From Candidatus Omnitrophota bacterium (lineage in GTDB: Bacteria; Omnitrophota; Gorgyraeia; Pluralincolimonadales; Pluralincolimonadaceae), in the NCBI GenBank assembly GCA_003141835.1, contig PLNR01000011.1, forward strand, positions 107,804 to 171,803: a DNA stretch of 64,000 nucleotides, in the 5' to 3' direction. The notes beneath the pieces were generated by a model, which was given only the letters and a program-made list of their open reading frames with translations, was not told the origin of the DNA and did not search any database. Below are positions 1 to 64,000 of this stretch, in pieces (positions within the stretch are counted from its first letter, which is position 1; every line of letters begins with the position of its first letter). The position numbers were made by a program, and so were the translations under genes.

Positions 1-131
1 AGGTATAGGGGTATCTTGATGGTGCGCACCTTATAATCCACCCCCTGCCGGGTTGTAACCTCTGAACTAAGGATGGCTGCCGCCGTGATCAAGACGGCCA
101 AACCGAGCAGGAAATACCTGTATTTTTTCAT
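1..131 (-). CDS. 5' part of a gene encoding a probable secreted/membrane protein. Only the N-terminus is in the window (MKKYRYFLLGLAVLITAAAILSSEV..., signal-peptide-like). Its ATG overlaps the asnB-like stop as ATGA.
   Basis: Manual translation of the minus strand from the ATG at ~131. The hydrophobic N-terminus and ATGA coupling with the upstream gene are seen directly. No homology could be assigned. Confidence 0.3.
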   Translation of the reverse strand, partial: MKKYRYFLLGLAVLITAAAILSSEVTTRQGVDYKVRTIKIPLY

Positions 132-2029
132 ATACCGTTATCCATGAATTTTTTGTGCCACAACTCAAGCATCAAGAGCGACCATAATTGGAAGGTATGG
201 TCTTTTTTTCCGGCAATATGGTCCTCGACGATCTTCTTCAGCGCATCGGGCCTGAAATACCCTCTTTTAAGGGAAACTTCCGAAAGCAGTGTCTCCCGTA
301 AGAAACCCTTGAGTTCTCCCCTGAACCACTGCCCTACAGGCACGCCGAATCCCATCTTCCTCCTGCGGATATTCTCTTCAGGGAGTAATCCCTTGACAGC
401 TTTTCTCAGTATATATTTTTTTGCAGATCCCCTGATCTTAAGATCAGACGGCAGTTTAGCGGCGAATTCCATAAGCTCGTGGTCGAGGAACGGCGACCTT
501 GCCTCAAGGGAATTGGCCATGCTGGCTATATCGACCTTTACCAGCAGGTCGTCGGGCAGATAGGTCGATGTATCGGCCGAAAGGAGGCTGTCCAGAAGGT
601 CCGGTTTGTTTGCGCCGGACAGGTACTGTTCTATCACGGGCAAAGGATCCGCCTGCCTGGCTGATTTTAAAAACTCTCCCGAATACAGGTCATCCGGCCG
701 GATCTCCCCTAAGATCCCGACCCACCTTAGATATCTTTCCGCTCTCGGCAGTCCCGCGCTCGCGAAAAACCTCTTTAAGCGCCTAAGCGTATCTTTTTGG
801 TTGACCGAATCCGGCAGGATACCGGCTAACCCGCCGGTGATCCTTCTTAAATATGCCGGCAATCTTTGCAGGTTTTCCGAGACCATCATCGCCTGGTACC
901 TTTCGTACCCGCCGAATGATTCGTCGCCGCCGTCGCCGTTCAAAGCTACAGTGACAAACCGTTTCGTCTCCCGTGAAACGTAATAAGTCGGTATACAGGA
1001 GGAGTCGGCATAAGGCTCCCCATACCTTTCCACCAACAAGGGAAGGATCTCAATGGCATTAGGTTTAACGATAAATTCGTGATGTTCAGTACCGAATCTA
1101 TCCGCGATCGCCCTGGCGTATTTCAGTTCACTGTAATCAGATTCCTCAAAACCTATCGAGAAAGTCTTGACCTTGGAACCGGATACCCTGCTCATCAGGC
1201 CCACGATCGCGCTTGAATCGATACCGCCGCTTAAAAAGGCGCCCAAAGGCACGTCGCTGTACAGCCTGATCTTTACCGCTTCTTCAAGCCGCTTTAGGAC
1301 TTCGCCGGAAGCCTCTTCTTCCGAGATCCTGGTCTTGGGTGAATAGTCCAGTTGCCAGTATCGCTTCAGGCGGATATCCCCGTCTTTCAAAACCAGGATA
1401 TGCGCGGGAGGAAGCTTGAAGACGCCTTTATAGATCGAAAGCGGGGCAGGCACATACCCAAAAGTCAGGTAATAATTTAGCGCCTTAAGGTCGATCTCCT
1501 TATCGATCAGGCCGCTTGCCAGTATCGATGTAAATTCGGATGAAAAACAAAAAGTTCCGCTCGAGTGATGGTAAAGGAGGGGCTTCTTCCCGACCCTGTC
1601 CCTTCCCAATAAAAGAGTCTTCTTTTTTTCATCCCATACGGCAAAAGCGAACATGCCGCGCAGCCGGTTGACGCAATCTTCCCCGTAAGTTTCGTAAAGA
1701 TGGACCATGACCTCGGTGTCGGAATCGGACCTGAAGATATGCCCCAACCTTTTTAATTCATCCCTTAGCTGCCTGTAATTATATATCTCTCCGTTAAAGA
1801 TCAGCCGGATCGACCCGTCTTCGTTTGTCATAGGCTGATGGCCGGCTTGGGACAAGTCGATGATGCTCAGCCTCCTGTGGCCCAATCCTACCGAAGGCGA
1901 ATCTTTGTTCAGGTAAATGCCCTCGTCATCAGGGCCCCTGTGCCTCAGGCTCCCGCACATATTACTTATTGTCTTCTCTTCGACCCTGTTATTGCTTCTA
2001 TGGTCGACTATTCCGCAGATGCCGCACAT
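128..2029 (-). CDS. Asparagine synthase (glutamine-hydrolysing) family amidotransferase, AsnB/WbpS-like. Paralogue 1 of 3.
   Basis: N-terminal MCGI (Cys2 class-II glutamine amidotransferase) and the SGGIDSS PP-loop motif. 633 aa. Confidence 0.88.
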   Translation of the reverse strand: MCGICGIVDHRSNNRVEEKTISNMCGSLRHRGPDDEGIYLNKDSPSVGLGHRRLSIIDLSQAGHQPMTNEDGSIRLIFNGEIYNYRQLRDELKRLGHIFRSDSDTEVMVHLYETYGEDCVNRLRGMFAFAVWDEKKKTLLLGRDRVGKKPLLYHHSSGTFCFSSEFTSILASGLIDKEIDLKALNYYLTFGYVPAPLSIYKGVFKLPPAHILVLKDGDIRLKRYWQLDYSPKTRISEEEASGEVLKRLEEAVKIRLYSDVPLGAFLSGGIDSSAIVGLMSRVSGSKVKTFSIGFEESDYSELKYARAIADRFGTEHHEFIVKPNAIEILPLLVERYGEPYADSSCIPTYYVSRETKRFVTVALNGDGGDESFGGYERYQAMMVSENLQRLPAYLRRITGGLAGILPDSVNQKDTLRRLKRFFASAGLPRAERYLRWVGILGEIRPDDLYSGEFLKSARQADPLPVIEQYLSGANKPDLLDSLLSADTSTYLPDDLLVKVDIASMANSLEARSPFLDHELMEFAAKLPSDLKIRGSAKKYILRKAVKGLLPEENIRRRKMGFGVPVGQWFRGELKGFLRETLLSEVSLKRGYFRPDALKKIVEDHIAGKKDHTFQLWSLLMLELWHKKFMDNGI

Positions 2030-3120
2030 TATCTTCGTTCCTGTTTGTTTTGGGAATAGGCTTCTTTTATGACGTTCAGGAACTTCGGCGCGTTCACTTT
2101 AACAGAATACTTCTCTTCTGCCGTTTTTCTCGCCGCAAGCCCCATCTTCCTCCTTAGCGCCGCGTCTTTTATCAATATGCCCAGTTTTTCGACCCACTGG
2201 TTTTCATCGATAGCCAGAAAACCGTTCACCCCGTCTGCCACTATTTCCTTGTTCATGCCAACCGGCGAGCATACGGCAGGTATGCCCATACTCATGTACA
2301 GGATCGCCTTGAATCCGCATTTACCGCGCGTCCATTCATTGTCGGGCATCGGCATTATCCCTATATCGAATGATCTCAGGTCCGCGATCTCCTGGTCCAG
2401 CGCCCAAGGCTTGCTGGTAATATTGGACTGGCCGCCGGCCTGAAAATTGCCCCCGACTATCCTGAATTCTATATTATCGAACTTTTTCGACAATGCGGCG
2501 AATACGCGTTCCATTTCGTTAAGGAAATCCGAAGTAGTAACGCTCCCTATCCATCCGATGATTATTTTATTATTGGTCGTTTTCATCTCCGGATAATATT
2601 TATCCGAATCGATAGGCGTAGGTATGACCGATACATTTTTGTTGTAACGCAGCGCGTAATCTGCCAGATAGCTGTTCCCGGCTATGACCCGACTGCTCAT
2701 CTTTATGATCCCGCATACCTTCTCGGGTTTTTTAAACCTTTCGATAAAAATGTTCTGGCGGCTGCTGTACGGCAGGAAGATCGCGTCGTCAAAATCGAAG
2801 ATCACGGGTTTTTTCAGCAATCCGAGCAGCGTCTCAAAAAAAGAGCTGCCCAGGGGGTAGGCTTCCCTGTGGATAAAGACCACATCGTATTTAGGTATAC
2901 GCGCCAGATCTAAAAACCGGGATACGACCCCCATGATAAAGAAATATATTTTATTAAGGTACCTTCCTTTTTTATACAAGATCGAAAAAGCGGAGCTGCT
3001 CCAAAAAGCGTGAAGGTCGTATTTTATCCCTTCCCTCCCAAGATAAGGCAGGTATTGTTCGACCCTGAACCTGTTGCTCGCTCCCTCGGTAGGATACGGC
3101 ACCCAGAATAATATTCTCAT
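2029..3120 (-). CDS. Glycosyltransferase, GT-B fold (GT4/family 1-like).
   Basis: C-terminal GT1 donor-binding region (…FKAILYMSMGIPAVCSPVG…EIVADGVNGFL). 363 aa. Confidence 0.78.
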   Translation of the reverse strand: MRILFWVPYPTEGASNRFRVEQYLPYLGREGIKYDLHAFWSSSAFSILYKKGRYLNKIYFFIMGVVSRFLDLARIPKYDVVFIHREAYPLGSSFFETLLGLLKKPVIFDFDDAIFLPYSSRQNIFIERFKKPEKVCGIIKMSSRVIAGNSYLADYALRYNKNVSVIPTPIDSDKYYPEMKTTNNKIIIGWIGSVTTSDFLNEMERVFAALSKKFDNIEFRIVGGNFQAGGQSNITSKPWALDQEIADLRSFDIGIMPMPDNEWTRGKCGFKAILYMSMGIPAVCSPVGMNKEIVADGVNGFLAIDENQWVEKLGILIKDAALRRKMGLAARKTAEEKYSVKVNAPKFLNVIKEAYSQNKQERR

Positions 3121-3124
3121 GCGA

Positions 3125-4315
3125 TCATAGCCTTTGATACAGTTCCATATATTTATCCACGCCGGAAGCCAAAGAAAAATAATTTTCCGCCGCGGCGCGG
3201 CATTTCTTCTTTACGGTATCCCCCCCGTCAACCAGCGCCAGGGCTTCCCGCGATGCTCTCTCATAATTGCCGGGTGAGTTATCCAGCACCACCCCTATCC
3301 CCTCTTTTTCTATTATCTCTCCCGTATCCCCTATGCCGGAATTGATCACGACCGGCAAGCCGCATGAGAGGCTTTCGGCGAATTTGATCGGAGAGCAGCC
3401 GGCGCCGGAGAGCTCCCTCTTATAAAACATGACAGACATATCAGAGCCGCATAAAGCACCGGGTACGTCCGCGAAATCCAGATTTTCCACCGCATAATCT
3501 TCGGGATCAATACCCCCATTTTTGACGGCGCCTTTAACTTCTTCGGCGTCGGAATTCGTGGCTACCCGGAAAAAAGCGTCTTTCCTGATCTTCTTGAAAT
3601 ATTTGAAAAAGGCGATCGACCCCTCAAGGTCGTAGAAAGTGCCTGAGCTCCCTAAATAGATAAGTACGGTCCTGTTTTTTGCGTTTTCGGGCAAAATACT
3701 TTTCCCCGGTTTACAGCCGAATAGGTCAAGGTCGACACAGCAGGGAATTACCGTGACCCGCGCCCCGGGATGGTTTGTTTTGAGCCGCTTCATTGCCGCT
3801 TCGCTTAAAACTACGACCTCGTCACTCCTGTTCACGAGGAACCTTTCTATCCCGTTGAACAAATGATATAAGGCACTCTTCCTGCCCCATGCGCCGCCGT
3901 CCACTTTCTCGTCCGGCCAAAAACCCCTCATGTCGAATATAAGCTTCCTGCCGGAAAAACCTTTCAGCATCACGCCGATCAAAGCAGGTATATAACCCCT
4001 CGCATGGATGATCTTGACATTATTTTTAAGCATACAACGGATCCCCGTAAAATAACCCGAAAAAATATCCATAATAGTGGCGGGAATAGCCGGCCGTTTA
4101 TGGTATCTGAGCAAAAACCAGCCTATTCCGGATCCCTTAAGCTCATCTTTACGGGCATCGAGAGCCGCGTGCCTTTCCAGCTTATCATTTTTTTCGAAGC
4201 TGATGACTGAAATATTGAATTCCCGCGATGCCAACTTCTTGAGATAAGGCAGGACCTGGGACCGCGCGACCGGGTCCAGCAGACCGTCGTAAGTTATATA
4301 CAGGATGCCTTTCAT
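3125..4315 (-). CDS. Glycosyltransferase, GT4 family.
   Basis: GT4 N-terminal domain followed by a GT1 C-terminal domain. The ORF extends to 4339, but the internal ATG at 4315 forms an ATGA overlap with the upstream gene's stop, so that start was chosen. Confidence 0.72.
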   Translation of the reverse strand: MKGILYITYDGLLDPVARSQVLPYLKKLASREFNISVISFEKNDKLERHAALDARKDELKGSGIGWFLLRYHKRPAIPATIMDIFSGYFTGIRCMLKNNVKIIHARGYIPALIGVMLKGFSGRKLIFDMRGFWPDEKVDGGAWGRKSALYHLFNGIERFLVNRSDEVVVLSEAAMKRLKTNHPGARVTVIPCCVDLDLFGCKPGKSILPENAKNRTVLIYLGSSGTFYDLEGSIAFFKYFKKIRKDAFFRVATNSDAEEVKGAVKNGGIDPEDYAVENLDFADVPGALCGSDMSVMFYKRELSGAGCSPIKFAESLSCGLPVVINSGIGDTGEIIEKEGIGVVLDNSPGNYERASREALALVDGGDTVKKKCRAAAENYFSLASGVDKYMELYQRL

Positions 4316-5730
4316 GGTTTTCGCCTGACAGCGTCCCATTTCGAGAAACCATAAGCCGCAAATACAAAGGCTACAGGCATAAACATGTCTTTATGCCGGA
4401 AAGCCGTGCCGATGTTACTTTCGTAAACGGCCATGGGAATAATGATCATCGATAACAAGACCGTAAACATCAACGCCGTGTAAGGCTCTTTCTTTAAGTA
4501 AATTAGCCAGCCTTTTATGACGAACGGGACCATAAGATACCAATAAATGACTTGCGGATAAAAAGGAAGAAAATTAAGCGACCAGTTTCCTAACGGGAAC
4601 GGCGCGAAGAAGAAATAAACTAGCCCCTTGAAGATCGTAACCAAATAGCTGAAAGAAAAAACATCGTTTGCAGTCAACGCCCTCTGTTGATATGCCCAAA
4701 CGGAGTATATCCTGTAATTGGCCGCTGAGATCTCTCCGAGCACGGTGCTCGGGATATTGCCGCTGGCTAAATAGTTTGCCGCGTCGACGATTTTCGAGAC
4801 CACCATCGATTTATATAATAAACAAAAACATGCGATGTAAATAACCACAAATAACAGCGAGATCTTAAAAGTGGACCGCCTCCTCGACTTAAGCATCGCA
4901 AATAAAGATGAGGCCAGCGCCAGGCCAGCGCCGGCCAATAACACCACCAACATCCTCGTACGGAACAAATTGTTGAGATAGGCGAATAAGACAGCCCATA
5001 ATATGAATACCATTTTCTTTTTGGTTATAGCCTTGACAATGAAGAATAAATAAACCAAAACAAGCAGGTTAGAAAGCGTATCGCGCAAGGCTGTGACGGA
5101 CCAATAAAAAATTGACGGGAAAAGCGCGAAGATAGCGGCGGCGATCCTGGCGGGCCTCTCTTCTTCAAGCAGTTGGCGCGCTATCAGGTAAACCATTACG
5201 ATGCTTATGCACCCGAACAGGCTGTTGAGCATTTTAGCCGCGATAGGCGCGTACCCAAGCCAGGCATACAGGATCCCCAGTAAGAATGTGTAAACACCGA
5301 ATTGGTATCCGGAGACGGGAGGAAATTTGTCATTATAATAAGTCCGCTCTATATTCATCCTCTTGGCCAAATACGGGTCTTTAGCCATCACCAAATTCTC
5401 TTCTGTGGGATCATTTTTTAATAAATGCGCAATATAAAAAGCATTCCCGCTGTAGACTGTCGCGTCCGGCTGGGTATCGCCTCCCCAGAACGGGCGCTCT
5501 GACCCCACATTATAATTGACCACGCAGAACAGCGCCCTCAGCGCGAAGCTTATGATGAATAACTTTATCAAAAAGCCCGAAGACTCTGTTTTGACAAAAA
5601 CCTTTATAATGAACACAGAGCACAGGAAGAGGAGAAAGATGAACAATCCGGCGGGATAAAAAGTCATAAAGAGCCCCGCGGCGATGCCGGTTAAAACCAG
5701 GATTAATGTCTCTTTTTTGGTAAGCATCAT
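4312..5730 (-). CDS. Polytopic inner-membrane protein (>=10 TM). Candidate O-antigen polymerase (Wzy-like) or GT-C-fold glycosyltransferase.
   Basis: 472 aa and highly hydrophobic, with a loop containing PFWGGDTQPD. No soluble catalytic motif is visible. Confidence 0.5.
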   Translation of the reverse strand: MMLTKKETLILVLTGIAAGLFMTFYPAGLFIFLLFLCSVFIIKVFVKTESSGFLIKLFIISFALRALFCVVNYNVGSERPFWGGDTQPDATVYSGNAFYIAHLLKNDPTEENLVMAKDPYLAKRMNIERTYYNDKFPPVSGYQFGVYTFLLGILYAWLGYAPIAAKMLNSLFGCISIVMVYLIARQLLEEERPARIAAAIFALFPSIFYWSVTALRDTLSNLLVLVYLFFIVKAITKKKMVFILWAVLFAYLNNLFRTRMLVVLLAGAGLALASSLFAMLKSRRRSTFKISLLFVVIYIACFCLLYKSMVVSKIVDAANYLASGNIPSTVLGEISAANYRIYSVWAYQQRALTANDVFSFSYLVTIFKGLVYFFFAPFPLGNWSLNFLPFYPQVIYWYLMVPFVIKGWLIYLKKEPYTALMFTVLLSMIIIPMAVYESNIGTAFRHKDMFMPVAFVFAAYGFSKWDAVRRKP

Positions 5731-5732
5731 AT

Positions 5733-6725
5733 TTACATCTTCCTCGCTACGATAAATATACCCCCGATGAGCAGGTTTTCATCGGAAAGCCGCTTGAATT
5801 CCGCAAGCAGCCGGGGCCTTATCTCCTCGATGGTCCTGAGATCCCCGCCGTCATAATCTATCCCTCTTGCTATCAGTTTTTTGTGAGGGACTATCTCGCC
5901 CTCGCGCGTCATCAAATTCGTTATCCGGGCATTGTAATCGTATCCGAGCCCCTTAAACTTCTCTTCGAAGTAATCCGCCCTCTTCCTGTTAGGTTTACCG
6001 CAATGTTTTGTCATCAGCGCCCAGGTATAAGCCGGTATCGTCAGGAAAAAGAACGGATTGTACCCGTCGCGCGTGAACATCCCGTGGTCCCGAAGGTCGA
6101 CTTTATGTATGTGATAACCGCCCTTTTTTAAATATTTATCCATGGCGTCGATCGCGGAATCTATGTCATAGACATGTTCGAGCGCCGCGCGGGAGATGAT
6201 CACATCAAAACTTTCGCCTTTAACCGCCTTATCCGCATCTTTTATATCCACGCCGTAAATATATTTTATCCTGTCACCGCAAAACCTGGCCTTGCCGTCT
6301 TTTAATATAACGGCTGAATCGAAGCGCTCCCTTTCCCCGGGGCCAAGCCGGTCCCTTAAGGCTGTGTATATCCCGTGTTGCTGGCGTTCATTTCTTGACG
6401 GATATATCCTGTCGATACAGGCGACTTTAGCGGCTCCGGAGGCTATGAGCCTCAGAGCCACGCCCAGGTTGTCTCCCGGGCCTATCTCCAGGACGCTCTT
6501 ACCTGATAAGTCGGCTTTTCCCAAGCCCGAATATTTCATATAATCATCATATACGGTATCTATGTAAGAGACGCTTTTCTCCAGCGAGAACCCGGTGTGG
6601 GTCGAGCCTATATGGAAGACATACCGGCCCGCCTTCAATTTTGCGGCGCTTACCCGGTCCTCAAGTATGTGTTTTGCTATCTTTAGCGCCTTGATCTTCC
6701 TTATGCTTTTCATTAATCCTGTCAT
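5733..6725 (-). CDS. Class I SAM-dependent methyltransferase.
   Basis: Motif I VLEIGPGDNLG. 330 aa. Confidence 0.7.
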   Translation of the reverse strand: MTGLMKSIRKIKALKIAKHILEDRVSAAKLKAGRYVFHIGSTHTGFSLEKSVSYIDTVYDDYMKYSGLGKADLSGKSVLEIGPGDNLGVALRLIASGAAKVACIDRIYPSRNERQQHGIYTALRDRLGPGERERFDSAVILKDGKARFCGDRIKYIYGVDIKDADKAVKGESFDVIISRAALEHVYDIDSAIDAMDKYLKKGGYHIHKVDLRDHGMFTRDGYNPFFFLTIPAYTWALMTKHCGKPNRKRADYFEEKFKGLGYDYNARITNLMTREGEIVPHKKLIARGIDYDGGDLRTIEEIRPRLLAEFKRLSDENLLIGGIFIVARKM

Positions 6726-6743
6726 TATCTTATTTTCCCGCGC

Positions 6744-8303
6744 TTATTTTTCAAATTTTACTATATCTATGTTCCTGAACCGGTGTTTTTCCACCGCCGT
6801 ATAGCCCTCTTTCTTCAGGAAATCGTCCACCTGCGCATACAGGCCGAATAACTCGAAATGCCCCTGGACCCTGTATAACCAAACGCTTCGGCAAGGATTG
6901 ATCTTTTTCCTGATATCGGCCCAGGCCTGGTCCGGCAGCGGCATGTAAGCGGATCTTTGCGTGTTCAGGCTTATGAACCGCCCTTCTATAATGACGGCAT
7001 TTTTGGACACTGATACGTCCGGCGGAGAATTCACGCAAATAAGACGGTCATTTTTCGCCAGGTTTCCATTCAAAAATGCTATCGATTTCCGGTAGTCAAA
7101 TTCGGGCGAGACCGCCGCAGGTATCCTGGAGGCGAAAACCAATAATATTAAAGACAAGGATATGATCGAAACCCACCTGTTCCTTGACCACAGGCTACCT
7201 ATAAAAGCCGCGACCAGCATTAAGAACATTGAATGCGAAACCGCAAAATATTTTGCTGTCGGCAGCGTATTTAGAAATCCGGCAAATAACCAGGAAAAGA
7301 ACAAAGGCAGGAAAGCCAGGAAGAAAGGAAGCCACAACAAGCGGTTTTCCCCGGCATTTTTAAACTTATTTTTCAGGAAACTGAAACTGTTATAAACAAA
7401 GAAAATAAGCGCTCCACATGAGGCAACCACTATCGAGGCTAGGGCCGCCTTCGAGAAATGTGCCTGTACCCCGCCCGGAAGGACCATGAATGAAGGATCT
7501 AACCCTGCCAATGATGCTAAATTCCTGACATATAAGCCAAGGCGAAGCGGTCCCACGTTAAAGCCCTTGTCTGACCAATCGTAATAGATGCTCGACGCGT
7601 TACGGAATTGCCCTAAAGCTGACGGCACCCATGGCGCGAAGACCAGGCCGGCTGCGGCCAATGACAGGATCCACTTAAAGATAAGCTTTTTATCTCTCCC
7701 CATGAACAGGACGACATATACGAACTGGGAGAAGATGAACAACGCGGAAAAGTAGAAAGTATAAAGGGCTAACGCGGAAGCCGCCGTATAGGCGGACCAG
7801 TCAAAAAGCGTATCCTTCCCCTTGATTATCCTTATCATGAAATACGTTGATAATAATAACCAAAACGCGGAATCGGAATAACTCCGCAGGATCTGGGAGA
7901 CGGATATCAAAAGCGGCGAAAATACGGCAAGTAAAAGCACGAGCAAGGCGAATTTCCCGCCTAAGTATTCTTTGGCTATCAGATAGGCCAAAAGACAACT
8001 GCCTGCCCCGAACAGAACGAAATACATCCTCAGCCAGGCGGTCGAATCATTGATAAACGACCACAGGTGCACCAGGGTATAGGTCAAGGGAGGGTATATC
8101 TCCCTGCTTTTCAGCTCGCCTATCATCTTATCGAGACCCATGTGCGCCATCTCCACAAGCGAGCTTTCGTCCCCGGAATACTCCTTGCCCAGGTTGACCA
8201 TCCTTACGGACAGGCCGATGGCAAGCAAAATGCAGACGATAAGCAACGAATGATAGAACCTGTTATTTAAGGAGGAGCTATTTATCTTTTTGGGCATTTT
8301 CAT
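6744..8303 (-). CDS. GT-C-fold membrane glycosyltransferase, ArnT/PMT (GT83/GT39)-like.
   Basis: 519 aa and polytopic. An acidic DE motif sits in the first extracytoplasmic loop (…KEYSGDESSL…), followed by an ArnT/PMT-like hydrophobic core (FALLVLLLAVFSPLLI). Confidence 0.62.
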   Translation of the reverse strand: MKMPKKINSSSLNNRFYHSLLIVCILLAIGLSVRMVNLGKEYSGDESSLVEMAHMGLDKMIGELKSREIYPPLTYTLVHLWSFINDSTAWLRMYFVLFGAGSCLLAYLIAKEYLGGKFALLVLLLAVFSPLLISVSQILRSYSDSAFWLLLSTYFMIRIIKGKDTLFDWSAYTAASALALYTFYFSALFIFSQFVYVVLFMGRDKKLIFKWILSLAAAGLVFAPWVPSALGQFRNASSIYYDWSDKGFNVGPLRLGLYVRNLASLAGLDPSFMVLPGGVQAHFSKAALASIVVASCGALIFFVYNSFSFLKNKFKNAGENRLLWLPFFLAFLPLFFSWLFAGFLNTLPTAKYFAVSHSMFLMLVAAFIGSLWSRNRWVSIISLSLILLVFASRIPAAVSPEFDYRKSIAFLNGNLAKNDRLICVNSPPDVSVSKNAVIIEGRFISLNTQRSAYMPLPDQAWADIRKKINPCRSVWLYRVQGHFELFGLYAQVDDFLKKEGYTAVEKHRFRNIDIVKFEK

Positions 8304-9066
8304 ATCGCTTTATTATGTCTCTTAAATGGGCCTTGCTGCTCGCGACCTCTTTCCCTATGAGTCCGAAATAACTTAAGAGCGTCTTTGATTTGTTCATCTT
8401 GCTCTTGCCCTTCCTGAAATCGCAGCGGAGTATCATCGGCACTTCCTTGATGCGGATCGGCAAACGGTTCAGGTTTATCAGCAACTCCACCATGCAAATA
8501 AACCCCTTATACTCGATAAGGCGGTTATCGTAAGCGTAAAATGCCTTTTTTAACATACCCGCCCTGTAAGCCCTGTAAAATGAACTGTAAGTATTGACCC
8601 CCTTTATCGGGAAGAATAATTTTAAAAGCGTGTTTGCTGCCGAGCTTAAGACCACGCGGTCGAGCGTCGTCCCCACTACTTTCCCGCCGGGGGCATAACA
8701 AGAGGCCAGGACCAGGTCATTCCCGTCATTTACTTCTTTTAACATCGCCTCCAGGATATCCAGGTCGCTCGTGTTGTCGGCTTCCTTAGTCACGATGATG
8801 TCATTATCTCCCGCGGTTTCCAACGCCCGCGAGAAACCTGCCTTAAAACCCTCTCCGACCCCTTTGCCTTCGGGGAAATCTATTATCTCCAGCGGTATCT
8901 TGTCTTTAAAACCTTGCGCCAGCTTCAGCGTAGAATCGGTGCTCCCGTCGTTTATCAATATTATCCGGTAGCCGATACCGAGCTTCCCGGTCTTCGCCGC
9001 CAGGTTTGAAAACAATCGATCGATATTTTCTTCTTCGTTCCGCGCCGGAATAATGAATATGACCAT
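8278..9066 (-). CDS. GT2 polyprenyl-phosphate glycosyltransferase (ArnC/DPM1/GtrB-like).
   Basis: MVIFIIPARNEEENI…ILINDGSTDST is a GT2 DXD-type fold. The track ORF starts at a TTG at 9123; the ATG at 9066, preceded by GGGAG, is the more likely start. Confidence 0.75.
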   Translation of the reverse strand: MVIFIIPARNEEENIDRLFSNLAAKTGKLGIGYRIILINDGSTDSTLKLAQGFKDKIPLEIIDFPEGKGVGEGFKAGFSRALETAGDNDIIVTKEADNTSDLDILEAMLKEVNDGNDLVLASCYAPGGKVVGTTLDRVVLSSAANTLLKLFFPIKGVNTYSSFYRAYRAGMLKKAFYAYDNRLIEYKGFICMVELLINLNRLPIRIKEVPMILRCDFRKGKSKMNKSKTLLSYFGLIGKEVASSKAHLRDIIKRYENAQKDK

Positions 9067-9080
9067 GTTGTTTATCTTTT

Positions 9081-9782
9081 TTATCTCCCTTGTTTGACCG
9101 CGTAGATCAGGTAACGCCAGCAAAAATGCTTTTGCAAACGCAGTTTGCGAATGACATTGTTAAGTAATTTATCCGTGGCTATTACGGCCTTCTTTACCGG
9201 TTTTATATTCGGCACTAGTTCGCTTCCGACAAATCCGCCGCTCAAGGGAAAGGCGATCACGTCCCTTAACCTGCATTCCCTGACATTGAACCCGTTGGCC
9301 TCCAGGACGTCGACTACTTTGTCCAGGGGCGCTTCCGGATCCACGTGTTTTATCAGTTTCCTCGAAAACCTGAGGATCCAATTCGGGTTCGGGTCAAAGA
9401 TTATCAATTCTTTGCGGCAAACCCTTCTTATTTCCTTTAGGGCCAGTTCAAAGGAGGCATCGGCCGCGATATGGTGGATCGCCTCCCTCAGGATGACCGT
9501 GTCAAAGGAGTCATCGGGGAATTCCAGTTTACATACCGACATATTCCTTACATCGATACCATACAGTTTCTTTGCCATCCTTATCGATTCCGGGTCGATA
9601 TCGATTCCTGTTATCTCTATATCACCCTTCTCCCTCCTGATCTGGTCTATGAGGCTCCCGTAACCGCAGCCTATATCCAATACCCTGCGGCCGGTTATCA
9701 GCTTTATGATGTCCGAGTTCTGGAGCCTTGCGACGTCGCCGTAGAACCTCTTTAGCCGTCTCTCTGGCTGCGGAACATTCAA
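9081..9782 (-). CDS. Class I SAM-dependent methyltransferase.
   Basis: VLDIGCGYGSL motif I. 233 aa. Confidence 0.75.
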   Translation of the reverse strand: MNVPQPERRLKRFYGDVARLQNSDIIKLITGRRVLDIGCGYGSLIDQIRREKGDIEITGIDIDPESIRMAKKLYGIDVRNMSVCKLEFPDDSFDTVILREAIHHIAADASFELALKEIRRVCRKELIIFDPNPNWILRFSRKLIKHVDPEAPLDKVVDVLEANGFNVRECRLRDVIAFPLSGGFVGSELVPNIKPVKKAVIATDKLLNNVIRKLRLQKHFCWRYLIYAVKQGR

Positions 9783-10768
9783 ACCGGCCTCCTTAGCATA
9801 TTTTGCGCCCTTAGCCCGTCACAAAAAGACCGGAGCGTGACAGGCTCGTAATATCTTTTTACCTTATCCAGAATATCCCTGAACATCTCCTCTTTTCTTT
9901 CCAGGCCAAGGCGGAAGCCCGGGTGGTTAAGGGATAATTTATCGCTTCCGGAGGAGAGCATGTCCGTCGAATGGAAGTTATAATTGAGGTTCCCTCCCCG
10001 TGCCCTCGTGGACCAGAGGCCGAAGTCAAACAGCCCGGGGCCCATTAGAAATAAAAATGTGGTATTGAACGGCATCCCAAGGAACGGAACTACGCTCAGC
10101 GGCACTTCCAGGATCTTCCTGCCGGCACTTTTCCGCCAGAACCTGCCCTGGCTCGGCGTATACGGCTCCATCGGCGAAAAAATCGAATAAAAAACCTCAG
10201 CCGGCAGGTTTTTAAAGATACGGGATTTAGGGACCTCGTCCAGGTTTACATAACTGGCCCTCCTCATGAGGGGATATGCGGGAAACTTATAGAGCGAGGA
10301 ATCATAGGAATATCCCATCCTGTCCAGTATCTCTATAGTCTCCTCATCCACATCGTATCCCGGGACACGGAATCCCACCGGCGCCTCCCCGCAAGTATCC
10401 TTTATGAGCTGCGTAGACTCGGCGATGTCCTTATACTTCTCGCTCTTTGGCATGAGCGAAAAAGCAAATCTATGGTCCAAACTGTGGTTTGCTACCTCAT
10501 GGCCCTTTAATATGATCTCCCTGACGGCTTTTTGGGTGGCCGGCTTGCGGCAATCACTCGCCACGACAAAGAAAGTGGCTTTTATGCCTCGCTCGTCGAA
10601 TAACTTCAGGAACCTCGGCACAGCCAACTCGTACACGGGATCCTTGCCGTTAAAGCCACTCTCCTTCTTGCCGTAGAACTTAAGCACTGAGTCGATCGAA
10701 TCAACGTCTACCGATATAGTGCAGCGAGGCGTTTTGTCCGGAGAAACCATTTTATGCTTATGCCCCAT
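9779..10768 (-). CDS. Polysaccharide deacetylase family protein (NodB-homology, ArnD/PgdA-like).
   Basis: GHEVANHSLDH matches the NodB metal-binding motif HE(V/I)xNHS..H. 329 aa. Confidence 0.62.
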   Translation of the reverse strand: MGHKHKMVSPDKTPRCTISVDVDSIDSVLKFYGKKESGFNGKDPVYELAVPRFLKLFDERGIKATFFVVASDCRKPATQKAVREIILKGHEVANHSLDHRFAFSLMPKSEKYKDIAESTQLIKDTCGEAPVGFRVPGYDVDEETIEILDRMGYSYDSSLYKFPAYPLMRRASYVNLDEVPKSRIFKNLPAEVFYSIFSPMEPYTPSQGRFWRKSAGRKILEVPLSVVPFLGMPFNTTFLFLMGPGLFDFGLWSTRARGGNLNYNFHSTDMLSSGSDKLSLNHPGFRLGLERKEEMFRDILDKVKRYYEPVTLRSFCDGLRAQNMLRRPV

Positions 10769-11363
10769 TCCTGTCCTTTACCTCAAAATAATCACCAAGA
10801 TCGTCGGTGTATTCTATCCCGAGTTTCTTGAGCATCTTTATCGATCTCGCGTTCTTCTTGGATACGGCGGAGTGCGGCTCGAACTTCAGTTTCCTTATAA
10901 GATCGAGTTGTTTCCCGAGAGCGGCTGTCCCTATGCCCTTGCCCTGCCATTTATCGGATACGAATATGGCGTACGACGCCCTCTTTGGGAATAATAACCT
11001 TATAAGGGCATATCCGACCAGATCGTCGTTATGGAAGATGCCCAGCGGGATATGCGAGACCATTTTAAATATCTTCTCAATAGACCCGGCGTCCGTCTTG
11101 TGCGGCATCACATAGTCCGGGCCGCCGGCCTTTATTGAATATTTGAAAAAGTCGCAGACCTTGGCCTGACCGGAAGCGCCAAGTACCCTGATCACGAACT
11201 CCTCCCCGCCTGCGGAAAAGGCCTCGGCATAACCCTTTGACGGGCCTAACTGCCCGGATAAGAATGACTTTATATACAATTCGTTCACAGACAGGATAAG
11301 CTTATAGAGGAAGCCCTGCTTTTTCTGTATATTCAGCATAAAATTAAGGAGGTTCTTGTTCAT
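10758..11363 (-). CDS. GNAT-family N-acetyltransferase.
   Basis: Q/R-x-x-G-x-G/A-like acetyl-CoA loop (WQGKGIGTAAL). 201 aa. Confidence 0.7.
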   Translation of the reverse strand: MNKNLLNFMLNIQKKQGFLYKLILSVNELYIKSFLSGQLGPSKGYAEAFSAGGEEFVIRVLGASGQAKVCDFFKYSIKAGGPDYVMPHKTDAGSIEKIFKMVSHIPLGIFHNDDLVGYALIRLLFPKRASYAIFVSDKWQGKGIGTAALGKQLDLIRKLKFEPHSAVSKKNARSIKMLKKLGIEYTDDLGDYFEVKDRNGA

Positions 11364-12343
11364 CTTGCCTTAAGCAGCGAGCGCCTGCGCTCCTCTATCG
11401 TAAGCCTTATGCCATCGGTTATCTTAACGCCCGGGCGGTATCCGAGGACCGCCTTCGCTTTCCGCAGGTCCGGCACCCTCCTAGTTATCTCTTCATACGT
11501 GCCGAATATCCTCTTGTGCGGGATGAATTTTATTTTAAGCCGTTTCCCGGTAGCCGCGATCTTATGGATAAGATAAGCGGTATCCGCGACACTCATCTCC
11601 TCGTCATTACCGATATTAAATATTTCGCCCGCCGCTTTCGGGCTTTCCATGGCAAGGACCGTCCCCCGCACCACGTCATCTACATAGGCCATGGACCGGG
11701 TCTGTTTCCCGTCGCCGTGGATCAGTACTTCCTTATCGTTAAGGATGGCGTCTATGAACAGGGGCACATGCCCGCCGCTCCAGCTGAAGCTCGCCCTCGG
11801 GCTGAAACTCCCGAAATAGCGCAGCACGACAACCGGCACGTTAAATTCCTTGAAATAAGCGAAAGCTAATTGTTCCGCATAGATCTTTGACGCGGCATAA
11901 GCCCATCTCTTCGCGGTCGGGGGGCCGATCACCAGGTTCCCGTCTTCCTTGAAAGGCAAATCCCTGGAAACGCCGTAAACGTCGGAAGTCGAAGCGAGTA
12001 TGACCTTTGCCCGCCTTTTCCTGGCGATCTCCAAGACATTGCGCGTTCCCTCGGCGTTGATCCTCAAAGTATTGAAGGCGTCACCCTTCTCATCGATCTT
12101 CTTGGATGCGGCTAAATGCACGATGGTATCGATATCCCCGGCGGCGCGCTCCAGTTTTTTAGGGTCCAGTATGTCGCATTTTACGAATTTAAAATTAATA
12201 TTGTCCAGGTTATGCTTAATATTGGGCATCCTGCCGACCTTAAGATTATCTATACCCGTGACTTTATAACCAGTTCCAAGCAGGGAATCCAAAAGATGGG
12301 ACCCTATCATCCCTGCTACCCCTGTTATCAGGACTTTTTTCAT
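11360..12343 (-). CDS. NAD-dependent sugar-nucleotide epimerase/dehydratase (extended SDR).
   Basis: TGVAGMIGSHL Rossmann motif and YxxxK region. 327 aa. Confidence 0.8.
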   Translation of the reverse strand: MKKVLITGVAGMIGSHLLDSLLGTGYKVTGIDNLKVGRMPNIKHNLDNINFKFVKCDILDPKKLERAAGDIDTIVHLAASKKIDEKGDAFNTLRINAEGTRNVLEIARKRRAKVILASTSDVYGVSRDLPFKEDGNLVIGPPTAKRWAYAASKIYAEQLAFAYFKEFNVPVVVLRYFGSFSPRASFSWSGGHVPLFIDAILNDKEVLIHGDGKQTRSMAYVDDVVRGTVLAMESPKAAGEIFNIGNDEEMSVADTAYLIHKIAATGKRLKIKFIPHKRIFGTYEEITRRVPDLRKAKAVLGYRPGVKITDGIRLTIEERRRSLLKAR

Positions 12344-12349
12344 TATCGC

Positions 12350-13414
12350 TTATCCCTTATGTTTTTCCAGGATATCTGCTATTTTTTTGTGCGCTGTCCC
12401 GTTCCCGTAGACGCTTTCGGGATCGGCATGTTTTCTCGGGCCCTTATAAATATCCCTAACCGCCTTGACCAGTCTTTCCCCGGAAGCGCCGACGAGCGCG
12501 TTCATGCCTTTATCCACGGTTTCAACCCACTCGGTTTCGTTGCGTAAAGTGACGCAGGGGACCCCAAAAATGAAAGCCTCTTTCTGCACTCCCCCGGAAT
12601 CCGTAATTATCACTGGCGCGTCCTTTTCCAGCTTTAGCATCTCGATATAACCGACAGGCCCGATGAGCTTGATATTCCCGGATACCTTGATGCCGTATTT
12701 CTTCAAGCACCCGGCCGTCCTTGGGTGGAGAGGGATCAAGACCTCCTTCCCCAGTTTAGCCAGTCCCGCAAATATTTGCCTCAGGTTCGCGGGATCATCG
12801 GTATTTTCCGCCCTGTGTATCGTGCATAAAATACGGCCTCTCCCGGCCGCGGTAAGCCCTGCCTTATCGATAATGCGCCGGTATTTTTTTATGGAATCAT
12901 ACATGACATCGCCGACCAAGTATACGCCATTCGTCTTACCTTCTTTTTTCAAGTTTCCCACCGCGGTCTTTGTGGGACAGAAGAACAGGCTGGAAACGCC
13001 ATCCGCAACTATCCTGTTGATCTCTTCCGGCATCCTCTTATTATAGCTTCTCAGGCCGGCCTCGATATGCGCGACGGCGATATTCAATTTGGCGGCTGCG
13101 AGCGCCCCGGCTAAAGTGGAATTTGTATCCCCGTATACCAGGACGATATCAGGCTTATCTTTTACCAATATTTTTTCTATTCCCGCAAGCATCCCGGCCG
13201 TCTGCTCCCCGTGCCGGGCCGAACCTACGCCGAGGTTATAATCCGGCCTTGGAATTTTCAGTTCTTTGAAAAATATCCCGGACATGCACTTATCGTAATG
13301 CTGGCCTGTGTGGATGACTACCTCTTTTATATTCCTCGACCTAAGCTCCCGGGAAACCAGGGCCATCTTTACGAATTGGGGCCTTGCCCCTATGACCGTC
13401 GCTATCTTTTTCAT
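12350..13414 (-). CDS. UDP-N-acetylglucosamine 2-epimerase (WecB/WbpI/NeuC family).
   Basis: N-terminus [13 protein letters not shown]…HTGQHYD is diagnostic for the family. 354 aa. Confidence 0.85.
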
Positions 13415-14004
13415 CTATTTTCGCGCACTACTTTTGTTTTATTCTTTTTGTATTTCTTCAGGCAATTTTTGCACACGGCCCGGCCGTTCCTGAAATCCAG
13501 CTTCTCCCCGCATTCGCACATCCATCCGCATAACGCGGCCGGGTTGCCGTAAACAAGCGCGTAGTCCGGGACGTCTTTTGTAACAACCGATCCCGCTCCG
13601 GCGAAGGCATAAGCGCCGATCGTGTTGCCGCATATGATAGTCGCGTTGGCACCTATGCTGGCGCCGCGCTTGACCAGCGTATGCCGGATCTCGTCCATCC
13701 TCGGGACGGCGCTCCTGGGGTTGAATACGTTGGTAAAGACGCAGGAGGGCCCGCAGAATACGTCGTCCTCAAGCGTCACGCCCTTGTAAACCGAAACGTT
13801 GTTCTGGACCTTGACATTATTCCCTATCGACACATCCGGCCCGATCACGACGTTTTGCCCGATCCTGCAATCCTTTCCGACCCTGGAACCTTTCAATATG
13901 TGGGAAAAATGCCATATCTGAGTCCCCGCCCCTACCGTTGCGCCTTTATCCACATAGGAGGATTTATGGGCGCTGAAGACCTTCTTCTTGTTATTCTTTT
14001 CCAA
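13411..14004 (-). CDS. Left-handed beta-helix (hexapeptide) sugar N-acetyltransferase, WbpD/PglD-like, with a C-terminal Cys-rich tail.
   Basis: Repeated [LIV]GxxxxI hexapeptides. Tail motif [23 protein letters not shown]. Confidence 0.78.
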
Positions 14005-15007
14005 TTTTTACCGGCCTCCCGTTTTTATCGAGGGACTTTTGCGCGGCGGTCAGCACCCTCAGGACCTGCAACCCGTTCTTTCCGTCAGTCACGGGCCTCG
14101 TATTGTTCTTTATTGAATCGATGAAATGCTGGCATTCGACTTTTAAGGGCTCGACCATGTCGATCCTGGGTATATGTATATCCCCCTCGCGTATGGTCAG
14201 GAACGCGTCATAACTGCTTTGCCCCTTCTGCCAATCGACGCCTTTATCGTAAACGCGTATCTTTTCCGTCGCTTCCATATCGTCGAATACGACCATTTTC
14301 TTCGAACCCACGACCGTAAATTTCCTTACCTTATGGGGGTCGAGCCAGCTGGCGTGAATGTGCGCCATCATCTTGTTATCGAAATTCAGCGACACGAAGA
14401 CCACATCTTGTACCGAATCGCGGATATAGCATTTGCCCGTGGCCGAGACCTCTTTCGGCATCTTATCAGCCAGGTAGATGGCGAGCGATATGTCATGGGC
14501 TGTCAGGCTCCATAAGGCATTCTCCTCGGCCCTCACCTGCCCCAAGTTCACGCGGGTGGAATACATGTAATTCAGATCCCCCAACGAACCGTCTTCGATG
14601 TATGATTTAAGTTTCTTCGCGGCGGGATGGTAAAGCAGCAAATGGCCTACCATAAGGATCTTTTTGCTCTTCTCCGCCATCCTGACCATCTTTTCCGCGT
14701 CTTCAACGCTCAGCGCCAGGGGTTTTTCTACGAATACGTGTTTCCCGGATGAGAGCGCCTTTAACGTGAGCCGGGCGTGGGTCTCGGAGGGCGTGGTTAT
14801 GACGACCCCGTCTATCTCTTTGTCTTTTATTATGTCGTCGAAATCATGTGTAAACTTTGTGCCGCACCTGAGGCTCTCCGGAATTTTATCCAAAGCCTCC
14901 TTATTTTTGTCGCAGCAAGTCTTTAAGCAGCAATTTTTCAAGCCCGAAAAGACCCTGAAATGATTTTTACCCCAGAAACCCACTCCTGCCTGGCCAAGTA
15001 CGATCAT
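13991..15007 (-). CDS. Gfo/Idh/MocA-family NAD-dependent sugar-nucleotide oxidoreductase (WbpB-like).
   Basis: N-terminal Rossmann motif [12 protein letters not shown] with an EKPLALS-type motif. 338 aa. Confidence 0.8.
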
Positions 15008-16131
15008 TGCGGACCTCCTCTTCGTTCTGTCAGTTCCCGATACAGCCCTTCAAGGCTTTGGACATAATCTTTGGGCAAGTAAGCCGACTCAATCTTTTTT
15101 CTCGACCTGGCGGCGAAATCGCCGCGCAATGGTTTGTCGTTATACAACTCCAAGATCCTGTTTTTCAAAGCTTCAGGGTCTCCGGGCGGGACTAAAAACC
15201 CGTCCTCCCCTTCTCTTACGATTTCGGGTATGCCGCTGATATCCGAGGCCACCACCGGCAGTCCCGTATACATCGCCTCGATCAAAGTACGCGGGAAACC
15301 TTCCTGCAAAGACGGCAGGACAAACACATCCATCGCCTTCATAAGCCCGGGAATATCAAACCTGGCCCCTAAGAAAACTACTTTGTTTTCGATCCCCAGG
15401 GACCGGGCCAGGGCCGTCAATTCCGCCCTGCTCTCCCCTTCGCCTATGATAAGTGTTTTCAGCCGCGGTATCTGCCCATCGAGCCCCTTGACAGCTTCTA
15501 TCAAGAACCTGTGCCCTTTTTTAGGGATAAGCGAACCTACGGTCCCGACTATGAAATCTTCGCCAGAAAACCCGTATTTTTTCCTTAGGGCCTCTTTCGT
15601 CCCGGGAATATTAAATCTCTCCGCATCCACCGCGTTGTAGATAAGATAAAATTTATCTTCAGCTATGCCTTCCTGCTTACGGGTAAAATCCAGGACAGAC
15701 CTGGAGCAGACGATGATCCTGTCGGTGAAACCGGCCAATATCCTGTCCAGGATAACGTGGTAAAATTTCTTCTCCGTATACATGCTTCTTTCCTCGGTCA
15801 CGATAAAGCGCGGATTACAAAACAGCGAGGCGGCCCTCCCGAAGAAATTTGCATAAAAAAGCGACGTATGCAAGATATCCGGCTTCTCCTTCTCCAGGAT
15901 CAAGGCTATCTTTCTTATCAAAGATATGTTAAAGAGCCTCGCCTTGCTATCCAGGCATGTCACCTTGAAGCCCAGCTTTTCGATCTCTTCCGCGATCCGC
16001 CCCTTCTTTTCTATGCTGACTACGCTGCAGTCGAAACGGCTTTTGTCTATGTTCTTTAAAGTCGTCAGCAGGCCCACTTCCGCGCCGCCGTAATCCAAAT
16101 GCACAAAAAGGAAAAGGACTTTTATCTTCAT
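15004..16131 (-). CDS. Glycosyltransferase, GT4 family.
   Basis: GT-B fold with the C-terminal EGFPRTLIEAMYTGLPVVASD motif. 375 aa. Confidence 0.82.
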   Translation of the reverse strand: MKIKVLFLFVHLDYGGAEVGLLTTLKNIDKSRFDCSVVSIEKKGRIAEEIEKLGFKVTCLDSKARLFNISLIRKIALILEKEKPDILHTSLFYANFFGRAASLFCNPRFIVTEERSMYTEKKFYHVILDRILAGFTDRIIVCSRSVLDFTRKQEGIAEDKFYLIYNAVDAERFNIPGTKEALRKKYGFSGEDFIVGTVGSLIPKKGHRFLIEAVKGLDGQIPRLKTLIIGEGESRAELTALARSLGIENKVVFLGARFDIPGLMKAMDVFVLPSLQEGFPRTLIEAMYTGLPVVASDISGIPEIVREGEDGFLVPPGDPEALKNRILELYNDKPLRGDFAARSRKKIESAYLPKDYVQSLEGLYRELTERRGGPQ

Positions 16132-16973
16132 CTTAATTTTTTAAGGATGAGGCTGAATTGGGGAGCGCAAGCCGGGAAAAAGACCTTATTGACCGTCCCG
16201 GCGGCCCTTGGCCGCTCTTTGTAATGATAGATTATTTTAGCCTCGTACCCCTTAAAAACGCCTTTAACCAGGCCCGGTATATCGAACCCTTTACCGGGGT
16301 CTATCTTTTTCCCCGCGTTAGGCGAATGTATATCGACGTATTTTAACAGCTCCGCAACAGGTAAAGGCTTCCCGATAGTCTTGTCCGAGAGCAGCCTCTC
16401 GTTCACTCGCCTGCATATCGCTTCATATGAAGGGCCGGCTTTTGAAGCACCTCCTATCCTGGCGATGATCCTGTAGAGCAATGACAAGGGCCGGTTCGCC
16501 CAAAACTTCCGGTTCGCCTCAAAACCTATCACCAGGAAGCCGCCGTCCTTTAAAACACGCCCTGCCTCCCCGGCAAAGCTTTCAATAGAGGGGAAATGGT
16601 GCATCGCCGCGTTACAGGTGACGATATCGAAGGTCCCGGCCTTAAAAGGCAGGTTTTCCGCATCGGAAATTATATAGCCGAGGCGCACACCCCTGTTTTC
16701 GTTCGACTGCCTTGTCTTGTTAAGCATCCCGAAGGAGATATCTGAACATATAAAATTGTATTTCCCGGCATTTAAGCTTGACGGGACCAGGCCTGTGCCC
16801 GTGCCGATGTCCAGGATATCCGCGTGTTCTTTGCCTTTGAAATAACCTTCAAAAAAACTTTTATAGAAAAGGGACTCGGCATCGATCCTGGACCTGTGCC
16901 TTTTTTCAAAGAACGCCGCTTCTTCGTCATGAAAATACCGGTTGATCTTTTTAATAAGCGCGTTTTCCGTCAT
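16128..16973 (-). CDS. Class I SAM-dependent methyltransferase.
   Basis: ILDIGTGTGLV motif I and AAMHHF post-II motif. 281 aa. Confidence 0.75.
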   Translation of the reverse strand: MTENALIKKINRYFHDEEAAFFEKRHRSRIDAESLFYKSFFEGYFKGKEHADILDIGTGTGLVPSSLNAGKYNFICSDISFGMLNKTRQSNENRGVRLGYIISDAENLPFKAGTFDIVTCNAAMHHFPSIESFAGEAGRVLKDGGFLVIGFEANRKFWANRPLSLLYRIIARIGGASKAGPSYEAICRRVNERLLSDKTIGKPLPVAELLKYVDIHSPNAGKKIDPGKGFDIPGLVKGVFKGYEAKIIYHYKERPRAAGTVNKVFFPACAPQFSLILKKLR

Positions 16974-16991
16974 TTTTATCCCTGTATTCCC

Positions 16992-18017
16992 TTAGAAGAC
17001 TCTTTGAAAAATAAACCGTGCTAAAAGGTTAAAATCATAAGGGTGCGTCCTCAATGCTTCTAAAAAATAACGCCTGGCGCTGATGGCATCGTTCCTCTTC
17101 GAATAAGCCATCGCTATAATATACTTAAATCTTGACGTCATTTTATTTATCTCCCCGGAGCGTTTATTACAAACACCCATAAAAGCATAAAAGACTTTTT
17201 CCATAGCCTTCACTCCATTCCCCATCTCCTCGTCCCCCAGAGAAACAGGAGAATGGAATGTCTTAGATATGCTTATCGCCTCTTCATTAGATATATTTAT
17301 GCCGGCAAGGGTAAGGGCGTTTTTTTTAATGATCTTAGAAGCCTCTAAAATAAATCTCTCGGCTCTGTGTATAGCGCTCGAGGAGTTGCTATGCATCCTC
17401 AAAGACACCAAGGGTTCTTCTATGTTGGTAAACTCGTAACCGGCCTCCAACGCTCTCGACCATAAATCATAATCTTGGCCCAATACAAAACTTTCGTCAT
17501 ACCCGCCAAGGCTCAATAACGCGTCTTTACGTATAATAACGGAAGAATGGATCATGGGGTTGCTGAACAGTATTTCCATCCTTAAACGAAAACCATCGCA
17601 GGAGGCGTGCACCTTGCCTGTTCTTTTTCCGTTCTCATCTATGACAATAGCTGATGTCCCTAACAGCGCGATATCATGCCTGTTTATTAAAAAATTTATC
17701 TGCTTTTGAAATCTGTGTTTATTACAAATGTCATCCTGGTCCATCCTGGCCACAAACTCGCCTGCGGCAGATTCGATCGCCAGATTAAGCGATTTCGACT
17801 GACCGATATTCAAATTGTTTTGAAGAAACCTGATCCTGGAATCTTTATAGCTTTTAATTTTTTCTGGAGAGCCGTCCGTGCTGGCATCGTCTATAATAAT
17901 AAATTCAAAATCGCCGTATGTCTGGCCCAAAACGCTTTCTATGGCGCGTGCCAGGAACTTTTCCCCGTTATATACAGGCATCGCTACGCTTATCTTTACC
18001 GGATATTTATCTGTCAT
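16992..18017 (-). CDS. Glycosyltransferase, GT2 family.
   Basis: VSVAMPVYNGEKFL…FEFIIIDDASTDGS. 341 aa. Confidence 0.85.
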   Translation of the reverse strand: MTDKYPVKISVAMPVYNGEKFLARAIESVLGQTYGDFEFIIIDDASTDGSPEKIKSYKDSRIRFLQNNLNIGQSKSLNLAIESAAGEFVARMDQDDICNKHRFQKQINFLINRHDIALLGTSAIVIDENGKRTGKVHASCDGFRLRMEILFSNPMIHSSVIIRKDALLSLGGYDESFVLGQDYDLWSRALEAGYEFTNIEEPLVSLRMHSNSSSAIHRAERFILEASKIIKKNALTLAGINISNEEAISISKTFHSPVSLGDEEMGNGVKAMEKVFYAFMGVCNKRSGEINKMTSRFKYIIAMAYSKRNDAISARRYFLEALRTHPYDFNLLARFIFQRVF

Positions 18018-18898
18018 TTCGCCGAAACGCCGGAGTAGTCATTCAATAAGTAATCCCTCAGCGCGTCCTTCCAGTTACGCATACCGTCAAGCCCGATCTC
18101 TTTCAGGCGAGAATTCTCCATGGCTTCTGACCGCCCCCTGGGAGCCGGCAACGGAAACACGGAAGAGCTTACCGGAACTATCTCGACTTTGTTCAGCCCC
18201 AGGATATTCTTGATTTCGAGCGCTATATCATATCGCGAAACCATCCCATGATTGGCCATGTGGTATAGCCCGGGGCTGCCTCTCTCTATCAACTTTCCGG
18301 TGCATGCCAGGAGATCCTTGGCATAAGTCAGGCTTCCGAATTTATCATTTACGGCCTTGATGGAATTGGATCCGGCCATCATGCGCGCTATCTTCCCGAC
18401 AAACTTAACATCCTTGCCGCCGCCACCCACCATCCATCCTGCTCGTATTATAAAATAATCTTTGAGCCGCGAAGCAATTATACCTTCGGCCTCAAGTTTA
18501 GTTTTACCATAAAAATTCAACGGCCCTGTCTTGTCCGCCTCTATATACGGAAGCGGTTTCGAACCGTCAAAAACCGCGGCGGAACTTAAAAATACAAGCT
18601 TCACCCCGTTATTCTTACAGGCTGACACGACGTTTTCCGTGCCCGTGACATTGACCTTACGAGCCCAATCCCTGTCAGTTTCACATCTATCAACATCCGT
18701 AGCGGCAGCGAGGTGCAGCACCAGGCCAGGAGAAGTTTTTTCTACCGCGATCATTACAGAATCGCGATCGCATATGTTTAAATCTGCCAAGTCGGTAAGT
18801 ATGCATTCGGCATCATTAAATACCTGTTTCACATAACTGCCGACCATGCCGGAACCGCCGGTAACCAAAATACGGGTTATGCTATTAATCTTCGGCAT
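18014..18898 (-). CDS. RmlD-like NAD(P)-dependent 4-ketosugar reductase (dTDP-4-dehydrorhamnose reductase family). Second copy in the window.
   Basis: VTGGSGMVGSY and HLAAATDVDRCETD resemble the RmlD substrate-binding region. 294 aa. Confidence 0.68.
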   Translation of the reverse strand: MPKINSITRILVTGGSGMVGSYVKQVFNDAECILTDLADLNICDRDSVMIAVEKTSPGLVLHLAAATDVDRCETDRDWARKVNVTGTENVVSACKNNGVKLVFLSSAAVFDGSKPLPYIEADKTGPLNFYGKTKLEAEGIIASRLKDYFIIRAGWMVGGGGKDVKFVGKIARMMAGSNSIKAVNDKFGSLTYAKDLLACTGKLIERGSPGLYHMANHGMVSRYDIALEIKNILGLNKVEIVPVSSSVFPLPAPRGRSEAMENSRLKEIGLDGMRNWKDALRDYLLNDYSGVSAK

Positions 18899-20370
18899 GA
18901 CGATATTCCTTTTTTTATCAGGCCCAAAGGATCGTTGAACATTTTGGCAGCAAGTTTCCTGGAAAATAATACAGGGTGTTTTTTATAAAATTCCATCTGG
19001 AGGTAGCTGTAGCCCTCTTCGAATATCTTTCTGACATCATCACCGCTCCATTTATCCGTGGAAATGGAACAGCTTGTGATATATAAGTTATCTAAAAATG
19101 ATTTTTCGTCGATATAGCCTTCCTTAAGGGACCTCGCGTAAAGCTCCGATCCGGGATAAGGCGTGGCCACGGAGACAAAAGGCTTGTAGATGCCGATTTT
19201 TTTTGCGAAATTGTAGCTGTCCCACATCTCGCCGACCGTCTCTCCGGGCATGCCTATTATAAGAAAAATGTTCGCATCAAGGCCTATGCTTTTCGCGTGC
19301 TTAATAAGGACTTCGACCTTTTTTAAATTAACGGGTTTTTTTATCACATCCCTAAGGACCCTTTCACTGCCCGACTCTACTGCAATATTAAGCTTGTAGC
19401 AGCCGGCCTCTTTCATTTTGTCGATAAGACCCTCGGTAAGCGCGAAAGCGGCGACGCCGTTAGGAGTATCCCATTTGAAATCCAGTTTTTCTTTTATCAT
19501 GAGATCGAATATCTCTTCGGCGCGGTTGACATCGAGGGTTACATTATCGTCTTCAAATAAAAGTTCCTCTATTTGATATTTTTCTTTAAGGTCCCTCATT
19601 TCTTCTATAACATTCATAGGGGATCTTTTCCTGAACGTCTTTCCCCACACATGATGGGCAGTGCAAAAACTGCAGCCCACCGGGCATCCTCGCGAGGTTA
19701 TAATGGGGGAAAATCTGCGGCACATCCTTTTGCCGTGCGACGCCTCCAGGCCAAAGTATTTCTCCATGCTTAATAAATGCCTTGCAGGGAAAGGGATGCT
19801 ATCGAGATCTTTAATAAACCGCTGTTTGGGAATAATTTTGATAATATCTTTATCCCTATATCCTATGCCGTCAAGGCTTGAGAGATCCGCCCTTCCTTCT
19901 ATAGCCCCTATTAAAGCTATCAGGCTCTCTTCTCCTTCGCCAAGCACAACGTAATCCACATTTTTGTCCGCCAATACATTCTCCGGCATCACCGTGGCAT
20001 GCGCCCCGCCAGCAATTACGATAATATCTTTACTGACATTTTTTGCAATCCTGTATATATCGTGAGCATTCCTTCTCTGCCTTGTAAAGAGATTATTTAC
20101 TCCTACGATATCAGGAGCGAAATTTCTTATAATACTTTCAATTTCGTCAATCCCCAGCCCGATCTTTATAATATTCTCCGCCACATCGGTCCTTGAGTCC
20201 CAGCCTTCTATCAGGCAATCGACGATTTTTACCTGAATACCGTTTTTTTCTAAAACACTTCCCAGATACGCAAGCCCAAGCGGAGGGAGCGGATTGATAT
20301 CTAATAAGTCCTTAAAGGTAAACGCGGATGGTGTAAAAAGAAGTATTTTTTTTATTTTTCTTTTAAGCAT
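18877..20370 (-). CDS. B12-binding (class B) radical SAM enzyme.
   Basis: N-terminal cobalamin-binding Rossmann region (PLPPLGLAYLGSVL…VKIVD) plus the CxxxCxxC motif TSRGCPVGCSFC. 497 aa. Confidence 0.85.
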   Translation of the reverse strand: MLKRKIKKILLFTPSAFTFKDLLDINPLPPLGLAYLGSVLEKNGIQVKIVDCLIEGWDSRTDVAENIIKIGLGIDEIESIIRNFAPDIVGVNNLFTRQRRNAHDIYRIAKNVSKDIIVIAGGAHATVMPENVLADKNVDYVVLGEGEESLIALIGAIEGRADLSSLDGIGYRDKDIIKIIPKQRFIKDLDSIPFPARHLLSMEKYFGLEASHGKRMCRRFSPIITSRGCPVGCSFCTAHHVWGKTFRKRSPMNVIEEMRDLKEKYQIEELLFEDDNVTLDVNRAEEIFDLMIKEKLDFKWDTPNGVAAFALTEGLIDKMKEAGCYKLNIAVESGSERVLRDVIKKPVNLKKVEVLIKHAKSIGLDANIFLIIGMPGETVGEMWDSYNFAKKIGIYKPFVSVATPYPGSELYARSLKEGYIDEKSFLDNLYITSCSISTDKWSGDDVRKIFEEGYSYLQMEFYKKHPVLFSRKLAAKMFNDPLGLIKKGISSCRRLIA

Positions 20371-21634
20371 ATGACTTCGGAGATTCCCCTATGCTTTCAT
20401 AAAGCGCTAAATACCTGCTTATCATCCTATCCAATGTGAAGAGCTTGTCAAAACGCTCGCGGGACGCCTTCCCCATCTTGATGCGCAGATTATCGTCGGA
20501 TATCAGGCTCACCATGGCGGTCTTGATAGCCTCGGCGTCTTTAGGCGGAACCACGATCCCGGTGATCCCGTTTTCAATCTCTTCCGGTATGCCTGCGACG
20601 TCCGTTCCTATTACGGGAACGCCTAACGACATGGCCTCAAGGATCACGAACGGCAGGTCCTCATAGCCGATGGACGGCAGGAGCAGAAAAAGGCTTTTTG
20701 CGATATAATCGATACAATCATCCCGTTGGCCCATAAAAATTATATTTTTATCAAGTCCTTCCCGCGACACGAGCTCCTTTATCTCTCCTGACATGGGCCC
20801 CTCTCCCATCAGGATGAGCTTAACGCCGGATAATCCTTTATTCTCCTGCAGCATTTCTTTAAAAGCCTCGATCGCGTACTTATGCCCTTTTCTCTCCTCA
20901 AACCTTGCGGCTATCGATACAATCCTGTCGTTTTGGACTTTCATATTACCGGCGGCAAGATTCGAATCGGGATTGCGAAGAGCGCCTTCTATCCCGTGAG
21001 GCAGGGTAATGATCTTCTTAGGGTTAAATCCCCTATTTACGGCCAGGGCCCTCCCAGCCGCCGCGGAGGCCGTGGTGATGGCATCGACGCTCCTGCGGAC
21101 AAGGCTATCTATTACGCGGTCGATATATCCCGTATCCTTAAAAGCGATATTATTCACGCTCATTATAACATTTCTTGCGCCCGCATTTTTTGCGGCGACC
21201 GCAGCGGCACGGCAGCTTAAGGATGCCGGGTAACCCCCGTTATTTATATGGACAATTTCGGGTTTATTCCTCAAGAAGATGAAATACAATATAATATAAT
21301 CATAGATGAATATAAAGGGCGAGAGTAAAATGAATATTTCGGTTATCAGTTTCTTGAGGATTTTTAAAGCATATCTATTCTTTACCATTTCCCATAAGTA
21401 GATATTGACTGTATTTATATCGAATAAATTTATGCCCAATAATTTATCCGCCGGGAAATCGGGGTGGTTTATGCGCATACCTTTCGTATATTCTTTTGTC
21501 ATCCGGTAGACCAGCAGGTAATCGTACCTGGATACGAATGCCTGCGAGGCCATGACCTCAAACATGGACTTTTCGCATCCGCCGTATACAAGACAGTCCG
21601 TATAATATACCACACGCCGATTATTTGTTTTCAT
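20363..21634 (-). CDS. Glycosyltransferase, GT4 family, with a hydrophobic N-terminal segment.
   Basis: GT-B C-terminal domain (…MGEGPMSGEIKELV…ILEAMSLGVPVIGTD). 423 aa. Confidence 0.75.
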   Translation of the reverse strand: MKTNNRRVVYYTDCLVYGGCEKSMFEVMASQAFVSRYDYLLVYRMTKEYTKGMRINHPDFPADKLLGINLFDINTVNIYLWEMVKNRYALKILKKLITEIFILLSPFIFIYDYIILYFIFLRNKPEIVHINNGGYPASLSCRAAAVAAKNAGARNVIMSVNNIAFKDTGYIDRVIDSLVRRSVDAITTASAAAGRALAVNRGFNPKKIITLPHGIEGALRNPDSNLAAGNMKVQNDRIVSIAARFEERKGHKYAIEAFKEMLQENKGLSGVKLILMGEGPMSGEIKELVSREGLDKNIIFMGQRDDCIDYIAKSLFLLLPSIGYEDLPFVILEAMSLGVPVIGTDVAGIPEEIENGITGIVVPPKDAEAIKTAMVSLISDDNLRIKMGKASRERFDKLFTLDRMISRYLALYESIGESPKSYA

Positions 21635-22440
21635 GGCTTAAAAATAAGGCCCTGGCCCGTAGGCAGGGACAGCACTTCCACTCCCTTCTCTTTCGCGAAT
21701 TTATCGAATGCCTTTTTCTGCAAAAAGTACGGTTGCCAGCCGTAGTCATCAAGCACTATCACCGCTCCGCTGACAAGCTTATCCCAAAAGAATTCGGCGG
21801 CCGCTATTTCCGGCGTCACGCAATTCATGTCTATCGACAGGAAGGAGACCTTTACCGTATCCGCCTGCGGCAACGTCTCCGGGATCGGGCCCCTGATTAT
21901 CTTGACGTTCGGGAAGTCCTTGAAAGTCTTTTTCACTCCCTCATAGCATTCCTCGTAACGGGATCCGGGCAGCCTGCCGAGCTTCTTCTCCTCTTCTATG
22001 GTATATTTTTCCGAAAAACCGCAGAAAGTGTCCAATAAATAAAATTTTTTGTTTAAACGGTTAAAATCCACGTAATGCACCACCGCCCGGGAGAACCAGC
22101 CCCTGTAGACGCCGCATTCCACGAAATCGCCTTCCAGGTGTTTTGCGTGAGAGGCGGCCCAGCAAAGCACGTGGATTCTCCAGTGCATCTTTCCTTCGTT
22201 TGCGGAAAATTTTATCCCCCGGTATGTAGCCTCGCCGAGCTTATACGCCTCGATGAATAATTTGTCTTTCATGAAATCACCATTATGCTGGGTCGCCAAG
22301 CCGTCTTGGTTATAGGTGAGCGGGCCCTGGACTAACCTGAGATTAAAGATCCTCCTTATGTATTCGATCATATTCCTGACCGGCTTGACTTCAAGCAGCT
22401 GCCTGATCACCGGTGCTTGTTTAATAAATTTCTTTATCAT
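21631..22440 (-). CDS. TylF/MycF-family (Methyltransf_24-like) SAM-dependent sugar O-methyltransferase.
   Basis: FVECGVYRGWFSRAV and VIVLDDYGW motifs are typical of macrocin-O-methyltransferase-like enzymes. 269 aa. Confidence 0.68.
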   Translation of the reverse strand: MIKKFIKQAPVIRQLLEVKPVRNMIEYIRRIFNLRLVQGPLTYNQDGLATQHNGDFMKDKLFIEAYKLGEATYRGIKFSANEGKMHWRIHVLCWAASHAKHLEGDFVECGVYRGWFSRAVVHYVDFNRLNKKFYLLDTFCGFSEKYTIEEEKKLGRLPGSRYEECYEGVKKTFKDFPNVKIIRGPIPETLPQADTVKVSFLSIDMNCVTPEIAAAEFFWDKLVSGAVIVLDDYGWQPYFLQKKAFDKFAKEKGVEVLSLPTGQGLIFKP

Positions 22441-23246
22441 TTATCTCCTCCCAGCCTTACATCAGCCGTTTCCGGCCGTTCTTTCTTTAAAACCGCCAAA
22501 TAATCCGAATATCTGCATAATTTAGAAGCCGCCCCCGTAAAAATCCTGTAGAAAAAATATAATGGTCCGAAAAGATTCCCTACTATGCTCCTTTTAATTT
22601 TAAAAACTGTGGTATTATTTTCCCATTTGTTAGCTATGGTGTCATAGTAATGCCGGCTTGTTTCGCATATGTGCCTTCTGAGCAGCCAGGTATTCTTGAT
22701 ATAGGCCAGCTCTTCTATCCTGAACCCAAGCCTTCCGCTCAATTGCGACAGGCATTGCGGGTCTATCCAGCATGTATGCTCCGGGTTGACGATGAAATTC
22801 TTATTGAAAGAGACATAATGGAACTCGCCGCAAAAAAACGGGTTAGGCGTCGTTACGATGAGGATGCCTTCCGGTTTAAGCAGCCTCTCGCAATTGGAAA
22901 AGAAACCCTCAAAATTCACAAGATGTTCCAGGAGGTCGCCGGCGACGATCACGTCGAATTCTTCCGCTATATCAAGAGGTTTCGTCACATCCCCGAAGAC
23001 CAGGTCGTAACCGTGGGAATTTAGCTTCGCTATCTCGCCGGGCAGGTAATCGAGCCCCACCACCTTCTTCGCGACCGCCTTTATCCTTTTGTGGAGCCAA
23101 TTCTCGTCCTTAAGCGCGAATTCCGCAGTATGCCTTATGCAGCCCAGGTCGAGCACGACCTTTCCCCTGCACCTGTCGCAGATAAAGGACTCCCTATTGA
23201 CCGGCTTAGACTTTTTTATCATATCCGCAAGCTCGAACTTATTCAT
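22437..23246 (-). CDS. Class I SAM-dependent methyltransferase.
   Basis: VVLDLGC motif I and VIVAGDLLEHL motif II. 269 aa. Confidence 0.7.
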   Translation of the reverse strand: MNKFELADMIKKSKPVNRESFICDRCRGKVVLDLGCIRHTAEFALKDENWLHKRIKAVAKKVVGLDYLPGEIAKLNSHGYDLVFGDVTKPLDIAEEFDVIVAGDLLEHLVNFEGFFSNCERLLKPEGILIVTTPNPFFCGEFHYVSFNKNFIVNPEHTCWIDPQCLSQLSGRLGFRIEELAYIKNTWLLRRHICETSRHYYDTIANKWENNTTVFKIKRSIVGNLFGPLYFFYRIFTGAASKLCRYSDYLAVLKKERPETADVRLGGDK

Positions 23247-23261
23247 GGCCCCTCCTCGGCT

Positions 23262-24746
23262 TCATAACGCGCCTGAACGCAAAATTTTTAACCAAAAATC
23301 CGCGTAGATTATCGGTGTTATGACGAGTTCTTTGAGCAAAAAATCCAGGTAGGCGAGTTTTCTTTTGGACCTGAGCACTGCCATCCAATACTGTCGATCG
23401 GCTTTAAACATATTCATTTCGATAGGCGCATATATGCCATATTTAATCCACCAGCTATTGAGCAAAGTATTGAAATTGATATTGTGCTTCGACATCCTGT
23501 ACTCTTCCGGAGGATTAAGGCGGTCCAGCCTCCAATACTGCTCCTTGGGGATAGGAGCTTTTAAGTATTTATCATAAAAAGCGGTGCCGGGATAAGGCTG
23601 TGTAACTCCCACGGAAATATAGGTCGGCTTTATTCGCGCCAACAGCTTATAGGACATCTCCAGGTCATCTTCCGTTTCTCCGGGCAGATTAAGCAGCATA
23701 TTAGCAAAAGTCCTTATGTTGTATTTCCTGCATAAGGAAAAGGCGTTGACTATTTCGGGTATGCTTATCTTTTTGTTGATCGTTTCCAGTAATTTCGGTG
23801 AACCCGTCTCGACGCCGAAATCGAGCTGTATGCATCCCGCTTCTTTCATCATCCTTACGATCTTTTCGTTCTTTAGGCAGTTTACCCTTGTATCGGCGGC
23901 CCAGAGCATCCTTAACCCGCTTTTGCGGTAAGCATCGCAAAACTCTATTATGTCCGCCTCGGTCATCCCGAAAGTATCATCAAGGATATAAAAAAAATCG
24001 AAATGGTATTTATCCTGCAATATGCGCAATTCTTCCATTACGCGGGCCATCGGCCGCTTCCTGGCCAGGGGCGGGCCGCCAGGGACTTTATCCATGGCTT
24101 TCCATACCGCGTTCGAAGCGCAAAAACCGCAATTATAAGGGCATCCCCGCGATGTTTGTATTACGGCGGTAGACACTATCAACCGCCTTATGATAAGTTT
24201 TGTCGGTTTCGCGTTCCATTCCATATCTATCATGTGATAGGCAGGCATTCCGCATTCACTGAGATCCATGAACTCCCTGTTGCCGTTTATTTTAACTGCG
24301 CCGTTATCCAGGTACGCTATGCCCTTTATGCGGCTATTATCCTTATTCTCGTCATATTCTTTAAGGACCTGCTCCAGGGTAAGCTCCCCCTCCCCGCGGA
24401 CGACCAGGTCGAAAGGGCTGCCATCATATAAAAAATCCTGCGGAGAGACCGAAGGGTGCGCGTTCCCTACGATAATTTTTGAACCGGTCTCCTCTTTTAT
24501 CTTTTTCGCCAGCTCGACTATCGCGTTGTAGTCGGTCACAAATGCTGCCAGCCCAACATAGCGCGGCTTCTTTTCCTTTATTTCGCGCATTATGATGTTT
24601 ACATTCGCCTCGATACTTTTCTCATGCGGGTCGGCTATCCCGACCTTGAAACCCTTCTTTTCCAGGTATCCGGCCAGGTAGAGGTAATAGAACGGCATAT
24701 ACCTGCTTCTTGCGTTTGAGGGCGAAACTACGAATAGTATATCCAT
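23262..24746 (-). CDS. B12-binding (class B) radical SAM enzyme.
   Basis: N-terminal B12-binding-like domain with SRGCPYNCGFC. 494 aa. Confidence 0.85.
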   Translation of the reverse strand: MDILFVVSPSNARSRYMPFYYLYLAGYLEKKGFKVGIADPHEKSIEANVNIIMREIKEKKPRYVGLAAFVTDYNAIVELAKKIKEETGSKIIVGNAHPSVSPQDFLYDGSPFDLVVRGEGELTLEQVLKEYDENKDNSRIKGIAYLDNGAVKINGNREFMDLSECGMPAYHMIDMEWNAKPTKLIIRRLIVSTAVIQTSRGCPYNCGFCASNAVWKAMDKVPGGPPLARKRPMARVMEELRILQDKYHFDFFYILDDTFGMTEADIIEFCDAYRKSGLRMLWAADTRVNCLKNEKIVRMMKEAGCIQLDFGVETGSPKLLETINKKISIPEIVNAFSLCRKYNIRTFANMLLNLPGETEDDLEMSYKLLARIKPTYISVGVTQPYPGTAFYDKYLKAPIPKEQYWRLDRLNPPEEYRMSKHNINFNTLLNSWWIKYGIYAPIEMNMFKADRQYWMAVLRSKRKLAYLDFLLKELVITPIIYADFWLKILRSGAL

Positions 24747-24749
24747 GCC

Positions 24750-26285
24750 TCAGGCCTTGGCCAATTTGGCGAACAGGCCGTTGACATAGTCCCTGAAATA
24801 ACCGGAAAAAACATAATACAAGCATAAGGCGCCGAATGACGCCAGCCCTCCGGCGCATATCACGATCAACAGGTCCATCTTATTTTTATCGGCCGGCATG
24901 AACCTGCCTGCATAAGCCAGTACGCCCACTAAAAATAATGTGGGGATCACGGCAGGGCTGATGACCTTTTTAATGAGATCTACGGTTTTATATTTTAAAA
25001 AATCATTCATCAGGATAAAATACAGAACAGCGGAAACCGTGAACGCGATGAACTTAAACACTGCAAAAGCAAGTATGCCCATTGAAGAATAGGTCGCTAA
25101 TATCCCGCCCCAATAAATAATGACCGCGATAACGGCGATCGCGCCCATAGCTTTGACCCTTACCTGCGTCGTGACCAGGATGCCGGCTGGCTGGACGAAA
25201 AAATTATACACCCAGCTCATAACCAGGAATTGCGCTACCAGTATCGACGGTACATAATTAGCGCCTACCCAGCAAAGGATCACCGGCCTCATCAGAACCA
25301 CTATGCTGACTACGGGGAATACCACTAAAGGAAGAGTCAGGACGATAACGCTGTAGATGATCCTCCGCAGGCTTGCCATGTCATTTTGCCCCATAAAATG
25401 GTTAAAACGGGCCAGGAAGGGGCCGTAAATAACCCCGAGTATACCCCTGAAAAATCCCATGACGGTCAGCCCCACCGCATAGAGCGCGGCCATCTCCGCT
25501 CCGGATAATTTACCGATCGCAAACAGGTCCAATTCATAATAAAGTATGCAGACCAACGTAGTGAAAAAAGTGCCGAACGCGAGCCTTTTAGTCCGGTTAT
25601 AGATCTCTCCTGAAAACCTGAAAGACCTCGCCAGAAGGCCGAAATCGTAATGGTATTTGGCCTTTATGATGCCCAGGAAAATGATATTGGCTATTAATCC
25701 CGTGGACTGGTAAAACAGGAAATATCCCACGATATCATATTTGCTGCCGTTAAAAAAATAGAACACCGAACACACCCTCGCCAGGTTGACCAGGATGGAA
25801 AGCCTCTGGTAGATATAATCTTCCAGCCTTATGCCGAAGACTATCTGGCATAACTTTTGCAGGATGACGGTCGGCGAAAAGAGCGAAAGAATCAGTAATA
25901 ACCTTGAAGCGACGGCTATCTCCTTTGCGTCATTGAGATTTTTTATCAACAGATGGGGATCGAATGCGAAGACCAGGATGACCATCGAGAACAAGAGGAC
26001 GAAAATAAACAGGACAAAACTCACAAAACCGAGTATCCTTATCTCTTCCTTCAGGTCGTTAATGGCGAATTGCTCGCTTACGTATTTAAACGCGGCGCCC
26101 AAAAACCCGATATCCGCGTATGTCAGGAAAAAGGTGACTGAGACGCATATAGAATAGATGCCGTAGATCGCCGGGGCGCTGGTAAGTTTCGGTATCACTA
26201 TGAAAAGCGAAAGGAACCCGAGCAGGATCGAAATGCCTTGCCAGAGGTATATCTTTACATAATTTTTCGTATACGATTCTTGCAT
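24750..26285 (-). CDS. wzx: Oligosaccharide/polysaccharide flippase (Wzx, MOP superfamily).
   Basis: 511 aa with about 12-14 TM helices and a polysaccharide-biosynthesis-protein topology. Sits inside a glycosyltransferase cluster. Confidence 0.75.
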   Translation of the reverse strand: MQESYTKNYVKIYLWQGISILLGFLSLFIVIPKLTSAPAIYGIYSICVSVTFFLTYADIGFLGAAFKYVSEQFAINDLKEEIRILGFVSFVLFIFVLLFSMVILVFAFDPHLLIKNLNDAKEIAVASRLLLILSLFSPTVILQKLCQIVFGIRLEDYIYQRLSILVNLARVCSVFYFFNGSKYDIVGYFLFYQSTGLIANIIFLGIIKAKYHYDFGLLARSFRFSGEIYNRTKRLAFGTFFTTLVCILYYELDLFAIGKLSGAEMAALYAVGLTVMGFFRGILGVIYGPFLARFNHFMGQNDMASLRRIIYSVIVLTLPLVVFPVVSIVVLMRPVILCWVGANYVPSILVAQFLVMSWVYNFFVQPAGILVTTQVRVKAMGAIAVIAVIIYWGGILATYSSMGILAFAVFKFIAFTVSAVLYFILMNDFLKYKTVDLIKKVISPAVIPTLFLVGVLAYAGRFMPADKNKMDLLIVICAGGLASFGALCLYYVFSGYFRDYVNGLFAKLAKA

Positions 26286-26289
26286 ATAT

Positions 26290-28071
26290 TTATCTATTAA
26301 CCAGGTTATCGATCAGGCCCAGTATCTTCCCTTCCGTTCCTTCTTTATACATATAATGCTTATAAAAGGTATCGTCCCGTTTTTTCTCCAATTCGCCCTT
26401 CATGAAAAGATCGATCTTTGCGATGGCCTCAGCGGTATCTTCGCAATAATGGACGCGCCTTTTCAGTTCTTCGAGAGCCTTCGCCTCATACGGATTCAGC
26501 GGGTCGTCCATTAGGAATATCTCGGCATCAAGAGGTAAAACATCAAATAACGGCTGCGACGGGACCTCTATTAAAACGGCCTTGGGCGAGTATTCCAGGA
26601 GAAAATCGGTCAGGGATACGTTATCGACGACCTTTAAATTATTGAGCCTCTCAAAGACCGACCAGGCGGAGCAGTTCAGGTAACCGGAATCTATAAACGG
26701 TTTTATATAGATATCCCGCGATTTTAACGAATTGAGGTGTTCCAGAAGGGTTATCTGCCTTTCAACCACCATATCCGGGGAGATCCTGTCCATCCCGGAC
26801 TCAAACATGGAGATGCTCACCGTTATCGGGAACAGGAAGTCTATCTTCCTGGAAGCCTTTTCGTATTTTACTATTTTTGTTTTTCCTAACGGCAGGATCT
26901 CCGCTTTTATCTTTATCGAGGGATATACCCTCTCCAGGTCTTCCCTGGTAAATCCCCAGCTGATAAAATGATCGCACCTGTTAAAATCTGTTTCCACGTT
27001 CCACGGAGAAAGCGCTTCGCCGTAAAGGCAGCCGTGCTGCGAACCCACGACCTTTATGCCTTTTGACGATAAATATTCGAAGATCATGGCCCTTGACCTC
27101 CATGACGGAGAGACCCCCCATATCCCCAGGGAAACAGGATGTTTCATGTTGATCATCTCGATCGAACGAACGGCATTCAAATACCGGTTCCCGTTAGCCG
27201 CGAAGTCCTCCTCAATATTTTCCAAAAGGAGTTTCACGAACGGGTCGGTGTCGTCCTTGATAAAACCCTTGCTCCTGAGGTCCAAATTTACGTCATAAGT
27301 TAAGCGTTGCGTTCCGAATCCCAGAAATCCTTCTTCCCTGAAGTCATAATATAAAATATTATACTTATTTAAGCTGTTAACCAGGAATTCCAACTCATAT
27401 AAAGGCTCGCTTATCAATACGGTCTTCCTGTCATCGCGGAATCTCTTGAATCCATATTTATGGACGGCAACGGCTATTCCCTTTAATATAAACCTGAAAT
27501 TGCGGCCTTTCAGCCTCCTGAGCGCGTTCATTATCCTTTTCATCCCGCGCCCTGGTCCCGGGATATCCTTATCCGCCGGGATCTCTATGATATCGGTCCG
27601 GATGCCCGCAAAAAACAAAGGTACCAGGTCGCTTACGGAGGTACTTACATTTAAGAATTTATTAAACCTGTAATCATAAAACAATATCTTTTCCGGCTTA
27701 TGGACATCCGCCGCCCTTTTGACGCAATCCACGAACGTGGCGTATCCCAGCAGCTGCAGTCCGCAATAGAAAAAATATAACGGGGTAAAATAATCCAATT
27801 TGAGGTTAAACTTCTTATTCAATGACGGCGAAAGGCCGGAATCTAAATTTTTTAACAGGCCGCCTACCGTTTTTGCGCACTTCTCCCTCATGCTGATCAA
27901 TTCTTCGGTAGGCAGGAATCCGCTCAAACATTTACAATCCAGGCCGTGCTTTTCTTTAAGGTAAACATCTACGCTGGAATGCGTGGAAAAAAGCACATTG
28001 CCTTCGAAAAACTTATTTTCAACGCAGTGCCTCGCGTCGGATACGCTATGGAGAATGACGGCCGTTCTCAT
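26290..28071 (-). CDS. Large hypothetical protein (593 aa) with no recognisable family. Candidate novel glycosyltransferase or nonulosonate transferase.
   Basis: Uninterrupted ORF tightly packed between wzx and a radical SAM gene. No diagnostic motif found by eye. Confidence 0.5.
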   Translation of the reverse strand: MRTAVILHSVSDARHCVENKFFEGNVLFSTHSSVDVYLKEKHGLDCKCLSGFLPTEELISMREKCAKTVGGLLKNLDSGLSPSLNKKFNLKLDYFTPLYFFYCGLQLLGYATFVDCVKRAADVHKPEKILFYDYRFNKFLNVSTSVSDLVPLFFAGIRTDIIEIPADKDIPGPGRGMKRIMNALRRLKGRNFRFILKGIAVAVHKYGFKRFRDDRKTVLISEPLYELEFLVNSLNKYNILYYDFREEGFLGFGTQRLTYDVNLDLRSKGFIKDDTDPFVKLLLENIEEDFAANGNRYLNAVRSIEMINMKHPVSLGIWGVSPSWRSRAMIFEYLSSKGIKVVGSQHGCLYGEALSPWNVETDFNRCDHFISWGFTREDLERVYPSIKIKAEILPLGKTKIVKYEKASRKIDFLFPITVSISMFESGMDRISPDMVVERQITLLEHLNSLKSRDIYIKPFIDSGYLNCSAWSVFERLNNLKVVDNVSLTDFLLEYSPKAVLIEVPSQPLFDVLPLDAEIFLMDDPLNPYEAKALEELKRRVHYCEDTAEAIAKIDLFMKGELEKKRDDTFYKHYMYKEGTEGKILGLIDNLVNR

Positions 28072-29474
28072 GATGACTTAGCCGGAGAAGACCCGCGTGA
28101 TAAACCATCTTTGGGTTTTTGATATGTGACGGTCTTGAAAACGGAATCCAGCTTCAATCCCAAATGCACCGCTAATCTTCTCAGTTTCTCTTCAACGATC
28201 GAGACAAATTCATTATCCGGCATCCCGGTAAGGTTGACATGGAAATCCTGCCTGTCCCCTATCCTCTCCAGGTACCCGATCTCATCGGTTATGCGGCCGT
28301 TTTTCCTCGCCCAATCATATATCGGGGTGCCCGGCAAAGGCAGCAGAAAACCGACGCTTGGATACATCCGGCATTCCTCGCAAACCTCGATGGTGCGCTG
28401 GATAGTTTCAGGCGTTTCCTGCGGATAGCCGAAAATTACGCTTGTCAGGGGGGTGACGCCTCCATCCCACAGCGCCCTCGACTGCTCTATGATCTGCGGG
28501 ACCGAGATCTTTTTATTCATCGCGGACAGAATCCCGGGGTCGGCGTTCTCCAAAGAAAAAGCGATGTTCTCGCAACCGGCCTCTCTCATTCTCTTTATCA
28601 GGTCCAGGTCTTTCTTCTTGAAGAGATCTCCTCTCGAGGTGGCTTCCCATTTTATCTTAAAATCCAGGCTTTCTATTATCCCGACCATCTGCTCTACGCC
28701 TTTTATGTTAGGGAAGGTCAACTCGTCCCAAAAAGAAACGTAATTGCAATTGTACTTGCCGTGGAGCCTGTTAAGCTCCCCGGTGAAAGCCCCTTCGGAA
28801 TACCTCCTGTATTTCTCCCCTTTAAAAACATGGTAACAAAAAGTGCAGTTGAACGGGCATCCCCTCGCGTAATTCAACGGATACGACAGGGCTTTCTCCG
28901 AGGAAAAATTATTTACGTTTATATACCCGTATTCGTCATATTTGGCCAGTTCGAACAGGTCCCAATCGGGAAATCCGAAAACATCCAATGACGGCGCGAC
29001 AGGCCGTTTTTGCGTATAGACTATCCTGTCTCCATCCTTAAATACGATGCCTTCTACATCCGACAACGGGCTCTTCGCTTCTATCGCCTTCATGAGCTCT
29101 ACGACCGTTATGTCGCTTTCGCCCATGACAGCTATGTCAACCTTTGTATTTTTTAAGAGAAGTTCGGGGATAGATGTAGCGACGGAATTTCCCGCCATTA
29201 TAACGGCCTTGGGGTTAGTCTTTTTCACGATATCGGCAATCTGCCTAACCAGCTTGAACCCGGTCACTATGCATCCGAGGCCGTAAACATCGTAAGGCCT
29301 GCCGGCCAGGATCTTTTCCAAGTCGGAAATAGTGAGGTTGTTAATATCCATGTCTATAAGGTCGAATTCAAAGCCTGCTTTTTTTATTGCGGTCATTATA
29401 TAACCGAGGCCGACAGGAAGCTGCCTTCTTTTTGAACCTGGCCTTAGGGATGGATTAATAAAAACGATCTTCAT
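28068..29474 (-). CDS. B12-binding (class B) radical SAM enzyme.
   Basis: N-terminal LPVGLGYIMTAIKKAGFEFDLID (B12-binding-like) plus ARGCPFNCTFC. 468 aa. Confidence 0.85.
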   Translation of the reverse strand: MKIVFINPSLRPGSKRRQLPVGLGYIMTAIKKAGFEFDLIDMDINNLTISDLEKILAGRPYDVYGLGCIVTGFKLVRQIADIVKKTNPKAVIMAGNSVATSIPELLLKNTKVDIAVMGESDITVVELMKAIEAKSPLSDVEGIVFKDGDRIVYTQKRPVAPSLDVFGFPDWDLFELAKYDEYGYINVNNFSSEKALSYPLNYARGCPFNCTFCYHVFKGEKYRRYSEGAFTGELNRLHGKYNCNYVSFWDELTFPNIKGVEQMVGIIESLDFKIKWEATSRGDLFKKKDLDLIKRMREAGCENIAFSLENADPGILSAMNKKISVPQIIEQSRALWDGGVTPLTSVIFGYPQETPETIQRTIEVCEECRMYPSVGFLLPLPGTPIYDWARKNGRITDEIGYLERIGDRQDFHVNLTGMPDNEFVSIVEEKLRRLAVHLGLKLDSVFKTVTYQKPKDGLSRGSSPAKSS

Positions 29475-29481
29475 TCCCGCA

Positions 29482-30243
29482 TCAACTCCACCTGTGAAAA
29501 ATTATCATTGTCTCTTTTACTTCGTTGAAGCCGTTCTTAATATAGGTGTTTTGGGCGGAGACGTTCTTTGCCTGTGTCCCTACCGTGAGTTCCGTTGCCT
29601 GCAATTTTTTTGCGGCGTAGCGGAGCAAGGCCGAGCCGATCCCTTTTCCCTGAAATCTCTTTAAGACGGCTACGAAGAAAAGCCTGGAGCGCTTTCCGTC
29701 CCGGCTGACGTTGGCCAAGACCGCACCGGCTGTTTCATTGCGGAACTTGGCTATGAAGATGCGCCCGGCCTTCGAAGGCCTGAAGCATTTTATGTAATTT
29801 ATCCAGAGCAGGTCCGCTTTTTCTTTGGGGATACGGGTATCCGAATGGAACCTAGAATACCTGAAAACGCCCCCAAGCTCCTCACAGGGAAGGCCTTCGT
29901 TCTTTTTCAATTCAAGCACCTTTACGCCGGGCGCCAAGGACGGATCTTTTGCCTTCCCGCCGGCATATTTGAACGTGATCTCGGTATCTATGTAGGCGAA
30001 GCCCATAGTCTGTAAAAATGCTATCGATCCATTATCCGAATCTGCGGGGATCTTGACCGTCACGAAACTATTTTTGAGCTTACCGGCTGCCATGGCCCTT
30101 ATTTTAGCCGAAGGCACAAGTATGGAATTATCCGCGTCCAGGAGATAACAATCCCTCCCGAAGAAAACGGTATCCCATTCCAGGAACTTGAAATGATATA
30201 CGGCGCCGCCGGCTTTTAGCGTGATATCTTTAGAGGATGCCAT
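29482..30243 (-). CDS. GNAT-family acetyltransferase, candidate PseH-like N-acetyltransferase.
   Basis: FQGKGIGSALL acetyl-CoA loop. Lies immediately downstream of the PseG-like and PseI-like genes. 253 aa. Confidence 0.6.
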   Translation of the reverse strand: MASSKDITLKAGGAVYHFKFLEWDTVFFGRDCYLLDADNSILVPSAKIRAMAAGKLKNSFVTVKIPADSDNGSIAFLQTMGFAYIDTEITFKYAGGKAKDPSLAPGVKVLELKKNEGLPCEELGGVFRYSRFHSDTRIPKEKADLLWINYIKCFRPSKAGRIFIAKFRNETAGAVLANVSRDGKRSRLFFVAVLKRFQGKGIGSALLRYAAKKLQATELTVGTQAKNVSAQNTYIKNGFNEVKETMIIFHRWS

Positions 30244-31231
30244 CGATATAGTCCTTTATTTCCCTTGTCTTGAATACGGCGTTTGGCAGGCGGGTTAACG
30301 GGTCCCGTATACCTTCCAGCAACTTTTTTTCGTCGAAAGACCTGAACCCGAGGTATTTCGCCCAGCCCATTTTATCGAAGTACTCGCACCTGCCTATCTG
30401 GTGTTCGTGAATAGCGATGAGGACCGACGGCGTCCTTGTCGCGACAAGCTCGAAACTGGTAAGCCCGCCCGCGGAAACGGCTATATCGCAATTCATGAAC
30501 TCATCGAACATATTCGTTATATCCTGCTTTATCCTGTATTTAACGCCTGAATCCTTTAAGCTTCCGGCCAGCCCTTCCATGTGCCGGTATCCCCCGCCCA
30601 CGACCACATACAGCTCCAGACCTGTTTTTCCCCTGATAAGGGCATCTACCACTTTTTGGGTGAAATTATATTCATCGGCTCCGCCCATCGATACCAGCAA
30701 TACCTCCGGCTTGCTTTTATAAGACCTGTTACGGATCCTCGTGAAATCAAAATCAAGCGGCAGGACCGCGTACTGCGGCCCAAGAAGGAATTTGGTGCCG
30801 GGATATTTCTTTTGGTCAAACAGCTTATCCGTACCTACATCCCAGTTCACCACCAGTGACATGCCGTCAGGGATAATGCCGTCGAAATTGATGCAGGCCT
30901 TTACCGCGCGATTTGTGACCCCCTTGTATTCCGTCAAGGGCCTTTCCGTTATTTCAAAGAAGGCCGCGTCGATCCCCCGGGACTCGATGTAACCATTTAT
31001 CTCTTCCGTTTCCTTCCCGATCGAATGCGGCCCTATGATAGCTAGATAATTATTTATCTTGTTCCTCTTTACTATTTCGACGGACTCATCATAATCCCTG
31101 ATGATAAAGTGAGATTCCCAGCCGTCATTCTCGAAATAGCGCGACAGGTGGATAAGCGAAACGAGGTCGCCGGTGCCTATCGACTGCTTCGCGTCGGCCC
31201 TGAAAAGCACTTTTTTTGTCACAGTATGCAA
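30230..31231 (-). CDS. pseG: PseG-like UDP-sugar hydrolase (UDP-2,4-diacetamido-2,4,6-trideoxy-beta-L-altropyranose hydrolase family, MurG-like fold).
   Basis: KVLFRADAKQSIGTG near the N-terminus, LVSMGGAD, and C-terminal DIAVSAGGLTSFEL match the conserved PseG blocks. 333 aa. Confidence 0.68.
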   Translation of the reverse strand: MHTVTKKVLFRADAKQSIGTGDLVSLIHLSRYFENDGWESHFIIRDYDESVEIVKRNKINNYLAIIGPHSIGKETEEINGYIESRGIDAAFFEITERPLTEYKGVTNRAVKACINFDGIIPDGMSLVVNWDVGTDKLFDQKKYPGTKFLLGPQYAVLPLDFDFTRIRNRSYKSKPEVLLVSMGGADEYNFTQKVVDALIRGKTGLELYVVVGGGYRHMEGLAGSLKDSGVKYRIKQDITNMFDEFMNCDIAVSAGGLTSFELVATRTPSVLIAIHEHQIGRCEYFDKMGWAKYLGFRSFDEKKLLEGIRDPLTRLPNAVFKTREIKDYIDGIL

Positions 31232-32289
31232 TCCCAGGTTATCGGGTCCTCGAAAAAGATATCTTTCTTTGCGGTGACCTTATTAGCCTTGAAAAGATCC
31301 AGGTATTTAGGCTCTAACCCGCGTTTTTTCTTCCCCGGCCTTAAGATCTCTATATCGGACGGCCCTATCCTCCGGCCTGCTTTTATGTCCTTGTTGGCGA
31401 AAAGCGCCATGTAAGCGAAATCCCTGAGGTATTTTTCCTTCTCGCCGGTGGTCTTCGCGCTGCTGCCGTAGATGAGCTTATCTATCCTGCATTTTCCTGC
31501 TTTAAGGCCGGATCCGGCCTTCCGTATCGCGGCGACCATCTCTTTCAGTTCATCCGGTTCCAGCGCAAAAAAATGGTCCGGCCCTTTCATCCTTTTATCA
31601 AGGGTTATGTGCTTTTCTATCACCCTGGCACCGAGATATACCGCCTGGACCGGGGCCGCGCAGGCCTCTTTGGTATGGTCAGAGTATCCTATCTCGAGGT
31701 CCGGAAAAGCCGACCCAAGGGTCCTGATAACCCCCAAATTACATTCCCTGAGGTCGGTGGGGTAAGCTATGGAGCAATGCAGCAGGGTGAGTTTATCGTG
31801 ATAACGCTTTACGGTGCTTACCGCATCCTCTACCTCCCCGAGCGTCGCCCCGCCGGTCGAGAGGAAGATCCTGAACCGCTTTTTTGCGCAATATTCAATG
31901 AACGGTATGTTGGTAACGGCATAAGAAGGGATCTTTATCGACCTTAACCCTCCGGCGATCAGCATATCCAGGCATGATCTGTCTGAAGCCGAACACAGGA
32001 AATCGATCTTCTTTTTCTTGCAATAGGCCGTCAACTTGCCTATCCAGGCGCGCGGCATCTCAAAACGGGCCGAGGCCTCATATATATCGTAGGAATACTT
32101 CTTGTCGTTATCGGTCCAGTCGAGCCTCCCTGCGCTTTTCGGATAGAGATATTTTGCCTTGAACAACTGGAACTTTGCCGCGTCGCATCCGGCCTCAGCA
32201 GCCGAATCGATAAGCCTGAAACAATTTTCGAGCAGGCCATTATGGTTTATCCCGATCTCGGCTATTATATATACTTTATTTTTCATCAA
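31219..32289 (-). CDS. pseI: Nonulosonic acid synthase (NeuB/PseI/LegI family), most likely pseudaminic acid synthase.
   Basis: YIIAEIGINHNGLLE…AKFQ TIM-barrel N-terminus and a C-terminal SAF domain. 356 aa. Confidence 0.82.
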   Translation of the reverse strand: MMKNKVYIIAEIGINHNGLLENCFRLIDSAAEAGCDAAKFQLFKAKYLYPKSAGRLDWTDNDKKYSYDIYEASARFEMPRAWIGKLTAYCKKKKIDFLCSASDRSCLDMLIAGGLRSIKIPSYAVTNIPFIEYCAKKRFRIFLSTGGATLGEVEDAVSTVKRYHDKLTLLHCSIAYPTDLRECNLGVIRTLGSAFPDLEIGYSDHTKEACAAPVQAVYLGARVIEKHITLDKRMKGPDHFFALEPDELKEMVAAIRKAGSGLKAGKCRIDKLIYGSSAKTTGEKEKYLRDFAYMALFANKDIKAGRRIGPSDIEILRPGKKKRGLEPKYLDLFKANKVTAKKDIFFEDPITWDCIL

Positions 32290-34171
32290 AATTTTTCCTG
32301 AACCAAAGCTCGAGGTTTATCAGCTGCCACAAGAACATCTGGTGGTCCTTGCCGCCTGCCAAATGCTCGTCGTATATCGCGTTCAATCTATCGACCTTAA
32401 AAATACCCCTGCTTTTTACGGATGGTGAATTGATCAGGTCGTATAACTCCCGCCTGTTCGTGGTCCTGAACCATTCGTTGGCGGGTGCTATGAAACCCGC
32501 CTTATCCTTCCTTGTCCTTACTTTCTCCGGTAATACGCCCTTCATGGACTCGCGCAACAGCCATTTCCCCAGGCCGCGGCGTATCTTGAACTTGTTGGGC
32601 AGCGAAAAACAGAACTCCGCAAGCCGGTAATCCAAAAACGGGGACCTCGACTCTATGGACTGGGACATCGTGTTCCTGTCCTCAGGCCTCAATGAGGCGG
32701 GTATCGTCTCGAACATCATCTCCGAATACAGCCGTTTTGATAAAAGGCTGCTGTAAGGGTTAGGCCAATGTATATCCCTCTTATGCCTGGATACTATATC
32801 CGCGTTAAAACATTCCGAGTAATCCGGGAACCTGCTCATTTCGCTGGTCTTGTTATCCACCAGCCGGCCGATATATTCTTTATACTTGTCTATCTCTGAA
32901 ATATCCCTGCCGTGGTTCTCCTTCCAAGTTTTCAACTCTTCCTGCAAAGATACGGCCTCGCCCTTCTGTTCCAGGTCATAAAAATTATAATGATAATGGT
33001 CCCAGTAGCCGGCAAGGAGCTCATCGCCGCCGTGGCCGTTTAACACGACCGGCGTCCTTTCGAGCTTCACTTTCTTGGCGATCAGGTAAAGGCTGTACCA
33101 GGTGACCGTGCATACCGGTTCGTCATGGTAACCCAACATCTCGTTTATGGTGCCAAAGAGATCCGCCGGGTCAGGCCTGATATAATGAAAATCGGCGTTC
33201 GTTTCTTTTATGACCGAATCGATGTACTCGCTCTCATCGTAAACGCCTTTTTTCTCGCCTGTGATCCCGGAGAACGCCACGATCGGTTTTTTCAGGATCT
33301 TGTAAGCGATACTGGTGATGGAAGTCGAATCCAACCCTCCGCTGAGCATGCATCCGACAGGGACATCGCTTCTCAGCCTTAACTTGACTGAATCGACCAG
33401 CAGGGCCTTAAACCTGTCTATCGCTTCGCCGTCGGATATCCCGCTCCTGTCCTCGGACGGGCGCAGCTGCCAATAATGATCCGTCCTGCATCCGAGGTTT
33501 TCATCGATCTCCATAAATGAGCTTTTGGGCACTTGGGAGATGCCGCTGAAATACGAATCCGCATCAACGTCTACATATCTGTAATTTGCCGCGATATACC
33601 TGTATATCTTGTCGTAATTCGGCTCTTTGACGGCCTTCGGGTGCTTCAAGATCCCTTTTATCTCAGAAGCGAATATAAGTTCGTTCCCGTTCTTTTGGTA
33701 ATAAAGCGGTTTTTTACCGAACCTGTCCCTCGACAATATTACTTTTTTACGTTTCTTGTCAAAGATCGCCAAAGCCCACATCCCGTTAAACCGCTCAAAA
33801 CACTCGGTCCCCCACTTCCCGTAGGCCTTAAGCACGACTTCCGTATCGCTCGTAGAGACGAACCGGCATCCGGCGCGGCCCAGTTCTTCCTTAAGCTCAA
33901 GATAATTATAGACCTCGCCGTTAAAGGTGATCGCTGCCCCGGTCTCGGGATCGACCATCGGCTGGCGGCCGGTTTCGGTAAGGTCGATGATCTTAAGCCT
34001 CCTGTGGCCGAATGCGACAAAACCGCCGTTCTTGCCGCTAAAGTCCGAAAAGATACCGCACCCGCTGCCGTCAGGGCCGCGGTGCGACTGCGCATCGGTC
34101 ATATTCTTGATCGTTGATGCCAGGTCGTAATCCGGCTTACGTATGCCGATAACGCCAGCTATGCCGCACAT
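32276..34171 (-). CDS. Asparagine synthase (glutamine-hydrolysing) family amidotransferase. Paralogue 2 of 3.
   Basis: MCGIAG N-terminus and SGGLDST PP-loop. 631 aa. Clearly paralogous to the gene at 128..2029. Confidence 0.88.
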   Translation of the reverse strand: MCGIAGVIGIRKPDYDLASTIKNMTDAQSHRGPDGSGCGIFSDFSGKNGGFVAFGHRRLKIIDLTETGRQPMVDPETGAAITFNGEVYNYLELKEELGRAGCRFVSTSDTEVVLKAYGKWGTECFERFNGMWALAIFDKKRKKVILSRDRFGKKPLYYQKNGNELIFASEIKGILKHPKAVKEPNYDKIYRYIAANYRYVDVDADSYFSGISQVPKSSFMEIDENLGCRTDHYWQLRPSEDRSGISDGEAIDRFKALLVDSVKLRLRSDVPVGCMLSGGLDSTSITSIAYKILKKPIVAFSGITGEKKGVYDESEYIDSVIKETNADFHYIRPDPADLFGTINEMLGYHDEPVCTVTWYSLYLIAKKVKLERTPVVLNGHGGDELLAGYWDHYHYNFYDLEQKGEAVSLQEELKTWKENHGRDISEIDKYKEYIGRLVDNKTSEMSRFPDYSECFNADIVSRHKRDIHWPNPYSSLLSKRLYSEMMFETIPASLRPEDRNTMSQSIESRSPFLDYRLAEFCFSLPNKFKIRRGLGKWLLRESMKGVLPEKVRTRKDKAGFIAPANEWFRTTNRRELYDLINSPSVKSRGIFKVDRLNAIYDEHLAGGKDHQMFLWQLINLELWFRKNFDEK

Positions 34172-34516
34172 CTATCGTTCTTTCCACTCGTCAAGCCAGC
34201 AGATTATCCTGTTATCCTGTCCCGTCTTCAGGTATTTTCTGAACTCCTTCATCTTTTCCTTTTCGACGGCATGGACATATAACTGGTGCCTCTCATTGAC
34301 GACGAGGGCAACCTTGAAACCCTCCTTTTTGAGCCTGCTGTTCAGGGAAGGGCCCAGGTAGAAACCCCAATCTTTGGCGGCAAAATCGCATTCCTTCCCG
34401 CTTTTCGTGACGAAGGATACCATCTCGCCGTCGTTGAGATATATCTTCCCGAGATCCTTTACTTTATGGCCCTTCACCTCAAAGACCCTCGGCGTTCTCT
34501 TGAATTTGGTTTTCAT
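34172..34516 (-). CDS. Small hypothetical protein (~114 aa).
   Basis: The ORF is wedged with zero spacing between an AsnB paralogue and the PseA-like gene. The internal ATG at 34516 gives an ATGA overlap. No recognisable motif. Confidence 0.38.
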   Translation of the reverse strand: MKTKFKRTPRVFEVKGHKVKDLGKIYLNDGEMVSFVTKSGKECDFAAKDWGFYLGPSLNSRLKKEGFKVALVVNERHQLYVHAVEKEKMKEFRKYLKTGQDNRIICWLDEWKER

Positions 34517-35631
34517 TTCCAATCCCGTCCTTTTACCAGAAAATCCTTTATCATCCACCTGCCGTTATCTTTCGACCATATCCTGCGGTTACGGAAATGT
34601 TCTTCGATCTCATGGAAACGGGCCAGGGAGATCCCCAAGAACGCGCACAGCCTGCGGATATCCCCATGCGGGACCTGGGGCCCTGTTTTCGCGATAACGC
34701 CGATTGCCCTTTCCCTCGTCATCCTGCCGTTGCGTATCTCGACCGAGAGGTTATCGAACAGCCTCGTAAAGCCGAACTTAAGCCATTTAAAATAATGGTG
34801 GACCGAGATGAAGTCGCAATCGATATCCGCATAGTCGTAATACCCTAATTTCGGTGCGCCGGGCCTGTTCTTGAACCCGTTCTCACGCGCTACCCTGTAA
34901 GTCTCCTGCGGGTCCCAGGGGATATAAAACCCTAAAAATATTGACTCGATCTTCTTTTCGCTGAATTCTTTGCCGCTTGGCAAAAAATACGGCTCAAGGC
35001 CTTTTCTTGTAAGGTCCCTGCCGACCCAATCCGCCGCCGAAGTCCCCTGCAATATCCCGTGGCGGTTGAACCAGCCCATGTCCAGCCTGTCGCGGTCCCT
35101 GTCCTTCTCAGGCCCGCCGTACTCCATGTGCGGGCTTTCGCCCCACACGACCAGCGGAATATTTAAACGGACCGCTATTTTTAAAGGGATGCTGAATAGC
35201 GCCATATGCATCGGGACTGCGGTGCTTCCCGTCTTTACAAGCGCCTTGTACATAAAGCGCCTTTCTATTTCCGGGTCGATGGAATAATCTATATGGTCGA
35301 CTCCCAGCCGGATGATGTTATCAAGGTTCTCCTGCCCCAATTCCGTCCTCGCCGGGGTCCTCCAGGTTACGGCCAGGATACGCAGCCCGTATTCCAGGCA
35401 TTTAACCACCTGCCAGGTGCTGTCCTTGCCTCCGCTTACCGGGACTATGCAATCATAACCGCCGGCCCTCGATCTCGCCTTACGGATGATCGCGGACAAT
35501 TCTTTCTTTCTTTTTGCCCAATCGATCGTCGCCTTATATTCATGCCCACGGCATGCCGAACAAACGCCATCCGGGCCGATCGTCAAACCCGGCCTTGTAT
35601 CCGGCAAGACACACTTAGCGCAATATCTCAT
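34513..35631 (-). CDS. N-acetyl sugar amidotransferase (PP-loop ATP-pyrophosphatase, WbuX/LfnA/PseA family), predicted to form an acetamidino sugar.
   Basis: N-terminal Zn-ribbon (CAKC…CSAC) followed by the PP-loop VPVSGGKDST. 372 aa. Confidence 0.7.
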   Translation of the reverse strand: MRYCAKCVLPDTRPGLTIGPDGVCSACRGHEYKATIDWAKRKKELSAIIRKARSRAGGYDCIVPVSGGKDSTWQVVKCLEYGLRILAVTWRTPARTELGQENLDNIIRLGVDHIDYSIDPEIERRFMYKALVKTGSTAVPMHMALFSIPLKIAVRLNIPLVVWGESPHMEYGGPEKDRDRDRLDMGWFNRHGILQGTSAADWVGRDLTRKGLEPYFLPSGKEFSEKKIESIFLGFYIPWDPQETYRVARENGFKNRPGAPKLGYYDYADIDCDFISVHHYFKWLKFGFTRLFDNLSVEIRNGRMTRERAIGVIAKTGPQVPHGDIRRLCAFLGISLARFHEIEEHFRNRRIWSKDNGRWMIKDFLVKGRDWK

Positions 35632-36261
35632 CTAAGTTCTTTCCTTGATCTTGACGGCCGGCACTCCCGCCAAAACTGAATTTTTTCCATACCTGCCCTC
35701 CCTTACAAGCGCCTTTGCGCCGACAACGCACCCATCCTCAAGGACCGCACCTTTCATGATCGCCGCGTTAGCCGCTATCCAGACATCGTTGCCGATGGAT
35801 ATCTTACCGTAAGTGTGTTTCTGGTCCTTTATCAGGGCGCCTTTACCGAAACCGTGCTGCGACGACTGTATGAAGATCATCCCTGAAATAAGGCAATCCT
35901 CTCCGATCGTGACATCCGTGCCGCAGTTAAAAAGGCAATATGGGCCGATCGAGGTGCGCTTGCCTATTTTTAAAATGGCGTCATTAGCCGAAACGAACCT
36001 GCAATCGTTATCTATCGCGACCCCGTCTTCGATGACTATCCTGCCGTTCTCCCTGTTCCTTATGTCTATGTCCCCGAAGATAGAGACGTTATCGCCTATC
36101 GAGATGTTGCGCGGATCACCTCTTAATTTCAATTTAGGGATGCCCTCTATGTAAAAATTCTTACCGACACGGATGCCATAGATCTTCAGTATGCTCTTGA
36201 TCACCCAGCTGTGGAAATAGCAGTATTTCTTGTTAGTTACCAGCGCGAGAAAATCAGGCAT
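35632..36261 (-). CDS. Hexapeptide-repeat (LbH) acyl/acetyltransferase.
   Basis: Multiple [LIV]Gxx hexapeptide turns (IGDNVSIFGDIDI…VIEDGVAIDNDC…). 209 aa. Confidence 0.7.
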   Translation of the reverse strand: MPDFLALVTNKKYCYFHSWVIKSILKIYGIRVGKNFYIEGIPKLKLRGDPRNISIGDNVSIFGDIDIRNRENGRIVIEDGVAIDNDCRFVSANDAILKIGKRTSIGPYCLFNCGTDVTIGEDCLISGMIFIQSSQHGFGKGALIKDQKHTYGKISIGNDVWIAANAAIMKGAVLEDGCVVGAKALVREGRYGKNSVLAGVPAVKIKERT

Positions 36262-37930
36262 GTTTGACCCCGTTCACTTTGAAGACTTTTTTCCAGTCCT
36301 CGAATACCATTGTTTTATAAGCGACCCTGTCATATTTACCCTGCCTTCCCCACTCGAACCACCTGTTCACCGGCGCGGAAAAACCCCTCTTATCCGTCCG
36401 CTCGACTATCTCTTTCGGTATGAATTTCCTGGCGACCTCTTTCAAGGCCCATTTGGTGATCCCGTTCTTTATCTTGTATTTTGACGGCATGGAAAAACCG
36501 AACTGGACGAGCCGGTAATCCAGGTACGGCGACCGGTTCTCTATGCTAAAAGCCATGCAAAGCCTGTCCGACATCTGCAGGAGGACCTGCATCGTGGAAT
36601 AGAAATCGTTAAGCCCCATGGCGTGGACTATGTCGTTGCTCATCTTGTCGAAGTAAAACCCGACCGATTCGCGGAGATACCTGTTTACGGATTCGTCATA
36701 CTGGTTCTCGCACCTGTTTATCAGCTTCGAGTATCTCTCTATGGGGCTTCCGTAATATTTGTCGACCAGGTATGAGTACTGTTTCATCGCCTCCAGGTGG
36801 TGTATCTGTTCGTCATGGTGGAGCAGGTGGTACCTGTGGTATCCCGCGAACGTCTCGTCCGCCCCTTCGCCGGAAAGGATCACCTTGAGGTCCTTCCTGG
36901 CCCTTTCCAGCAGCATCCATAACGAGAAGCTCGTCCAGGTGCACGGCGTATCGAGGTGATAGGCTATCTTTTCCCTGGTACGCAGAAAATCATCCCTTGT
37001 AGGCCTTATCACTATCAGTTTTTTCTTGATCTTTTTCGCGACGAGCTGCGCGTAGTCGAGTTCGTTGAAATCCTCATAGTCGTAATGGGCATGATAGATG
37101 AAATCCGGTTTCGCGATGCAGGCGATCAAAGCGCTGTCTACGCCGCCGCTGATAAAACACCCGTAGCTGTGGACGCAATTCTTGGTCCTCAGCATGATCG
37201 CGTCCTCTACCAATTCACCCAGCGTATTCAATACTTTCTTCTCGTTGTCTTTTACCTCGATGAGGTTATCCCATATCTTCCAGTATCCGTGTTTCGTAAA
37301 ATTATTTCCCTTCACCTTAAGGTATTCGCCGGGCTCGAGAGAATAAATGTCCTTAAACAGCGTCTCCGAAGAGACCGTGAATTCGTAAGCCTTATAGGAC
37401 AGGGCCGCGTCGTTAAACCTGGGTTTGACCACCCGGAGAAGGCATTTCATTTCGCTTGCAAACGCGAAGAAATCGCTACCATAAGCGTAATAAACCGGCT
37501 TTTCCCCGGTCTTGTCCCTTACTATATATGTGGTCTTCTTTCTCGCGTCAAAAAGCGCGAAAGCGTACATGCCGTTGTAATCGTTAAACGACTTTTCCCC
37601 GGTCTCGATGTAGTTACAAAGGATCGTCTCGGCCTCGGATGAGGTCTTGAACTCGTACTTGCCGGCCAGCCCCTTTCTTATTGAATCGTGGTTATAGACT
37701 TCACCGTTGTAGACTATCGCGTGGCTTGATGCCGCGTCTTCATACGGTATCCGGTGCCTGGAAGTGTCTATGATGCTCAATCTCGTCATGCCGATGGTGA
37801 CGTCGCCGTACGTCTCCACCCCGCGCTGGTCCGGGCCCCTGTAGCACATGTCATCGAGCATCTTCGACACGACCGACGAGGAGTTATATTTCTTTTTGTT
37901 GGAAGTTGTAAAACCCGCTATGCCGCACAT
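36254..37930 (-). CDS. Asparagine synthase (glutamine-hydrolysing) family amidotransferase. Paralogue 3 of 3.
   Basis: MCGIAG N-terminus and a GGVDSAL PP-loop variant. 558 aa. Confidence 0.82.
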   Translation of the reverse strand: MCGIAGFTTSNKKKYNSSSVVSKMLDDMCYRGPDQRGVETYGDVTIGMTRLSIIDTSRHRIPYEDAASSHAIVYNGEVYNHDSIRKGLAGKYEFKTSSEAETILCNYIETGEKSFNDYNGMYAFALFDARKKTTYIVRDKTGEKPVYYAYGSDFFAFASEMKCLLRVVKPRFNDAALSYKAYEFTVSSETLFKDIYSLEPGEYLKVKGNNFTKHGYWKIWDNLIEVKDNEKKVLNTLGELVEDAIMLRTKNCVHSYGCFISGGVDSALIACIAKPDFIYHAHYDYEDFNELDYAQLVAKKIKKKLIVIRPTRDDFLRTREKIAYHLDTPCTWTSFSLWMLLERARKDLKVILSGEGADETFAGYHRYHLLHHDEQIHHLEAMKQYSYLVDKYYGSPIERYSKLINRCENQYDESVNRYLRESVGFYFDKMSNDIVHAMGLNDFYSTMQVLLQMSDRLCMAFSIENRSPYLDYRLVQFGFSMPSKYKIKNGITKWALKEVARKFIPKEIVERTDKRGFSAPVNRWFEWGRQGKYDRVAYKTMVFEDWKKVFKVNGVKHA

Positions 37931-39250
37931 CTATTTTATATTTCCCATCTTTCCGTCGCCAACCAGGTGATATACCGTCTTGGGGGAGAATTTAAAATCC
38001 TTGAACAAGGCGACGTTATCGATCACAAGCGAGGCGTCGCGTATCCCGAGCGAATCAATATCCTTTTGGGTGAAATATTTATACCTGTTATGATCGGTCA
38101 TCAGGAGCACGGCCTGGCTCTTCAGCCCCTGCTTAAGCAGGTCGACATGGCGCGAGAACGGCAGGAGCTTCCGGATCGTCTTTTCATCGTAAAGCGGGTC
38201 GTCTATATAGACCTCGATCCCGAGTTTGTTCAGGTATTCCGCGATGGCAACGGACGGCGAAAGGTCTATGCTCTTCTGGTTGCCGCGCACCGTAAGCCCC
38301 ATGATCGTCACGGACTTGCAGCCTGCTTTCTTTATTACCTCTGCGTAATTGAAGATCAGGCTCATGTTGGATTCCTGGGATTCCTTGATCAGCGACAGGA
38401 ACTGGGGCTTTTTGCTTCCTTCGGAAATGTTCTCTACGGAGATCGGGATCTTGCTGCCTCCTGCCCCGATACACAGGTGCGACTCGTTAAGCTCGACGTC
38501 ATTGAGGAGATACTTGACCATGCCCCTGACATTCGTATCAGGATAAGCGAAGGAAAGCTGGTTGATGAAGACTGTCGTCATATATTGGAATGTATTCTTG
38601 GCGTTTTCGTAAAGTTCGGCCTCTTTTATCGTCCCGAGGGCCTTGAATTTGATGCCCAGCAGATTATAAAAGAACTGCGCCTCCGCCAATGATTTTTCGC
38701 TATCCGCCGCTAATATGCGTTTTTCGTTGCGGGCGAAATAATCCTCGATAGTCCAATCGCTGCGGAAAGCCGACGCGAAACCGCAGCCGCAGCCGTTCTG
38801 TTTTAACGGCGCGGTAAAATACCTGTCTATCACTCCGGGCCTGCCGGCGGATTGGAATATCACGAGGGCCCCTTTCAGGCGGCGCTTGTTCTTTATGAAT
38901 ATGCCGGCGAGTTCCTTAAGCGCGTTGTTGCCTTCCCTGTCGATCGCGGGGAACGCTATTACATGCACGCGGGAATCGAACATGCGGGCAGGGTCTTTTA
39001 TCATATTTATCCTGGAAATATCCAGGACCGGGATATCGCCGTTCACAGACCAGCTATATACCTGTTCCCTGTCCAGGTATTCGCCTTTCTTCAGTTTCTT
39101 TTCGAAATTCGTGCCGGTATAATCGAAGACGTCGGCCTTAAAACCCCTCGACTGCAGCTTTATGAGTTTCGTATAGCCGAGATACCCGGCTCCCCAAACG
39201 GAAACCAGTTTTGTCTTAAGCAATTCCTCTTTGAAGTTCTTCATGGTCAC
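37931..39250 (-). CDS. Divergent nucleotide-sugar dehydrogenase-family protein (UDP-glucose/GDP-mannose dehydrogenase-like).
   Basis: N-terminal VWGAGYLG Rossmann motif. The C-terminal block GLTVRGNQKSIDLSPSVAIAEYLNKLGIEVYIDDP resembles the UDPG_MGDP_dh C-terminal domain. 439 aa. Confidence 0.5.
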   Translation of the reverse strand: MTMKNFKEELLKTKLVSVWGAGYLGYTKLIKLQSRGFKADVFDYTGTNFEKKLKKGEYLDREQVYSWSVNGDIPVLDISRINMIKDPARMFDSRVHVIAFPAIDREGNNALKELAGIFIKNKRRLKGALVIFQSAGRPGVIDRYFTAPLKQNGCGCGFASAFRSDWTIEDYFARNEKRILAADSEKSLAEAQFFYNLLGIKFKALGTIKEAELYENAKNTFQYMTTVFINQLSFAYPDTNVRGMVKYLLNDVELNESHLCIGAGGSKIPISVENISEGSKKPQFLSLIKESQESNMSLIFNYAEVIKKAGCKSVTIMGLTVRGNQKSIDLSPSVAIAEYLNKLGIEVYIDDPLYDEKTIRKLLPFSRHVDLLKQGLKSQAVLLMTDHNRYKYFTQKDIDSLGIRDASLVIDNVALFKDFKFSPKTVYHLVGDGKMGNIK

Positions 39251-40392
39251 CCCCTTAATAGTTCTTTCAAGTGCCCTGTGACATATCCCGCGTCTTTTAC
39301 CGTCATCGAGGAGAACATCGGGATCGATAATATCTCGTTAAAGATCTTGTTGGCTACGGGAAAATCTCCCGCGCAGAACCTCTTTTTGTAATAGCTGTGC
39401 ATATGGAGAGGTATGTAATGGACGCTGGTCCCTATGTTCCTTTTCTTGAGCTCGATTATCAGGCTGTCCCTCTCCTGCCCCGAAGAGCCGGTCTTTATCA
39501 TGAACAAATGGTAATTGTGGAAGTGCTCGTCCGAATCTTTTGTAAAACCTGCCAAACCGTCCAATTCCTTACGGTAGAACGCCGCGAGCTTCCTGCGTTT
39601 CGCGAGCATCCGGTCGAGTTTCTTTAGCTGCACCAGCCCTATGGCCGCGTGGAGGCTGTCGAGGTTATATTTATATCCCTTCTCTTCGATGTCGTAGAAC
39701 CAGTTGCCGGTCTTGCCGTATCGTTTAAATGCCTGCTTATTAATGCCGAAATAACTTTTTTTCCGTATGCTCTCTATGAGATCCTTATTCCTCGATACCA
39801 CGAGGCCGCCCTCGCCCATGGCCAGGTTCTTTGTAGCGTAAAAACTGAAAACGGCGACGTCCGAGAAATTGCCGATCTTTTTACCGAAGTAGCGCGTCCC
39901 GATGGCATGGGCGGCGTCTTCGATCACCTTCAGGCCGTGCCTTTGCGCCAATTTATTTATCCCGTCTATATCGCAGGGGTATCCCGCTATATGGACCGGG
40001 ATTATCGCCTTGGTCCTTGAAGTGACGAGCCGCGAGGCTTTCTCGAGATCAATGTTCAGCGAATCTTCCTCCACGTCGCAAAGCACAAGTTTCGCGCCCA
40101 CCCAATCGACCACCTGCGCGGTAGCGGCAAAAGTCCATGTCGGGACGATCACCTCGTCGCCGGGCCCGATACCCAGCGCCTCAAGCGAAAGATGGAGGCC
40201 TGCGGTGCAGGAATTTAACCCAACGGCATAGAGCTGTTCCGGGCCTTTCAGGTAATCGACGATTTTGTCTTCAAATTCGGTGACTTTCGGGCCGGTCGTC
40301 CACCAGCCTGACCGCAAGACCGCCGCGGCGGCCTTCACCTCCTCATCCGAAACTTCAGGCCTCGAAAACGGAAGGAAATCTTTCCTTATCAT
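39247..40392 (-). CDS. DegT/DnrJ/EryC1/StrS-family PLP-dependent sugar aminotransferase (ArnB/PseC-like).
   Basis: FLPFSRPEVSDEEVKAAAAVLRSGWWTTGP N-terminus and a conserved lysine region. 381 aa. Confidence 0.85.
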   Translation of the reverse strand: MIRKDFLPFSRPEVSDEEVKAAAAVLRSGWWTTGPKVTEFEDKIVDYLKGPEQLYAVGLNSCTAGLHLSLEALGIGPGDEVIVPTWTFAATAQVVDWVGAKLVLCDVEEDSLNIDLEKASRLVTSRTKAIIPVHIAGYPCDIDGINKLAQRHGLKVIEDAAHAIGTRYFGKKIGNFSDVAVFSFYATKNLAMGEGGLVVSRNKDLIESIRKKSYFGINKQAFKRYGKTGNWFYDIEEKGYKYNLDSLHAAIGLVQLKKLDRMLAKRRKLAAFYRKELDGLAGFTKDSDEHFHNYHLFMIKTGSSGQERDSLIIELKKRNIGTSVHYIPLHMHSYYKKRFCAGDFPVANKIFNEILSIPMFSSMTVKDAGYVTGHLKELLRG

Positions 40393-41243
40393 TTTTCAAC
40401 CACCTCCCCTGTTCCCTGTTGCCCGACTTCGGGATACCAGCTGTCGCATTTCGCGCATAGCGAGTCCGTAAAAACGAGTTTTTCGTGTTCCATCCTCAAC
40501 CGGGCGTATTTTTCATTATGCCAGATCTCTCTTATAGTCTGCGAATTGACGTCGCCCATCGGCTCGCCGGCCCAATCATGGTTGCACCTGCCGGTCTTTC
40601 CGTCATAATAGACAAGCAGCTCGTAGTTAGGCATCACGCAGGGCTTTCTTTCTTTGCGCGGCTTGCGTATCGCGCCGAAGACGCCATTTATCGAGTGCTC
40701 CTCGTATACCCGGATCCTGTCGACCTTTCCGTCCCATATCTTCTTAAAAAGCTCGACGTTATTTTGAGGCGTCCCGGCCGTCTTTACCATCGATACCTGC
40801 GTCCTGACCTTCCCTTTATTGAATTTCAGGAAATCCAGGATGTTGCCTTCCACGGCGGAATATACGGCAGGCTTCCTGGTTTTATCGAAGACCGAAGGGA
40901 CATCTATACTGAAAGAGATGAAAGTAAGGCCCTTTACGATCGCTTCAAATTTTTCCGGATTGAGGAGCGTGGCGTTCGTCGCCATCTGAACTTCCTTGAA
41001 TTTCCCCGGGATATACCCCATCAGGCTGTTGAAGGCCGGATGAAGCAGGCTCTCTCCTCTCCTGTGCAGGACCAGGATGGTATCGGGAAAAGGGCTTATC
41101 TCATCTATGATCTTCCTGAAAAGTTTTTCGCTTATGAACCCGCTCGGGTTATCCAAATAACTACGCGGGCAATAGGTGCAGCGCAGGTTGCAGGAATTGG
41201 AAAGCTCGATCTCTACCCTTTTAGGAAAATCAGGAGTCAGCAT
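40389..41243 (-). CDS. Radical SAM protein (non-B12), possibly with a C-terminal Cys-rich auxiliary (twitch/SPASM-like) region.
   Basis: ELSNSCNLRCTYCP CxxxCxxC motif, and CAKCDSW near the C-terminus. 284 aa. Confidence 0.75.
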   Translation of the reverse strand: MLTPDFPKRVEIELSNSCNLRCTYCPRSYLDNPSGFISEKLFRKIIDEISPFPDTILVLHRRGESLLHPAFNSLMGYIPGKFKEVQMATNATLLNPEKFEAIVKGLTFISFSIDVPSVFDKTRKPAVYSAVEGNILDFLKFNKGKVRTQVSMVKTAGTPQNNVELFKKIWDGKVDRIRVYEEHSINGVFGAIRKPRKERKPCVMPNYELLVYYDGKTGRCNHDWAGEPMGDVNSQTIREIWHNEKYARLRMEHEKLVFTDSLCAKCDSWYPEVGQQGTGEVVEK

Positions 41244-41926
41244 TTTTTTTCTTTCAACAGCAGGTCAAATATATCCCTCGACTTGAAATCATAAACCGGG
41301 CCCAGGGCCGCGGCTATTTTATTGCATAACTTAATGTCTTCGGGATTATCGACTGTCAGCGAAATATCCGATATCTCCAACGGGCGCATCTTTGCGTCAA
41401 CAAATTTCGTTTTGAATTTTCCATTGTTATTCTTCAGGAACAGGGTGACATGCTCAGACTCGGCTTCGGATGCCCCTTCGGAAGACCTCCGCAGCGCTGA
41501 CAAGGTAATGACTTCCGAGTCCAGCCCGGCGATACAAGTGTTTTTATCCGGCGCGACGTAATCCAGCCCTTCATCAGCCTGTATATTGAACATTTTGTCT
41601 ATGAGCCCGGTGTCTACGAACGGGGAATCGCCGCATACCCGGCAAACGACGCCCGCTTTAAAAAACTCGGCGGCTTTTATATACCTGTCCAGGACGTTAT
41701 CAAGCGACCCGCGGAAGGCCTTGATCCCGCGCTTTACGCAATAAGCATAAAGCCCGTCATCACTGCCGTCGTCCGAGGTGATAACGGCGATGATCTCCGC
41801 TTCTTTCGAGGCCGAAGACCTTTTGTAGACATATTCGACCAAAGGTACGCCATCCAGGACCGGAGCGAGCATCTTTCCCGGGAATCTTTTTGAAGAAGAA
41901 CGCGCCTGGATCAACAAGGCCTTCAT
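41237..41926 (-). CDS. CMP-nonulosonic-acid synthetase / acylneuraminate cytidylyltransferase family (PseF/NeuA/SpsF-like).
   Basis: MKALLIQARSSSKRFPGK (cytidylyltransferase P-loop). 229 aa. Confidence 0.7.
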   Translation of the reverse strand: MKALLIQARSSSKRFPGKMLAPVLDGVPLVEYVYKRSSASKEAEIIAVITSDDGSDDGLYAYCVKRGIKAFRGSLDNVLDRYIKAAEFFKAGVVCRVCGDSPFVDTGLIDKMFNIQADEGLDYVAPDKNTCIAGLDSEVITLSALRRSSEGASEAESEHVTLFLKNNNGKFKTKFVDAKMRPLEISDISLTVDNPEDIKLCNKIAAALGPVYDFKSRDIFDLLLKEKKC

Positions 41927-42025
41927 TGCGATACACAGGGAAGCGGACAGAGCTTCGCCCCTTCGGTTACATACCTGTAACTTTTTTTCATTTTTTTGTT
42001 TTTTTTTAAGTAACTGTCCTGTACT
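41927..42025 (-). promoter_or_regulatory. 99-nt A-rich leader between the NusG paralogue and the first biosynthetic gene. It contains two adjacent short hairpins (GTTAC-N6-GTAAC and GAAGC-N7-GCTTC) and has no obvious SD.
   Basis: Read directly from the sequence. It is the only sizeable non-coding gap inside the ~43-kb gene array. Confidence 0.3.
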
Positions 42026-42535
42026 CTAAAGCCTCTCCACCACGTCGTTGTCCACTTCCGCGGCCAACGACCTGCCGAGAAGGTCCACCGAGATGACCAG
42101 CGTGCCCTTTTTGTCGTTGAATTTCTCGAATATGCCGATAGCTCCCCTGAGCGGCCCGTCTACAACGACGATCCTCTCGCCGGCGTTCAGGTAAGGGTGC
42201 GGCGACGGATCTATCCCCGATTCTACGATCATTCTTACGCTCTCTATCTGCTCTACGGGAATGGCCAGGGGGGCCGTTTTTGTGCCCAGGATATTGACCA
42301 CGCCTTCGGTCTTTTTGACCTCAAGCCAATCCTGGGTGGTAGCGGCACACTCGACAAAAAGATAGCCCGGGAAAAGCGGCCTTGCCACTTTTATCTTCCT
42401 GTCCTTCCTCCTGCTCCATTTGAGGACGGTCGGATAGAAGGTCTTGATCGATCTCTTGTTCAGGAGGTAGCTTACCTTGAACTCGTAGTTCGACCGCGTC
42501 CTTACCGCATACCATTTGTGGGCAAGCGCTATCAT
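42026..42535 (-). CDS. NusG/RfaH-family transcription antitermination paralogue (UpxY/LoaP-like), locus-specific.
   Basis: NGN domain (KWYAVRTRSNYEFKV…PLFPGYLFV) plus a KOW motif (GERIVVVDGPLRGAIGIF). 169 aa. Located at the head of the glycan operon rather than in a secE-nusG-rplK context. Confidence 0.8.
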   Translation of the reverse strand: MIALAHKWYAVRTRSNYEFKVSYLLNKRSIKTFYPTVLKWSRRKDRKIKVARPLFPGYLFVECAATTQDWLEVKKTEGVVNILGTKTAPLAIPVEQIESVRMIVESGIDPSPHPYLNAGERIVVVDGPLRGAIGIFEKFNDKKGTLVISVDLLGRSLAAEVDNDVVERL

Positions 42536-42538
42536 ATT

Positions 42539-43150
42539 TTATAGTCCGTGCACGGGCATTTTAGCCAGTTCCGCGTCATCGTTTATCCTCTTCAGGATCT
42601 TATCCTTATAACGCATGGATGTGATTATTATCGCGTCCGGTTTGAGGGCTTTGATCGTCTCCGGGCCGCCTATTGTGAAATTGAACTTCTTTGTGCCCTG
42701 CTTTTCCTTATCATCGTCGATTATCCCCAAAACCTCTATACCGGCCTCATGAGATATCACGAACGCAACTTCCATGACATCTCCGGCACCGTAGAATACG
42801 GCGCGCTTAACGCCTTGTCTTGAGATGGAATCGAGCTTTTCGGCGAGGTTTTTTTTGAGGTCTATGTAATAGTGGACTGTATATTCGAGGAAATGGTAGG
42901 TAAGCCTTGTCTTCTCGCTGAAACCTTCGGGAGTGAGGAAATACGATATGCGCTTGTGGTTTATGCCCTTGATCTTTATATAGCCCTTATTCGCCATCTT
43001 TTTAAGGCAGGCGTTGGTCACGCCCAGAGCCACGCCAAGCCGCTCCGAAAGTTTCCTCTGGGACGCGCCGGAATCCCTGGAGATCTCCTCCAGCAACTGA
43101 AGATTTCGCAAGTCTTCTGTTGGTTTACGGAAGCTGTTATCAGTGGGCAT
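42539..43150 (-). CDS. Rex-like transcriptional regulator: N-terminal winged helix fused to a C-terminal CoA-binding-type Rossmann domain.
   Basis: wHTH region (…SQRKLSERLGVALGVTNACLKKMANKGYIKI…) followed by VFYGAGDVMEVAF…GIEVLGIIDDDKEKQGTKK…AIIITS, which parallels the Rex GxGxxG…F-D-x-D-P-x-K dinucleotide-binding region. 203 aa. Confidence 0.6.
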   Translation of the reverse strand: MPTDNSFRKPTEDLRNLQLLEEISRDSGASQRKLSERLGVALGVTNACLKKMANKGYIKIKGINHKRISYFLTPEGFSEKTRLTYHFLEYTVHYYIDLKKNLAEKLDSISRQGVKRAVFYGAGDVMEVAFVISHEAGIEVLGIIDDDKEKQGTKKFNFTIGGPETIKALKPDAIIITSMRYKDKILKRINDDAELAKMPVHGL

Positions 43151-43182
43151 TTGGCTATAACGTTCTAAAGATGAACGATACT

Positions 43183-43211
43183 ATTTTACGTTATAACCCC
43201 TGTCCTGTCAA
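43183..43211 (-). promoter_or_regulatory. Sigma70-type promoter, TTGACA-17 nt-TAAAAT, about 32 nt upstream of the regulator ATG. Candidate promoter for the regulator, nusG paralogue and glycan operon.
   Basis: Minus-strand -35 (plus coordinates 43206-43211) and -10 (43183-43188) hexamers with 17-nt spacing, read from the sequence. Confidence 0.42.
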
Positions 43212-43239
43212 TAGGAAAAATAAAGGCTGGCTGCAGGAA

Positions 43240-44169
43240 TCAAGCGAAAAACTTGAAGAATTGGACCGTTCTCTTCAGCCCGTCATTTAGGTTAACTTTA
43301 GGGCTCCATTTGAGGATTTTTTTAGCTTTGGAAATATCCGGCCTGCGGACCTTTGGGTCATCTATGGGAAGGCGTTTATACGCTATCCTGCTTCTGCTTC
43401 CGGTGAGCGATAATATCCTTTTGGCCAGTTCAAGCAGGGTCTCTTCGTTGGGGTTGCCTATGTTGACCGGGGCATTCTCGCCGGATAGCATCAAGGCGTA
43501 GAGCCCCCTTACGAGGTCGTCTACGTAACAAAAACTCCTCGTCTGCCTGCCTTTTCCGTATACGGTGATCGGCTTGCCTTCGAGGGCCTGCATTATGAAA
43601 TTCGGTATCGCGCGTCCGTCGTTTTTGCGCATGCGCGGGCCGTAGGTATTGAAGATGCGGACGATCTTTGTATCGAGCTTATGCACCCGGTGGTAGGCCA
43701 TAGTTATCGCCTCGGCGAAACGCTTCGCCTCGTCGTAGACGCCTCTCGGGCCTATCGGGTTTACGTTGCCCCAATATGATTCCGGTTGGGGGTTTACGAG
43801 CGGGTCGCCGTATACTTCGCTCGTCGAGGCAAGCAGGAATTTTGCCCCCTTTGCCTTCGCGAGGCCCAAGGCGTTGTGCGTCCCCAAGCTTCCCACTTTC
43901 AGGGTCTGGATGGGATACATCAGGTAGTCGACAGGGCTCGCCGGAGAGGCGAAATGGAGGACATAGTCCAGCGGCCCGGCGACATTTATCTTGACCGAGA
44001 CGTTATGGTTCACGAATTTGAAATTCTTGTTGCCCAGAAGATGGGCGATGTTCTCTTTCTTGCCGGTTATAAGGTTATCCACGCAGATGACCTTATGCCC
44101 TTTGCCTATGAGAAAATCGCAGAGGTGCGACCCGATGAAACCTGCCCCTCCGGTTATTAGTATCCTCAA
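43240..44169 (-). CDS. UDP-glucuronate decarboxylase (UXS/ArnA-C-terminal-like extended SDR).
   Basis: [41 protein letters not shown] is UXS-like. The track ORF reaches 44304 with an Arg-rich, non-homologous extension. A TTG at 44169 preceded by GGAGGGGGG and overlapping the upstream stop is the likely start. Confidence 0.78.
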
Positions 44170-45287
44170 TTTCCCCCCTCCAGAAAATCTATCACTGCCT
44201 GCGCGACGAAACCGGCCTCCTCTTCGTTCAGCTCCGGAAAGACGGGAAGGGCGAGCACTTCTTCGCACGCCTTTTCGCTCACCGGGAAATCGCCTTTCTT
44301 CCATCCGAGCCCGCTATAGACAGGCTGCAGGTGCAGCGGTATCGGGTAATATACAGCCGTAGCGACATCCTTCACGGTAAGCGACTCCCTCAATTTGTCC
44401 CTCTCCTTTATCTTTATGTTATAAATATTATATACGTGTTTCCGGTCCTTTTTCTCGACGGGGACCGTCAATTTTCCGGCCCTGCTTAAATTTTCGAATA
44501 ATTTGTCATAAATGCCGGCGTTATTGCGCCGGGAATCGTTCCACGCGTCTAAATGCCGCAATTTGACCCTTAATATCGCCGCCTGGAGCTCATCGAGCCT
44601 GCTGTTCCGGCCTTCTGTCTCGTGGCGATACCTGCCGGCTTGCCCGTGGGCGCGAAGCATCATTACCCTGTCGGCAAGCGCCTTATTGTCAGTCGTTACC
44701 ATGCCCCCGTCGCCGAAACAACCCAGGTTCTTGCTCGGGAAGAAACTGAAACATCCGATATCCCCGAAACCTCCGACCTTTTTCGACCTGAATTCGGCGC
44801 CTATCGCCTGCGCGCAGTCCTCGATGATCTTTATGCCGTGTTTTTCGGCAATGCCCATAACGGCAACCATGTCGCAGGCCTGGCCGAAGAGATGGACCGG
44901 TACTATTGCCTTCGTCCTTGGAGTTATCGCTTTCTCTATGCGGTCCGCGTCTATATTAAAGGTATCAGGTTCGATATCGACGAGAACGGGTTTCGCGCCG
45001 TTAAGGCAGATAGCTTCGGTGGTAGCGATGAAAGTAAACGGGGTAGTAATGACTTCGTCGCCGTCTCCTATGCCAAAAGATTTAATGGCAAGTTCCAGGG
45101 CATCGGTGCCGTTAGCTACGCCGACCGCGTATTTCGTACCGCAATAAGCAGCAGCCTCTTCCTCGAATTTCGCGACGTTCTCTCCGAGTATGAAAACGCC
45201 TTTTTCAAGGACAGCCTTCACGGCCGGGTCTATCTCACCCTGTAATTCCCTGTACTGCCTGACCAGTTCCAGCAACGGCACTTTCAT
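44166..45287 (-). CDS. DegT/DnrJ/EryC1-family sugar aminotransferase (WbpE/ArnB/WecE-like).
   Basis: [12 protein letters not shown]…[13 protein letters not shown]…[12 protein letters not shown]. 373 aa. Confidence 0.85.
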
Positions 45288-45288
45288 T

Positions 45289-46233
45289 TCAGCTTTTTCC
45301 GCTCACCGATTTGAAATACTCGACGGTTTTTTTCAGGCCCGATACAAAATCGACTTTGGGATCAAGTTTTAAGAGTTTCTTCATTTTCGTCACATCCGCT
45401 AGCGTATGCTTGACGTCTCCGGCCCGCGGCGGCATGAACTTAGGCTTTATATCTTTCCCTATGATCTCGTTGAGTATGCGGACTAATTCGAGCAGATTGT
45501 ACCCCTTGCCGCAAGCGACATTAAATGCCTCTCCCGATACCCCTTCGCGCACCGCCGCGGCAAGGTTCGCCTCTACGACATTGTCCACATAAGTGAAATC
45601 CCGGCTTTGCTTCCCGTCGCCGTCTACAGGCGGTTGCTCGTCTTTCAGGATACAGGTGATGAATTTAGGGATAACTACGGCGTATTCCGATTCAAGCGAT
45701 TGCCTTGGCCCGAATACGTTAAAATACCGGAGCGCCACGGTCTCAAGGCCGTAGGATTTAGCGAAGACCCGGAGATAATGTTCGCCGGAAAGTTTGGTGG
45801 CGGCGTATGGAGAAATAGGCTGCGGTATCTGGTCTTCGCTCTGCGGAAGCTTGACCGTATCCCCGTAGACCGAGCTGGACGACGCGAAGACTACCCTTTT
45901 TATCTTGTTCTCATGGGAAGCGACCAGGACGCTGAGGGTGCCTTTGACGTTTACGTCGTCATACAATAACGGGTTCTCCAGGGACTTCGGAACGGAACGG
46001 AGCGCGGCCTGGTGTATGACATAATCGCAACCCCCCAGCGCTTTTTTCAATGCGGCGGGATCGCGTATGTCCCCTTCTATCAATTCGATCTTGCTAAGGA
46101 CATCCTCAAGGTTCTTCTTTTTTCCCGACGAGAAATCGTCGAGGACCTTTACTTCTTCGCGTCGGCGCACAAGTTCATCGACGATACTGGAACCGATGAA
46201 TCCCGCGCCTCCGGTGACAAGGTATCTGGCCAT
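45289..46233 (-). CDS. NAD-dependent UDP-sugar 4-epimerase (WbpP/TviC/UDP-GlcA 4-epimerase-like).
   Basis: [18 protein letters not shown] and YAATK. 314 aa. Paired with the upstream dehydrogenase as in WbpO-WbpP and TviB-TviC pairs. Confidence 0.78.
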   Translation of the reverse strand: MARYLVTGGAGFIGSSIVDELVRRREEVKVLDDFSSGKKKNLEDVLSKIELIEGDIRDPAALKKALGGCDYVIHQAALRSVPKSLENPLLYDDVNVKGTLSVLVASHENKIKRVVFASSSSVYGDTVKLPQSEDQIPQPISPYAATKLSGEHYLRVFAKSYGLETVALRYFNVFGPRQSLESEYAVVIPKFITCILKDEQPPVDGDGKQSRDFTYVDNVVEANLAAAVREGVSGEAFNVACGKGYNLLELVRILNEIIGKDIKPKFMPPRAGDVKHTLADVTKMKKLLKLDPKVDFVSGLKKTVEYFKSVSGKS

Positions 46234-46237
46234 GAGA

Positions 46238-47548
46238 TTACAGCCTTTCTATTTTATTACGGTTCGTTTTAATATTCCTCAACGCGTTACGGGTATCGAG
46301 GATGAACTTCGAATTCTTGACTACAAAACCGTAATCGACGTTCGAGTGGTCGGTCACTATTACCACGCATTCTTTGGCCTTGAGCTCCGATGCGGTAAGC
46401 TTCACCGACTTCAGCTTGTGCCCGTTGAACGCGGATTCCGGCACGAAGGGATCATAATATGATATGACCGCCCCGCGCTCCTTGAGTTTTTCTATTACCT
46501 CGTATGCCGGTGATTCCCTCGTGTCTGTCACGTCTTTTTTGTAGGAGAGGCCTATAATGAGTATCTTAGCGCCCTTGACCGCCTTCCCGAACCTGTTATT
46601 GAGCGAACGCGATACCCTTTCGGCGACGTGTTCCGGCATGTCGGCGTTCACTTTTGAGGCCAGGTCGATGAACCTGGGCTCGAATCCCTGGATCCTCGCC
46701 TTCCATGCCAGGTATATGGGGTCTATAGGGATGCAATGCCCTCCTAATCCCGGGCCGGGGTAGAACGGCATGTAGCCGAACGGCTTTGTCTTCGCGGCCT
46801 CGATGATCTCCCATACGTCCACCTTGAGGCTGTCGCACATGAGCGCGAGTTCGTTCACGAGCCCGATGTTGACCGACCTGAAGGTATTCTCGAGGAGCTT
46901 GACCATCTCCGCCACTTTCACCGACGAGACCGGTATGACCTTCCCACATATCTGGGAGTACAGCAATTCTATATTATTCCTGCATATCTTCGTCATGCCG
47001 CTTACGACTTTCGGTATGTTATGCGTCATATATGTGGGATTGCCCGGGTCGATCCTCTCAGGGGAAAACCCGAGGCAGAAATCCTTTCCCACTTTCAGGC
47101 CGGTGGCCTCCAATATCGGGAGTATTACCTCCTCTGTGGTACCGGGATAAGTCGTGGATTCGAGCACTATCACCTGCCCCCGCCTTAAATTCCCGGCGAT
47201 CGCCTCGGCTGCCGAGACGATGAAAGACATGTCCGGATCTTTTGTCTTCCTTAACGGCGTCGGGACGCAGATTATTATGGCGTCCACTTCCTTTAGCTTC
47301 GAATAATCGCGGGTAGCCCTGAGCGCGCCCCTCTTTACCAGGGGCTTGATCTCCTCGCTGGGGATATCCAGTATATAGGAATTACCCGAGGTTATGGAAT
47401 CCACCTTGTTCTTGTCGAGGTCGACGCCGAGCGCCTTGAAGCCTTTCTTGGCGAATTCCACCGCAAGGGGCAATCCGACATAACCGAGGCCGATCACCGC
47501 GACCCTGGCCTCTTTCCGGTTTATCTTTGCTTTAAATTTCGCAACCAT
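46238..47548 (-). CDS. UDP-N-acetyl-D-glucosamine/mannosamine 6-dehydrogenase (WbpA/WbpO/TviB/WecC family).
   Basis: VAVIGLGYVGLPLAVEFAKKG and the UDPG_MGDP_dh C-terminal domain. 436 aa. Confidence 0.85.
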   Translation of the reverse strand: MVAKFKAKINRKEARVAVIGLGYVGLPLAVEFAKKGFKALGVDLDKNKVDSITSGNSYILDIPSEEIKPLVKRGALRATRDYSKLKEVDAIIICVPTPLRKTKDPDMSFIVSAAEAIAGNLRRGQVIVLESTTYPGTTEEVILPILEATGLKVGKDFCLGFSPERIDPGNPTYMTHNIPKVVSGMTKICRNNIELLYSQICGKVIPVSSVKVAEMVKLLENTFRSVNIGLVNELALMCDSLKVDVWEIIEAAKTKPFGYMPFYPGPGLGGHCIPIDPIYLAWKARIQGFEPRFIDLASKVNADMPEHVAERVSRSLNNRFGKAVKGAKILIIGLSYKKDVTDTRESPAYEVIEKLKERGAVISYYDPFVPESAFNGHKLKSVKLTASELKAKECVVIVTDHSNVDYGFVVKNSKFILDTRNALRNIKTNRNKIERL

Positions 47549-47555
47549 TAAATGA

Positions 47556-48455
47556 TTATCTCCTCTTTCTTGTCTTTAAGTAATCTTTCAGCGCTTCCCT
47601 GTAATGCCTTAACTCATACCCAAGTACCTTGTTTATCTTCAAATGGTCCAAAGCCGATAATTTCGGCCTCAAGGCCGTGCCGCCGGCTTCCTTGGCGGTT
47701 ATAGATACGATATCTGCTTTCAGCCCGCAAAGATCGGCTATCTCCCTCGCTAATTCGTAACGCGAACATACCCCCTCGTTGGAAATATTATAAATACCGG
47801 ACGGGGCTTTGCCCTGCATTATCTTCGCCGACAGGCCGGAAACGGCCTTCGCCAGGTCCAGCGTGTAGGTAGGGTTCCCGGATTTCTCCCCGACCGCCCT
47901 TATCCTGCCGCCTTTTTTGGCCGTTTCGACGACAGAATCCACGAAATTCTTTCCGCAGGAGCCGAACATCCAGCTCGAGCGTATTATGGCGTATTTCCCG
48001 ATATTCGACCTTACATAATCGTCGGCCGCAAGTTTCGAGAGCCCGTAGACGCTTACCGGGTCAGGGCTGTCGTCTTCCGTATAAGCCGACCCCTTCTCGC
48101 CGTCGAAGACGTAATCCGTGCCGATCTGTATAAATAACGCCCCGGCCTCTTCCGCCGCATCGGCCACGTTCTTGGCACCCTCGGCGTTTACCCTGAAGGC
48201 GTCTTCGGGATTGAGCTCGCAAAAATCGACATCGGCCAGCGCGGCCGCGTTTATGACCAGGTCAGGTTTGAGCTTGCGGACTGCCCTCGCTAAACCGTCC
48301 CTGTCGGTTATATCAGCCGCCAGCAGTTCTGAGGCGCGGTACTGTTTCGCCTCGCGCTTCCCGCGTGCCAGCCCGGCGACTTCGCCGGAGGCGGAAAATT
48401 CCCTGCAAAGATCGCACCCCAACATGCCTGTCGCGCCGGTAATAAGTACTTTCAA
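47556..48455 (-). CDS. rfbD: dTDP-4-dehydrorhamnose reductase.
   Basis: MKVLITGATGMLG… with an RmlD substrate-binding fold. 299 aa. Adjacent to rfbB, rfbA and rfbC. Confidence 0.8.
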   Translation of the reverse strand: MKVLITGATGMLGCDLCREFSASGEVAGLARGKREAKQYRASELLAADITDRDGLARAVRKLKPDLVINAAALADVDFCELNPEDAFRVNAEGAKNVADAAEEAGALFIQIGTDYVFDGEKGSAYTEDDSPDPVSVYGLSKLAADDYVRSNIGKYAIIRSSWMFGSCGKNFVDSVVETAKKGGRIRAVGEKSGNPTYTLDLAKAVSGLSAKIMQGKAPSGIYNISNEGVCSRYELAREIADLCGLKADIVSITAKEAGGTALRPKLSALDHLKINKVLGYELRHYREALKDYLKTRKRR

Positions 48456-49456
48456 GTCTTGCCCTTATATTGTTTCGTGTAATATTTTTTGTACGCGCCC
48501 TTATGCTTTATCTTCATCCACCAGTCGCGATGCTCTTCGTACCACTTGACGGTCTTATCGAGAGCTTCCTTGAATGTGTGGTTCGGCTTCCATCCCATAT
48601 CCCTTAATTTTGAATCGTCGAGCGAATATCTCCTGTCGTGCCCAAGGCGGTCCTTTACGTATTCTATCATCAGCTTGTCGCCGCCTGCGGCCCTGATGAT
48701 ATCGTGCACCATCTCTATATTCATCATCTCGTACCCGCCGGCAATATTGTAGACCTCCCCTGCCGCGCCCTTGTTCAATACGAAATATATACCGTCGCAA
48801 TTATCCTCGACATAAAGCCAGTCGCGGACGTTCTTCCCGTCGCCGTAAAGGGGTATCTTATTCCCCTCGATGAGGTTCGTTATGCTCAGCGCGACGAACT
48901 TCTCCGGGTACTGGTAAGGCCCGAAATTATTCGAGCTGCGGGTTATGACCACCGGCAGGCCGAACGTGACGAAATACGCGCGGCACATGTGCTCGGCGGC
49001 GGCCTTGCTCGCCGAATACGGGCTGTTCGGGGCGAGGGCGCTGCCCTCGTTGAACGAGCCGTCCGCTATCGAGCCGTAAACCTCGTCGGTAGATATCTGT
49101 ATAAATTTGGATATGCCGTTCATCCTGGCCTTCTCGAGTAGGACGTTCGTGCCGAGGACATTCGACATTATGAACTCGTCTGCCCTGTGGATCGACCTGT
49201 CGACATGGCTCTCGGCCGCGAAATTCACGACGTAGTCGCAGCCCTTGATCGCCTTTTCCACGGCTTTATGGTCGCAGATGTCGCCTTTGATAAAGGTGTA
49301 GTTCTCATTCTTCTCGATATCTTTGAGGTTCTCGAGGTTGCCGGCGTAGCTCAATTTGTCGAGATTGACTATCTCGCAGCTCATGTTCTTATAGAGGACA
49401 TATCTTATGAAATTGGAGCCGATGAAACCGGCGCCGCCCGTGACTAGTATTCGCAT
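48452..49456 (-). CDS. rfbB: dTDP-glucose 4,6-dehydratase.
   Basis: [16 protein letters not shown]…YASKAA. The track ORF (to 49540) has a 28-aa non-homologous N-terminal extension; the internal ATG was used. Confidence 0.88.
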   Translation of the reverse strand: MRILVTGGAGFIGSNFIRYVLYKNMSCEIVNLDKLSYAGNLENLKDIEKNENYTFIKGDICDHKAVEKAIKGCDYVVNFAAESHVDRSIHRADEFIMSNVLGTNVLLEKARMNGISKFIQISTDEVYGSIADGSFNEGSALAPNSPYSASKAAAEHMCRAYFVTFGLPVVITRSSNNFGPYQYPEKFVALSITNLIEGNKIPLYGDGKNVRDWLYVEDNCDGIYFVLNKGAAGEVYNIAGGYEMMNIEMVHDIIRAAGGDKLMIEYVKDRLGHDRRYSLDDSKLRDMGWKPNHTFKEALDKTVKWYEEHRDWWMKIKHKGAYKKYYTKQYKGKT

Positions 49457-50196
49457 ATCTTCCTTTCCCCCTTGCACGGCTCCTTCTCGACCAGGCTGCC
49501 GGCGCGGAAGAGCGACTCGAAGGTCCCGCAGTCGGTCCACCAGCCGTCGAGGACGTCAAAGGTCATCTTGCCGGACCTTATGTACTCGTTATTGACATCG
49601 GTTATCTCCAGCTCGCCCCTCTTCGAGGGCTTAAGCGGCCTTATGATATCGAAGACCTTCGGGTCGTACATATATATGCCGGTCACTGCGAGGTCGGATT
49701 TCGGCTTTTTCGGCTTCTCTTCGATATTTATTATCTTCTTTCCCTTGATCTCGGCCACGCCGAAGCGCCCCGGGTCCTGCACTTTCTTCAAGAGCACCTT
49801 CGCCCCGGACGGCTGCCTCCTGAAATCCTGCACGTATTTCTTGATGCTCTTCTCGATGAGGTTGTCCCCCAGGATCACGACGATCTTATCGCCGTGGGCG
49901 AAGTGTTCCGCGAGGCCGAGCGCTTCCGCGATGCCGCCTTCGCCGCGCTGGTACGTATAATTTATGTGTTTCAGGCCGAATTCCGAGCCGTTCCCCAGAA
50001 GCCTCAGGAAGTCACCGGCGTTATTGCCGCCGGTCACTATGAGGATATCTTCTATTCCCGCGTCGACAAGCGTCTGGATAGGATAATATATCATGGGTTT
50101 GCAGTAGACCGGCAGAAGGTGCTTGTTGGTTATGCGGGTCAAGGGGTCCAGCCTCTTGCCCAGCCCGCCGGCCAGTATCACTCCTCGCATGGCCAT
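49444..50196 (-). CDS. rfbA: Glucose-1-phosphate thymidylyltransferase (short form).
   Basis: MRGVILAGGLGKRLDPLTRITNKHLLPVYCKPMIYYPIQTL. The ATG at 50196 has a GGAGG SD 5 nt upstream and overlaps the rfbC stop. Confidence 0.85.
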   Translation of the reverse strand: MAMRGVILAGGLGKRLDPLTRITNKHLLPVYCKPMIYYPIQTLVDAGIEDILIVTGGNNAGDFLRLLGNGSEFGLKHINYTYQRGEGGIAEALGLAEHFAHGDKIVVILGDNLIEKSIKKYVQDFRRQPSGAKVLLKKVQDPGRFGVAEIKGKKIINIEEKPKKPKSDLAVTGIYMYDPKVFDIIRPLKPSKRGELEITDVNNEYIRSGKMTFDVLDGWWTDCGTFESLFRAGSLVEKEPCKGERKICEY

Positions 50197-50642
50197 TATT
50201 TCCTCCAATCGTAAGGTATATCGTTATCGTACGCGTCTATCCTGAGTTCGTCCGGCTCCTTAGGGTTATACGCCATCGTCGGTATGTTGACGATCATCGA
50301 TTCAATATCTGCGACGCACTTGAAACCGTGGTAGACGCCCTTCGGTATCTTGACGACGAACGGGTCCTCGAGCGACAGGATGAACTCGTTCACCTCGCCC
50401 TTGGTCTTCGACCCGTCCCTGGCGTCGTAAAGGCCGAGGCGTATCTTTCCCTGCAAGCAGACGAAATGATCGTCCTGTTTCTTATGGAAATGCCACGCCT
50501 TTACCACTCCAGGGAAAGCGGTCGTGAAATACGCCTGCCCGAACTTTTCGAAGATCTCGTCATCGCAGCGCATGATCTCCATGAGCTTTCCGCGGTCATC
50601 CGGGATTATCTTAAGCTTCTTTATCTTCACTCCGTCGATCAT
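50196..50642 (-). CDS. rfbC: dTDP-4-dehydrorhamnose 3,5-epimerase-like cupin (compact, 148 aa).
   Basis: IPDDRGKLMEIMR…FHKKQDDHFVCLQGKI… cupin core typical of RmlC. Confidence 0.72.
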   Translation of the reverse strand: MIDGVKIKKLKIIPDDRGKLMEIMRCDDEIFEKFGQAYFTTAFPGVVKAWHFHKKQDDHFVCLQGKIRLGLYDARDGSKTKGEVNEFILSLEDPFVVKIPKGVYHGFKCVADIESMIVNIPTMAYNPKEPDELRIDAYDNDIPYDWRK

Positions 50643-51967
50643 TAGGATGCCCTCCCTATGCAGGTATACCTGAAACCGAGCTCCTTCATCTTCTTGGGAT
50701 CGTATAAGTTCCTGCCGTCGATGACGACCGGATGCTTGAGAAGTTTTTTGACTTTTTTAAGGTCGAGCTCCTTGAATTCGTTCCATTCCGTCACTATCAC
50801 GGCGCAATCGGCGCCTTTTACCGCGTCATAAGGCCCCTTGCAGAATTTTACCTTCCCGAGTTCGGGCAAGCGCTTCGCCTTATCCATGGCCTGCGGGTCG
50901 TACGCCCTTATCGCGGCCCCTTCGCTTATGAGCTTTTCTATTATACTGACCGAAGGCGCGAACCTCATGTCATCGGTATTGGGCTTGAACGCCAGCCCGA
51001 GGACCGCGATCGACTTGCCCTTGATGTTCCATAACGCCCTCTCTATCTTCCCTATGAGGAGCATCTTCTGTTTTTCGTTCACCCTCTTTACCGCTTTAAG
51101 CAGTTCAAAATCGTATCCGACCTTCTCGGATATATGGATGAAGGCTTCTATGTCCTTCGGGAAACAAAAACCGCCGAAACCTATGCCGGCGTTCAGGAAC
51201 GCCCTGCCTATCCTTTTATCGAAACCCATGCCCCTGGCGACTTCCTCGATGTCCGCGCCGGATTTCTCGCAGACATTCGCCACGGCATTGATGAACGATA
51301 TCTTCGTCGCCAAAAACGAGTTCGACGCGTGCTTTATCATCTCCGCGCTGTTTATGTTGGTAACGATTATCTCGGCGCCGAGCGGCCTGTAGAGCTCAAG
51401 GAGCATCTCCTTCGCCTTCTTGCTCTCAACCCCTATTATTATCCTGTCGGGATGCATGAAATCCTCTATGGCAGATCCTTCCCTTAAAAATTCCGGGTTA
51501 GAGGCCACGTCGAATTTGACGCCCTTGCGCGCGTTAGCCTCGAGCACCCGTTTTATCCACTGGCCGGTCTCGACCGGGGTGGTCGATTTCTCGACGACGA
51601 GGTGGTACGAGGTCATATAGCGGGCGATGCCCTCGGCGACCGCTTCGATATGCGTAAGGTCGGCTTCGCCGTTATCTTTCGGGGGAGTGCCTACCGCGAT
51701 AAATATGATACCGCTCTTTCCCACAGCGTCCTTGAGGTTCGTGGAGAAAACTATCCTCTTCTCCTTGCGGTTCCTTTTTAGGAGGTCCTCTAGGCCGGGC
51801 TCGTAGATCGGCACCATGCCCCGGTTAAGTTTCGATATCTTGGCCTTGTCTATATCGACGCATATGACATCGTTCCCGAGGTCGGCGAGGCACGCGGCCG
51901 TCACCAGACCCACATATCCCGCCCCTATCACAGTTATTCTCATATTTTCACCATTTTTTTCATTCAT
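50642..51967 (-). CDS. ugd: UDP-glucose 6-dehydrogenase.
   Basis: MRITVIGAGYVGLVTAACLADLGNDVICVDID…GLAFKPNTDDMR. 441 aa. Confidence 0.9.
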   Translation of the reverse strand: MNEKNGENMRITVIGAGYVGLVTAACLADLGNDVICVDIDKAKISKLNRGMVPIYEPGLEDLLKRNRKEKRIVFSTNLKDAVGKSGIIFIAVGTPPKDNGEADLTHIEAVAEGIARYMTSYHLVVEKSTTPVETGQWIKRVLEANARKGVKFDVASNPEFLREGSAIEDFMHPDRIIIGVESKKAKEMLLELYRPLGAEIIVTNINSAEMIKHASNSFLATKISFINAVANVCEKSGADIEEVARGMGFDKRIGRAFLNAGIGFGGFCFPKDIEAFIHISEKVGYDFELLKAVKRVNEKQKMLLIGKIERALWNIKGKSIAVLGLAFKPNTDDMRFAPSVSIIEKLISEGAAIRAYDPQAMDKAKRLPELGKVKFCKGPYDAVKGADCAVIVTEWNEFKELDLKKVKKLLKHPVVIDGRNLYDPKKMKELGFRYTCIGRAS

Positions 51968-54234
51968 TAACCCGGAGGCAAAGTGGAACCGAACATCGGC
52001 GGATTGTAATTCTGCTGGAATTCGAAAGGCATCTCCGGGAAAGCCTTGAGCCGCAGCGCGAACATGAAAGTGGCCCCGTGGTCCTGCGAAAAGTTACAGA
52101 TGAAATCCCCGATCCAGCAATGCAGGTCGCGGCTGATCCTGTATTCCTGCTCGGCAACCTGGTTTATGACCTTAACCCCGGACCTGAATGCCTTCAGATC
52201 GACCCTCTCGTAAGCGGTGATCTTCCATTTCTCGGTAAGGTTGAACATCAACTGCCCTTCCAACTGGCTGTAGACCTCATCCTGCCACCTGTATCCCGCG
52301 CCCCAGCTCCATTTCTTCCGGGTCAGGTCCGTGTATACCGTACCCCTGAGGTCCGGGTTGTCGAGGTTATATTCCGGGTCTCCGACGATATTGAAAGTAA
52401 ACGACTTGAATCCCGAAGAATGCTGGTCGTACGATGTGGTCGAGAGGATCCTCATCCAGTTATACGGCTTTGACTCGAAGAGGAAATCGTAATTTCCGAC
52501 CTTGCCCTTCCTCTTGTCCCCGGCCCTGAAATTGTAATTGGTGCTCGCTATCAATCTCGCGATATCGACAGTCTGCATCACCCCTCCTACCATCCTCTTC
52601 GTCTGGAGTTTGTTTTCCAGGGAAGGCGTTATGACGTTGCTGAAGTCGAGGGAGTCTATCGTATCGAACTGGGCCAGGTTACCGGGACGGAACGTGGGCC
52701 TGTGTGCATAAAAATAACTGACCGTCGGGGAGATCACGTGCCTGAGGTTGTTTATCTCCATATTTAACATGCTTGACTTGATGTCATATGTCTTATAGAA
52801 GCGGGTGTTGAGGTCGATGCCCGTGAAAAAATTCCCGCGGATGAAATTGGTGTTATCCCCTGTCATGTCCCTGCTGTAATATGTCTGTTCCGTGCCGGAG
52901 AAAGGCCTGATGCCCAGCCAACCTAAAATATTCGACTGGTATGAGAGCTGGTTCCTTGTATCCACCCTGTTGACGCTGGAAACACCGTTGATCGGCGCGG
53001 GATCCAGTTTATTGATATTGGCGGCCTGGGCGCTGCCGTCATAATAAAAATTCGTCTGGCCGATCTGCAGGCTGCGCGTCTGGAATTGCACCTGGGGCAG
53101 GTATTCTACGACGGCATCGAAGCGGTTTACGCGAGGCTGCACCAAGAGGCTTGTGGTGTAAAATTCATCGGTCCTTATGAGGGAAGCATAGTTGTTGTTG
53201 ACCATGTCCCGCTGGTAATCTTTGATATAATAATCCTTGATGACGTTGGCGTCGGACAGCTTGTTGTATTCCAGGATCCCGCTGGTCGCCTTGTCAGGCT
53301 GCCATTTATGCCTCAACTGCACCCTATAGCGGTCGATATCCTTGCCGCTTGCCGAATCCCCTTGCTGGTCCGGGCGCGAACTCCAGATGTGCTGTTTCCG
53401 CTCGTCAAAATAATTAGCCCTTAAGACGCCGCTCCCGTAATTGTCGGTATCGTAATTGGTGGTAATACCGTAAGCAAAATCCCTTAATTCCCTGTAGTCG
53501 ATGTTTATCTTGCCCCTTATCTTGTCGTTCAGGTAATATTTCCAGGAAGTCAGGAGGAAATAGCCCCAGTCCGCGTTATGGCCCGGGATGACAGAGACCG
53601 GGGGACGGTGGTCCTTTAACGGGATGCTAATGTAGGGGAAATAAAATACCGGGATCTCTCCCACCAGGACCATGATATTATTCGCGGTCACCCTCTCGCC
53701 GAGGTAGACGTTCAATTGCTTGGCCTGGACCCTGTAATGCGGATGCTCCTTGTCACAGGTCGTAACGTAGCCTTGTTTCATGTAATAATGGTTTTGGTCC
53801 TGCTTTTCGGCTTTCTCCCCGCCGCCGTAATAAGTGGGGTCTATGAAGACGCGGGGTTTGACCAGCGTCCCTGTCTTCGTCTCGACATTATAGACCATGC
53901 TTTCGCCCTTGAGGAAATCCTTGCCCTGGGTCAGGTTGACGTCGCCTTCGGCCAGGACCTCCTTGGTATCGGTGTGGAAGATCGCCTTCTTGCAGGTCAA
54001 TTTCGCGTCCTGGTAAGTTATGACGACATTGCCGTTCGCGACCGCGGTCATGTCCGTCTCGGAATATTCCACAGTATCGCCGTTTATTACCACCGGCTCT
54101 TTAGTGTTCTTGTCGACTTTGATAGCGGGAAGACTCGGCTCCGCCGCTCCCCCGAAATTGGAAGCAGAGGCTGACCACGGGAATATGGCGGTCATCATTA
54201 CGGTTAAAACAATAATTGAAAAATTACGGATCAA
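51967..54234 (-). CDS. lptD: LPS-assembly protein LptD/OstA-family outer-membrane protein.
   Basis: Signal peptide, an N-terminal OstA-like beta-jellyroll (INGDTVEYS…VVITYQDAKLTCKKAIFHTDTKEVLAEGDVNL) and a long C-terminal beta-barrel-like region ending in aromatic-rich strands. 755 aa. Confidence 0.68.
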   Translation of the reverse strand: MIRNFSIIVLTVMMTAIFPWSASASNFGGAAEPSLPAIKVDKNTKEPVVINGDTVEYSETDMTAVANGNVVITYQDAKLTCKKAIFHTDTKEVLAEGDVNLTQGKDFLKGESMVYNVETKTGTLVKPRVFIDPTYYGGGEKAEKQDQNHYYMKQGYVTTCDKEHPHYRVQAKQLNVYLGERVTANNIMVLVGEIPVFYFPYISIPLKDHRPPVSVIPGHNADWGYFLLTSWKYYLNDKIRGKINIDYRELRDFAYGITTNYDTDNYGSGVLRANYFDERKQHIWSSRPDQQGDSASGKDIDRYRVQLRHKWQPDKATSGILEYNKLSDANVIKDYYIKDYQRDMVNNNYASLIRTDEFYTTSLLVQPRVNRFDAVVEYLPQVQFQTRSLQIGQTNFYYDGSAQAANINKLDPAPINGVSSVNRVDTRNQLSYQSNILGWLGIRPFSGTEQTYYSRDMTGDNTNFIRGNFFTGIDLNTRFYKTYDIKSSMLNMEINNLRHVISPTVSYFYAHRPTFRPGNLAQFDTIDSLDFSNVITPSLENKLQTKRMVGGVMQTVDIARLIASTNYNFRAGDKRKGKVGNYDFLFESKPYNWMRILSTTSYDQHSSGFKSFTFNIVGDPEYNLDNPDLRGTVYTDLTRKKWSWGAGYRWQDEVYSQLEGQLMFNLTEKWKITAYERVDLKAFRSGVKVINQVAEQEYRISRDLHCWIGDFICNFSQDHGATFMFALRLKAFPEMPFEFQQNYNPPMFGSTLPPG

Positions 54235-54246
54235 GTGTCTCTCCGG

Positions 54247-55227
54247 TTATTTACAGCGGCCTCGGGTCTCGGGGTTGAAAAAAAGCGCTGCGGCGCCGAT
54301 GATCCCGGCGTCGTTTCCGAGTTTCGCCTTGAGGATCTTTACGGTTTTACCCGGAACGGGTAAAGCCCTCTCGTTCACCGTTTTCCTGATTGACTTGAAC
54401 AAAAATTCTCCCGCGTCAGCGACCCCGCCCCCGATTATTATACGCTCGGGATTAAGGAGGTTCACTATGCCTGCCAGCGTAACACCTATCCTTTCACCCA
54501 CTGTATCCCAAAAATCTATCGAAAGCCTGTCGCGCTTTTGCGCTGCTTTACTTATGACCTCCGGCGTCAAGGCCGAGAGATCGCCGTTTACAAGTTTCTT
54601 TATGATCGTCGGGCTGCCGCGGCGTATCTTCGCTTTAAGCTCATCGACGATATACCTGTTGCCGACGTAGCGCTCCAGGCATCCGTAGCTTCCGCAGCCG
54701 CACGGCAAACCTTCTTCCTTAAGCGGCATATGGCCTACTTCCCCTGCGGAAAAAGAGGAACCCCTGTAAAGGTCTCCGCCGATTATTATCCCGCCGCCGA
54801 CGCCTGTCCCCAAAGTGATGCAGACGAGGTTCTCCGCGCCCTTGCCTGCGCCGAACCTGCTTTCGCCGAGCGCCATCAGGTTGACGTCGTTGTCTACAAG
54901 GACGGGAAGGCCAAGCTTAGCCTCAAGCATTTTCTTGAGGGGCGTATCCTTCCATCCCGGGACATTCGTCAGGTAGTAGACGTGCCCTCGCCTGAAATCC
55001 ACGATACCGGGGACGCCTATGCCCACACCCAGCACTTTTTTAGGTGAAAGGCGCGCTTTCCCCAACACTGCCATTACCTCGGCGACAATGGCGCCTACCA
55101 ACCCTGCCCTTGTGCCGTAAGCGGTTGTGGACAATTTTGACCTATGGGAGACCCTTCCGTTCGTATCTACAAGGGCCAGCTTGGTATAGGTGCCTCCGAG
55201 GTCTATTCCGATTGCGAATTTAGTCAT
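54247..55227 (-). CDS. ROK-family sugar kinase (glucokinase/N-acetylhexosamine kinase-like).
   Basis: IGIDLGGTYTKLALV ATP motif and the CGCGSYGCLE zinc motif. 326 aa. Confidence 0.85.
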   Translation of the reverse strand: MTKFAIGIDLGGTYTKLALVDTNGRVSHRSKLSTTAYGTRAGLVGAIVAEVMAVLGKARLSPKKVLGVGIGVPGIVDFRRGHVYYLTNVPGWKDTPLKKMLEAKLGLPVLVDNDVNLMALGESRFGAGKGAENLVCITLGTGVGGGIIIGGDLYRGSSFSAGEVGHMPLKEEGLPCGCGSYGCLERYVGNRYIVDELKAKIRRGSPTIIKKLVNGDLSALTPEVISKAAQKRDRLSIDFWDTVGERIGVTLAGIVNLLNPERIIIGGGVADAGEFLFKSIRKTVNERALPVPGKTVKILKAKLGNDAGIIGAAALFFNPETRGRCK

Positions 55228-55237
55228 TAAGTAGATA

Positions 55238-55266
55238 ATTTTAACTCAAAAACGGCCATTTTTCAA
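55238..55266 (-). promoter_or_regulatory. Possible sigma70-type promoter (TTGAAA-17 nt-TAAAAT) only ~10 nt upstream of the ROK kinase ATG, implying a leaderless or short-leader transcript.
   Basis: Hexamers and spacing read from the minus strand. No SD is present. Confidence 0.28.
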
Positions 55267-55290
55267 TATAATTCAGCCCAAAATCCCGTC

Positions 55291-56736
55291 CTAAGGCCAT
55301 ATTACGGCCCTATTCCTTCCGGCTTCTTTCGCCTTATAAAGGGCCTGGTCTGCCCGGTCTATAAGCGTCGCCACATCATCGCCGGTCTCCGGAAAAGTCG
55401 CCACGCCGATGCTTATCGTCATCGATATCGTCTCGTCGTAAGCCCTGAATTTATGCTTTTCCACGGACATCCTTATCCTGTCCGCGACGTTGAGGGCAGA
55501 ATTCTTGTCGGTATCGGGCAGAGCTATAACGAACTCCTCACCGCCGTATCTTCCTATGAGGTCGACCTGCCGCACGTATTCCTTCATTATCCTGGATATC
55601 TCCTTGAGCACGATATCCCCTACGAGGTGGCCGTACGTATCGTTGCACTGCTTAAAATGGTCAAGGTCTATCATGAGGAGCGAAAGCTTGAGGTTGTGCC
55701 TCTTCGAACGCGCGACCTCTTCGTTGAGCCTCTCTATGAAATGCCGCCTTACGTATATGGCGGTCAAACCGTCCGTTATCGCGAGTTCCTGGATCTTTTC
55801 ATACAGGCTTATCTTCTTGAGCTCGAGCGCCAGCTGTTCCGCGAGGATCGAGAAACTCTCGGTGTGTTCAGCTTCGACGCCCAGTATTGCAAGCATGCCT
55901 AAGGGCACTCCCTCCGAAAGCAGGGGCAGCGCGATGAACGACCTGTCCAATCCTCCGAGGAAAGGGGCGAAAGGATGGCCCTTTTCGACCGGCGCCTTGA
56001 GCGATATCGCTACTTTGCCGGCCGAGACCGTTTCCGCCAGTACCTGGTCGAACTTGTCCGGAGGGCCGCTGCGGATCTCAGTTGAGGATAACTTACCCCT
56101 GGACGGGTTGTGTATCTCATAAGTTATGCGGGCCATGTGCTTGTGATGGGATTCATCCAGCAATATGACCCTGGCGGTGACGAATTTGGAGATCTTGCTG
56201 ACCGCCTCCCTGAATATCTTGAGCATCTCAGCCATATCGAGGGACGCGCTCATCTTCTTGGTCACCTCGTAGAGATCGAGGATATCGTGGACCTGGTTCT
56301 GCAAAGAAACGTTCACGACCTTTATGGCCTTGAGCTCGCTCGTGAACTCGTCATATGACCTGTTCTCGTTGGCAAACGCCGAATTCTTTGAAGCGAAATA
56401 GTCGGCGTATTTTTTATTGAAATACGAAGGTACGAGGGGGACGAGGTTCAAGAACGCGATCGAGGCGAAATAAGGCAGCTCGAATCCCCTGTTGAAGAAC
56501 ATCATGACTATGGTGAAAACGGTCACGCAGCCCGATATCATATACGACACCGCCAACCCGAACTCAAATGCCGCGGCTATTATCGCTATAAGCGAAAAAT
56601 TAAGCGTGAAGACATATATGTGCGCCGGCCTGCCGATGCAGTAAAGCGGCGGTATGAGGGCAAGGATGAAGAATACGGGAAGGACTCCCTTCTTGGACAG
56701 GGCCCATTTGTTCGGGGATATGTTCAGGCGAGGCAT
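55291..56736 (-). CDS. Membrane-anchored GAF-GGDEF diguanylate cyclase.
   Basis: N-terminal TM segments, a GAF-like middle domain, and GGEEF with the RYGGEEF motif and inhibitory-site-like RxxD. 481 aa. Confidence 0.85.
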   Translation of the reverse strand: MPRLNISPNKWALSKKGVLPVFFILALIPPLYCIGRPAHIYVFTLNFSLIAIIAAAFEFGLAVSYMISGCVTVFTIVMMFFNRGFELPYFASIAFLNLVPLVPSYFNKKYADYFASKNSAFANENRSYDEFTSELKAIKVVNVSLQNQVHDILDLYEVTKKMSASLDMAEMLKIFREAVSKISKFVTARVILLDESHHKHMARITYEIHNPSRGKLSSTEIRSGPPDKFDQVLAETVSAGKVAISLKAPVEKGHPFAPFLGGLDRSFIALPLLSEGVPLGMLAILGVEAEHTESFSILAEQLALELKKISLYEKIQELAITDGLTAIYVRRHFIERLNEEVARSKRHNLKLSLLMIDLDHFKQCNDTYGHLVGDIVLKEISRIMKEYVRQVDLIGRYGGEEFVIALPDTDKNSALNVADRIRMSVEKHKFRAYDETISMTISIGVATFPETGDDVATLIDRADQALYKAKEAGRNRAVIWP

Positions 56737-58220
56737 ATCTTGTTGCCTCCGCTCTTTTTGGCTTCATAGAGGGCCGCATCAGCCGACCTGATGATCTCAT
56801 CCCTCGATACCGCGTCTTCCGGCACCGCGGCGCAGCCGATCGAGACTGTGACGTGGGTCTCTACCTGCCTAAGGATGAATTTTTCGGTCTCTATTTTTTT
56901 CCGTATCTCCTCGCCCAGCTTCTGCGCGACGGCTTTGTCTTTTCCGAAGAGAAGGATGACGAACTCCTCCCCTCCGTACCTGGCCGCGATATCGCCGATC
57001 TCCAGCGAGCCCTTGAGCAGGCCTCCGATCGACTTGAGGACTATGTCGCCGGCTATATGGCCGTATTTGTCGTTATAGCCCTTGAAGCCGTCTATATCGA
57101 ACATGAGCAGCGAGAGCGGCTGTTTTATCCGGACCGCCTTCACGATATCTTCCGCTAACCTGTCCTTGAAATACCTCTGGCAGTAGAGCCCGGTCAACCC
57201 GTCGCTTATAGCGAGCTCTTCGATACGGTGATAGAGCTTTGCGTTCTCGAGCGCGATAGCCGCGAGGTCGGAGATGATAGTGAGCAGCCTCAGGTCATCT
57301 GATATGTAAGCCTCGGCCTCGCTGCTTTCGACCCTCAGGATCCCGATGACCTTCTTCTCGGAAATAAGCGGCGCGGCGATCAGGGACTTGAAATCACGCC
57401 TGAACTCGACGGGTATCAGGTCAAGGTTGAACCTGAAATCCTTATCCGCGTCCGATACCATGAGCGGCTGCCTCTGTTTCAGGACCCATATATCGAAGAT
57501 GTCGCCTTTTTTCGATTTGACTGATACGGCGCCTTCATTGCCCCTGGCCGCTTTAAGGGCCAGCTCGTGGGCATCCTCGTCCACCAAAAAGAGGATGGAC
57601 GCGTCCGCCTTCTCGACCAGGTCGCTGACGTTATCTATTACTATATTCACCACCGAATCGAGAGACAATGTCGAGCTGAGCTTGCCTGTGAGATCTTTCA
57701 GGATAGCGTACCTTACGACCTTCTCCTTAAGCGCCTCGTTCGTCCCCTTCATGGAGGAATGTTCGGCCTCGAGGGCGTTCTTCTCCTCCTCAAGCGTGTC
57801 TATCTGCCTGTCTATGGAAAGCGCGTACGAGACCATGCTGTTCTTGAAGATGGACACGAAGAGGCCGACGACGAAAAAAATAAGTATCTGCATGTTCATG
57901 TTGGGGGTATGGATATTACCGGCCGCGGCGATCCTGGATGCGGAGATAACTTCTACGGAAGTGGTTATGTTGGTGTTGGTGACGAGCGAAACGAAAAGCG
58001 TGAGTATCGACGAGAGGGCTACGAATATCCAGAGGCCCCATTCCCCGAAAGCGACCCACGCCAGGAGTATGAGGACATTAAGGAGTATGATAAGCGAACT
58101 TATCAGCCCGTAGACCCAGTATTGCACCGGGTAACGATGGCAGGCCGAGATTATCAAGGAAGAAATGAGGAGAAAACCTGCTATCGCAAGTATTCCTGAA
58201 ACAAGCTTTTCCTTTTTCAA
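56724..58220 (-). CDS. Membrane-anchored GAF-GGDEF diguanylate cyclase with a coiled-coil linker.
   Basis: TM N-terminus, coiled-coil (EEEKNALEAEHSSMKGTNEALKEK), GAF, and the RYGGEEF motif. 498 aa. Confidence 0.85.
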   Translation of the reverse strand: MKKEKLVSGILAIAGFLLISSLIISACHRYPVQYWVYGLISSLIILLNVLILLAWVAFGEWGLWIFVALSSILTLFVSLVTNTNITTSVEVISASRIAAAGNIHTPNMNMQILIFFVVGLFVSIFKNSMVSYALSIDRQIDTLEEEKNALEAEHSSMKGTNEALKEKVVRYAILKDLTGKLSSTLSLDSVVNIVIDNVSDLVEKADASILFLVDEDAHELALKAARGNEGAVSVKSKKGDIFDIWVLKQRQPLMVSDADKDFRFNLDLIPVEFRRDFKSLIAAPLISEKKVIGILRVESSEAEAYISDDLRLLTIISDLAAIALENAKLYHRIEELAISDGLTGLYCQRYFKDRLAEDIVKAVRIKQPLSLLMFDIDGFKGYNDKYGHIAGDIVLKSIGGLLKGSLEIGDIAARYGGEEFVILLFGKDKAVAQKLGEEIRKKIETEKFILRQVETHVTVSIGCAAVPEDAVSRDEIIRSADAALYEAKKSGGNKICLA

Positions 58221-58221
58221 G

Positions 58222-59325
<1,104 letters not shown>

Positions 59326-59354
59326 TTGAACCTCCTTGGGATAGATTTAAGTCA

Positions 59355-59383
59355 ATGATACTACGGAAGTTAACTACTGTCAA
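59355..59383 (-). promoter_or_regulatory. Sigma70-type promoter, TTGACA-17 nt-TATCAT, upstream of the ABC ATPase gene. It is followed by an AGGAGG SD 6 nt before the ATG.
   Basis: Read on the minus strand: -35 at plus coordinates 59378-59383, -10 at 59355-59360, SD (CCTCC on the plus strand) at 59331-59335. Confidence 0.45.
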
Positions 59384-59415
59384 CCCTCATCAACTATTAG
59401 CAATAGGGCTGCCCC

Positions 59416-60255
59416 CTACGGGGTCAGGTAATCTATTACCTGGGCGATGCCGGATTTCAGGTTCTTCCTGTGGATTATCATGTCTAAAAGGCCGTGTTCC
59501 AGGAGGAATTCCGAACGTTGGAAGCCGGGCGGCAGTTTCTGCCTGATCGTCTGCTCTATTACGCGCGGGCCGGTAAAACCTATCAGCGCCTTCGGCTCGG
59601 CCATTATTATATCGCCCAGCGACGCGAAACTCGCCATGACGCCGGCCATAGTGGGATTGGTCAGTACGGAAATATACGGGACACCTGCCTCGTGGAGCTT
59701 TGCTATGGCGGCGGACGTTTTGGCCATCTGCATAAGGGAAAAGAGGCCTTCATACATGCGCGCTCCCCCGCCCGAACCGGAGACGATGACCAGGGGCAGC
59801 CTCAGGTTCGTGGCCAGTTCGGTCGCCCTGGCTATCTTCTCTCCCACGACCGAACCCATCGAACCCATTATGAAACGCGAATCCGTGACGACGAATATTA
59901 CCCTTTTGCCATCTATCATGCCCCTGCCGCTGATGCATGCTTCGGTAAGCCCGGTATCAGCCTCGTCCTGTTTTAATTTTTCCTCATACGTCCTCGGCCC
60001 CTTGAACTGGAGCGGATCCATGGACCTCAGGCCTGAGTCCCGTTCCTCGAAACTGCCGGCATCGAGGAGCATCGTTATCCTCTCCTGCGCTGTCAGGACG
60101 AAATGATAATTGCACTTGGGGCATACCTTCATGTTCTCTTCGAGGGCCTTGTTATATATTATCTCTCCGCACTCCTCGCACTTGGTCCAGAGGCCTTCGG
60201 GTATGTCCTTTTTCTTCGCGACTTTTACTATCGTATATTTAGGTTTTCCGAACAT
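59416..60255 (-). CDS. accD: Acetyl-CoA carboxylase carboxyltransferase subunit beta.
   Basis: N-terminal Zn-ribbon CEECGEIIY…CPKCNYH and the carboxyltransferase domain (…VVTDSRFIMGSMGSVVGEKI…). 279 aa. Confidence 0.9.
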   Translation of the reverse strand: MFGKPKYTIVKVAKKKDIPEGLWTKCEECGEIIYNKALEENMKVCPKCNYHFVLTAQERITMLLDAGSFEERDSGLRSMDPLQFKGPRTYEEKLKQDEADTGLTEACISGRGMIDGKRVIFVVTDSRFIMGSMGSVVGEKIARATELATNLRLPLVIVSGSGGGARMYEGLFSLMQMAKTSAAIAKLHEAGVPYISVLTNPTMAGVMASFASLGDIIMAEPKALIGFTGPRVIEQTIRQKLPPGFQRSEFLLEHGLLDMIIHRKNLKSGIAQVIDYLTP

Positions 60256-60259
60256 GTCC

Positions 60260-61543
60260 TTAGCCTATCTTGTTTATTACCAGGCCTGACGGGGGCTTGG
60301 GATAGAAATACGTGGTCTTGTGGGGCATCCTCTCCTGCCGCTTCACTATATTCTTTATCTCGTCAAATGCCGGAGGGTTAAGGAAGAATGAGGCCCGGCC
60401 GCTGCCCGATGATGCCCATTTGAACGCCGTCGCAAGATCCCTCGTGAACGATATCATCTTCTCCGCCTTCTCCCCTTTTATGCCCAGCGCCTTCTCGAAG
60501 ACGAGATGGTGCAATATCACTACGTCGAGGTTCCTCCAGTAATCGGAGTTGGCCGACTTTATCAGCCCGCCGGCGTCCCTGCGCTTCAGCGAGAGGCAGA
60601 GGAACTTCCTGCCGCCGAGATATACGCCTATGGTATGCTTCCTGTCCGCCTTCATCCTGGCGAGCATCTTCTCTTTACTGTTAACGTGTATTATATCAAA
60701 AAACTTTTCGATCTTACTGAGATTTTTTCGGAACGTCCCCGCGGGAAGCCCTTCCACCATCCGGTGCGTAGGGAGTATCGTCATGCCTGAGGGGTCTGAG
60801 GTCGCGAAATACATCATCACGTAATTGGCGGCAGGGCCTGATGCTCTATCATGCTCAAGCATGTATTTCCTGTATTCGAGGGAGACTTCGTAGCGGTGGT
60901 GCCCGTCGGCGATCAACGCGCGTTTGGCTTTGACGGACCTTTGCAGCCTTTTTATCGTCGCCGCGTCAGGCATAAGCCAGATCCTGTTCCTCGTCCCCTC
61001 GAACCTGACATCGACCGACGGTTTCTTGTTCCTTATGAAACCCCTCAGGATGTTTATTACTTTTTTATTCTCATCGATCACTATGGAAAATATCGGGCTG
61101 AGGTTCGCGCCGGTCTCTTTCATGAGCCTGAGCCTGTCGAGTTTCGGGCCCCTGAAAGTGCGCTCGTGGGGGAGGAACCCCTTCGTCCGGTCTTCCTCCA
61201 GCCTTGCCAGTGAGATAAAACCGAGGCGGTGCTTTTTCTTCCCGCCGTCAGTATATTCCTGGTCATAAACATAGACCGAATCCCGGGCGTCACGGACCAG
61301 GACTTCTTTATCTATACATTCCTCCAGGAAATCCCCGGCTCTCGTATATCTGTTGTTGCCCTTATTGTCCTTGGGAAGGGTCTTGCCGAGGTCCAGTCTT
61401 ATGAAGTTGTAAGGATGGGTTTTATAATACGACGCCTGCTGCCTCTTGTTTATGACGTCATAAGGTGGGGTTATGGCCTTGGAGAGATCGCCCACCGTTT
61501 TAGCATTATACCTGTAGCCTCTGAAGGGTTTGATTATCGTCAT
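60260..61543 (-). CDS. DUF1015-family protein.
   Basis: N-terminus IKPFRGYRYN…ITPPYDVI is characteristic of DUF1015. 427 aa. Confidence 0.65.
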   Translation of the reverse strand: MTIIKPFRGYRYNAKTVGDLSKAITPPYDVINKRQQASYYKTHPYNFIRLDLGKTLPKDNKGNNRYTRAGDFLEECIDKEVLVRDARDSVYVYDQEYTDGGKKKHRLGFISLARLEEDRTKGFLPHERTFRGPKLDRLRLMKETGANLSPIFSIVIDENKKVINILRGFIRNKKPSVDVRFEGTRNRIWLMPDAATIKRLQRSVKAKRALIADGHHRYEVSLEYRKYMLEHDRASGPAANYVMMYFATSDPSGMTILPTHRMVEGLPAGTFRKNLSKIEKFFDIIHVNSKEKMLARMKADRKHTIGVYLGGRKFLCLSLKRRDAGGLIKSANSDYWRNLDVVILHHLVFEKALGIKGEKAEKMISFTRDLATAFKWASSGSGRASFFLNPPAFDEIKNIVKRQERMPHKTTYFYPKPPSGLVINKIG

Positions 61544-61565
61544 TTTCAGGAAATTATATCACAAA

Positions 61566-62723
61566 TCACCTGAAAAAACTCTTTAATTTTCTTATGAATG
61601 ACGCGGAGTTGGGGAAAGTGCTTTCGCCTGATGCGCGGGTGAATTCCTGGAGTATGCGTTTCTGTGCGTCGCTGGTCACGGTAGGCGTCTCGACTATGAC
61701 GCGGACGTGCTCGTCGCCGCGGACGCCGGTATGGATATCTTTTATGCCTTTATCCCGTAACCTGAATATCTTGCCGCTCTGCGTGCCGGACGGGACTTTC
61801 ATCCGGACTTTGCCGTCGAGCGTCGGGACCTCGACCTCTGTCCCGAGAGCCGCGTCGACCATCGTGATGGGGACCTCGCAGAGTACATCGCTGCCGTGGC
61901 GTTCGAATATCTCGTGGGGCCTGACATAGATGAGGACATAAAGGTCTCCGCGCTGCCCGCCGCGCTGCCCTACTTCACCCTCGCCCGCGACGCGCAGCCT
62001 CATCCCGTTCTCGATGCCGGCCGGGATCTTCACCGTTATCTTCCTGTCGACGACTACCCTGCCGCCGCCCCTGCATTTGGGACAGGGTTTTGAGATGGTC
62101 GAGCCTTCGCCGCCGCATTTGTCGCATGCCCGGGAGTAGATCATGAAACCCTGTGAAGATTGCACCTGGCCCGCGCCGCCGCATTTCGAACAGGTAGTCC
62201 TCGAGGAACCGGGCGCCGTGCCTTCTCCCCTGCAGCTCGGGCATACCTCATGGCGGGGTATCACAAAATCTTTTGCCGCGCCGGACGCCGACTCGTTAAA
62301 ATTTATCTCCATGTCGAACTGGAGGTCTGAGCCGCGGCGCCTGCCGCCGGAACTTCGCCTTCCGCCTCCAAAAATGCCGCCGCCGAATATCCCGCCGAGA
62401 AGGTCTTCCAGGTCGACGCCTCCCATACCCATGTCCTCAAATACGCTGGAGAAATCTGCGCCGCGGAATATATCTTCGGAGGTGTAACGCGAATCTATGC
62501 CCGAATGGCCGAACTGGTCGTACTGCGCGCGCTTCTGCGTATCCGACAATACCGCGTAAGCTTCGGAGAGATCCTTGAACTTCTCTTCCGCGGCTTTCTT
62601 GTCGGTCGGGTTCCTGTCCGGATGGTATTTAAGCGCCAGCCTGCGGTAGGCGGTCTTCACCTCATCGGCTGAAGCGCCCTTTTGCACGCCAAGTATTTCA
62701 TAATAATCACGTTTTTCTGGCAT
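61566..62723 (-). CDS. dnaJ: Molecular chaperone DnaJ.
   Basis: J-domain (DYYEILGV…HPDRN), a G/F-rich linker, and four CxxCxGxG zinc-finger repeats. 385 aa. Confidence 0.95.
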
Positions 62724-62733
62724 TTTAAGTATT

Positions 62734-62812
62734 GGGGACGTTCCAATAAAGGGTACACTCCACTTACAGCTATTAATTGCGGAAGTGGGGTGTCCCTTTT
62801 TGGGACGTCCCC
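62734..62812. repeat. Long imperfect inverted repeat (~30-nt arms, 17-nt loop) filling the dnaK-dnaJ intergenic region. Predicted to form a stable RNA/DNA hairpin ending 10 nt before the dnaJ ATG.
   Basis: Left arm GGGGACGTTCCAATAAAGGGTACACTCCACTT and right arm AAGTGGGGTGTCCCTTTTTGGGACGTCCCC are reverse complements with about 4 mismatches or bulges. Confidence 0.6.
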
Positions 62813-62818
62813 TAAATT

Positions 62819-64000
62819 TTACTTTTTCTTCTTATCCTTATCCTCATCCTCGGCGCGGAAATCCGCGTCGATGATGTCGTCTTTCTTGCCGGGACCTTCT
62901 CCCGGGCCTTCAGGTCCAGGGCCGCCTGTCGGGCCGCCCTGCGGTTCTTCGGGCCCTGCCTGCGGACCTGCTCCTTGCCCGCCCGGCTGGCCTTTCTGCT
63001 GGCTCGACTTGTATATCTCTTCAGCCAGTTTATACGATGCCTGCTGGAGGCTCTCCATCGATTTCTTGATGCGGTCGACGTTCTTATCCTTTATCGCCTG
63101 CTTCAAGTCGTTCAAACCGGTCTCGATGTTAGCCCTGTCCTGCTGGCTTACCTTATCGCCGTAATCCTTGAGCGATTTCTCGGTAGAGTAGACGAGGTTA
63201 TCGGCCTGGTTGACGACCTCGACCTCTTCCTTTTTCTTCGTATCTTCGGAAGCGAACTTCTCTGCTTCCTTGACCATCCTGTCGATCTCTTCCTTGGACA
63301 GTTTCTTCGGAGCAGTGATCTTTATCGACTGCTCTTTTCCGGTGCCGACGTCTTTGGCGTTGACGTGCACAATGCCGTTAGCGTCGATATCAAATGTGAC
63401 CTCGATCTTCGGCATGCCCCTCGGGGCCGGCGGTATGCCCATGAGGTCGAATCGCCCGAGTTCGACGTTATCGTTCGCCATCGGACGCTCGCCCTGCAAT
63501 ACGCGGATCGTGACCGACGGCTGGTTATCCTGCGCCGTCGAGAATGTCTGGCTCTGGCGCGTAGGTATGGTCGTGTTCCTCTCTATCAATTTCGTCATTA
63601 CCGAGCCTAAAGTCTCGATGCCCAATGAAAGCGGCGTGACATCGAGAAGTTGTATGTCTTTAATTTCGCCTTTCAACGCGGCGGCCTGTATGGCGGCGCC
63701 CAAAGCGACGCACTCCATCGGGTCGACTCCGCGCTCTATTTTCTTACCGACATAATCCTCTACGAATTTCTGGATTATCGGCATCCTCGTCGGGCCGCCG
63801 ACGAGTATTACCCTGGCGATATCATTCATCGTCAGTTTCGCGTCCTTTACCGCGTTCTCCATCGGTGCGCGGCACCTGTTGACTATCGGGGAGATCAGGT
63901 CCTCGAGTTTCGCGCGCGTTATCGTGTGGGTGAAATGTTTCGGCCCTGACGCGTCGGCAGTGATAAACGGCAGGTTGATGTCGGTCTGCACTGTGCTCGA
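62819..64000 (-). CDS. dnaK: Molecular chaperone DnaK (Hsp70). C-terminal ~390 codons lie in the window; the N-terminus lies beyond the window edge.
   Basis: Substrate-binding and lid-domain sequence (…[22 protein letters not shown]…[15 protein letters not shown]…) and a G/P-rich acidic C-terminus. The ORF is open to the window boundary. Confidence 0.95.

Follow-up and report, generated by a model that had tools for sequence, protein, structure and literature searches.

A divergent LIC12162-family protein is a candidate CMP-nonulosonate transferase in an Omnitrophota surface glycan locus

Results

A 593-aa protein encoded in a minus-strand glycan operon of about 50 kb in an Omnitrophota genome is a divergent member of the LIC12162 family. 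Its predicted GT-B fold and the near-constant company of sialic-acid-like sugar genes make it a good candidate for the sugar-attaching enzyme of a surface glycan. Our favored reading, which we hold with slightly better than even confidence, is that it is a CMP-nonulosonate transferase that is peripheral to the membrane and works before the flipping step. The features described below lie in a stretch of 64,000 nucleotides of contig PLNR01000011.1, hereafter the window (Table 1).

The open reading frame listing and its translation gave a 593-codon frame from ATG to TAA, and the reality of the gene is supported by end-to-end alignment with 28 full-length homologues at 36-64% identity. The first-pass annotation had reported this frame, placed it between a flippase and a B12-binding radical SAM enzyme (B12-rSAM) and described the product as cytoplasmic-looking. 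All of this was confirmed, the placement by Pfam domains, TM-like windows and an NF007773 match, and the cytoplasmic character by a GRAVY of -0.17 and zero TM-like windows. The junction with the B12-rSAM gene, read from the sequence, is an ATGA overlap of 4 nt through which the two genes are translationally coupled, and a spacer of 4 nt separates the stop codon from the start of the flippase gene. When the window and every related locus were searched for paralogues with the family HMM, each locus gave one copy of the gene and no further copy turned up elsewhere.

Table 1. Coordinates of the LIC12162-like gene, its domains and motifs, and the surrounding genes in the window.
Feature	Position	Strand	Remark
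CDS of the 593-aa LIC12162-like protein	26290-28071	-	stop codon 26290-26292
Residues 1-270, extra N-terminal alpha/beta domain	27262-28071	-	long helical hairpin (helices 55-88, 95-124)
Residues 163-216, low-confidence, sequence-variable, consistently cationic segment	27424-27585	-	pLDDT 46-66
Residues 271-593, complete GT-B core (predicted)	26293-27261	-	N-half ~311-400, C-half ~405-545, then C-terminal helices
G343-x-Q345-H346-G347 motif	27031-27045	-	past second strand of GT-B N-half
R-C366-D-x-[FY]-x-S371-[YW]-G373-F motif	26950-26979	-	conservation in alignment; G373 invariant
D411-I-L-F-P415	26827-26841	-	first strand of GT-B C-half (model strand 408-415); D 91%, P 85%
K457-P458	26698-26703	-	past second strand of C-half; K 90%, P 78%
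D515-x-E517 ... R539	26455-26529	-	acidic pair and invariant arginine, C-half
MOP/Wzx-type flippase gene	24750-26285	-	511 aa; 13 TM-like windows; weak NF007773 match, E 3.6e-6
B12-binding radical SAM enzyme gene	28068-29474	-	Pfam B12-binding and Radical_SAM; upstream neighbor
CMP-nonulosonate biosynthesis block	29482-41926	-	Pfam and NCBIfam scans
GNAT	29482-30243	-	
PseG-like	30230-31231	-	E 2e-29 to TIGR03590
NeuB-type synthase	31219-32289	-	
AsnB-like, second copy	32276-34171	-	
Small ORF	34172-34558	-	
WbuX N-acetyl-sugar amidotransferase	34513-35631	-	
Hexapeptide acyltransferase	35632-36261	-	
AsnB-like, first copy	36254-37930	-	
NDP-sugar-dehydrogenase-like	37931-39250	-	
PseC-like aminotransferase	39247-40392	-	
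rSAM/SPASM	40389-41243	-	
CTP_transf_3 cytidylyltransferase	41237-41926	-	

We then examined the family membership of the protein, which had been labeled an orphan with no recognizable motif; neither description survived. The NCBIfam model TIGR04331, "LIC12162 family transferase", matches it with an E-value of 3.6e-9 and 35.9 bits (cut-off 225), and the alignment is colinear, residues 327-477 falling on profile positions 319-467 of 585. Precomputed Pfam data assign PF27859, "LIC12162", to the 593-aa protein itself and to 26 of the 28 listed homologues, the match in one of them (P0025) being labeled weak. Eight other sampled relatives scored at most 22.5 bits against TIGR04331 or did not match. 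These low scores indicate a divergent sister subfamily of TIGR04331 rather than the equivalog itself, and it is at the Pfam level that the protein belongs to the LIC12162 family. The family comprises 483 representative clusters at 50% identity; among the 150 representatives listed of these 483, most are 570-620 aa long and align with the profile over its whole length. The 593-aa protein shares both the length class (the model has 585 positions) and the genomic habitat of the family, namely O-antigen and nonulosonate loci. The family is already catalogued in NCBIfam and Pfam, and the protein does not represent a new one. The word "transferase" in TIGR04331 is an annotation label and not a function derived from experiment; in the literature that we searched, one paper mentions the family and no assay of any member was found.

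Other searches returned little. Local Pfam-A gave no match to the 593-aa protein, and when the 28 close homologues were compared with Pfam at E-values up to 10, no Pfam family matched more than one of them. Searches of PDB sequences with the single protein, a 28-sequence profile and a 67-sequence profile yielded no usable match to a solved structure; the lone match, a phage RNA polymerase at E 0.22, was judged spurious. Repeating the homologue search with a broader profile recovered the same 29 proteins, and a set of 72,556 plasmids gave no tblastn match.

Structure prediction gave a model with two facing Rossmann-like domains and C-terminal helices that cross back, the arrangement of a GT-B fold. 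The N-terminal domain that precedes this core carries conserved residues of its own (D12, T30, H31, D77, F95 and Y99). Within it, residues 163-216 have a net charge of +11; the family mean for this region is +7.8, compared with a whole-protein mean of +3.1, and the charge is +4 or more in 58 of 67 family members. Helix 173-189 is amphipathic, with a hydrophobic moment of 1.67 against a 95th percentile of 1.51 for the protein. Across the family the charge of this segment is kept but its sequence is not, and the segment may serve as a membrane-interface anchor.

Conservation in the core was assessed in an alignment of 67 members at 22-50% identity. The G-x-Q-H-G motif is conserved at 91% (G343), 96% (Q345), 90% (H346) and 93% (G347), with H346 as a candidate catalytic base, and the R-C366...G373-F stretch doubled as a search pattern that recovered related loci. 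K457-P458 appears to occupy the position of the (K/R)XHP motif described for CMP-dependent GT-B enzymes (PMC12887879), minus the His. D515 (93%), E517 (79%, with D in a further 13%) and R539 (100%) are candidate ligands for a nucleotide, phosphate or carboxylate. Down to 22% identity, the polar residues Q345, H346, D411, Q439, K457, D515, R539 and R565 are 90-100% conserved, a pattern typical of an active site.

To place the protein in its pathway, we annotated the adjoining biosynthesis block. The locus had been said to make a Pse-type sugar. A Pse-like gene set is indeed present, but the PseG-like, PseC-like, NeuB-like, GNAT and CMP-transferase genes all score below their own equivalog cut-offs and the block contains no PseB-type dehydratase, so some pathway steps are unassigned. 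Among window ORFs of at least 150 aa, none showed a GT42, GT52, GT80, GT38, Maf or Capsule_synth domain, which agrees with the earlier statement that GT42, GT52, GT80 and Maf are absent. The window also encodes four GT4-type (Glycos_transf_1/Glyco_transf_4) and two GT2 enzymes, which read as serving NDP-sugars. It holds no TagD/TarI/TarJ-type or CDP-glycerol/CDP-ribitol synthesis gene, its sole cytidylyltransferase being that of the CTP_transf_3 type. The first-pass annotation had named a 472-aa membrane protein (4312-5730) as a second candidate; this protein is PMT_2/GT-C-like, lies 20 kb away, and nothing ties it to nonulosonate transfer.

The distribution of nonulosonate genes around family members was compared across 19 loci from Omnitrophota, Nitrospirota, Planctomycetia, Desulfobacterota, Sulfurimonas and Gammaproteobacteria; a metagenome scan with the close alignment gave eight loci. 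In 12 of the 19 loci the family member has a NeuB/PseI-type synthase no more than 10 kb away, and in 15 it has a NeuB, CTP_transf_3 or PseG-like gene at that range. The remaining four (L007, L008, L017 and L018) have no nonulosonate gene within that distance. Such a gene is the immediate neighbor in L005, L019 and L025, and in L023-L025 the family gene sits between NeuB and CTP_transf_3. The sample includes Pse-type loci with a PseG-like gene, and one locus (L009) has LegB downstream (499 bits). A separate PseG-like gene resides alongside the family member in the window, L006, L010, L013, L016 and L024. Among the loci with precomputed Pfam annotation (the window, L014, L023, L024 and L025), none contains a known sialyl- or nonulosonate-transferase family. 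In Herbaspirillum, a bona fide LIC12162-family gene adjoins neuABC and was proposed to transfer Neu5Ac (PMC6679464).

The neighbors on either side of the gene also recur. A B12-rSAM is encoded directly upstream in eight of the 19 loci; those in L003, L006, L009, L016 and L017 are orthologues at 44-77% identity by tblastn, and those in L023 and L025 are known from Pfam annotation alone. In four loci the rSAM orthologues share 63-77% identity, compared with 40-50% for the LIC12162-like protein in these four loci. More than half of the loci carry a family member without this enzyme (L004, L005, L010, L011, L012, L013, L019 and L024). The B12-rSAM is a conserved partner in a subclade of the family. 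A multi-TM protein is encoded directly downstream in at least five loci (the window, L007, L008, L011 and L018), that of L007 matching Polysacc_synt. In P0126, a homologue of 1627 aa, a fusion brings the LIC12162-like domain together with a GT2 glycosyltransferase, TPR repeats and a surface-carbohydrate module matching TIGR04326. Homology of this TIGR04326-like module to the LIC12162-like family was not detectable (hhalign probability 0.1%), and no PDB relative of the module was found. By eye, its motifs QHATVP, LVAFP and LKPHP resemble GxQHG, ILFP and VKP of the family.

We further compared the family with transferases of known or proposed donor class. GT38, GT52, GT80, GT99 WbbB, GT107 KpsC, GT118 KpsS1 and GT140 KrkA share with the proposed role a CMP-ulosonate donor and a GT-B-derived fold, and at what is probably their (K/R)xHP site the LIC12162-like family keeps a conserved Lys-Pro, with no His. 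The LIC12162-like protein differs from them in its extra N-terminal domain of 270 residues. The 593-aa protein and the 28 members gave no Pfam match to any of these families or to GT42. With respect to the retaining ulosonate transferases (GT99, GT107, GT118, GT140 and Capsule_synth), the combination of (K/R)xHP with structural similarity to WbbB or KpsC was not found, and the MAF_flag10 domain is absent from the protein and from the entire window. The D/E-D/E-G and HP motifs are given as conserved in bacterial sialyltransferases by Freiberger 2007, as cited in PMC5420450 and PMC7439481. In the family alignment, no column has [DE][DE]G in five or more of the 67 members, and HP occurs in at most seven of 67 at any column.

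In Tannerella forsythia, Tanf_01245 and TFUB4_00887 are TagB-like GT-B enzymes whose role as Pse and Leg transferases is genetically proven; they are encoded beside CMP-Pse/Leg genes and required for nonulosonate addition (PMC5420450). They are about 445 aa long and carry DXD, D/E-D/E-G and HP motifs (PMC5420450), of which the LIC12162-like family has neither of the latter two. The GT-B core and CMP as leaving group are common ground between TagF/TarL/TagB-like enzymes and our proposal for the 593-aa protein. TarL, too, is extended at its N-terminus and comes close in overall length (559 aa), but its identity to the 593-aa protein is 8%, and none of the 28 members matches Glyphos_transf (PF04464). 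TagF-family enzymes carry the motifs WHG, YAPT and KxHP. QHG, LFPxT and VKP of the LIC12162-like family may be counterparts of these motifs.

Discussion

Both checks suggested with the initial transferase reading, structure prediction and pseI/pseG co-occurrence, came out in its favor. We infer the donor (a CMP-nonulosonate) from context alone, and the acceptor, residue roles and membrane association are likewise putative. In the proposed mechanism, the adjacent genes would make a Pse/Leg-type di-N-acyl nonulosonic acid that probably bears an acetamidino group, and would activate it with CMP. Binding of this CMP-sugar would fall to the C-terminal Rossmann half, with K457, S505, D515/E517, R539 and R565 as candidate ligands, and the N-half would supply the acceptor site and probably also the catalytic base, H346 of the Q-H-G motif. 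The cationic amphipathic segment may anchor the enzyme to the membrane's inner face; there, the nonulosonate would be added to an undecaprenyl-diphosphate-linked oligosaccharide, and the flippase encoded immediately downstream would export the completed unit.

Several observations tell against nonulosonate transfer: the missing HP and D/E-D/E-G motifs, the four loci with no nonulosonate gene within 10 kb, the score of 36 rather than 225 bits on TIGR04331, and the lack of a sequence link to solved structures. The same four loci would fit a GT-B glycan-assembly transferase that moves another group, either an alditol-phosphate as in TagF/TarL or an NDP-sugar, and UDP/GDP-sugar GT-B enzymes score nearly as well; shared membership of one glycan locus would then be the sole reason why nonulosonate genes keep the family company. 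We consider this unlikely. The window lacks genes for a CDP-alditol donor and its one cytidylyltransferase is of the CMP-ulosonate type, the Glyphos_transf model matches none of the 28 members compared, and NDP-sugars are already covered by the GT4-type and GT2 enzymes. Moreover, the link is specific to NeuB, CTP_transf_3 and PseG across distant phyla and otherwise differing loci, often as an immediate neighbor.

The unassigned pathway steps, and the position of the gene inside biosynthesis blocks in L023-L025, would also suit a GT-B-fold protein that is not a transferase, such as a nucleotide-sugar hydrolase, a hydrolyzing 2-epimerase (NeuC/LegG/PseG-like) or another sugar-nucleotide modifier in a non-canonical nonulosonate pathway. 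UDP-GlcNAc 2-epimerases, including hydrolyzing NeuC and LegG, are nonulosonate-pathway enzymes as well, and epimerases and hydrolases occur within the GT-B superfamily. We regard such a role as quite improbable, because no member matches the Epimerase_2 or PseG models: the 593-aa protein matches neither Epimerase_2, on which the true epimerase of the window scores 349 bits, nor PseG TIGR03590, and hhalign comparison with the 2-epimerase and the PseG-like protein of the window gave non-significant probabilities of 0.4% and 0.15%, both below 1%. The separate PseG-like gene alongside several family members argues against it too, as do the roughly 230 residues by which the protein exceeds 2-epimerase and PseG enzymes, the cationic membrane-type segment, the coupling to a flippase and the GT2 fusion. 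The least probable reading, which we consider very unlikely, makes the protein an accessory or non-catalytic partner, perhaps a scaffold that presents substrate to the upstream B12-rSAM or a flippase adaptor. The 4-nt overlap, the recurrence of the rSAM gene upstream and its better conservation would fit such a partner, but more than half of the loci lack that rSAM, and polar residues so strongly conserved at 22% identity are typical of an active site.

A further extension of the CMP-nonulosonate transferase reading is possible, although we hold it as doubtful. The divergent LIC12162-like clade may found a glycosyltransferase family new to CAZy, whose members would transfer Pse/Leg derivatives from CMP-nonulosonate donors, lack HP and D/E-D/E-G and carry an extra N-terminal domain. 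In a subclade, the functional partner would be a cobalamin radical-SAM enzyme acting at the transfer step to modify, probably by methylation, the nonulosonate or the acceptor.

Transferases for Pse and Leg are the least-known step in the synthesis of bacterial sialic-acid-like glycans, and experimental support for this transfer has so far been limited to Maf, KpsS1 (GT118) and the TagB-like Tannerella enzymes. With some 500 sequence clusters in nonulosonate loci, at least six phylum-level lineages, a confident GT-B model and few invariant residues, the family offers a concrete target. If the protein is a CMP-nonulosonate transferase, PF27859 and TIGR04331, with the Leptospira and Herbaspirillum genes among their members, would gain a function, CAZy would gain a family, and a further enzyme would become available for chemoenzymatic pseudaminylation or legionaminylation. 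Were it a pathway enzyme instead, it would fill a gap in a seemingly non-canonical nonulosonate route. Should the founding of a new family with a radical-SAM partner prove true, it would point to an unseen class of modified sialic-acid-like surface sugars in uncultured anaerobes of the Omnitrophota, Nitrospirota and Desulfobacterota.

Gene context and family membership

The target gene, which encodes a 593-aa LIC12162-like protein, is an ATG-to-TAA ORF of 593 codons according to the ORF listing and its translation, and its product contains no TM-like window, in agreement with the coordinates and the cytoplasmic appearance given in the first-pass annotation. It belongs to an unbroken series of minus-strand glycan genes that extends from the window's left edge to ~50 kb, in which domain scans assigned nearly all genes to sugar-nucleotide, glycosyltransferase, methyltransferase or export functions; housekeeping genes (LptD-like protein, ROK, GGDEF, ABC, AccD, DnaJ, DnaK) are found beyond ~52 kb. 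Both neighbours had been named correctly: the stop codon of the upstream B12-binding radical SAM (rSAM) gene overlaps the target start codon (ATGA), and a 4-nt spacer separates the target stop from the start of the next gene, whose 511-aa product matches a MOP flippase weakly and shows 13 TM-like windows. The stretch separating the UDP-sugar genes from the nonulosonate block, also inside the cluster, encodes a winged-helix regulator (203 aa) and a NusG/UpxY-like antiterminator paralogue (169 aa), an arrangement suggesting locus-specific transcription antitermination.

The earlier description of the protein as an orphan was mistaken. No match was found in a local Pfam copy; however, residues 327-477 of the target aligned colinearly with profile positions 319-467 (of 585) of NCBIfam TIGR04331, "LIC12162 family transferase". 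This match was significant (E = 3.6e-9) but, at 36 bits, below the curated 225-bit cut-off. A large protein collection also records a precomputed PF27859 (LIC12162) match for the target and for almost all its homologues. Searching 1.84 billion representative proteins exhaustively with HMMER yielded 483 clusters at E <=1e-3 and 244 at <=1e-30, and most of 150 listed representatives matched end to end at 570-620 aa; the family is small but genuine. Because other sampled members also missed the TIGR04331 cut-off, the target belongs to a divergent sister clade of the family already in the catalogues. By these profile matches, it is a PF27859 member and a sub-threshold relative of TIGR04331. The single literature mention that we found for this family is of a possible Neu5Ac transferase adjoining neuABC in Herbaspirillum (PMC6679464), and the literature searched reported no experiment.

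Nonulosonate pathway in the window

Upstream of the target lie, in order, genes for a CTP_transf_3 cytidylyltransferase, a radical SAM/SPASM protein, a PseC-like aminotransferase (355 bits vs cut-off 423) and an NDP-sugar-dehydrogenase-like protein; the same stretch contains two AsnB-like amidotransferases, a hexapeptide acyltransferase and a WbuX N-acetyl-sugar amidotransferase (325 bits, above cut-off), followed toward the target by a NeuB-type synthase (under cut-off for both NeuB, at 282 bits, and PseI, at 215 bits), a PseG-like protein (103 vs 154 bits) and a GNAT protein. The "Pse-type sugar" of the first-pass annotation holds in a broad sense: the pathway is of Pse/Leg type and leads to a CMP-activated 5,7-diamino nonulosonate, but it is not the textbook Pse route. 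The product probably carries an acetamidino group.

The first four genes form a non-canonical-looking block that is kept in a Desulfobacula MAG (L010). All the pathway enzymes score under equivalog cut-offs, the dehydrogenase-like protein matches only the Pfam C-terminal domain, and the block has no neighbouring gene for a PseB-type dehydratase. The WbuX-type gene is always followed by a small conserved ORF (114-128 aa) with no family match, which may encode an unrecognised partner subunit; locus L014 has HisH/HisF-like partners in its place. Three AsnB-like glutamine amidotransferases occur in this one glycan cluster, and the type starting at 32276 accompanies the LIC12162-like gene in L006, L011, L017 and L018 (50-63% identity); its substrate may be a uronic acid or the carboxylate of the nonulosonate, which it would amidate.

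As had been noted, the locus contains no obvious pseudaminyl- or sialyltransferase: apart from the target, no gene in the window belongs to a known CMP-ulosonate-using family, the remaining transferases being of GT4, GT2 and PMT_2/GT-C types. Nothing ties the 472-aa membrane protein, previously offered as a second candidate, to nonulosonate transfer; it is one of two PMT_2 proteins (GT-C-like, ArnT/PMT-type) at the distal end of the cluster.

Coordinates of the target and associated features in the window and in comparison loci carrying family members
Feature	Window	Other loci
LIC12162-like protein (target)	26290-28071 (-)	
B12-rSAM overlapping target / adjacent to relatives	28068-29474	L003 8622-10004; L006 8598-9983; L016 6520-7902; L017 8622-9998; L023 8614-10008
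Further B12-binding rSAM paralogues	23262-24746; 18877-20370	
Four-gene block	37931-41926	L010 679-4732
WbuX-type amidotransferase	34513-35631	
Small WbuX-adjacent ORF	34172-34558	L006 4410-4760; L011 5041-5418; L023 5269-5613
AsnB-like amidotransferases	128-2029; 32276-34171; 36254-37930	
PMT_2 proteins	4312-5730 (472 aa); 6744-8303 (519 aa)	
Antiterminator paralogue and winged-helix regulator	42026-43150	
Family member with Polysacc_synt flippase		L007 10001-13301; L008 1307-4598

Genomic neighbourhoods of relatives

We examined 19 distinct loci with useful flanks, taken from genome and metagenome sequences and from contigs bearing exact homologues, using the proteins encoded around the target in the window as queries or precomputed Pfam annotation. 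The proposed co-occurrence with nonulosonate genes was borne out: a NeuB-type nonulosonate synthase lay within 10 kb in 12 of the 19 loci. A CMP-ulosonate cytidylyltransferase added two further loci (L004/L014 and L025), and a PseG-like gene a third (L012). NeuB is expected beside a random gene in far less than 1% of cases, by estimate rather than computation. No nonulosonate gene was found within 10 kb in the other four (L007, L008, L017, L018). Since the carriers span Omnitrophota, Nitrospirota (Magnetominusculus), Planctomycetia, Desulfobacula, Geobacteraceae, Sulfurimonas and one gammaproteobacterium, the association persists among very different genomes. The pathway type differs between loci: PseG-like genes were present in the window, L006, L010, L012, L013, L016 and L024; in L009 the downstream gene is a true LegB (499 bits vs cut-off 475); and L014 combines an aldolase, SIS and CTP_transf_3 but lacks NeuB. 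Each locus held exactly one copy of the family by its HMM, and none of the Pfam-annotated loci contained a known nonulosonate or sialyl transferase family.

A multi-TM flippase-like protein is encoded directly downstream in the window, L007, L008, L011 and L018. In the Nitrospirota loci L007 and L008 (Ca. Magnetominusculus and a MAG), the gene for the family member overlaps that for a Polysacc_synt flippase, and the pair lies among unrelated neighbours (AMP-binding/acyltransferase protein, CHASE2 cyclase, DNA methylase), an exception to the general nonulosonate association. In one representative protein, P0126 (1627 aa), a LIC12162-like domain (1-576) is naturally fused to the "surface carbohydrate biosynthesis" module TIGR04326 (917-1154; motifs QHATVP and LKPHP), a GT2 domain (1198-1380) and TPR repeats. 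This domain layout is that of a multi-step glycan-assembly enzyme.

A B12-rSAM gene lies directly upstream of the family member in eight loci. In the four loci measured, its orthologues share 63-77% identity, compared with 40-50% for the LIC12162-like protein. The window's cluster contains three B12-binding rSAM paralogues in all; for the one overlapping the target, a possible role is C-methylation of the nonulosonate or of the acyl groups on it.

Predicted fold and conserved residues

In the structural model, both GT-B Rossmann halves lie within the C-terminal 320 residues, and residues 1-270 are predicted to form an extra alpha/beta domain that includes a long hairpin of helices. Among 67 family members of only 22-50% identity, the conserved residues were W318-G-x-x-P, G343-x-Q345-H346-G347, C366, S371-x-G373, D411-x-L-F-P415, Q439, K457-P458, S505, D515-x-E517, R539 and K564-R565-D566 (G373 and R539 invariant), together with D12, T30-H31 and D77 in the N-terminal domain. 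Such a compact set has the pattern of an active enzyme and argues against a scaffold. H346 is a candidate base, and K457, S505, D515/E517, R539 and R565 are candidate CMP, phosphate and carboxylate ligands.

Segment 163-216 is poorly modelled and sequence-variable yet consistently cationic, with a net charge of +11 in the target (mean +7.8; >=+4 in 58 of the 67 members) compared with a mean of +3.1 for whole proteins, and helix 173-189 of the target is strongly amphipathic. Segments of this kind are typical of peripheral GT-B enzymes acting on lipid-linked acceptors (MurG, PimA, TagF), and by analogy residues 163-216 are a putative membrane-binding segment.

Proposed function

We read the target as functioning most like TagB/TagF-type GT-B enzymes, a group that includes the Tannerella transferases for Pse and Leg, which are proven genetically (PMC5420450), and also as similar to CMP-dependent sialyl and Kdo transferases (PMC12887879). 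The target was assigned to none of these groups: it gave no profile match to them, the sialyltransferase HP and D/E-D/E-G motifs are absent from the 67-member alignment, and no sequence link to solved structures was found. The reading we favour, at slightly better than even chances, is that of a membrane-peripheral GT-B transferase: the neighbouring genes would supply CMP-nonulosonate as its donor, the target would attach the nonulosonate to a lipid-linked repeat unit, and the downstream flippase would then export the finished unit. Of this scheme, the analysis itself supplies the family, the modelled fold, the conserved site, the coupling of the genes and the lack of competing transferases.

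A GT-B transferase using another donor, TagF-like or an NDP-sugar, would fit the first rank of TarL, but the absence of CDP-alditol genes and the specificity of the nonulosonate association make this unlikely. The Foldseek ranking and the pathway gaps could instead indicate a non-transferase pathway enzyme resembling NeuC or PseG. We consider this quite improbable, given that no profile relationship was found, that the target coexists with PseG-like genes and has extra length and a cationic segment, and that the family shows flippase coupling and a GT2 fusion. A non-catalytic partner of the rSAM enzyme or flippase is very hard to reconcile with the conserved polar site and with the many loci lacking an rSAM gene.

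The gene is genuine, and nonulosonate transfer, as guessed in the first-pass annotation, is the best-supported reading, with the donor and acceptor proposed from context. Glycobiologists would not find the idea itself surprising; what the target offers is a well-defined candidate, open to testing, for an enzymatic step about which little is known.

Follow-up and report, generated by a model that had tools for sequence, protein, structure and literature searches.

How might a nonulosonic acid (NulO) be made by a locus that lacks the usual first enzyme of the pathway? The question is raised by a gene module in the window, the whole 64,000-nucleotide stretch of Candidatus Omnitrophota DNA analysed here, for which a pseudaminic-acid-type product and the absence of a canonical PseB had been predicted.

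A compact operon for a nine-carbon sugar

Pfam and NCBIfam profiles placed the 12 ORFs at 29482-41926 in the families named by the original prediction, with intact catalytic motifs. All are co-directional on the minus strand, with junctions that overlap or leave gaps of 0-7 nt, and they form a real, tightly packed operon for a nine-carbon surface sugar that resembles sialic acid. The upper boundary at 41926 was retained, while three gene limits required minor correction (39244 for the dehydrogenase-like gene, 32286 for the NeuB-like gene and 34516 for the small ORF). A cytidylyltransferase start at 41926 is better than the publicly annotated one at 41872 (211 aa), because the later start removes a conserved ARxxSxRFPGK motif that is aligned in homologues.

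Directly upstream lies a gene for a UpxY/RfaH-family NusG-like antiterminator (42026..42535, minus strand; NF033644, 109 bits against a cut-off of 100; Pfam NusG), accompanied by one for a MarR-type EPS-associated regulator (42539..43150, minus strand; HTH_24, TIGR04176-like). Judged from sequence, the operon probably starts at a promoter-like site upstream of the regulator gene (43183..43211, minus strand; TTGACA-17-TAAAAT, 11/12 consensus match), the region's total count of such sites being not above that in shuffles. On the other side, a LIC12162-family protein (26290..28071, minus strand; PF27859, partial match to TIGR04331), with homologues also found 3′ of the cassette in loci L005 and L006, is a candidate NulO transferase. 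The segment is best explained as the core, biosynthetic part of a long operon for a surface glycan.

The cassette recurs in several phyla

The order of genes (cytidylyltransferase, radical SAM, aminotransferase, UGDH-like, AsnB, an optional block of LbH, WbuX, small ORF and AsnB, then NeuB-like, PseG-like and acyltransferase) recurs in Nitrospirota, Desulfobacter, Campylobacterota (Campylobacterales, Sulfurimonas, Helicobacteraceae) and Gammaproteobacteria. The cassette is undescribed, common to uncultured anaerobes of several phyla, and differs from the textbook pseudaminic-acid pathway in that a radical SAM enzyme, a divergent dehydrogenase-like (DH-like) protein and an amidotransferase stand in place of the usual first enzyme. 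By comparison of the loci, the DH-like protein, the radical SAM enzyme and AsnB paralogue 3 (AsnB3) are conserved members of its core. The radical SAM and AsnB genes, previously treated as peripheral, thus move to the centre, and the suggestion that the divergent dehydrogenase takes part in a variant route gains strong support.

The backbone enzymes most resemble those of the Sps pathway

The NeuB-family NulO synthase (31219-32286; Pfam NeuB, 247 bits) scored higher with the NCBIfam model NeuB_NnaB (282 bits, cut-off 400) than with PseI (215 bits, cut-off 340), against the expectation for a pseudaminic-acid enzyme. Its match in the PDB to SpsE (1VLI; 275 bits, 41.7% identity over the full length) exceeded that to C. 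jejuni PseI (8H2C; 125 bits, 36.2%), the margin in identity being only modest. The DegT aminotransferase (39247-40392; Pfam, 412 bits) was nearly tied between the ArnB and PseC models (358 and 355 bits, each under its cut-off), and in the PDB it matched ArnB (1MDO, 290 bits) ahead of H. pylori PseC (2FN6, 136 bits).

The candidate UDP-sugar hydrolase, a PseG/SpsG-like GT-B protein (30230-31231), reached 103 bits with TIGR03590 (cut-off 153.6) and just 21 with MurG. C. jejuni PseG was not detected with it in the PDB, where its family profile gave a weak match to the C-domain of MurG 3S2U and nothing else. For the cytidylyltransferase (41237-41926; CTP_transf_3, 82 bits), a predicted CMP-NulO synthetase, the best PDB match was 6OEW. 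The last gene encodes a two-domain, WecD-like GNAT (29482-30243), predicted to N-acetylate a nucleotide-linked 4-amino sugar; a formyltransferase-like gene replaces it in L006 and L007.

These structures are the templates listed for SpsE (1VLI), SpsC (ArnB 1MDO), SpsF (6OEW) and SpsG (MurG 3S2U) of B. subtilis (PMC7439481, Table S1). Since the Pse models also score under their cut-offs, the closest characterised pathway is the Sps legionaminic-acid route, a family-level likeness from which stereochemistry (Pse, Leg or other) is not readable. The Sps system (SpsM, SpsC, SpsD, SpsG, SpsE, SpsF; PMC7439481) shares with the cassette an ArnB-like DegT aminotransferase, a GNAT, a PseG/MurG-like GT-B hydrolase, an SpsE-type synthase, a 6OEW-like cytidylyltransferase, UDP-linked intermediates (predicted here) and the lack of a dehydratase gene within the operon. 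What sets the cassette apart is the presence of WbuX, a small protein, between one and three AsnB paralogues, a UGDH-like protein without the catalytic Cys and a twitch radical SAM enzyme; it belongs not to a spore crust but to the Wzx/UpxY polysaccharide locus of a Gram-negative-type uncultured anaerobe.

A radical SAM enzyme as a proposed substitute for a linked dehydratase

As predicted, a canonical PseB is absent: neither the window nor about 75 kb of its contig encodes a PseB-type dehydratase, TIGR03589 reached at most 62 bits on the window (cut-off 408), and neither there nor in the related loci does any reading frame contain a TGGTGSFG-like motif. Twelve related loci, all large sugar-nucleotide loci, likewise carry no SDR dehydratase gene (Polysacc_synt_2/PseB-type). 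The proposal that another SDR opens the pathway fared poorly, as the SDRs of the window are RmlB, RmlD and TviC-like or UXS-like, none being PseB-like.

The twitch radical SAM protein with a SPASM domain (40389-41243; 284 aa) carries a CX3CX2C motif at residues 18-25. Its sole significant sequence match in the PDB was BtrN (E=6.6e-10), with which all four auxiliary-cluster cysteines align. The AF2 model (pLDDT 89.6) also found BtrN as its best Foldseek match (4M7T; E=4.9e-13, TM 0.74), with about 16% of residues identical when the structures are aligned. In butirosin synthesis BtrN converts an alcohol to a ketone, which a DegT aminotransferase (BtrS) then aminates. A DegT aminotransferase gene also immediately adjoins here, overlapping the radical SAM gene by 4 nt, and the two are neighbours wherever the fetched DNA holds both; unlike BtrN, however, which acts on an aminocyclitol, the enzyme here would take a nucleotide sugar.

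From these comparisons we favour, with a probability of roughly 0.45, an Sps-like route to a CMP-activated, acetamidino-bearing, N-acylated 5,7-diamino-type NulO in which the radical SAM enzyme, a putative sugar alcohol-to-ketone dehydrogenase translationally coupled to the aminotransferase, would supply the keto intermediate instead of a PseB/PglF/LegB SDR dehydratase. All substrates, the sequence of steps and the product are inferred. UDP-4-keto-HexNAc would be aminated by the ArnB/SpsC-like aminotransferase and the new amine acylated by the WecD-like GNAT; the PseG/SpsG-like enzyme would remove UDP, the SpsE-like synthase condense the free sugar with PEP, and the SpsF-like cytidylyltransferase activate the product. 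The Cys-less UGDH-like NAD protein and AsnB3 would act as a second conserved unit in a further, obligatory tailoring step, and the accessory block (LbH, WbuX, small protein, AsnB2) may turn an N-acetyl into an acetamidino group and add an acetyl group. To our knowledge, the known 5,7-diamino NulOs are all 9-deoxy; a BtrN-like dehydrogenase would leave the C6 oxygen and give a product unlike any of them, which lowers the prior of the route.

It is possible, though we think it doubtful, that an Sps/Leg-type pathway is instead fed by an unlinked canonical dehydratase, with the radical SAM, DH-like and AsnB3 proteins as tailoring enzymes (e.g. for epimerisation, redox chemistry or amidation of N-acyl or carboxyl groups) and a decorated legionaminic- or epi-legionaminic-type 9-deoxy sugar as product. 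Twitch radical SAM enzymes that act on sugars also include epimerases, dehydratases and decarboxylases, and the Foldseek neighbours of the model include the sugar-modifying DesII and BlsE and the epimerase EpeE. The top structural relatives shared with SpsC, SpsE, SpsF and SpsG would equally fit this alternative. B. subtilis provides a precedent in a pathway with UDP-linked intermediates, its spsM being encoded apart from the operon (PMC7439481), and such a gene may lie elsewhere than in the window, contig and related loci searched. Against this, no SpsM-like or other such dehydratase gene is present in about 75 kb of contig or in the 12 loci, the radical SAM gene occurs paired with the aminotransferase gene, and the radical SAM enzyme matches BtrN best by sequence as well as by fold.

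The DH-like protein and AsnB3 form a second unit

The DH-like gene (37931-39244) encodes a divergent NDP-sugar dehydrogenase of the UGDH superfamily (TIGR03026, 87 bits against a cut-off of 190), only the UDP-binding domain of which reaches Pfam. Its homology to the NDP-sugar dehydrogenase family is full-length but weak. Like the UDP-sugar 6-dehydrogenases Ugd, TviB/WbpO and Cap5O, which are paired with uronamide-forming, AsnB-like amidotransferases of the WbpS type, it has a Rossmann motif, a UDP-binding domain and an AsnB homologue encoded directly after it. Unlike in those enzymes, the catalytic Cys is replaced by Lys, Arg or Gln in 38/38 family representatives aligned, and the AEMxK Lys and the catalytic Asp are also lost throughout; the NAD-binding motif is kept and a WGxGYLGYT motif is conserved. 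The subfamily is rare, with only 50 representatives at E<=1e-30 among 1.84 billion proteins (50% clustering). Relatives at 28-31% identity to the protein of the window keep the context of radical SAM, aminotransferase, DH-like and AsnB genes.

AsnB3 (36254-37930), a glutamine amidotransferase, is better conserved than any other cassette protein (identity of 65-70% in the main loci, 47-54% in the distant L016, L018 and L019), and its gene directly follows the DH-like gene in every locus examined. This holds even where the DH-like protein is fused to the cytidylyltransferase, as in P0297, and neither a radical SAM nor an aminotransferase gene is present. L016, the one variant locus without that pair, keeps the cytidylyltransferase, DH-like, AsnB3, NeuB-like and PseG-like genes but stops ~1.5 kb past the last of these, so that the missing pair could lie farther on. 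The simplest logic for the unit would be oxidation of the terminal carbon followed by amidation; this is not secure, because the DH-like protein lacks the three residues (Cys, Lys, Asp) that UGDH employs.

Carried further, the same logic gives an improbable alternative in which C6 of UDP-HexNAc would be oxidised, either by the DH-like protein or by its TviB-like neighbour, and then converted to the amide by AsnB3. The 4-amino group would come from the radical SAM enzyme and aminotransferase, and hydrolysis and PEP condensation would yield a NulO with a C9 carboxamide. This would give each core enzyme a role and account for the missing 4,6-dehydratase, and the invariable DH-like/AsnB3 pairing fits it. 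A UGDH with an AsnB-like enzyme makes hexuronamides in other glycan loci. Tannerella ManNAcCONH2 provides such a context (PMC6120980). In L010, L014 and the window, a TviB-like UDP-GlcNAc 6-dehydrogenase gene is found a short way upstream; L011 has an upstream WbpO/TviB-like gene, recognised by similarity to the protein of the window. The lost catalytic residues argue against this uronamide scheme, as does the resemblance of the synthase and hydrolase to enzymes for 6-deoxy substrates, and we know of no reported NulO with a C9 carboxamide. If it were true, the L016 variant would make a Neu5Ac-like sugar with that group.

The amidotransferase block and the pseudaminic-acid label

The predicted PseA/WbuX-family amidotransferase (34513-35631) is genuine, scoring 325 bits with TIGR03573 (cut-off 203) and showing an SGGKDS PP-loop and an N-terminal CxxC...CxxC motif; it is predicted to form acetamidino groups. 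E. coli O145 WbuX and P. aeruginosa LfnA and WbpG are PP-loop members of the same family. Here, however, HisH/HisF-like WbuY and WbuZ partners, sought across about 75 kb of contig, were not found, and a conserved 114-aa protein (34172-34516), for which no fold relative was recognisable, adjoins WbuX together with the accessory AsnB paralogue 2 (32276-34171). On the other side of WbuX lies the gene for a WbbJ/WcaF-like left-handed beta-helix (LbH) acetyltransferase (35632-36261), which is found in most related loci.

The WbuX family acts on several sugars, and the target might be another sugar of the same polymer, for instance a 2,3-diacetamido-uronic acid, the kind of sugar modified by WbpG in P. 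aeruginosa. The window contains GFO_IDH_MocA, LbH and WecB genes (WbpB/WbpD/WecB-like, 12350-15007) and a UDP-HexNAc dehydrogenase gene (46238-47548) that would suit such a role. We nevertheless consider this rather unlikely: the block sits inside the NulO cassette in most loci, at least eight of which have flanks without Wbp-type genes, and this embedding makes the NulO its likeliest target.

Of the original prediction of a pseudaminic-acid-type module making CMP-Pse5Ac7Am, the NulO module is supported and the specific label is not. Campylobacter and Helicobacter PseBCHGIF with PseA share its logic (amination, acetylation, UDP hydrolysis, PEP condensation, CTP activation) and the use of a WbuX/PseA-family enzyme for an acetamidino group, whereas here PseB is absent, PseC, PseH, PseG and PseI models stay under their equivalog cut-offs and PseF has no match. 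A canonical pathway (PseC, PseH, PseG, PseI and PseF with PseA, PseB being encoded elsewhere or replaced by another SDR of the locus, and the AsnB paralogues adding further amidation) is therefore very improbable, even with TIGR03590 (PseG) as the best hydrolase model and PseC nearly tied for the aminotransferase, given that the synthase prefers NeuB and SpsE, the aminotransferase prefers ArnB in the PDB, and the hydrolase is not detectably similar there to C. jejuni PseG. A further AsnB paralogue is encoded in the window at 128-2029.

Organization of the cassette

Twelve open reading frames, all on the minus strand and with junctions that either overlap or span at most 7 nt, occupy positions 29482-41926. 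In transcription order they encode a CTP_transf_3 cytidylyltransferase (CT), a radical SAM/SPASM protein of 284 residues, a DegT aminotransferase (AT), a protein reached in Pfam only by the UDP-binding domain of the UDP-glucose/GDP-mannose dehydrogenase family (DH-like), an AsnB paralogue (AsnB3, 36254-37930), a hexapeptide acetyltransferase of the left-handed beta-helix type (LbH), a WbuX protein, a small ORF (114 residues), a second AsnB copy (AsnB2, 32276-34171), a NeuB-family synthase, a PseG-like protein and a GNAT. A third copy of AsnB lies at 128-2029. Pfam and NCBIfam upheld the families assigned in the original prediction almost one for one. Inspection of the translations found the catalytic motifs intact, including the CX3CX2C of the radical SAM protein, the context of the PLP lysine in the aminotransferase, and the SDH and EKH metal ligands of the synthase.

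The WbuX protein has no Pfam match; it scores 325 bits against TIGR03573 (cut-off 203) and retains the PP-loop motif VSGGKDS, confirming the predicted amidotransferase of the WbuX/PseA/LfnA family. The HisH-like WbuY and HisF-like WbuZ partners of the three-component WbuXYZ system were absent from ~75 kb of contig, where the precomputed Pfam matches include neither His_biosynth nor a class-I GATase. For the cytidylyltransferase, the start codon proposed at 41926 restores the conserved ARxxSxRFPGK motif, and the resulting 229-residue ORF aligns with its homologues from residue 1. The public gene call (211 residues, start 41872) begins 18 codons late and loses this conserved N-terminal nucleotide-binding motif.

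The backbone enzymes resemble the Sps pathway

The module had been described as being of the pseudaminic acid (Pse) type. TIGR03590 (PseG) was indeed the best model for the hydrolase (103 bits, compared with 21 bits for MurG), but every Pse cut-off was missed: PseC reached 354.6 of 423.5 bits on the aminotransferase, PseH 20 of 93, PseG 103 of 153.6 and PseI 214.7 of 340, while NCBIfam returned no match to PseF. Together with the lack of PseB, this sets the module apart from a canonical PseBCHGIF pathway. A sialic acid NeuB in a NeuC context had also been considered; the synthase does score higher with NeuB_NnaB (282 bits, cut-off 400) than with PseI (215 bits), yet no NeuC accompanies it. The sole Epimerase_2 protein is a non-hydrolysing WecB (322 bits; NeuC model 59 bits, cut-off 236), and no hydrolysing 2-epimerase of the NeuC/LegG type was found. 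With LegB at no more than 191 of 475 bits and LegC at 221 of 420, the module also differs from the GDP-linked legionaminic acid (Leg) pathway of C. jejuni, as it does from the NeuABC route to sialic acid.

Comparison with known structures pointed elsewhere. The top PDB match of the synthase was B. subtilis SpsE (1VLI; 275 bits, 41.7% identity), in an end-to-end alignment that includes a linker insertion absent from PseI, whereas C. jejuni PseI (36.2% identity) and N. meningitidis NeuB scored 125 and 120 bits, respectively. The aminotransferase was closest to ArnB (1MDO, 290 bits; H. pylori PseC, 136 bits), and the cytidylyltransferase to a Leptospira protein (6OEW). Searches of the PDB with the PseG-like sequence, its family profile or its N-domain alone did not recover C. 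jejuni PseG at E≤10, and the sole match of the profile, a weak one, was to the C-domain of MurG 3S2U. With no such match to PseG, we give no weight to the idea that an invariant Asp22 of the PseG-like family replaces the PseG catalytic histidine.

The templates found here for the aminotransferase, synthase, cytidylyltransferase and PseG-like protein are those listed for SpsC, SpsE, SpsF and SpsG of B. subtilis (PMC7439481, Table S1). The Sps proteins constitute a UDP-linked legionaminic acid pathway that includes a PseG-like hydrolase and whose 4,6-dehydratase, SpsM, is encoded elsewhere (Dubois et al., PMC7439481). The cassette thus shares an SpsE-type synthase with B. subtilis, while its likeness to SpsC, SpsF, SpsG and SpsD is one of common top structural relatives (1MDO, 6OEW, 3S2U and a GNAT) rather than of directly aligned sequences. 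Because the top templates coincide in this way, the backbone resembles the Sps route more closely than PseBCHGIF, although stereochemistry is not readable from sequence; a Pse product cannot be concluded from a PseG-like gene.

No dehydratase is linked to the cassette

The original prediction had noted the lack of PseB, and this held: among the SDRs of the window and its downstream flank the best score against TIGR03589 was 62 bits (cut-off 408), and a motif scan of six frames found no TGGTGSFG-type motif. A retaining UDP-GlcNAc 4,6-dehydratase of the SpsM/PglF type was likewise absent from ~75 kb of the contig, and none of the related cassette loci contains a Polysacc_synt_2/PseB-type gene. 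The flanking SDRs of two such loci (L010 and L011) were considered as hidden dehydratases and rejected, NCBIfam identifying them as GDP-mannose dehydratase and GDP-fucose synthase.

The radical SAM enzyme is related to BtrN

BtrN was the sole significant PDB sequence match of the radical SAM enzyme (E=6.6e-10). The alignment spans the CX3CX2C motif and places Cys201, Cys219, Cys262 and Cys265 on the four auxiliary-cluster cysteines of BtrN, so that the protein combines the sequence features of a BtrN-type twitch enzyme: the CX3CX2C motif, a four-cysteine C-terminal auxiliary cluster and a compact size (~250-290 residues). Its AlphaFold model (pLDDT 89.6) gave as top Foldseek match BtrN with SAM and substrate (4M7T; E=4.9e-13, TM 0.74), followed by SuiB, SkfB, DesII, anSME, BlsE, EpeE and SpeY. 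In butirosin biosynthesis BtrN oxidises an alcohol to a ketone that is the substrate of a DegT aminotransferase; here, the radical SAM gene shares 4 nt with the adjacent DegT gene. We predict that the enzyme is a secondary-alcohol dehydrogenase of the BtrN type. Literature searches joining nonulosonic acid with radical SAM found nothing, and those on BtrN with UDP-GlcNAc nothing relevant.

A dehydrogenase-like protein lacking the catalytic cysteine is paired with AsnB

The DH-like protein shows full-length but weak homology to NDP-sugar dehydrogenases (TIGR03026, 87 bits; cut-off 190). It shares with UDP-glucose and GDP-mannose dehydrogenases the GxGxxG fold, with an invariant dinucleotide-binding motif (WGxGYLGYT), and the UDP-binding domain (PF03720, 42 bits; cut-off 30), but not the catalytic residues: across the 38 family representatives aligned, the cysteine of GGxCxxKD is replaced by K, R or Q in every one and the lysine of AEMxK is not kept. 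The family is small, with 50 representatives at E≤1e-30 among 1.84 billion proteins. One relative (P0297, encoded at 3614-5629 of locus L016) is a natural fusion of 671 residues joining an SpsF-like cytidylyltransferase to a cysteine-less DH-like protein, a Rosetta-stone link suggesting that the DH-like protein could act on a CMP-sugar. The 90%-identity cluster of the window's DH-like protein has as its representative a 44-residue fragment named 'heat shock protein beta', evidently an artefact of clustering or annotation that is best disregarded.

Both AsnB proteins of the module carry an N-terminal MCGIAG motif (Cys2 glutaminase) and an SGGVDS or SGGLDS synthetase motif, and score 378 and 418 bits against TIGR01536 (cut-off 267); AsnB2 and AsnB3 are thus predicted glutamine-hydrolysing amidotransferases.

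The cassette is conserved in several phyla

Nitrospirota, Campylobacterota, Desulfobacter, Omnitrophota and Spirochaetes have many homologues of the synthase at ~60% identity. Synteny was assessed from three synthase-homologue contexts, from seven loci that the DH-like protein retrieved and by local BLAST mapping; the genome scan with the DH-like alignment used strict derived patterns, and its mere seven loci speak to synteny, not prevalence. The conserved order is CT, radical SAM, AT, DH-like and AsnB3, followed by a block of LbH, WbuX, the small ORF and sometimes AsnB2, and then by the NeuB-like synthase, the PseG-like protein and either a GNAT or a formyltransferase, behind which there is often a LIC12162-like protein and a flippase. 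Hosts include Desulfobacter, two Nitrospirota, Campylobacterales, Helicobacteraceae, two Sulfurimonas, a Campylobacterota and a Gammaproteobacterium, and DH-like proteins only 28-31% identical to that of the window occur in the same context of (CT), radical SAM, AT, DH-like and AsnB. A variant at L016/L017 runs from the CT/DH-like fusion through AsnB3, LbH, two other genes and an ORF of no known function to the NeuB-like and PseG-like genes, with neither radical SAM nor AT gene in the DNA fetched.

Across these loci the radical SAM gene is paired with the AT gene, and the DH-like gene with AsnB3. The cassette resolves into a core (CT, DH-like, AsnB3, NeuB-like and PseG-like), a radical SAM/AT pair that is either present or absent as a whole, an accessory block (LbH, WbuX, small ORF and AsnB2) and a variable N-acyltransferase. 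The extra families carry generic names only, and no literature joining nonulosonic acid with Omnitrophota was found.

A possible radical entry to nonulosonic acid biosynthesis

Nonulosonic acids (sialic, legionaminic and pseudaminic acid) are key surface determinants. To our knowledge, every characterised route to a 5,7-diamino nonulosonic acid opens with an NAD-dependent SDR 4,6-dehydratase, and we know of no characterised nonulosonic acid pathway to which three or four of the conserved cassette components belong. A cassette that is found in several phyla without a linked SDR dehydratase, and that has a BtrN-like radical SAM enzyme coupled to the AT and a cysteine-less UGDH homologue coupled to AsnB, points either to a radical, anaerobe-adapted entry to this class of sugars or to a new sugar.

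The gene families, their intact motifs, the cassette order, the lack of a linked dehydratase and the two gene pairings are observations, and the reading that we favour, with a probability of a little under one half (roughly 0.45), is a nonulosonic acid route with a radical SAM entry and an Sps-like backbone. It would comprise eight steps. The BtrN-like enzyme would generate a UDP-4-keto-HexNAc, which the ArnB/SpsC-like enzyme would aminate; the WecD-like GNAT (in some loci the formyltransferase) would acylate the new amine, and the PseG/SpsG-like enzyme would take off UDP. The SpsE-like synthase would then join the free sugar to PEP and the SpsF-like enzyme activate the product with CTP. WbuX and its neighbours would convert an N-acetyl to an acetamidino group, and the DH-like/AsnB3 pair may carry out one more obligatory step, for which oxidation and amidation of the terminal carbon would be the simplest choice. 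In effect, a radical SAM/AT pair would take the place of the SDR entry enzyme; this exchange and the cysteine-less UGDH/AsnB pair are both directly testable. The cassette also gives a biochemical context to three families to which no function has been assigned: the ~285-residue twitch radical SAM enzyme, the DH-like protein and the 114-residue protein.

A more far-reaching form of this proposal is a nonulosonic acid route not described before, in which C6 of the precursor (C9 of the product) keeps its oxygen because the opening enzyme is a radical SAM dehydrogenase and not an SDR 4,6-dehydratase. C6 would either stay a hydroxyl or become a carboxamide through the DH-like/AsnB pair, and the product would be an acetamidino-decorated 5,7-diamino-3,5,7-trideoxy-nonulosonate or nonulosaric acid 9-amide, found widely on the cell surface of anaerobes not yet in culture (Omnitrophota, Nitrospirota, Campylobacterota and Desulfobacterota). 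We regard this fuller form as rather unlikely.

The strongest competitor to the radical entry is an unlinked dehydratase of the PglF/SpsM type that feeds the pathway, the extra enzymes being tailoring steps. B. subtilis, with its distant spsM, provides a precedent, and we hold this to be a tenable, if distinctly second, explanation; were it correct, the finding would shrink to a decorated operon of the legionaminic acid type. Alternatively, a uronamide route could lead to a nonulosonic acid with a C9 carboxamide. It accounts for every core gene and for the L016 variant, but would have to do so with a DH-like protein that has no catalytic cysteine, and we consider it improbable. Whether the substrate of WbuX is instead a different sugar, e.g. 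a diacetamido-uronic acid of the Wbp type, is an independent question; its position inside the cassette in many genomes makes this equally doubtful. The canonical Pse5Ac7Am pathway of the original prediction, for which the PseG model speaks and the missed Pse cut-offs do not, appears very unlikely. A split 4,6-dehydratase, in which the radical SAM enzyme oxidises C4 and the DH-like protein reduces C6, was ranked below these readings because it leaves AsnB3 with no role and because the DH-like protein of L016 occurs without a radical SAM gene. A decarboxylative ArnA/ArnB-like route to an eight-carbon acid has no specific support, since SpsC is equally ArnB-like.

The surrounding glycan locus

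The window is the reverse complement of part of a 222-kb metagenome contig (ENA ERZ27254250, k141_150837), and its DnaJ clusters at 90% identity or more with proteins from Candidatus Omnitrophota MAGs. The glycan locus around the module extends over at least 75 kb. Immediately upstream are a promoter-like site, a MarR-EPS regulator and an UpxY-type antiterminator, and further upstream RmlABCD, Ugd, a UDP-HexNAc dehydrogenase, a TviC-like epimerase, a second DegT and a UXS-like SDR. The last four lie at 43240-47548, just upstream of the regulator genes. The SDR among them is a 309-residue UXS/ArnA-C-like protein and the dehydrogenase a UDP-HexNAc 6-dehydrogenase, and the set resembles a pathway to a sugar derived from UDP-HexNAcA or of the 4-amino-pentose type. 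In loci L010 and L014, too, a TviB-like dehydrogenase sits just upstream of the cassette, and a WbpO/TviB-like gene is upstream in L011. A 755-residue ORF (51967-54234) with no recorded Pfam match sits between a ROK-family gene and Ugd, where the glycan locus ends on its upstream side.

Downstream are B12-radical SAM enzymes, methyltransferases, glycosyltransferases, a LIC12162-family protein, flippases and WbpB/WbpD/WecB-like genes. Three genes encode B12-binding radical SAM proteins (18877-20370, 23262-24746 and 28068-29474), the last directly after the GNAT and not conserved in the other loci. With at least six SAM methyltransferases in the glycan locus (e.g. 5733-6725, 9081-9782, 16128-16973 and 21631-23246), these genes suggest a polymer heavily methylated on carbon and oxygen. 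In L005 and L006 the cassette is likewise followed by a relative of the LIC12162-family protein (26290-28071; 27-33% identity), a candidate for the glycosyltransferase that uses the CMP-activated sugar. No paper on the function of LIC12162 was found. At 12350-15007, a WbpB-like GFO/IDH/MocA oxidoreductase, a WbpD-like LbH N-acetyltransferase and the non-hydrolysing WecB epimerase are consistent with a 2,3-diacetamido-2,3-dideoxy-uronic acid pathway within the same locus.

A second sugar-amination set belongs to the same locus and lies on the same contig just past position 1 of the window (13934-20955 of L015). It consists, in order, of a DegT aminotransferase (PseC model, 352 bits) with a 317-residue radical SAM/SPASM protein directly behind it, another AsnB, an ArnA-like formyltransferase fused to a GNAT region, a 347-residue radical SAM/SPASM protein with a weak match to the BlsE model, and finally WbqC and an RmlB-like dehydratase. 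In this organism the pairing of a DegT aminotransferase with a radical SAM enzyme seems to be recurrent.

Follow-up and report, generated by a model that had tools for sequence, protein, structure and literature searches.

The window analysed here is a stretch of 64,000 nucleotides from a Candidatus Omnitrophota bacterium. An earlier note on this DNA had described three AsnB-family glutamine amidotransferase genes embedded in one glycan locus, each keeping its Cys2 glutaminase and PP-loop motifs. The three ORFs, here named A1, A2 and A3, were full-length and located on the minus strand exactly where that note had placed them. All of them started with MCGI, and their PP-loops read LSGGIDSS in A1, LSGGLDST in A2 and ISGGVDSA in A3. 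The surrounding region of about 50 kb formed a single co-directional glycan locus, in which the three genes overlapped glycan neighbour genes. The count of three was too low, since a fourth AsnB-family gene, starting with MCGICG, was found on the same contig about 4 kb beyond the left edge of the window; its best model was TIGR03108 (503 bits). The sequence covered amounted to about 74 kb of the 222-kb contig, consisting of the window and some 10 kb more. The earlier note had also overlooked a WbuX-type amidotransferase (34513..35631) and a 114-aa ORF between A2 and A3. The features of the locus are:

128..2029, minus strand, A1, AsnB-family amidotransferase, WbpS/eps_aminotran_1-like, beside GT4 glycosyltransferases
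29482..30243, minus strand, GNAT acetyltransferase (PseH/WecD-like)
30230..31231, minus strand, PseG-like (GT28-C) nucleotide-sugar hydrolase (TIGR03590, 103 bits; weak PF04101 match)
31219..32289, minus strand, NeuB-family nonulosonic acid synthase (PF03102, 2e-73)
32276..34171, minus strand, A2, AsnB-family glutamine amidotransferase, long, 631 aa
34172..34516, minus strand, 114-aa conserved ORF, invariant neighbour of the WbuX subtype lacking HisH/HisF
34513..35631, minus strand, WbuX-type N-acetyl sugar amidotransferase with an SGGKDS PP-loop (TIGR03573, 325 bits, cutoff 203)
35632..36261, minus strand, hexapeptide-repeat acetyltransferase (WbbJ/WcaF-like), a frequent partner just upstream of WbuX
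36254..37930, minus strand, A3, AsnB-family glutamine amidotransferase, short, 558 aa
37931..39250, minus strand, UDP-sugar-dehydrogenase-like protein without the catalytic Cys (GAGGSKIP), invariant upstream neighbour of A3
39247..40392, minus strand, PseC/ArnB-like sugar aminotransferase of the type I module (domain and model matches, synteny)
40389..41243, minus strand, radical-SAM/SPASM enzyme, whose sole solved relative is BtrN
41237..41926, minus strand, CTP_transf_3 cytidylyltransferase, head of the module
42026..42535, minus strand, UpxY-family NusG-like antiterminator (NF033644, 109 bits, cutoff 100), head of the nonulosonic-acid operon
45289..46233, minus strand, TviC/WbpP-like UDP-HexNAc(A) 4-epimerase
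46238..47548, minus strand, bona fide UDP-HexNAc 6-dehydrogenase (TIGR03026, 447 bits; GGHC present)
50642..51967, minus strand, UDP-glucose 6-dehydrogenase (Ugd)

Five translationally coupled genes make up the interval 32276..37930, a conserved block inside a nonulosonic-acid (NulO) operon. The genes are ordered A3, hexapeptide acetyltransferase, WbuX-type amidotransferase, 114-aa ORF and A2, and the gaps between them range from -14 to 0 nt, indicating operon coupling. A NeuB-family synthase, an aminotransferase, an NDP-sugar hydrolase and a CMP-transferase are held by one operon, with matches below the equivalog cutoffs (NeuB 282 vs. 400, PseI 215 vs. 340, PseC 355 vs. 424 and PseG 103 vs. 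about 153-154).

A3 is a core member of a "type I" NulO module, in which the genes for the CMP-transferase, the radical-SAM/SPASM enzyme, the aminotransferase and the dehydrogenase-like (DH-like) protein were always found ahead of A3. The radical-SAM and DH-like genes were present in 12 of the 12 type I loci, and an SDR gene was near A3 in two of them. Among 13 type II loci, 12 had an SDR gene and all were devoid of the radical-SAM and DH-like genes. The SDR genes of the window are located elsewhere in the locus, e.g., at 43240..44304, upstream of the antiterminator. BtrN was the only PDB relative of the radical-SAM enzyme, and the similarity was limited to the C-terminal auxiliary-cluster domain (E 7e-10). 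Two UDP-HexNAc dehydrogenases had been reported for this locus; the one at 46238..47548 displays GGHC, but the one at 37931..39250 lacks the catalytic Cys. The catalytic Cys of the GGxCxP motif was replaced by Lys in 9/9 DH-like sequences (the window and eight orthologues), therefore this protein is not a classical 6-dehydrogenase; both bona fide dehydrogenases of the window keep the residue. A role of the DH-like protein in making uronic acid for A3, following the WbpO/WbpS logic, was rejected on the same ground.

GATase_6/7 and Asn_synthase domains were identified in A1, A2 and A3 using Pfam (E 1e-28 to 1e-107; PF00733, 4e-60 to 6e-107). A2 and A3 were 34% and 28% identical to A1, respectively, and A2-type and A3-type proteins shared about 30% identity (BLAST). 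At such identities, the three genes are old paralogues rather than recent duplicates. Residue conservation was scored on a 365-sequence alignment, with about 120 relatives of each copy and E. coli AsnB (EcAsnB) numbering. Both the glutaminase residues (C1, R49, N74, E76 and D98) and the synthetase residues (PP-loop, D351, E352, Y357, K429 and K449) were 94-100% conserved among the relatives of each copy, and the PP-loop, D351, E352, K429 and K449 reached 100% in the A1, A2 and A3 clades. A loss of K449 from A2 and A3 in a small alignment was a misalignment, K449 being 100% conserved in the 365-sequence alignment. All AsnB copies are predicted to be catalytically complete class-II glutamine amidotransferases.

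The acceptor side differed from clade to clade. In the A1, A2 and A3 clades, position 348 was D, H (97% of the A2 clade) and D/E, and position 322 was S, V and W, respectively. Position 384 was S/T, N/S/T and D/N, and position 387 was K, A/P and M, in an alignment that crosses a large insertion around 376-387. We take E348, D384 and R387 of EcAsnB to be aspartate-handling residues, and the comparison with this aspartate site hangs on the alignment carrying that insertion. Each clade is predicted to have its own acceptor pocket. The phylogenetic comparison with bona fide AsnB, which the earlier note had proposed, separated A1, A2 and A3 into three deep clades, each about 30% identical to EcAsnB. 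Identities within the A2 clade were 47-63%, and the next full-length relatives did not exceed 37%. The A3 clade was 63-84% identical across Nitrospirota, Campylobacterota, Omnitrophota, Desulfobacter and Nitrospinales. The relatives of A1 were 62-89% identical, and all of the organism-named ones belonged to Omnitrophota.

AsnB-family genes are a known feature of loci for uronamide-containing glycans (PMC7468200, PMC6025236), and WbpS, WbqG and PGN_1234 are reported members of the TIGR03108 family (PMC7468200). This family (eps_aminotran_1) was the best model of A1, which matched it over 1-623 of 628 positions with 676 bits, the curated cutoff being 816.9. A2 (366 bits, best stretch 1-402) and A3 (293 bits, 1-377) matched it in the N-terminal half only, and both scored higher on TIGR01536. 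The WbpS-type assignment of the earlier note fits A1, but not A2 and A3, which fall into separate deep clades. A distant blastn search of the A1 DNA against E. coli genomes, seeking the O121 WbqG, gave no match, so the link between A1 and WbpS rests on TIGR03108 and PMC7468200. The gene order kept around A1 was GT4, A1 and an ORF of about 237 aa. The 46238..47548 enzyme is the likely uronic-acid supplier. This dehydrogenase and the 4-epimerase, which follow the WbpO/WbpP logic, as well as Ugd, are located about 44 kb from A1 in the same co-directional locus. As judged by sequence, only A1 among the three window copies resembles known uronamide-making enzymes. A1 would be WbpS-like and form the uronamide from a UDP-hexuronic or HexNAc-uronic acid that the locus dehydrogenases produce; the fourth copy is probably WbpS-like too and would perform the same conversion.

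A2 and A3 are fixed parts of a widespread, previously uncharacterised operon block. The block was found in Campylobacterota, Nitrospirota, Acidobacteriota, Desulfobacterota, Omnitrophota and a Brocadiaceae MAG, i.e., in at least six phyla, and culturable carriers include Sulfuricurvum kujiense DSM 16994, Maridesulfovibrio zosterae and Azospirillum brasilense MTCC4039 (plasmid p5). An equivalent role of all three copies in amidating hexuronic acids does not agree with the position of A2 and A3 in the NulO operon block, away from the uronic-acid genes. WbuX and the small ORF were present in 12/12 loci ascertained through A2, two loci (L083 and L084) with fragmentary, multi-piece AsnB matches being excluded, and in 2/4 loci ascertained through A3; A2, an accessory member, was confined to positions downstream of WbuX and the small ORF. 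A further sample of metagenome loci was ascertained through the small ORF only. In 31 of 34 of these loci (13 A3-type and 18 X-type, X being an AsnB-family clade related to A3), an AsnB-family gene preceded WbuX within 3.3 kb, and in 19 of 38 (17 A2-type) one was located downstream of WbuX, the counts being inflated by some near-duplicate loci. The WbuX subtype and its small partner occur almost only with an upstream AsnB-family gene, either A3 or X.

The WbuX-type protein matched PDB 8WEX (L. pneumophila NASAT, E 5e-42) and was about 26-31% identical to canonical plasmid-borne WbuX. In many loci, orthologues of the hexapeptide acetyltransferase adjoin WbuX. No HisH/HisF homologues were detected by tblastn in the window or in 19 related loci, whereas HisH/HisF were adjacent in 4/5 canonical plasmid WbuX loci. 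HisH/HisF-like genes were found in only two of the metagenome loci ascertained through the small ORF, of which one (L113) also has a separate canonical WbuX and the other (L166) has a second WbuX-family ORF beside them. The published Legionella LPS-locus paper does not cover HisH/HisF. The 114-aa ORF had 231 relatives in metagenome contigs and displayed 19 invariant columns over 14 orthologues. It had no Pfam or NCBIfam match (Pfam at E up to 10 gave noise only), and a single-sequence AlphaFold model had a pLDDT of 52.8. Among the 36 loci with a length of 9 kb or more, WbuX adjoined the small ORF in every case but L180, for which blastp listed WbuX and no small-ORF match.

The dependency is nested, as WbuX and the small ORF are almost confined to loci with A3 or X upstream, and A2 to loci with WbuX and the small ORF. 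This hierarchy, which is correlative, is best read as sequential tailoring. Taken as a whole, we lean slightly towards the explanation that A3, WbuX and A2 sequentially nitrogen-tailor one NulO, with A1 being WbpS-like; the acceptor molecules, the order of the steps and the charge outcome are what we infer. In the AsnB copies, glutamine would be hydrolysed at Cys2 and a carboxylate activated by adenylation at the PP-loop site, the product being a primary carboxamide. A3 would serve as a core enzyme in a type I variant of the NulO route, where a BtrN-like radical-SAM dehydrogenase and the Cys-less UGDH-like protein would take the place of a 4,6-dehydratase-type SDR before the PseC-like aminotransferase acts. 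A single NulO would receive a carboxamide, then an amidine and then a further carboxamide, and its negative charge would be removed or inverted. The apparent product of the block is a sialic-acid-like sugar with heavy nitrogen decoration.

Since C1 is the sole carboxylate of a standard Pse/Leg-type NulO, extra carboxylates would be required for two further amidations. Another point against sequential tailoring is that the DH-like protein is without the cysteine required to form a uronic acid. To our knowledge, no carboxamide-bearing NulO has been reported, and none was found in our literature searches. The literature searched on AsnB in Pse/Leg loci, radical SAM with NeuB, carboxamide NulOs, AglXYZ/HisH and Azospirillum NulOs did not describe the A2, A3 and WbuX-type subfamilies.

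Other explanations were weighed against this one. All three copies might be WbpS-type, converting hexuronic acids made by Ugd and the UDP-HexNAc dehydrogenases to uronamides and giving several distinct amidated uronic residues. The locus has the uronic-acid supply genes, A1 is WbpS-family-like, AsnB-family genes are known from uronamide glycan loci (PMC7468200, PMC6025236), and a bona fide UDP-sugar dehydrogenase is encoded directly upstream of the A3 module in some Campylobacterota loci (L004 and L087). However, A2 and A3 match TIGR03108 over the glutaminase half only, form separate clades with other acceptor-side residues and co-vary with NeuB, WbuX and radical-SAM genes instead of uronic-acid genes. 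The DH-like neighbour of A3 has no catalytic Cys, and in L089-L091 no called gene near A3 had the full UDP-sugar dehydrogenase domain set. We therefore consider this explanation unlikely. Very much less probable is that at least one copy is the asparagine synthetase of the organism, or a paralogue that provides Asn or Gln-derived nitrogen, lying in the locus by chance. The source annotations name the copies so, and all three passed the broad cutoff of TIGR01536, "asparagine synthase (glutamine-hydrolyzing)". However, none reached the NF006949 cutoff of 499 bits (A1 326, A2 240 and A3 247; 1050 for the control EcAsnB), identity to EcAsnB was only about 30%, and its E348, D384 and R387 are replaced clade by clade. 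Orthologues of A1, A2 and A3 are located in glycan loci of other taxa, the copies overlap glycan neighbour genes, and S. kujiense has a separate extra AsnB-family gene beside metK, outside the cassette. The view of the earlier note that these are glycan-locus amidotransferases and not housekeeping AsnB agrees with these results, and from sequence comparison none of A1-A3 would be an asparagine synthetase.

It is also conceivable, though doubtful, that the AsnB-family protein (A3 or X upstream, or A2 downstream) is mainly a glutaminase feeding ammonia to WbuX in place of WbuY/WbuZ, with the 114-aa protein as an adaptor and an acetamidino-NulO as the product. WbuX chemistry requires ammonia (PMC10607449), and the distribution described above, with HisH/HisF beside canonical WbuX in 4/5 loci, missing from the window and 19 related loci and present in only two of the metagenome loci, and with an AsnB-family gene upstream of the WbuX subtype in 31/34 loci, is in accordance with such a role. 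However, the synthetase domain of A2, A3 and X proteins showed 100% conservation of its PP-loop, Mg-binding and Lys residues, which is unexpected for a glutaminase scaffold. Furthermore, A3 occurs without WbuX in S. kujiense (L087) and in L090, a canonical WbuXYZ set is also accompanied by an AsnB-family gene (L097), and no fusion of AsnB-family, WbuX and small proteins was observed.

Besides the sequential tailoring of one NulO by A3, WbuX and A2, a more speculative proposal, to which we assign a low probability, is an undescribed NulO pathway. The BtrN-like radical-SAM enzyme would make the keto-sugar without a 4,6-dehydratase, leaving the terminal carbon oxidisable, and AsnB-type enzymes would add primary carboxamides. 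Instead of an N-acetyl group, the HisH/HisF-less WbuX and its 114-aa partner would target the AsnB-made carboxamide and convert it to an amidine or nitrile through QueC-like activation of the amide. Such a pathway would end in a neutral or cationic sialic-acid-like sugar carrying multiple amide or amidine groups, and this sugar would be widespread among environmental anaerobes.

AsnB-family genes of polysaccharide loci are routinely annotated as "asparagine synthase" or lumped as WbpS-like, while at least four putatively functionally distinct clades are present in this one locus, and A2 and A3 define a conserved cross-phylum operon block that may tailor a nonulosonic acid. If the chemistry is as proposed, many bacteria of the environment (Omnitrophota, Nitrospirota, Campylobacterota, Desulfobacterota and Azospirillum) would display sialic-acid-like sugars with their negative charge removed or inverted. 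This would affect phage and lectin recognition and the reading of NulO mass-spectrometry surveys, and would reveal a WbuX amidotransferase subtype working without HisH/HisF ammonia delivery.

Compared with known systems, the copies share the fold family and all of the glutaminase and ATP/PP-loop residues with E. coli AsnB and human ASNS (PDB 1CT9 and 6GQ3), but differ in identity (about 30%), in scoring below NF006949, in their clade-specific residues at 348, 384 and 387 and in their glycan context. WbpS (P. aeruginosa O6), WbqG (E. coli O121), PGN_1234 (P. gingivalis) and the H. pullorum WbpS are uronamide-forming AsnB-family amidotransferases with the same two-domain architecture (Cys2 glutaminase and PP-loop), likewise in a glycan locus with a UDP-HexNAc dehydrogenase and a 4-epimerase. 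Their family, TIGR03108, is the best and full-length match of A1, although the 676 bits of A1 fall short of the curated 816.9; A2 and A3 match its N-terminal half only, form separate clades and are embedded in the NulO operon. WbuX/WbuY/WbuZ, and also PseA, PtmG and AglXYZ, represent acetamidino-forming N-acetyl sugar amidotransferases with a HisH/HisF-like ammonia supply. The 34513..35631 protein passes TIGR03573, has the PP-loop, matches 8WEX and sits in a NulO locus, but has an invariant partner ORF of about 115 aa and AsnB-family neighbours instead of HisH/HisF-like partners.

In butirosin biosynthesis, BtrN oxidises a C-OH to a ketone by radical-SAM chemistry, and transamination follows. 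BtrN is the sole solved relative of the radical-SAM/SPASM enzyme, whose gene overlaps the downstream aminotransferase gene; however, only the C-terminal auxiliary-cluster domain is alike (E 7e-10), and the enzyme of this locus would act on a nucleotide sugar. In T. forsythia, the AsnB-family gene Tanf_01265 belongs to a Pse-containing O-glycan locus, where its role was only guessed (PMC6120980). That locus also makes a Pse derivative but has the standard pseBCFHGI set, and the likeness is drawn from its description. As in the Pse and Leg pathways (PseBCHGIF and LegBCHGIF), a NeuB-family synthase, a PseG-like hydrolase, a PseC-like aminotransferase, a GNAT and a CMP-transferase are co-operonic. 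However, all of the scores are under the equivalog cutoffs, and the type I loci, most of which are without a PseB/LegB-type SDR dehydratase, carry the BtrN-like radical-SAM enzyme, the Cys-less UGDH-like protein and A3 instead.

The earlier note had reported three AsnB-family copies that retain Cys2 and the PP-loop, and this was borne out.

AsnB-family genes in the window
128..2029, minus strand: A1, 633 aa, GATase_6/7 and Asn_synthase domains
32276..34171, minus strand: A2, 631 aa, GATase_6/7 and Asn_synthase domains
36254..37930, minus strand: A3, 558 aa, GATase_6/7 and Asn_synthase domains

The two domains were detected in A1, A2 and A3 with E-values from 1e-28 to 1e-107, and each protein carried the N-terminal MCGI and the SGGxDS motif. 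A2 and A3 shared 34% and 28% identity with A1, and BLAST matches between A2-type and A3-type proteins showed about 30% identity. Since the mutual identity is only about 28-34%, the three genes appear to be ancient paralogues. All of them passed the broad TIGR01536 model. With the AsnB model NF006949 (cutoff 499 bits) they scored only about 247-326 bits, against 1050 for the E. coli control, and their identity to E. coli AsnB (EcAsnB) was 29-32%. On both counts the copies do not look like the true asparagine synthetases that the earlier note had kept in view; as judged from these scores none is of the E. coli type, and housekeeping asparagine synthesis by them is very improbable.

Residue conservation was analyzed in alignments of about 120 relatives for each copy. 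The glutaminase residues C1, R49, N74, E76 and D98 and the synthetase residues SGGxDS, D351, E352, Y357, K429 and K449 were all 94-100% conserved. The clades of A1, A2 and A3 differed at positions 348 (D in 100%, H in 97%, and D or E, respectively), 387 (K, A/P and M) and 322 (S, V and W), which we take to be aspartate-handling sites in EcAsnB; these differences are supportive rather than decisive because the alignment there spans a large insertion. We conclude from sequence that the enzymes of each clade are probably catalytically complete, amidating a carboxylate at the expense of glutamine and ATP, and that the acceptor differs between clades.

Nearly all of the window is one co-directional minus-strand gene array.

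Gene order in the direction of transcription (right to left)
Housekeeping genes (dnaK, dnaJ, accD and others)
ugd, rmlABD, UDP-HexNAc 6-dehydrogenase, TviC-like 4-epimerase, DegT, SDR
HTH regulator and UpxY-family NusG-like antiterminator
CMP-transferase, radical-SAM (rSAM)/SPASM protein, PseC-like aminotransferase, dehydrogenase-like protein (DH-like), A3, hexapeptide acetyltransferase, WbuX, 114-aa ORF, A2
NeuB, PseG-like protein, GNAT, B12-rSAM, LIC12162-like putative transferase
More B12-rSAMs, methyltransferases, glycosyltransferases, WbpB/D-like protein, WecB, PMT_2 GT-C proteins, two GT4, A1
Past the left edge of the window: transglutaminase-core protein, Wzx, DegT, rSAM/SPASM, fourth AsnB, formyltransferase, WbqC

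From the CMP-transferase to GNAT the intergenic gaps were -14 to 0 nt, and as these genes overlap or abut they appear to form one translationally coupled operon for nonulosonic acid (NulO) synthesis. The operon is headed by the antiterminator (109 bits, cutoff 100), located after the HTH_24 regulator; the two genes span 42026-43150 on the minus strand. This arrangement resembles that of Bacteroides capsule loci and here precedes an array exceeding 40 kb in a probable omnitrophote. The DH-like protein (37931-39250, minus strand; UGDH family) was always encoded between the aminotransferase and A3. Its motif is GAGGSKIP, in place of the GGHCIP and GGFCFP of the two true dehydrogenases in the window, and Lys occupied the position of the catalytic Cys in 9/9 sequences (the window protein and eight orthologues). 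Of the ugd and two UDP-HexNAc dehydrogenases listed earlier, ugd and one 6-dehydrogenase with Cys were found, while 37931..39250, presumably the second, has Lys.

The best model for A1 was TIGR03108 (eps_aminotran_1, the WbpS family), which scored 676 bits across 1-623 of 628 and fell short of the curated cutoff (816.9). WbpS of P. aeruginosa O6, WbqG of E. coli O121 and PGN_1234 of P. gingivalis are reported members of this family (PMC7468200), and genetic evidence for uronamide formation has been presented (PMC7468200; H. pullorum WbpS, PMC6025236). The window also encodes the classical substrate route for uronamides, namely a UDP-HexNAc 6-dehydrogenase with the catalytic Cys, an adjoining TviC/WbpP-like 4-epimerase and Ugd. 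All organism-named relatives of A1 at 62-89% identity belonged to Candidatus Omnitrophota, so the window probably comes from an omnitrophote. The orthologue of A1 on two further omnitrophote contigs lay between a GT4-family glycosyltransferase and an ORF of about 237 aa, and each of these glycan loci housed a second AsnB paralogue. Because this context recurs in other omnitrophote glycan loci, A1 is assigned to glycan synthesis rather than taken for a housekeeping gene that strayed into the locus. Glycan loci with AsnB-family amidotransferases have been described before, and A1 adds one more, unremarkable member to this group.

The 222-kb contig (ENA ERZ27254250 k141_150837) runs on past the left edge of the window. 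Some 4 kb outside this edge it carries a fourth AsnB-family gene (L088:16011-17876), with an MCGICG N-terminus when the start is correctly placed. It is surrounded by DegT, two rSAM/SPASM genes, a formyltransferase-GNAT fusion, WbqC and an SDR, with Wzx ahead. TIGR03108 was also the best model for this copy (503 bits) and for an A1-like Desulfobacter gene, and both clustered with A1 in the tree. The adjacency of rSAM/SPASM and AsnB genes is repeated here with a different AsnB clade and was seen again in another locus (L093).

A2 and A3 are embedded in a conserved NulO block. The A2 clade, with identities of 50-71%, takes in Omnitrophota, Nitrospirota, Acidobacteriota, Elusimicrobiota, Campylobacterota and Maridesulfovibrio, and is sharply bounded: in species-representative genomes identities of 47-63% were followed by ≤37% for full-length matches. 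The A3 clade, at 63-84% identity, has a comparable spread over phyla, and Sulfuricurvum kujiense DSM 16994 is one of its carriers. WbuX, an ORF of about 115 aa and A2 occurred together in 12/12 loci ascertained through A2. The CMP-transferase, rSAM/SPASM, aminotransferase, DH-like and A3 genes were present in every A3-bearing locus examined, with NeuB directly after this module in three, and S. kujiense and locus L090 carried the module without WbuX or A2. Maridesulfovibrio zosterae has WbuX together with the small ORF and A2. As a control for bias, metagenome contigs were searched with the small-ORF family alone; from the 231 relatives found, 80 loci were retained. Among metagenome loci of at least 9 kb WbuX adjoined the small ORF, with one exception (L180, where blastp listed WbuX and not the small ORF). 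Of the informative loci, 31/34 had an AsnB-family gene no more than 3.3 kb upstream of WbuX and the small ORF, 13 being A3-type and 18 belonging to a further clade X, sister to A2; downstream, such a gene was found in 19/38 loci (17 A2-type), these metagenome counts being somewhat inflated by near-duplicate contigs. The correlations point to a hierarchy in which A3 or X may stand alone, WbuX and the small ORF need A3 or X, and A2 needs WbuX and the small ORF. Side by side in L083 and L084 lie several fragmentary AsnB-like pieces (43-63% identity to A2 piecewise); these could be arrays of AsnB paralogues that have become pseudogenes or suffered frameshifts.

Canonical WbuX receives ammonia from the HisH/HisF-like proteins WbuY and WbuZ. 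The window WbuX (34513..35631) scored 325 bits with TIGR03573 (cutoff 203). It contains the motif SGGKDS and has a structural match in 8WEX, the NASAT of L. pneumophila. It was 26-31% identical to five canonical plasmid WbuX genes, four of which had adjacent HisH- and HisF-like genes, one annotated wbuZ. With E. coli HisH and HisF as queries, tblastn gave no match in the window or 19 related loci, and the positive control worked. HisH/HisF-like genes occurred in only two loci ascertained through the small ORF, one with a separate canonical WbuX as well (L113) and one with a second WbuX-family ORF adjoining them (L166). The sole plasmid WbuX close to that of the window (56% identity), from A. 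brasilense MTCC4039 p5, lies in the order NeuB, X-type asnB, WbuX, small ORF and two methyltransferases, without HisH/HisF.

We slightly favour a division of labour in which A1, and probably the fourth copy, would form hexuronamides in the WbpS manner, A3 would belong, as an amidotransferase, to the core of a variant NulO route, and WbuX with its small partner, then A2, would add further nitrogen to the same NulO sugar, whose acidic charge would be lost or inverted. A charge-neutralising effect has been noted for acetimidoylation (bioRxiv 10.64898/2026.04.20.719630). The model requires extra carboxylates because a standard Pse/Leg sugar offers the C1 carboxylate alone; candidates are a terminal carbon that has been oxidised and an N-acyl group of acidic character. 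That WbuX acts on an AsnB-made carboxamide in a new NulO pathway is unlikely.

The view of the earlier note, that every AsnB copy acts on hexuronic acids as a WbpS-type uronamide maker, agrees with the best model and substrate route of A1, but the separate clades of A2 and A3, their synteny in the NulO block and the DH-like protein lacking the catalytic Cys make it improbable as a whole. The missing HisH/HisF beside this WbuX subtype would suit an AsnB protein that merely donates ammonia to WbuX; this is improbable, given perfectly conserved synthetase sites, the occurrence of A3 without WbuX, and an AsnB gene alongside a canonical WbuXYZ set on a Pseudohalocynthiibacter plasmid (L097).

Other genes of the array were also recorded.

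Further genes of the window, all on the minus strand
4312-5730 and 6744-8303: two PMT_2 membrane glycosyltransferases (GT-C, ArnT/PMT-like), also in omnitrophote locus L092
18877-20370, 23262-24746 and 28068-29474: three B12-binding rSAM enzymes, methyltransferase-like
24750-26285 and 26290-28071: 511-aa ORF without family match, adjoining a LIC12162-family putative transferase
51967-54234: 755-aa ORF between ugd and a ROK kinase, N-terminus weakly OstA/LptD-N/LptC-like

At least seven SAM methyltransferases share the locus with the B12-rSAMs, which suggests C-methylation of the glycan; the 28068-29474 type travels with the cassette in many related loci (62-66% identity). The LIC12162-family protein, which recurs downstream of the NulO genes, may be a NulO transferase. 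The PMT_2 proteins hint at periplasmic-face glycosylation of protein or lipid, and the 755-aa protein may function in envelope transport. An HpcH/HpaI-family aldolase recurs by NeuB, AsnB or a second CTP_transf_3 in NulO loci (L097, L004 and that of S. kujiense). Very large TPR proteins (2344 aa, 740 aa) adjoin the A3 module in L090 (4.6-Mb genome) and L091, as do motA and motB in L090, suggesting FlmG-type flagellin glycosylation in some A3 carriers.

In the literature we found no description of the A2, A3 or X clades, of their constant link to a small conserved ORF and a WbuX subtype lacking HisH/HisF, or of an SDR-poor module with a BtrN-like rSAM. A guess on the role of the T. forsythia AsnB is the sole related statement (PMC6120980). 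The A3-bearing (type I) and X-bearing (type II) loci differed in gene content.

Gene content of the two locus types
Type I (A3-bearing): BtrN-like rSAM and DH-like in 12/12; SDR dehydratase/epimerase-like gene nearby in 2/12
Type II (X-bearing): BtrN-like rSAM and DH-like in 0/13; SDR dehydratase/epimerase-like gene nearby in 12/13

The sole solved relative of the rSAM protein was BtrN (E 7e-10), and the reading frames of the rSAM protein and the aminotransferase overlap in the type I module. BtrN oxidizes a C-OH to a ketone ahead of transamination. We infer that in type I loci a keto-sugar may be made without a 4,6-dehydratase.
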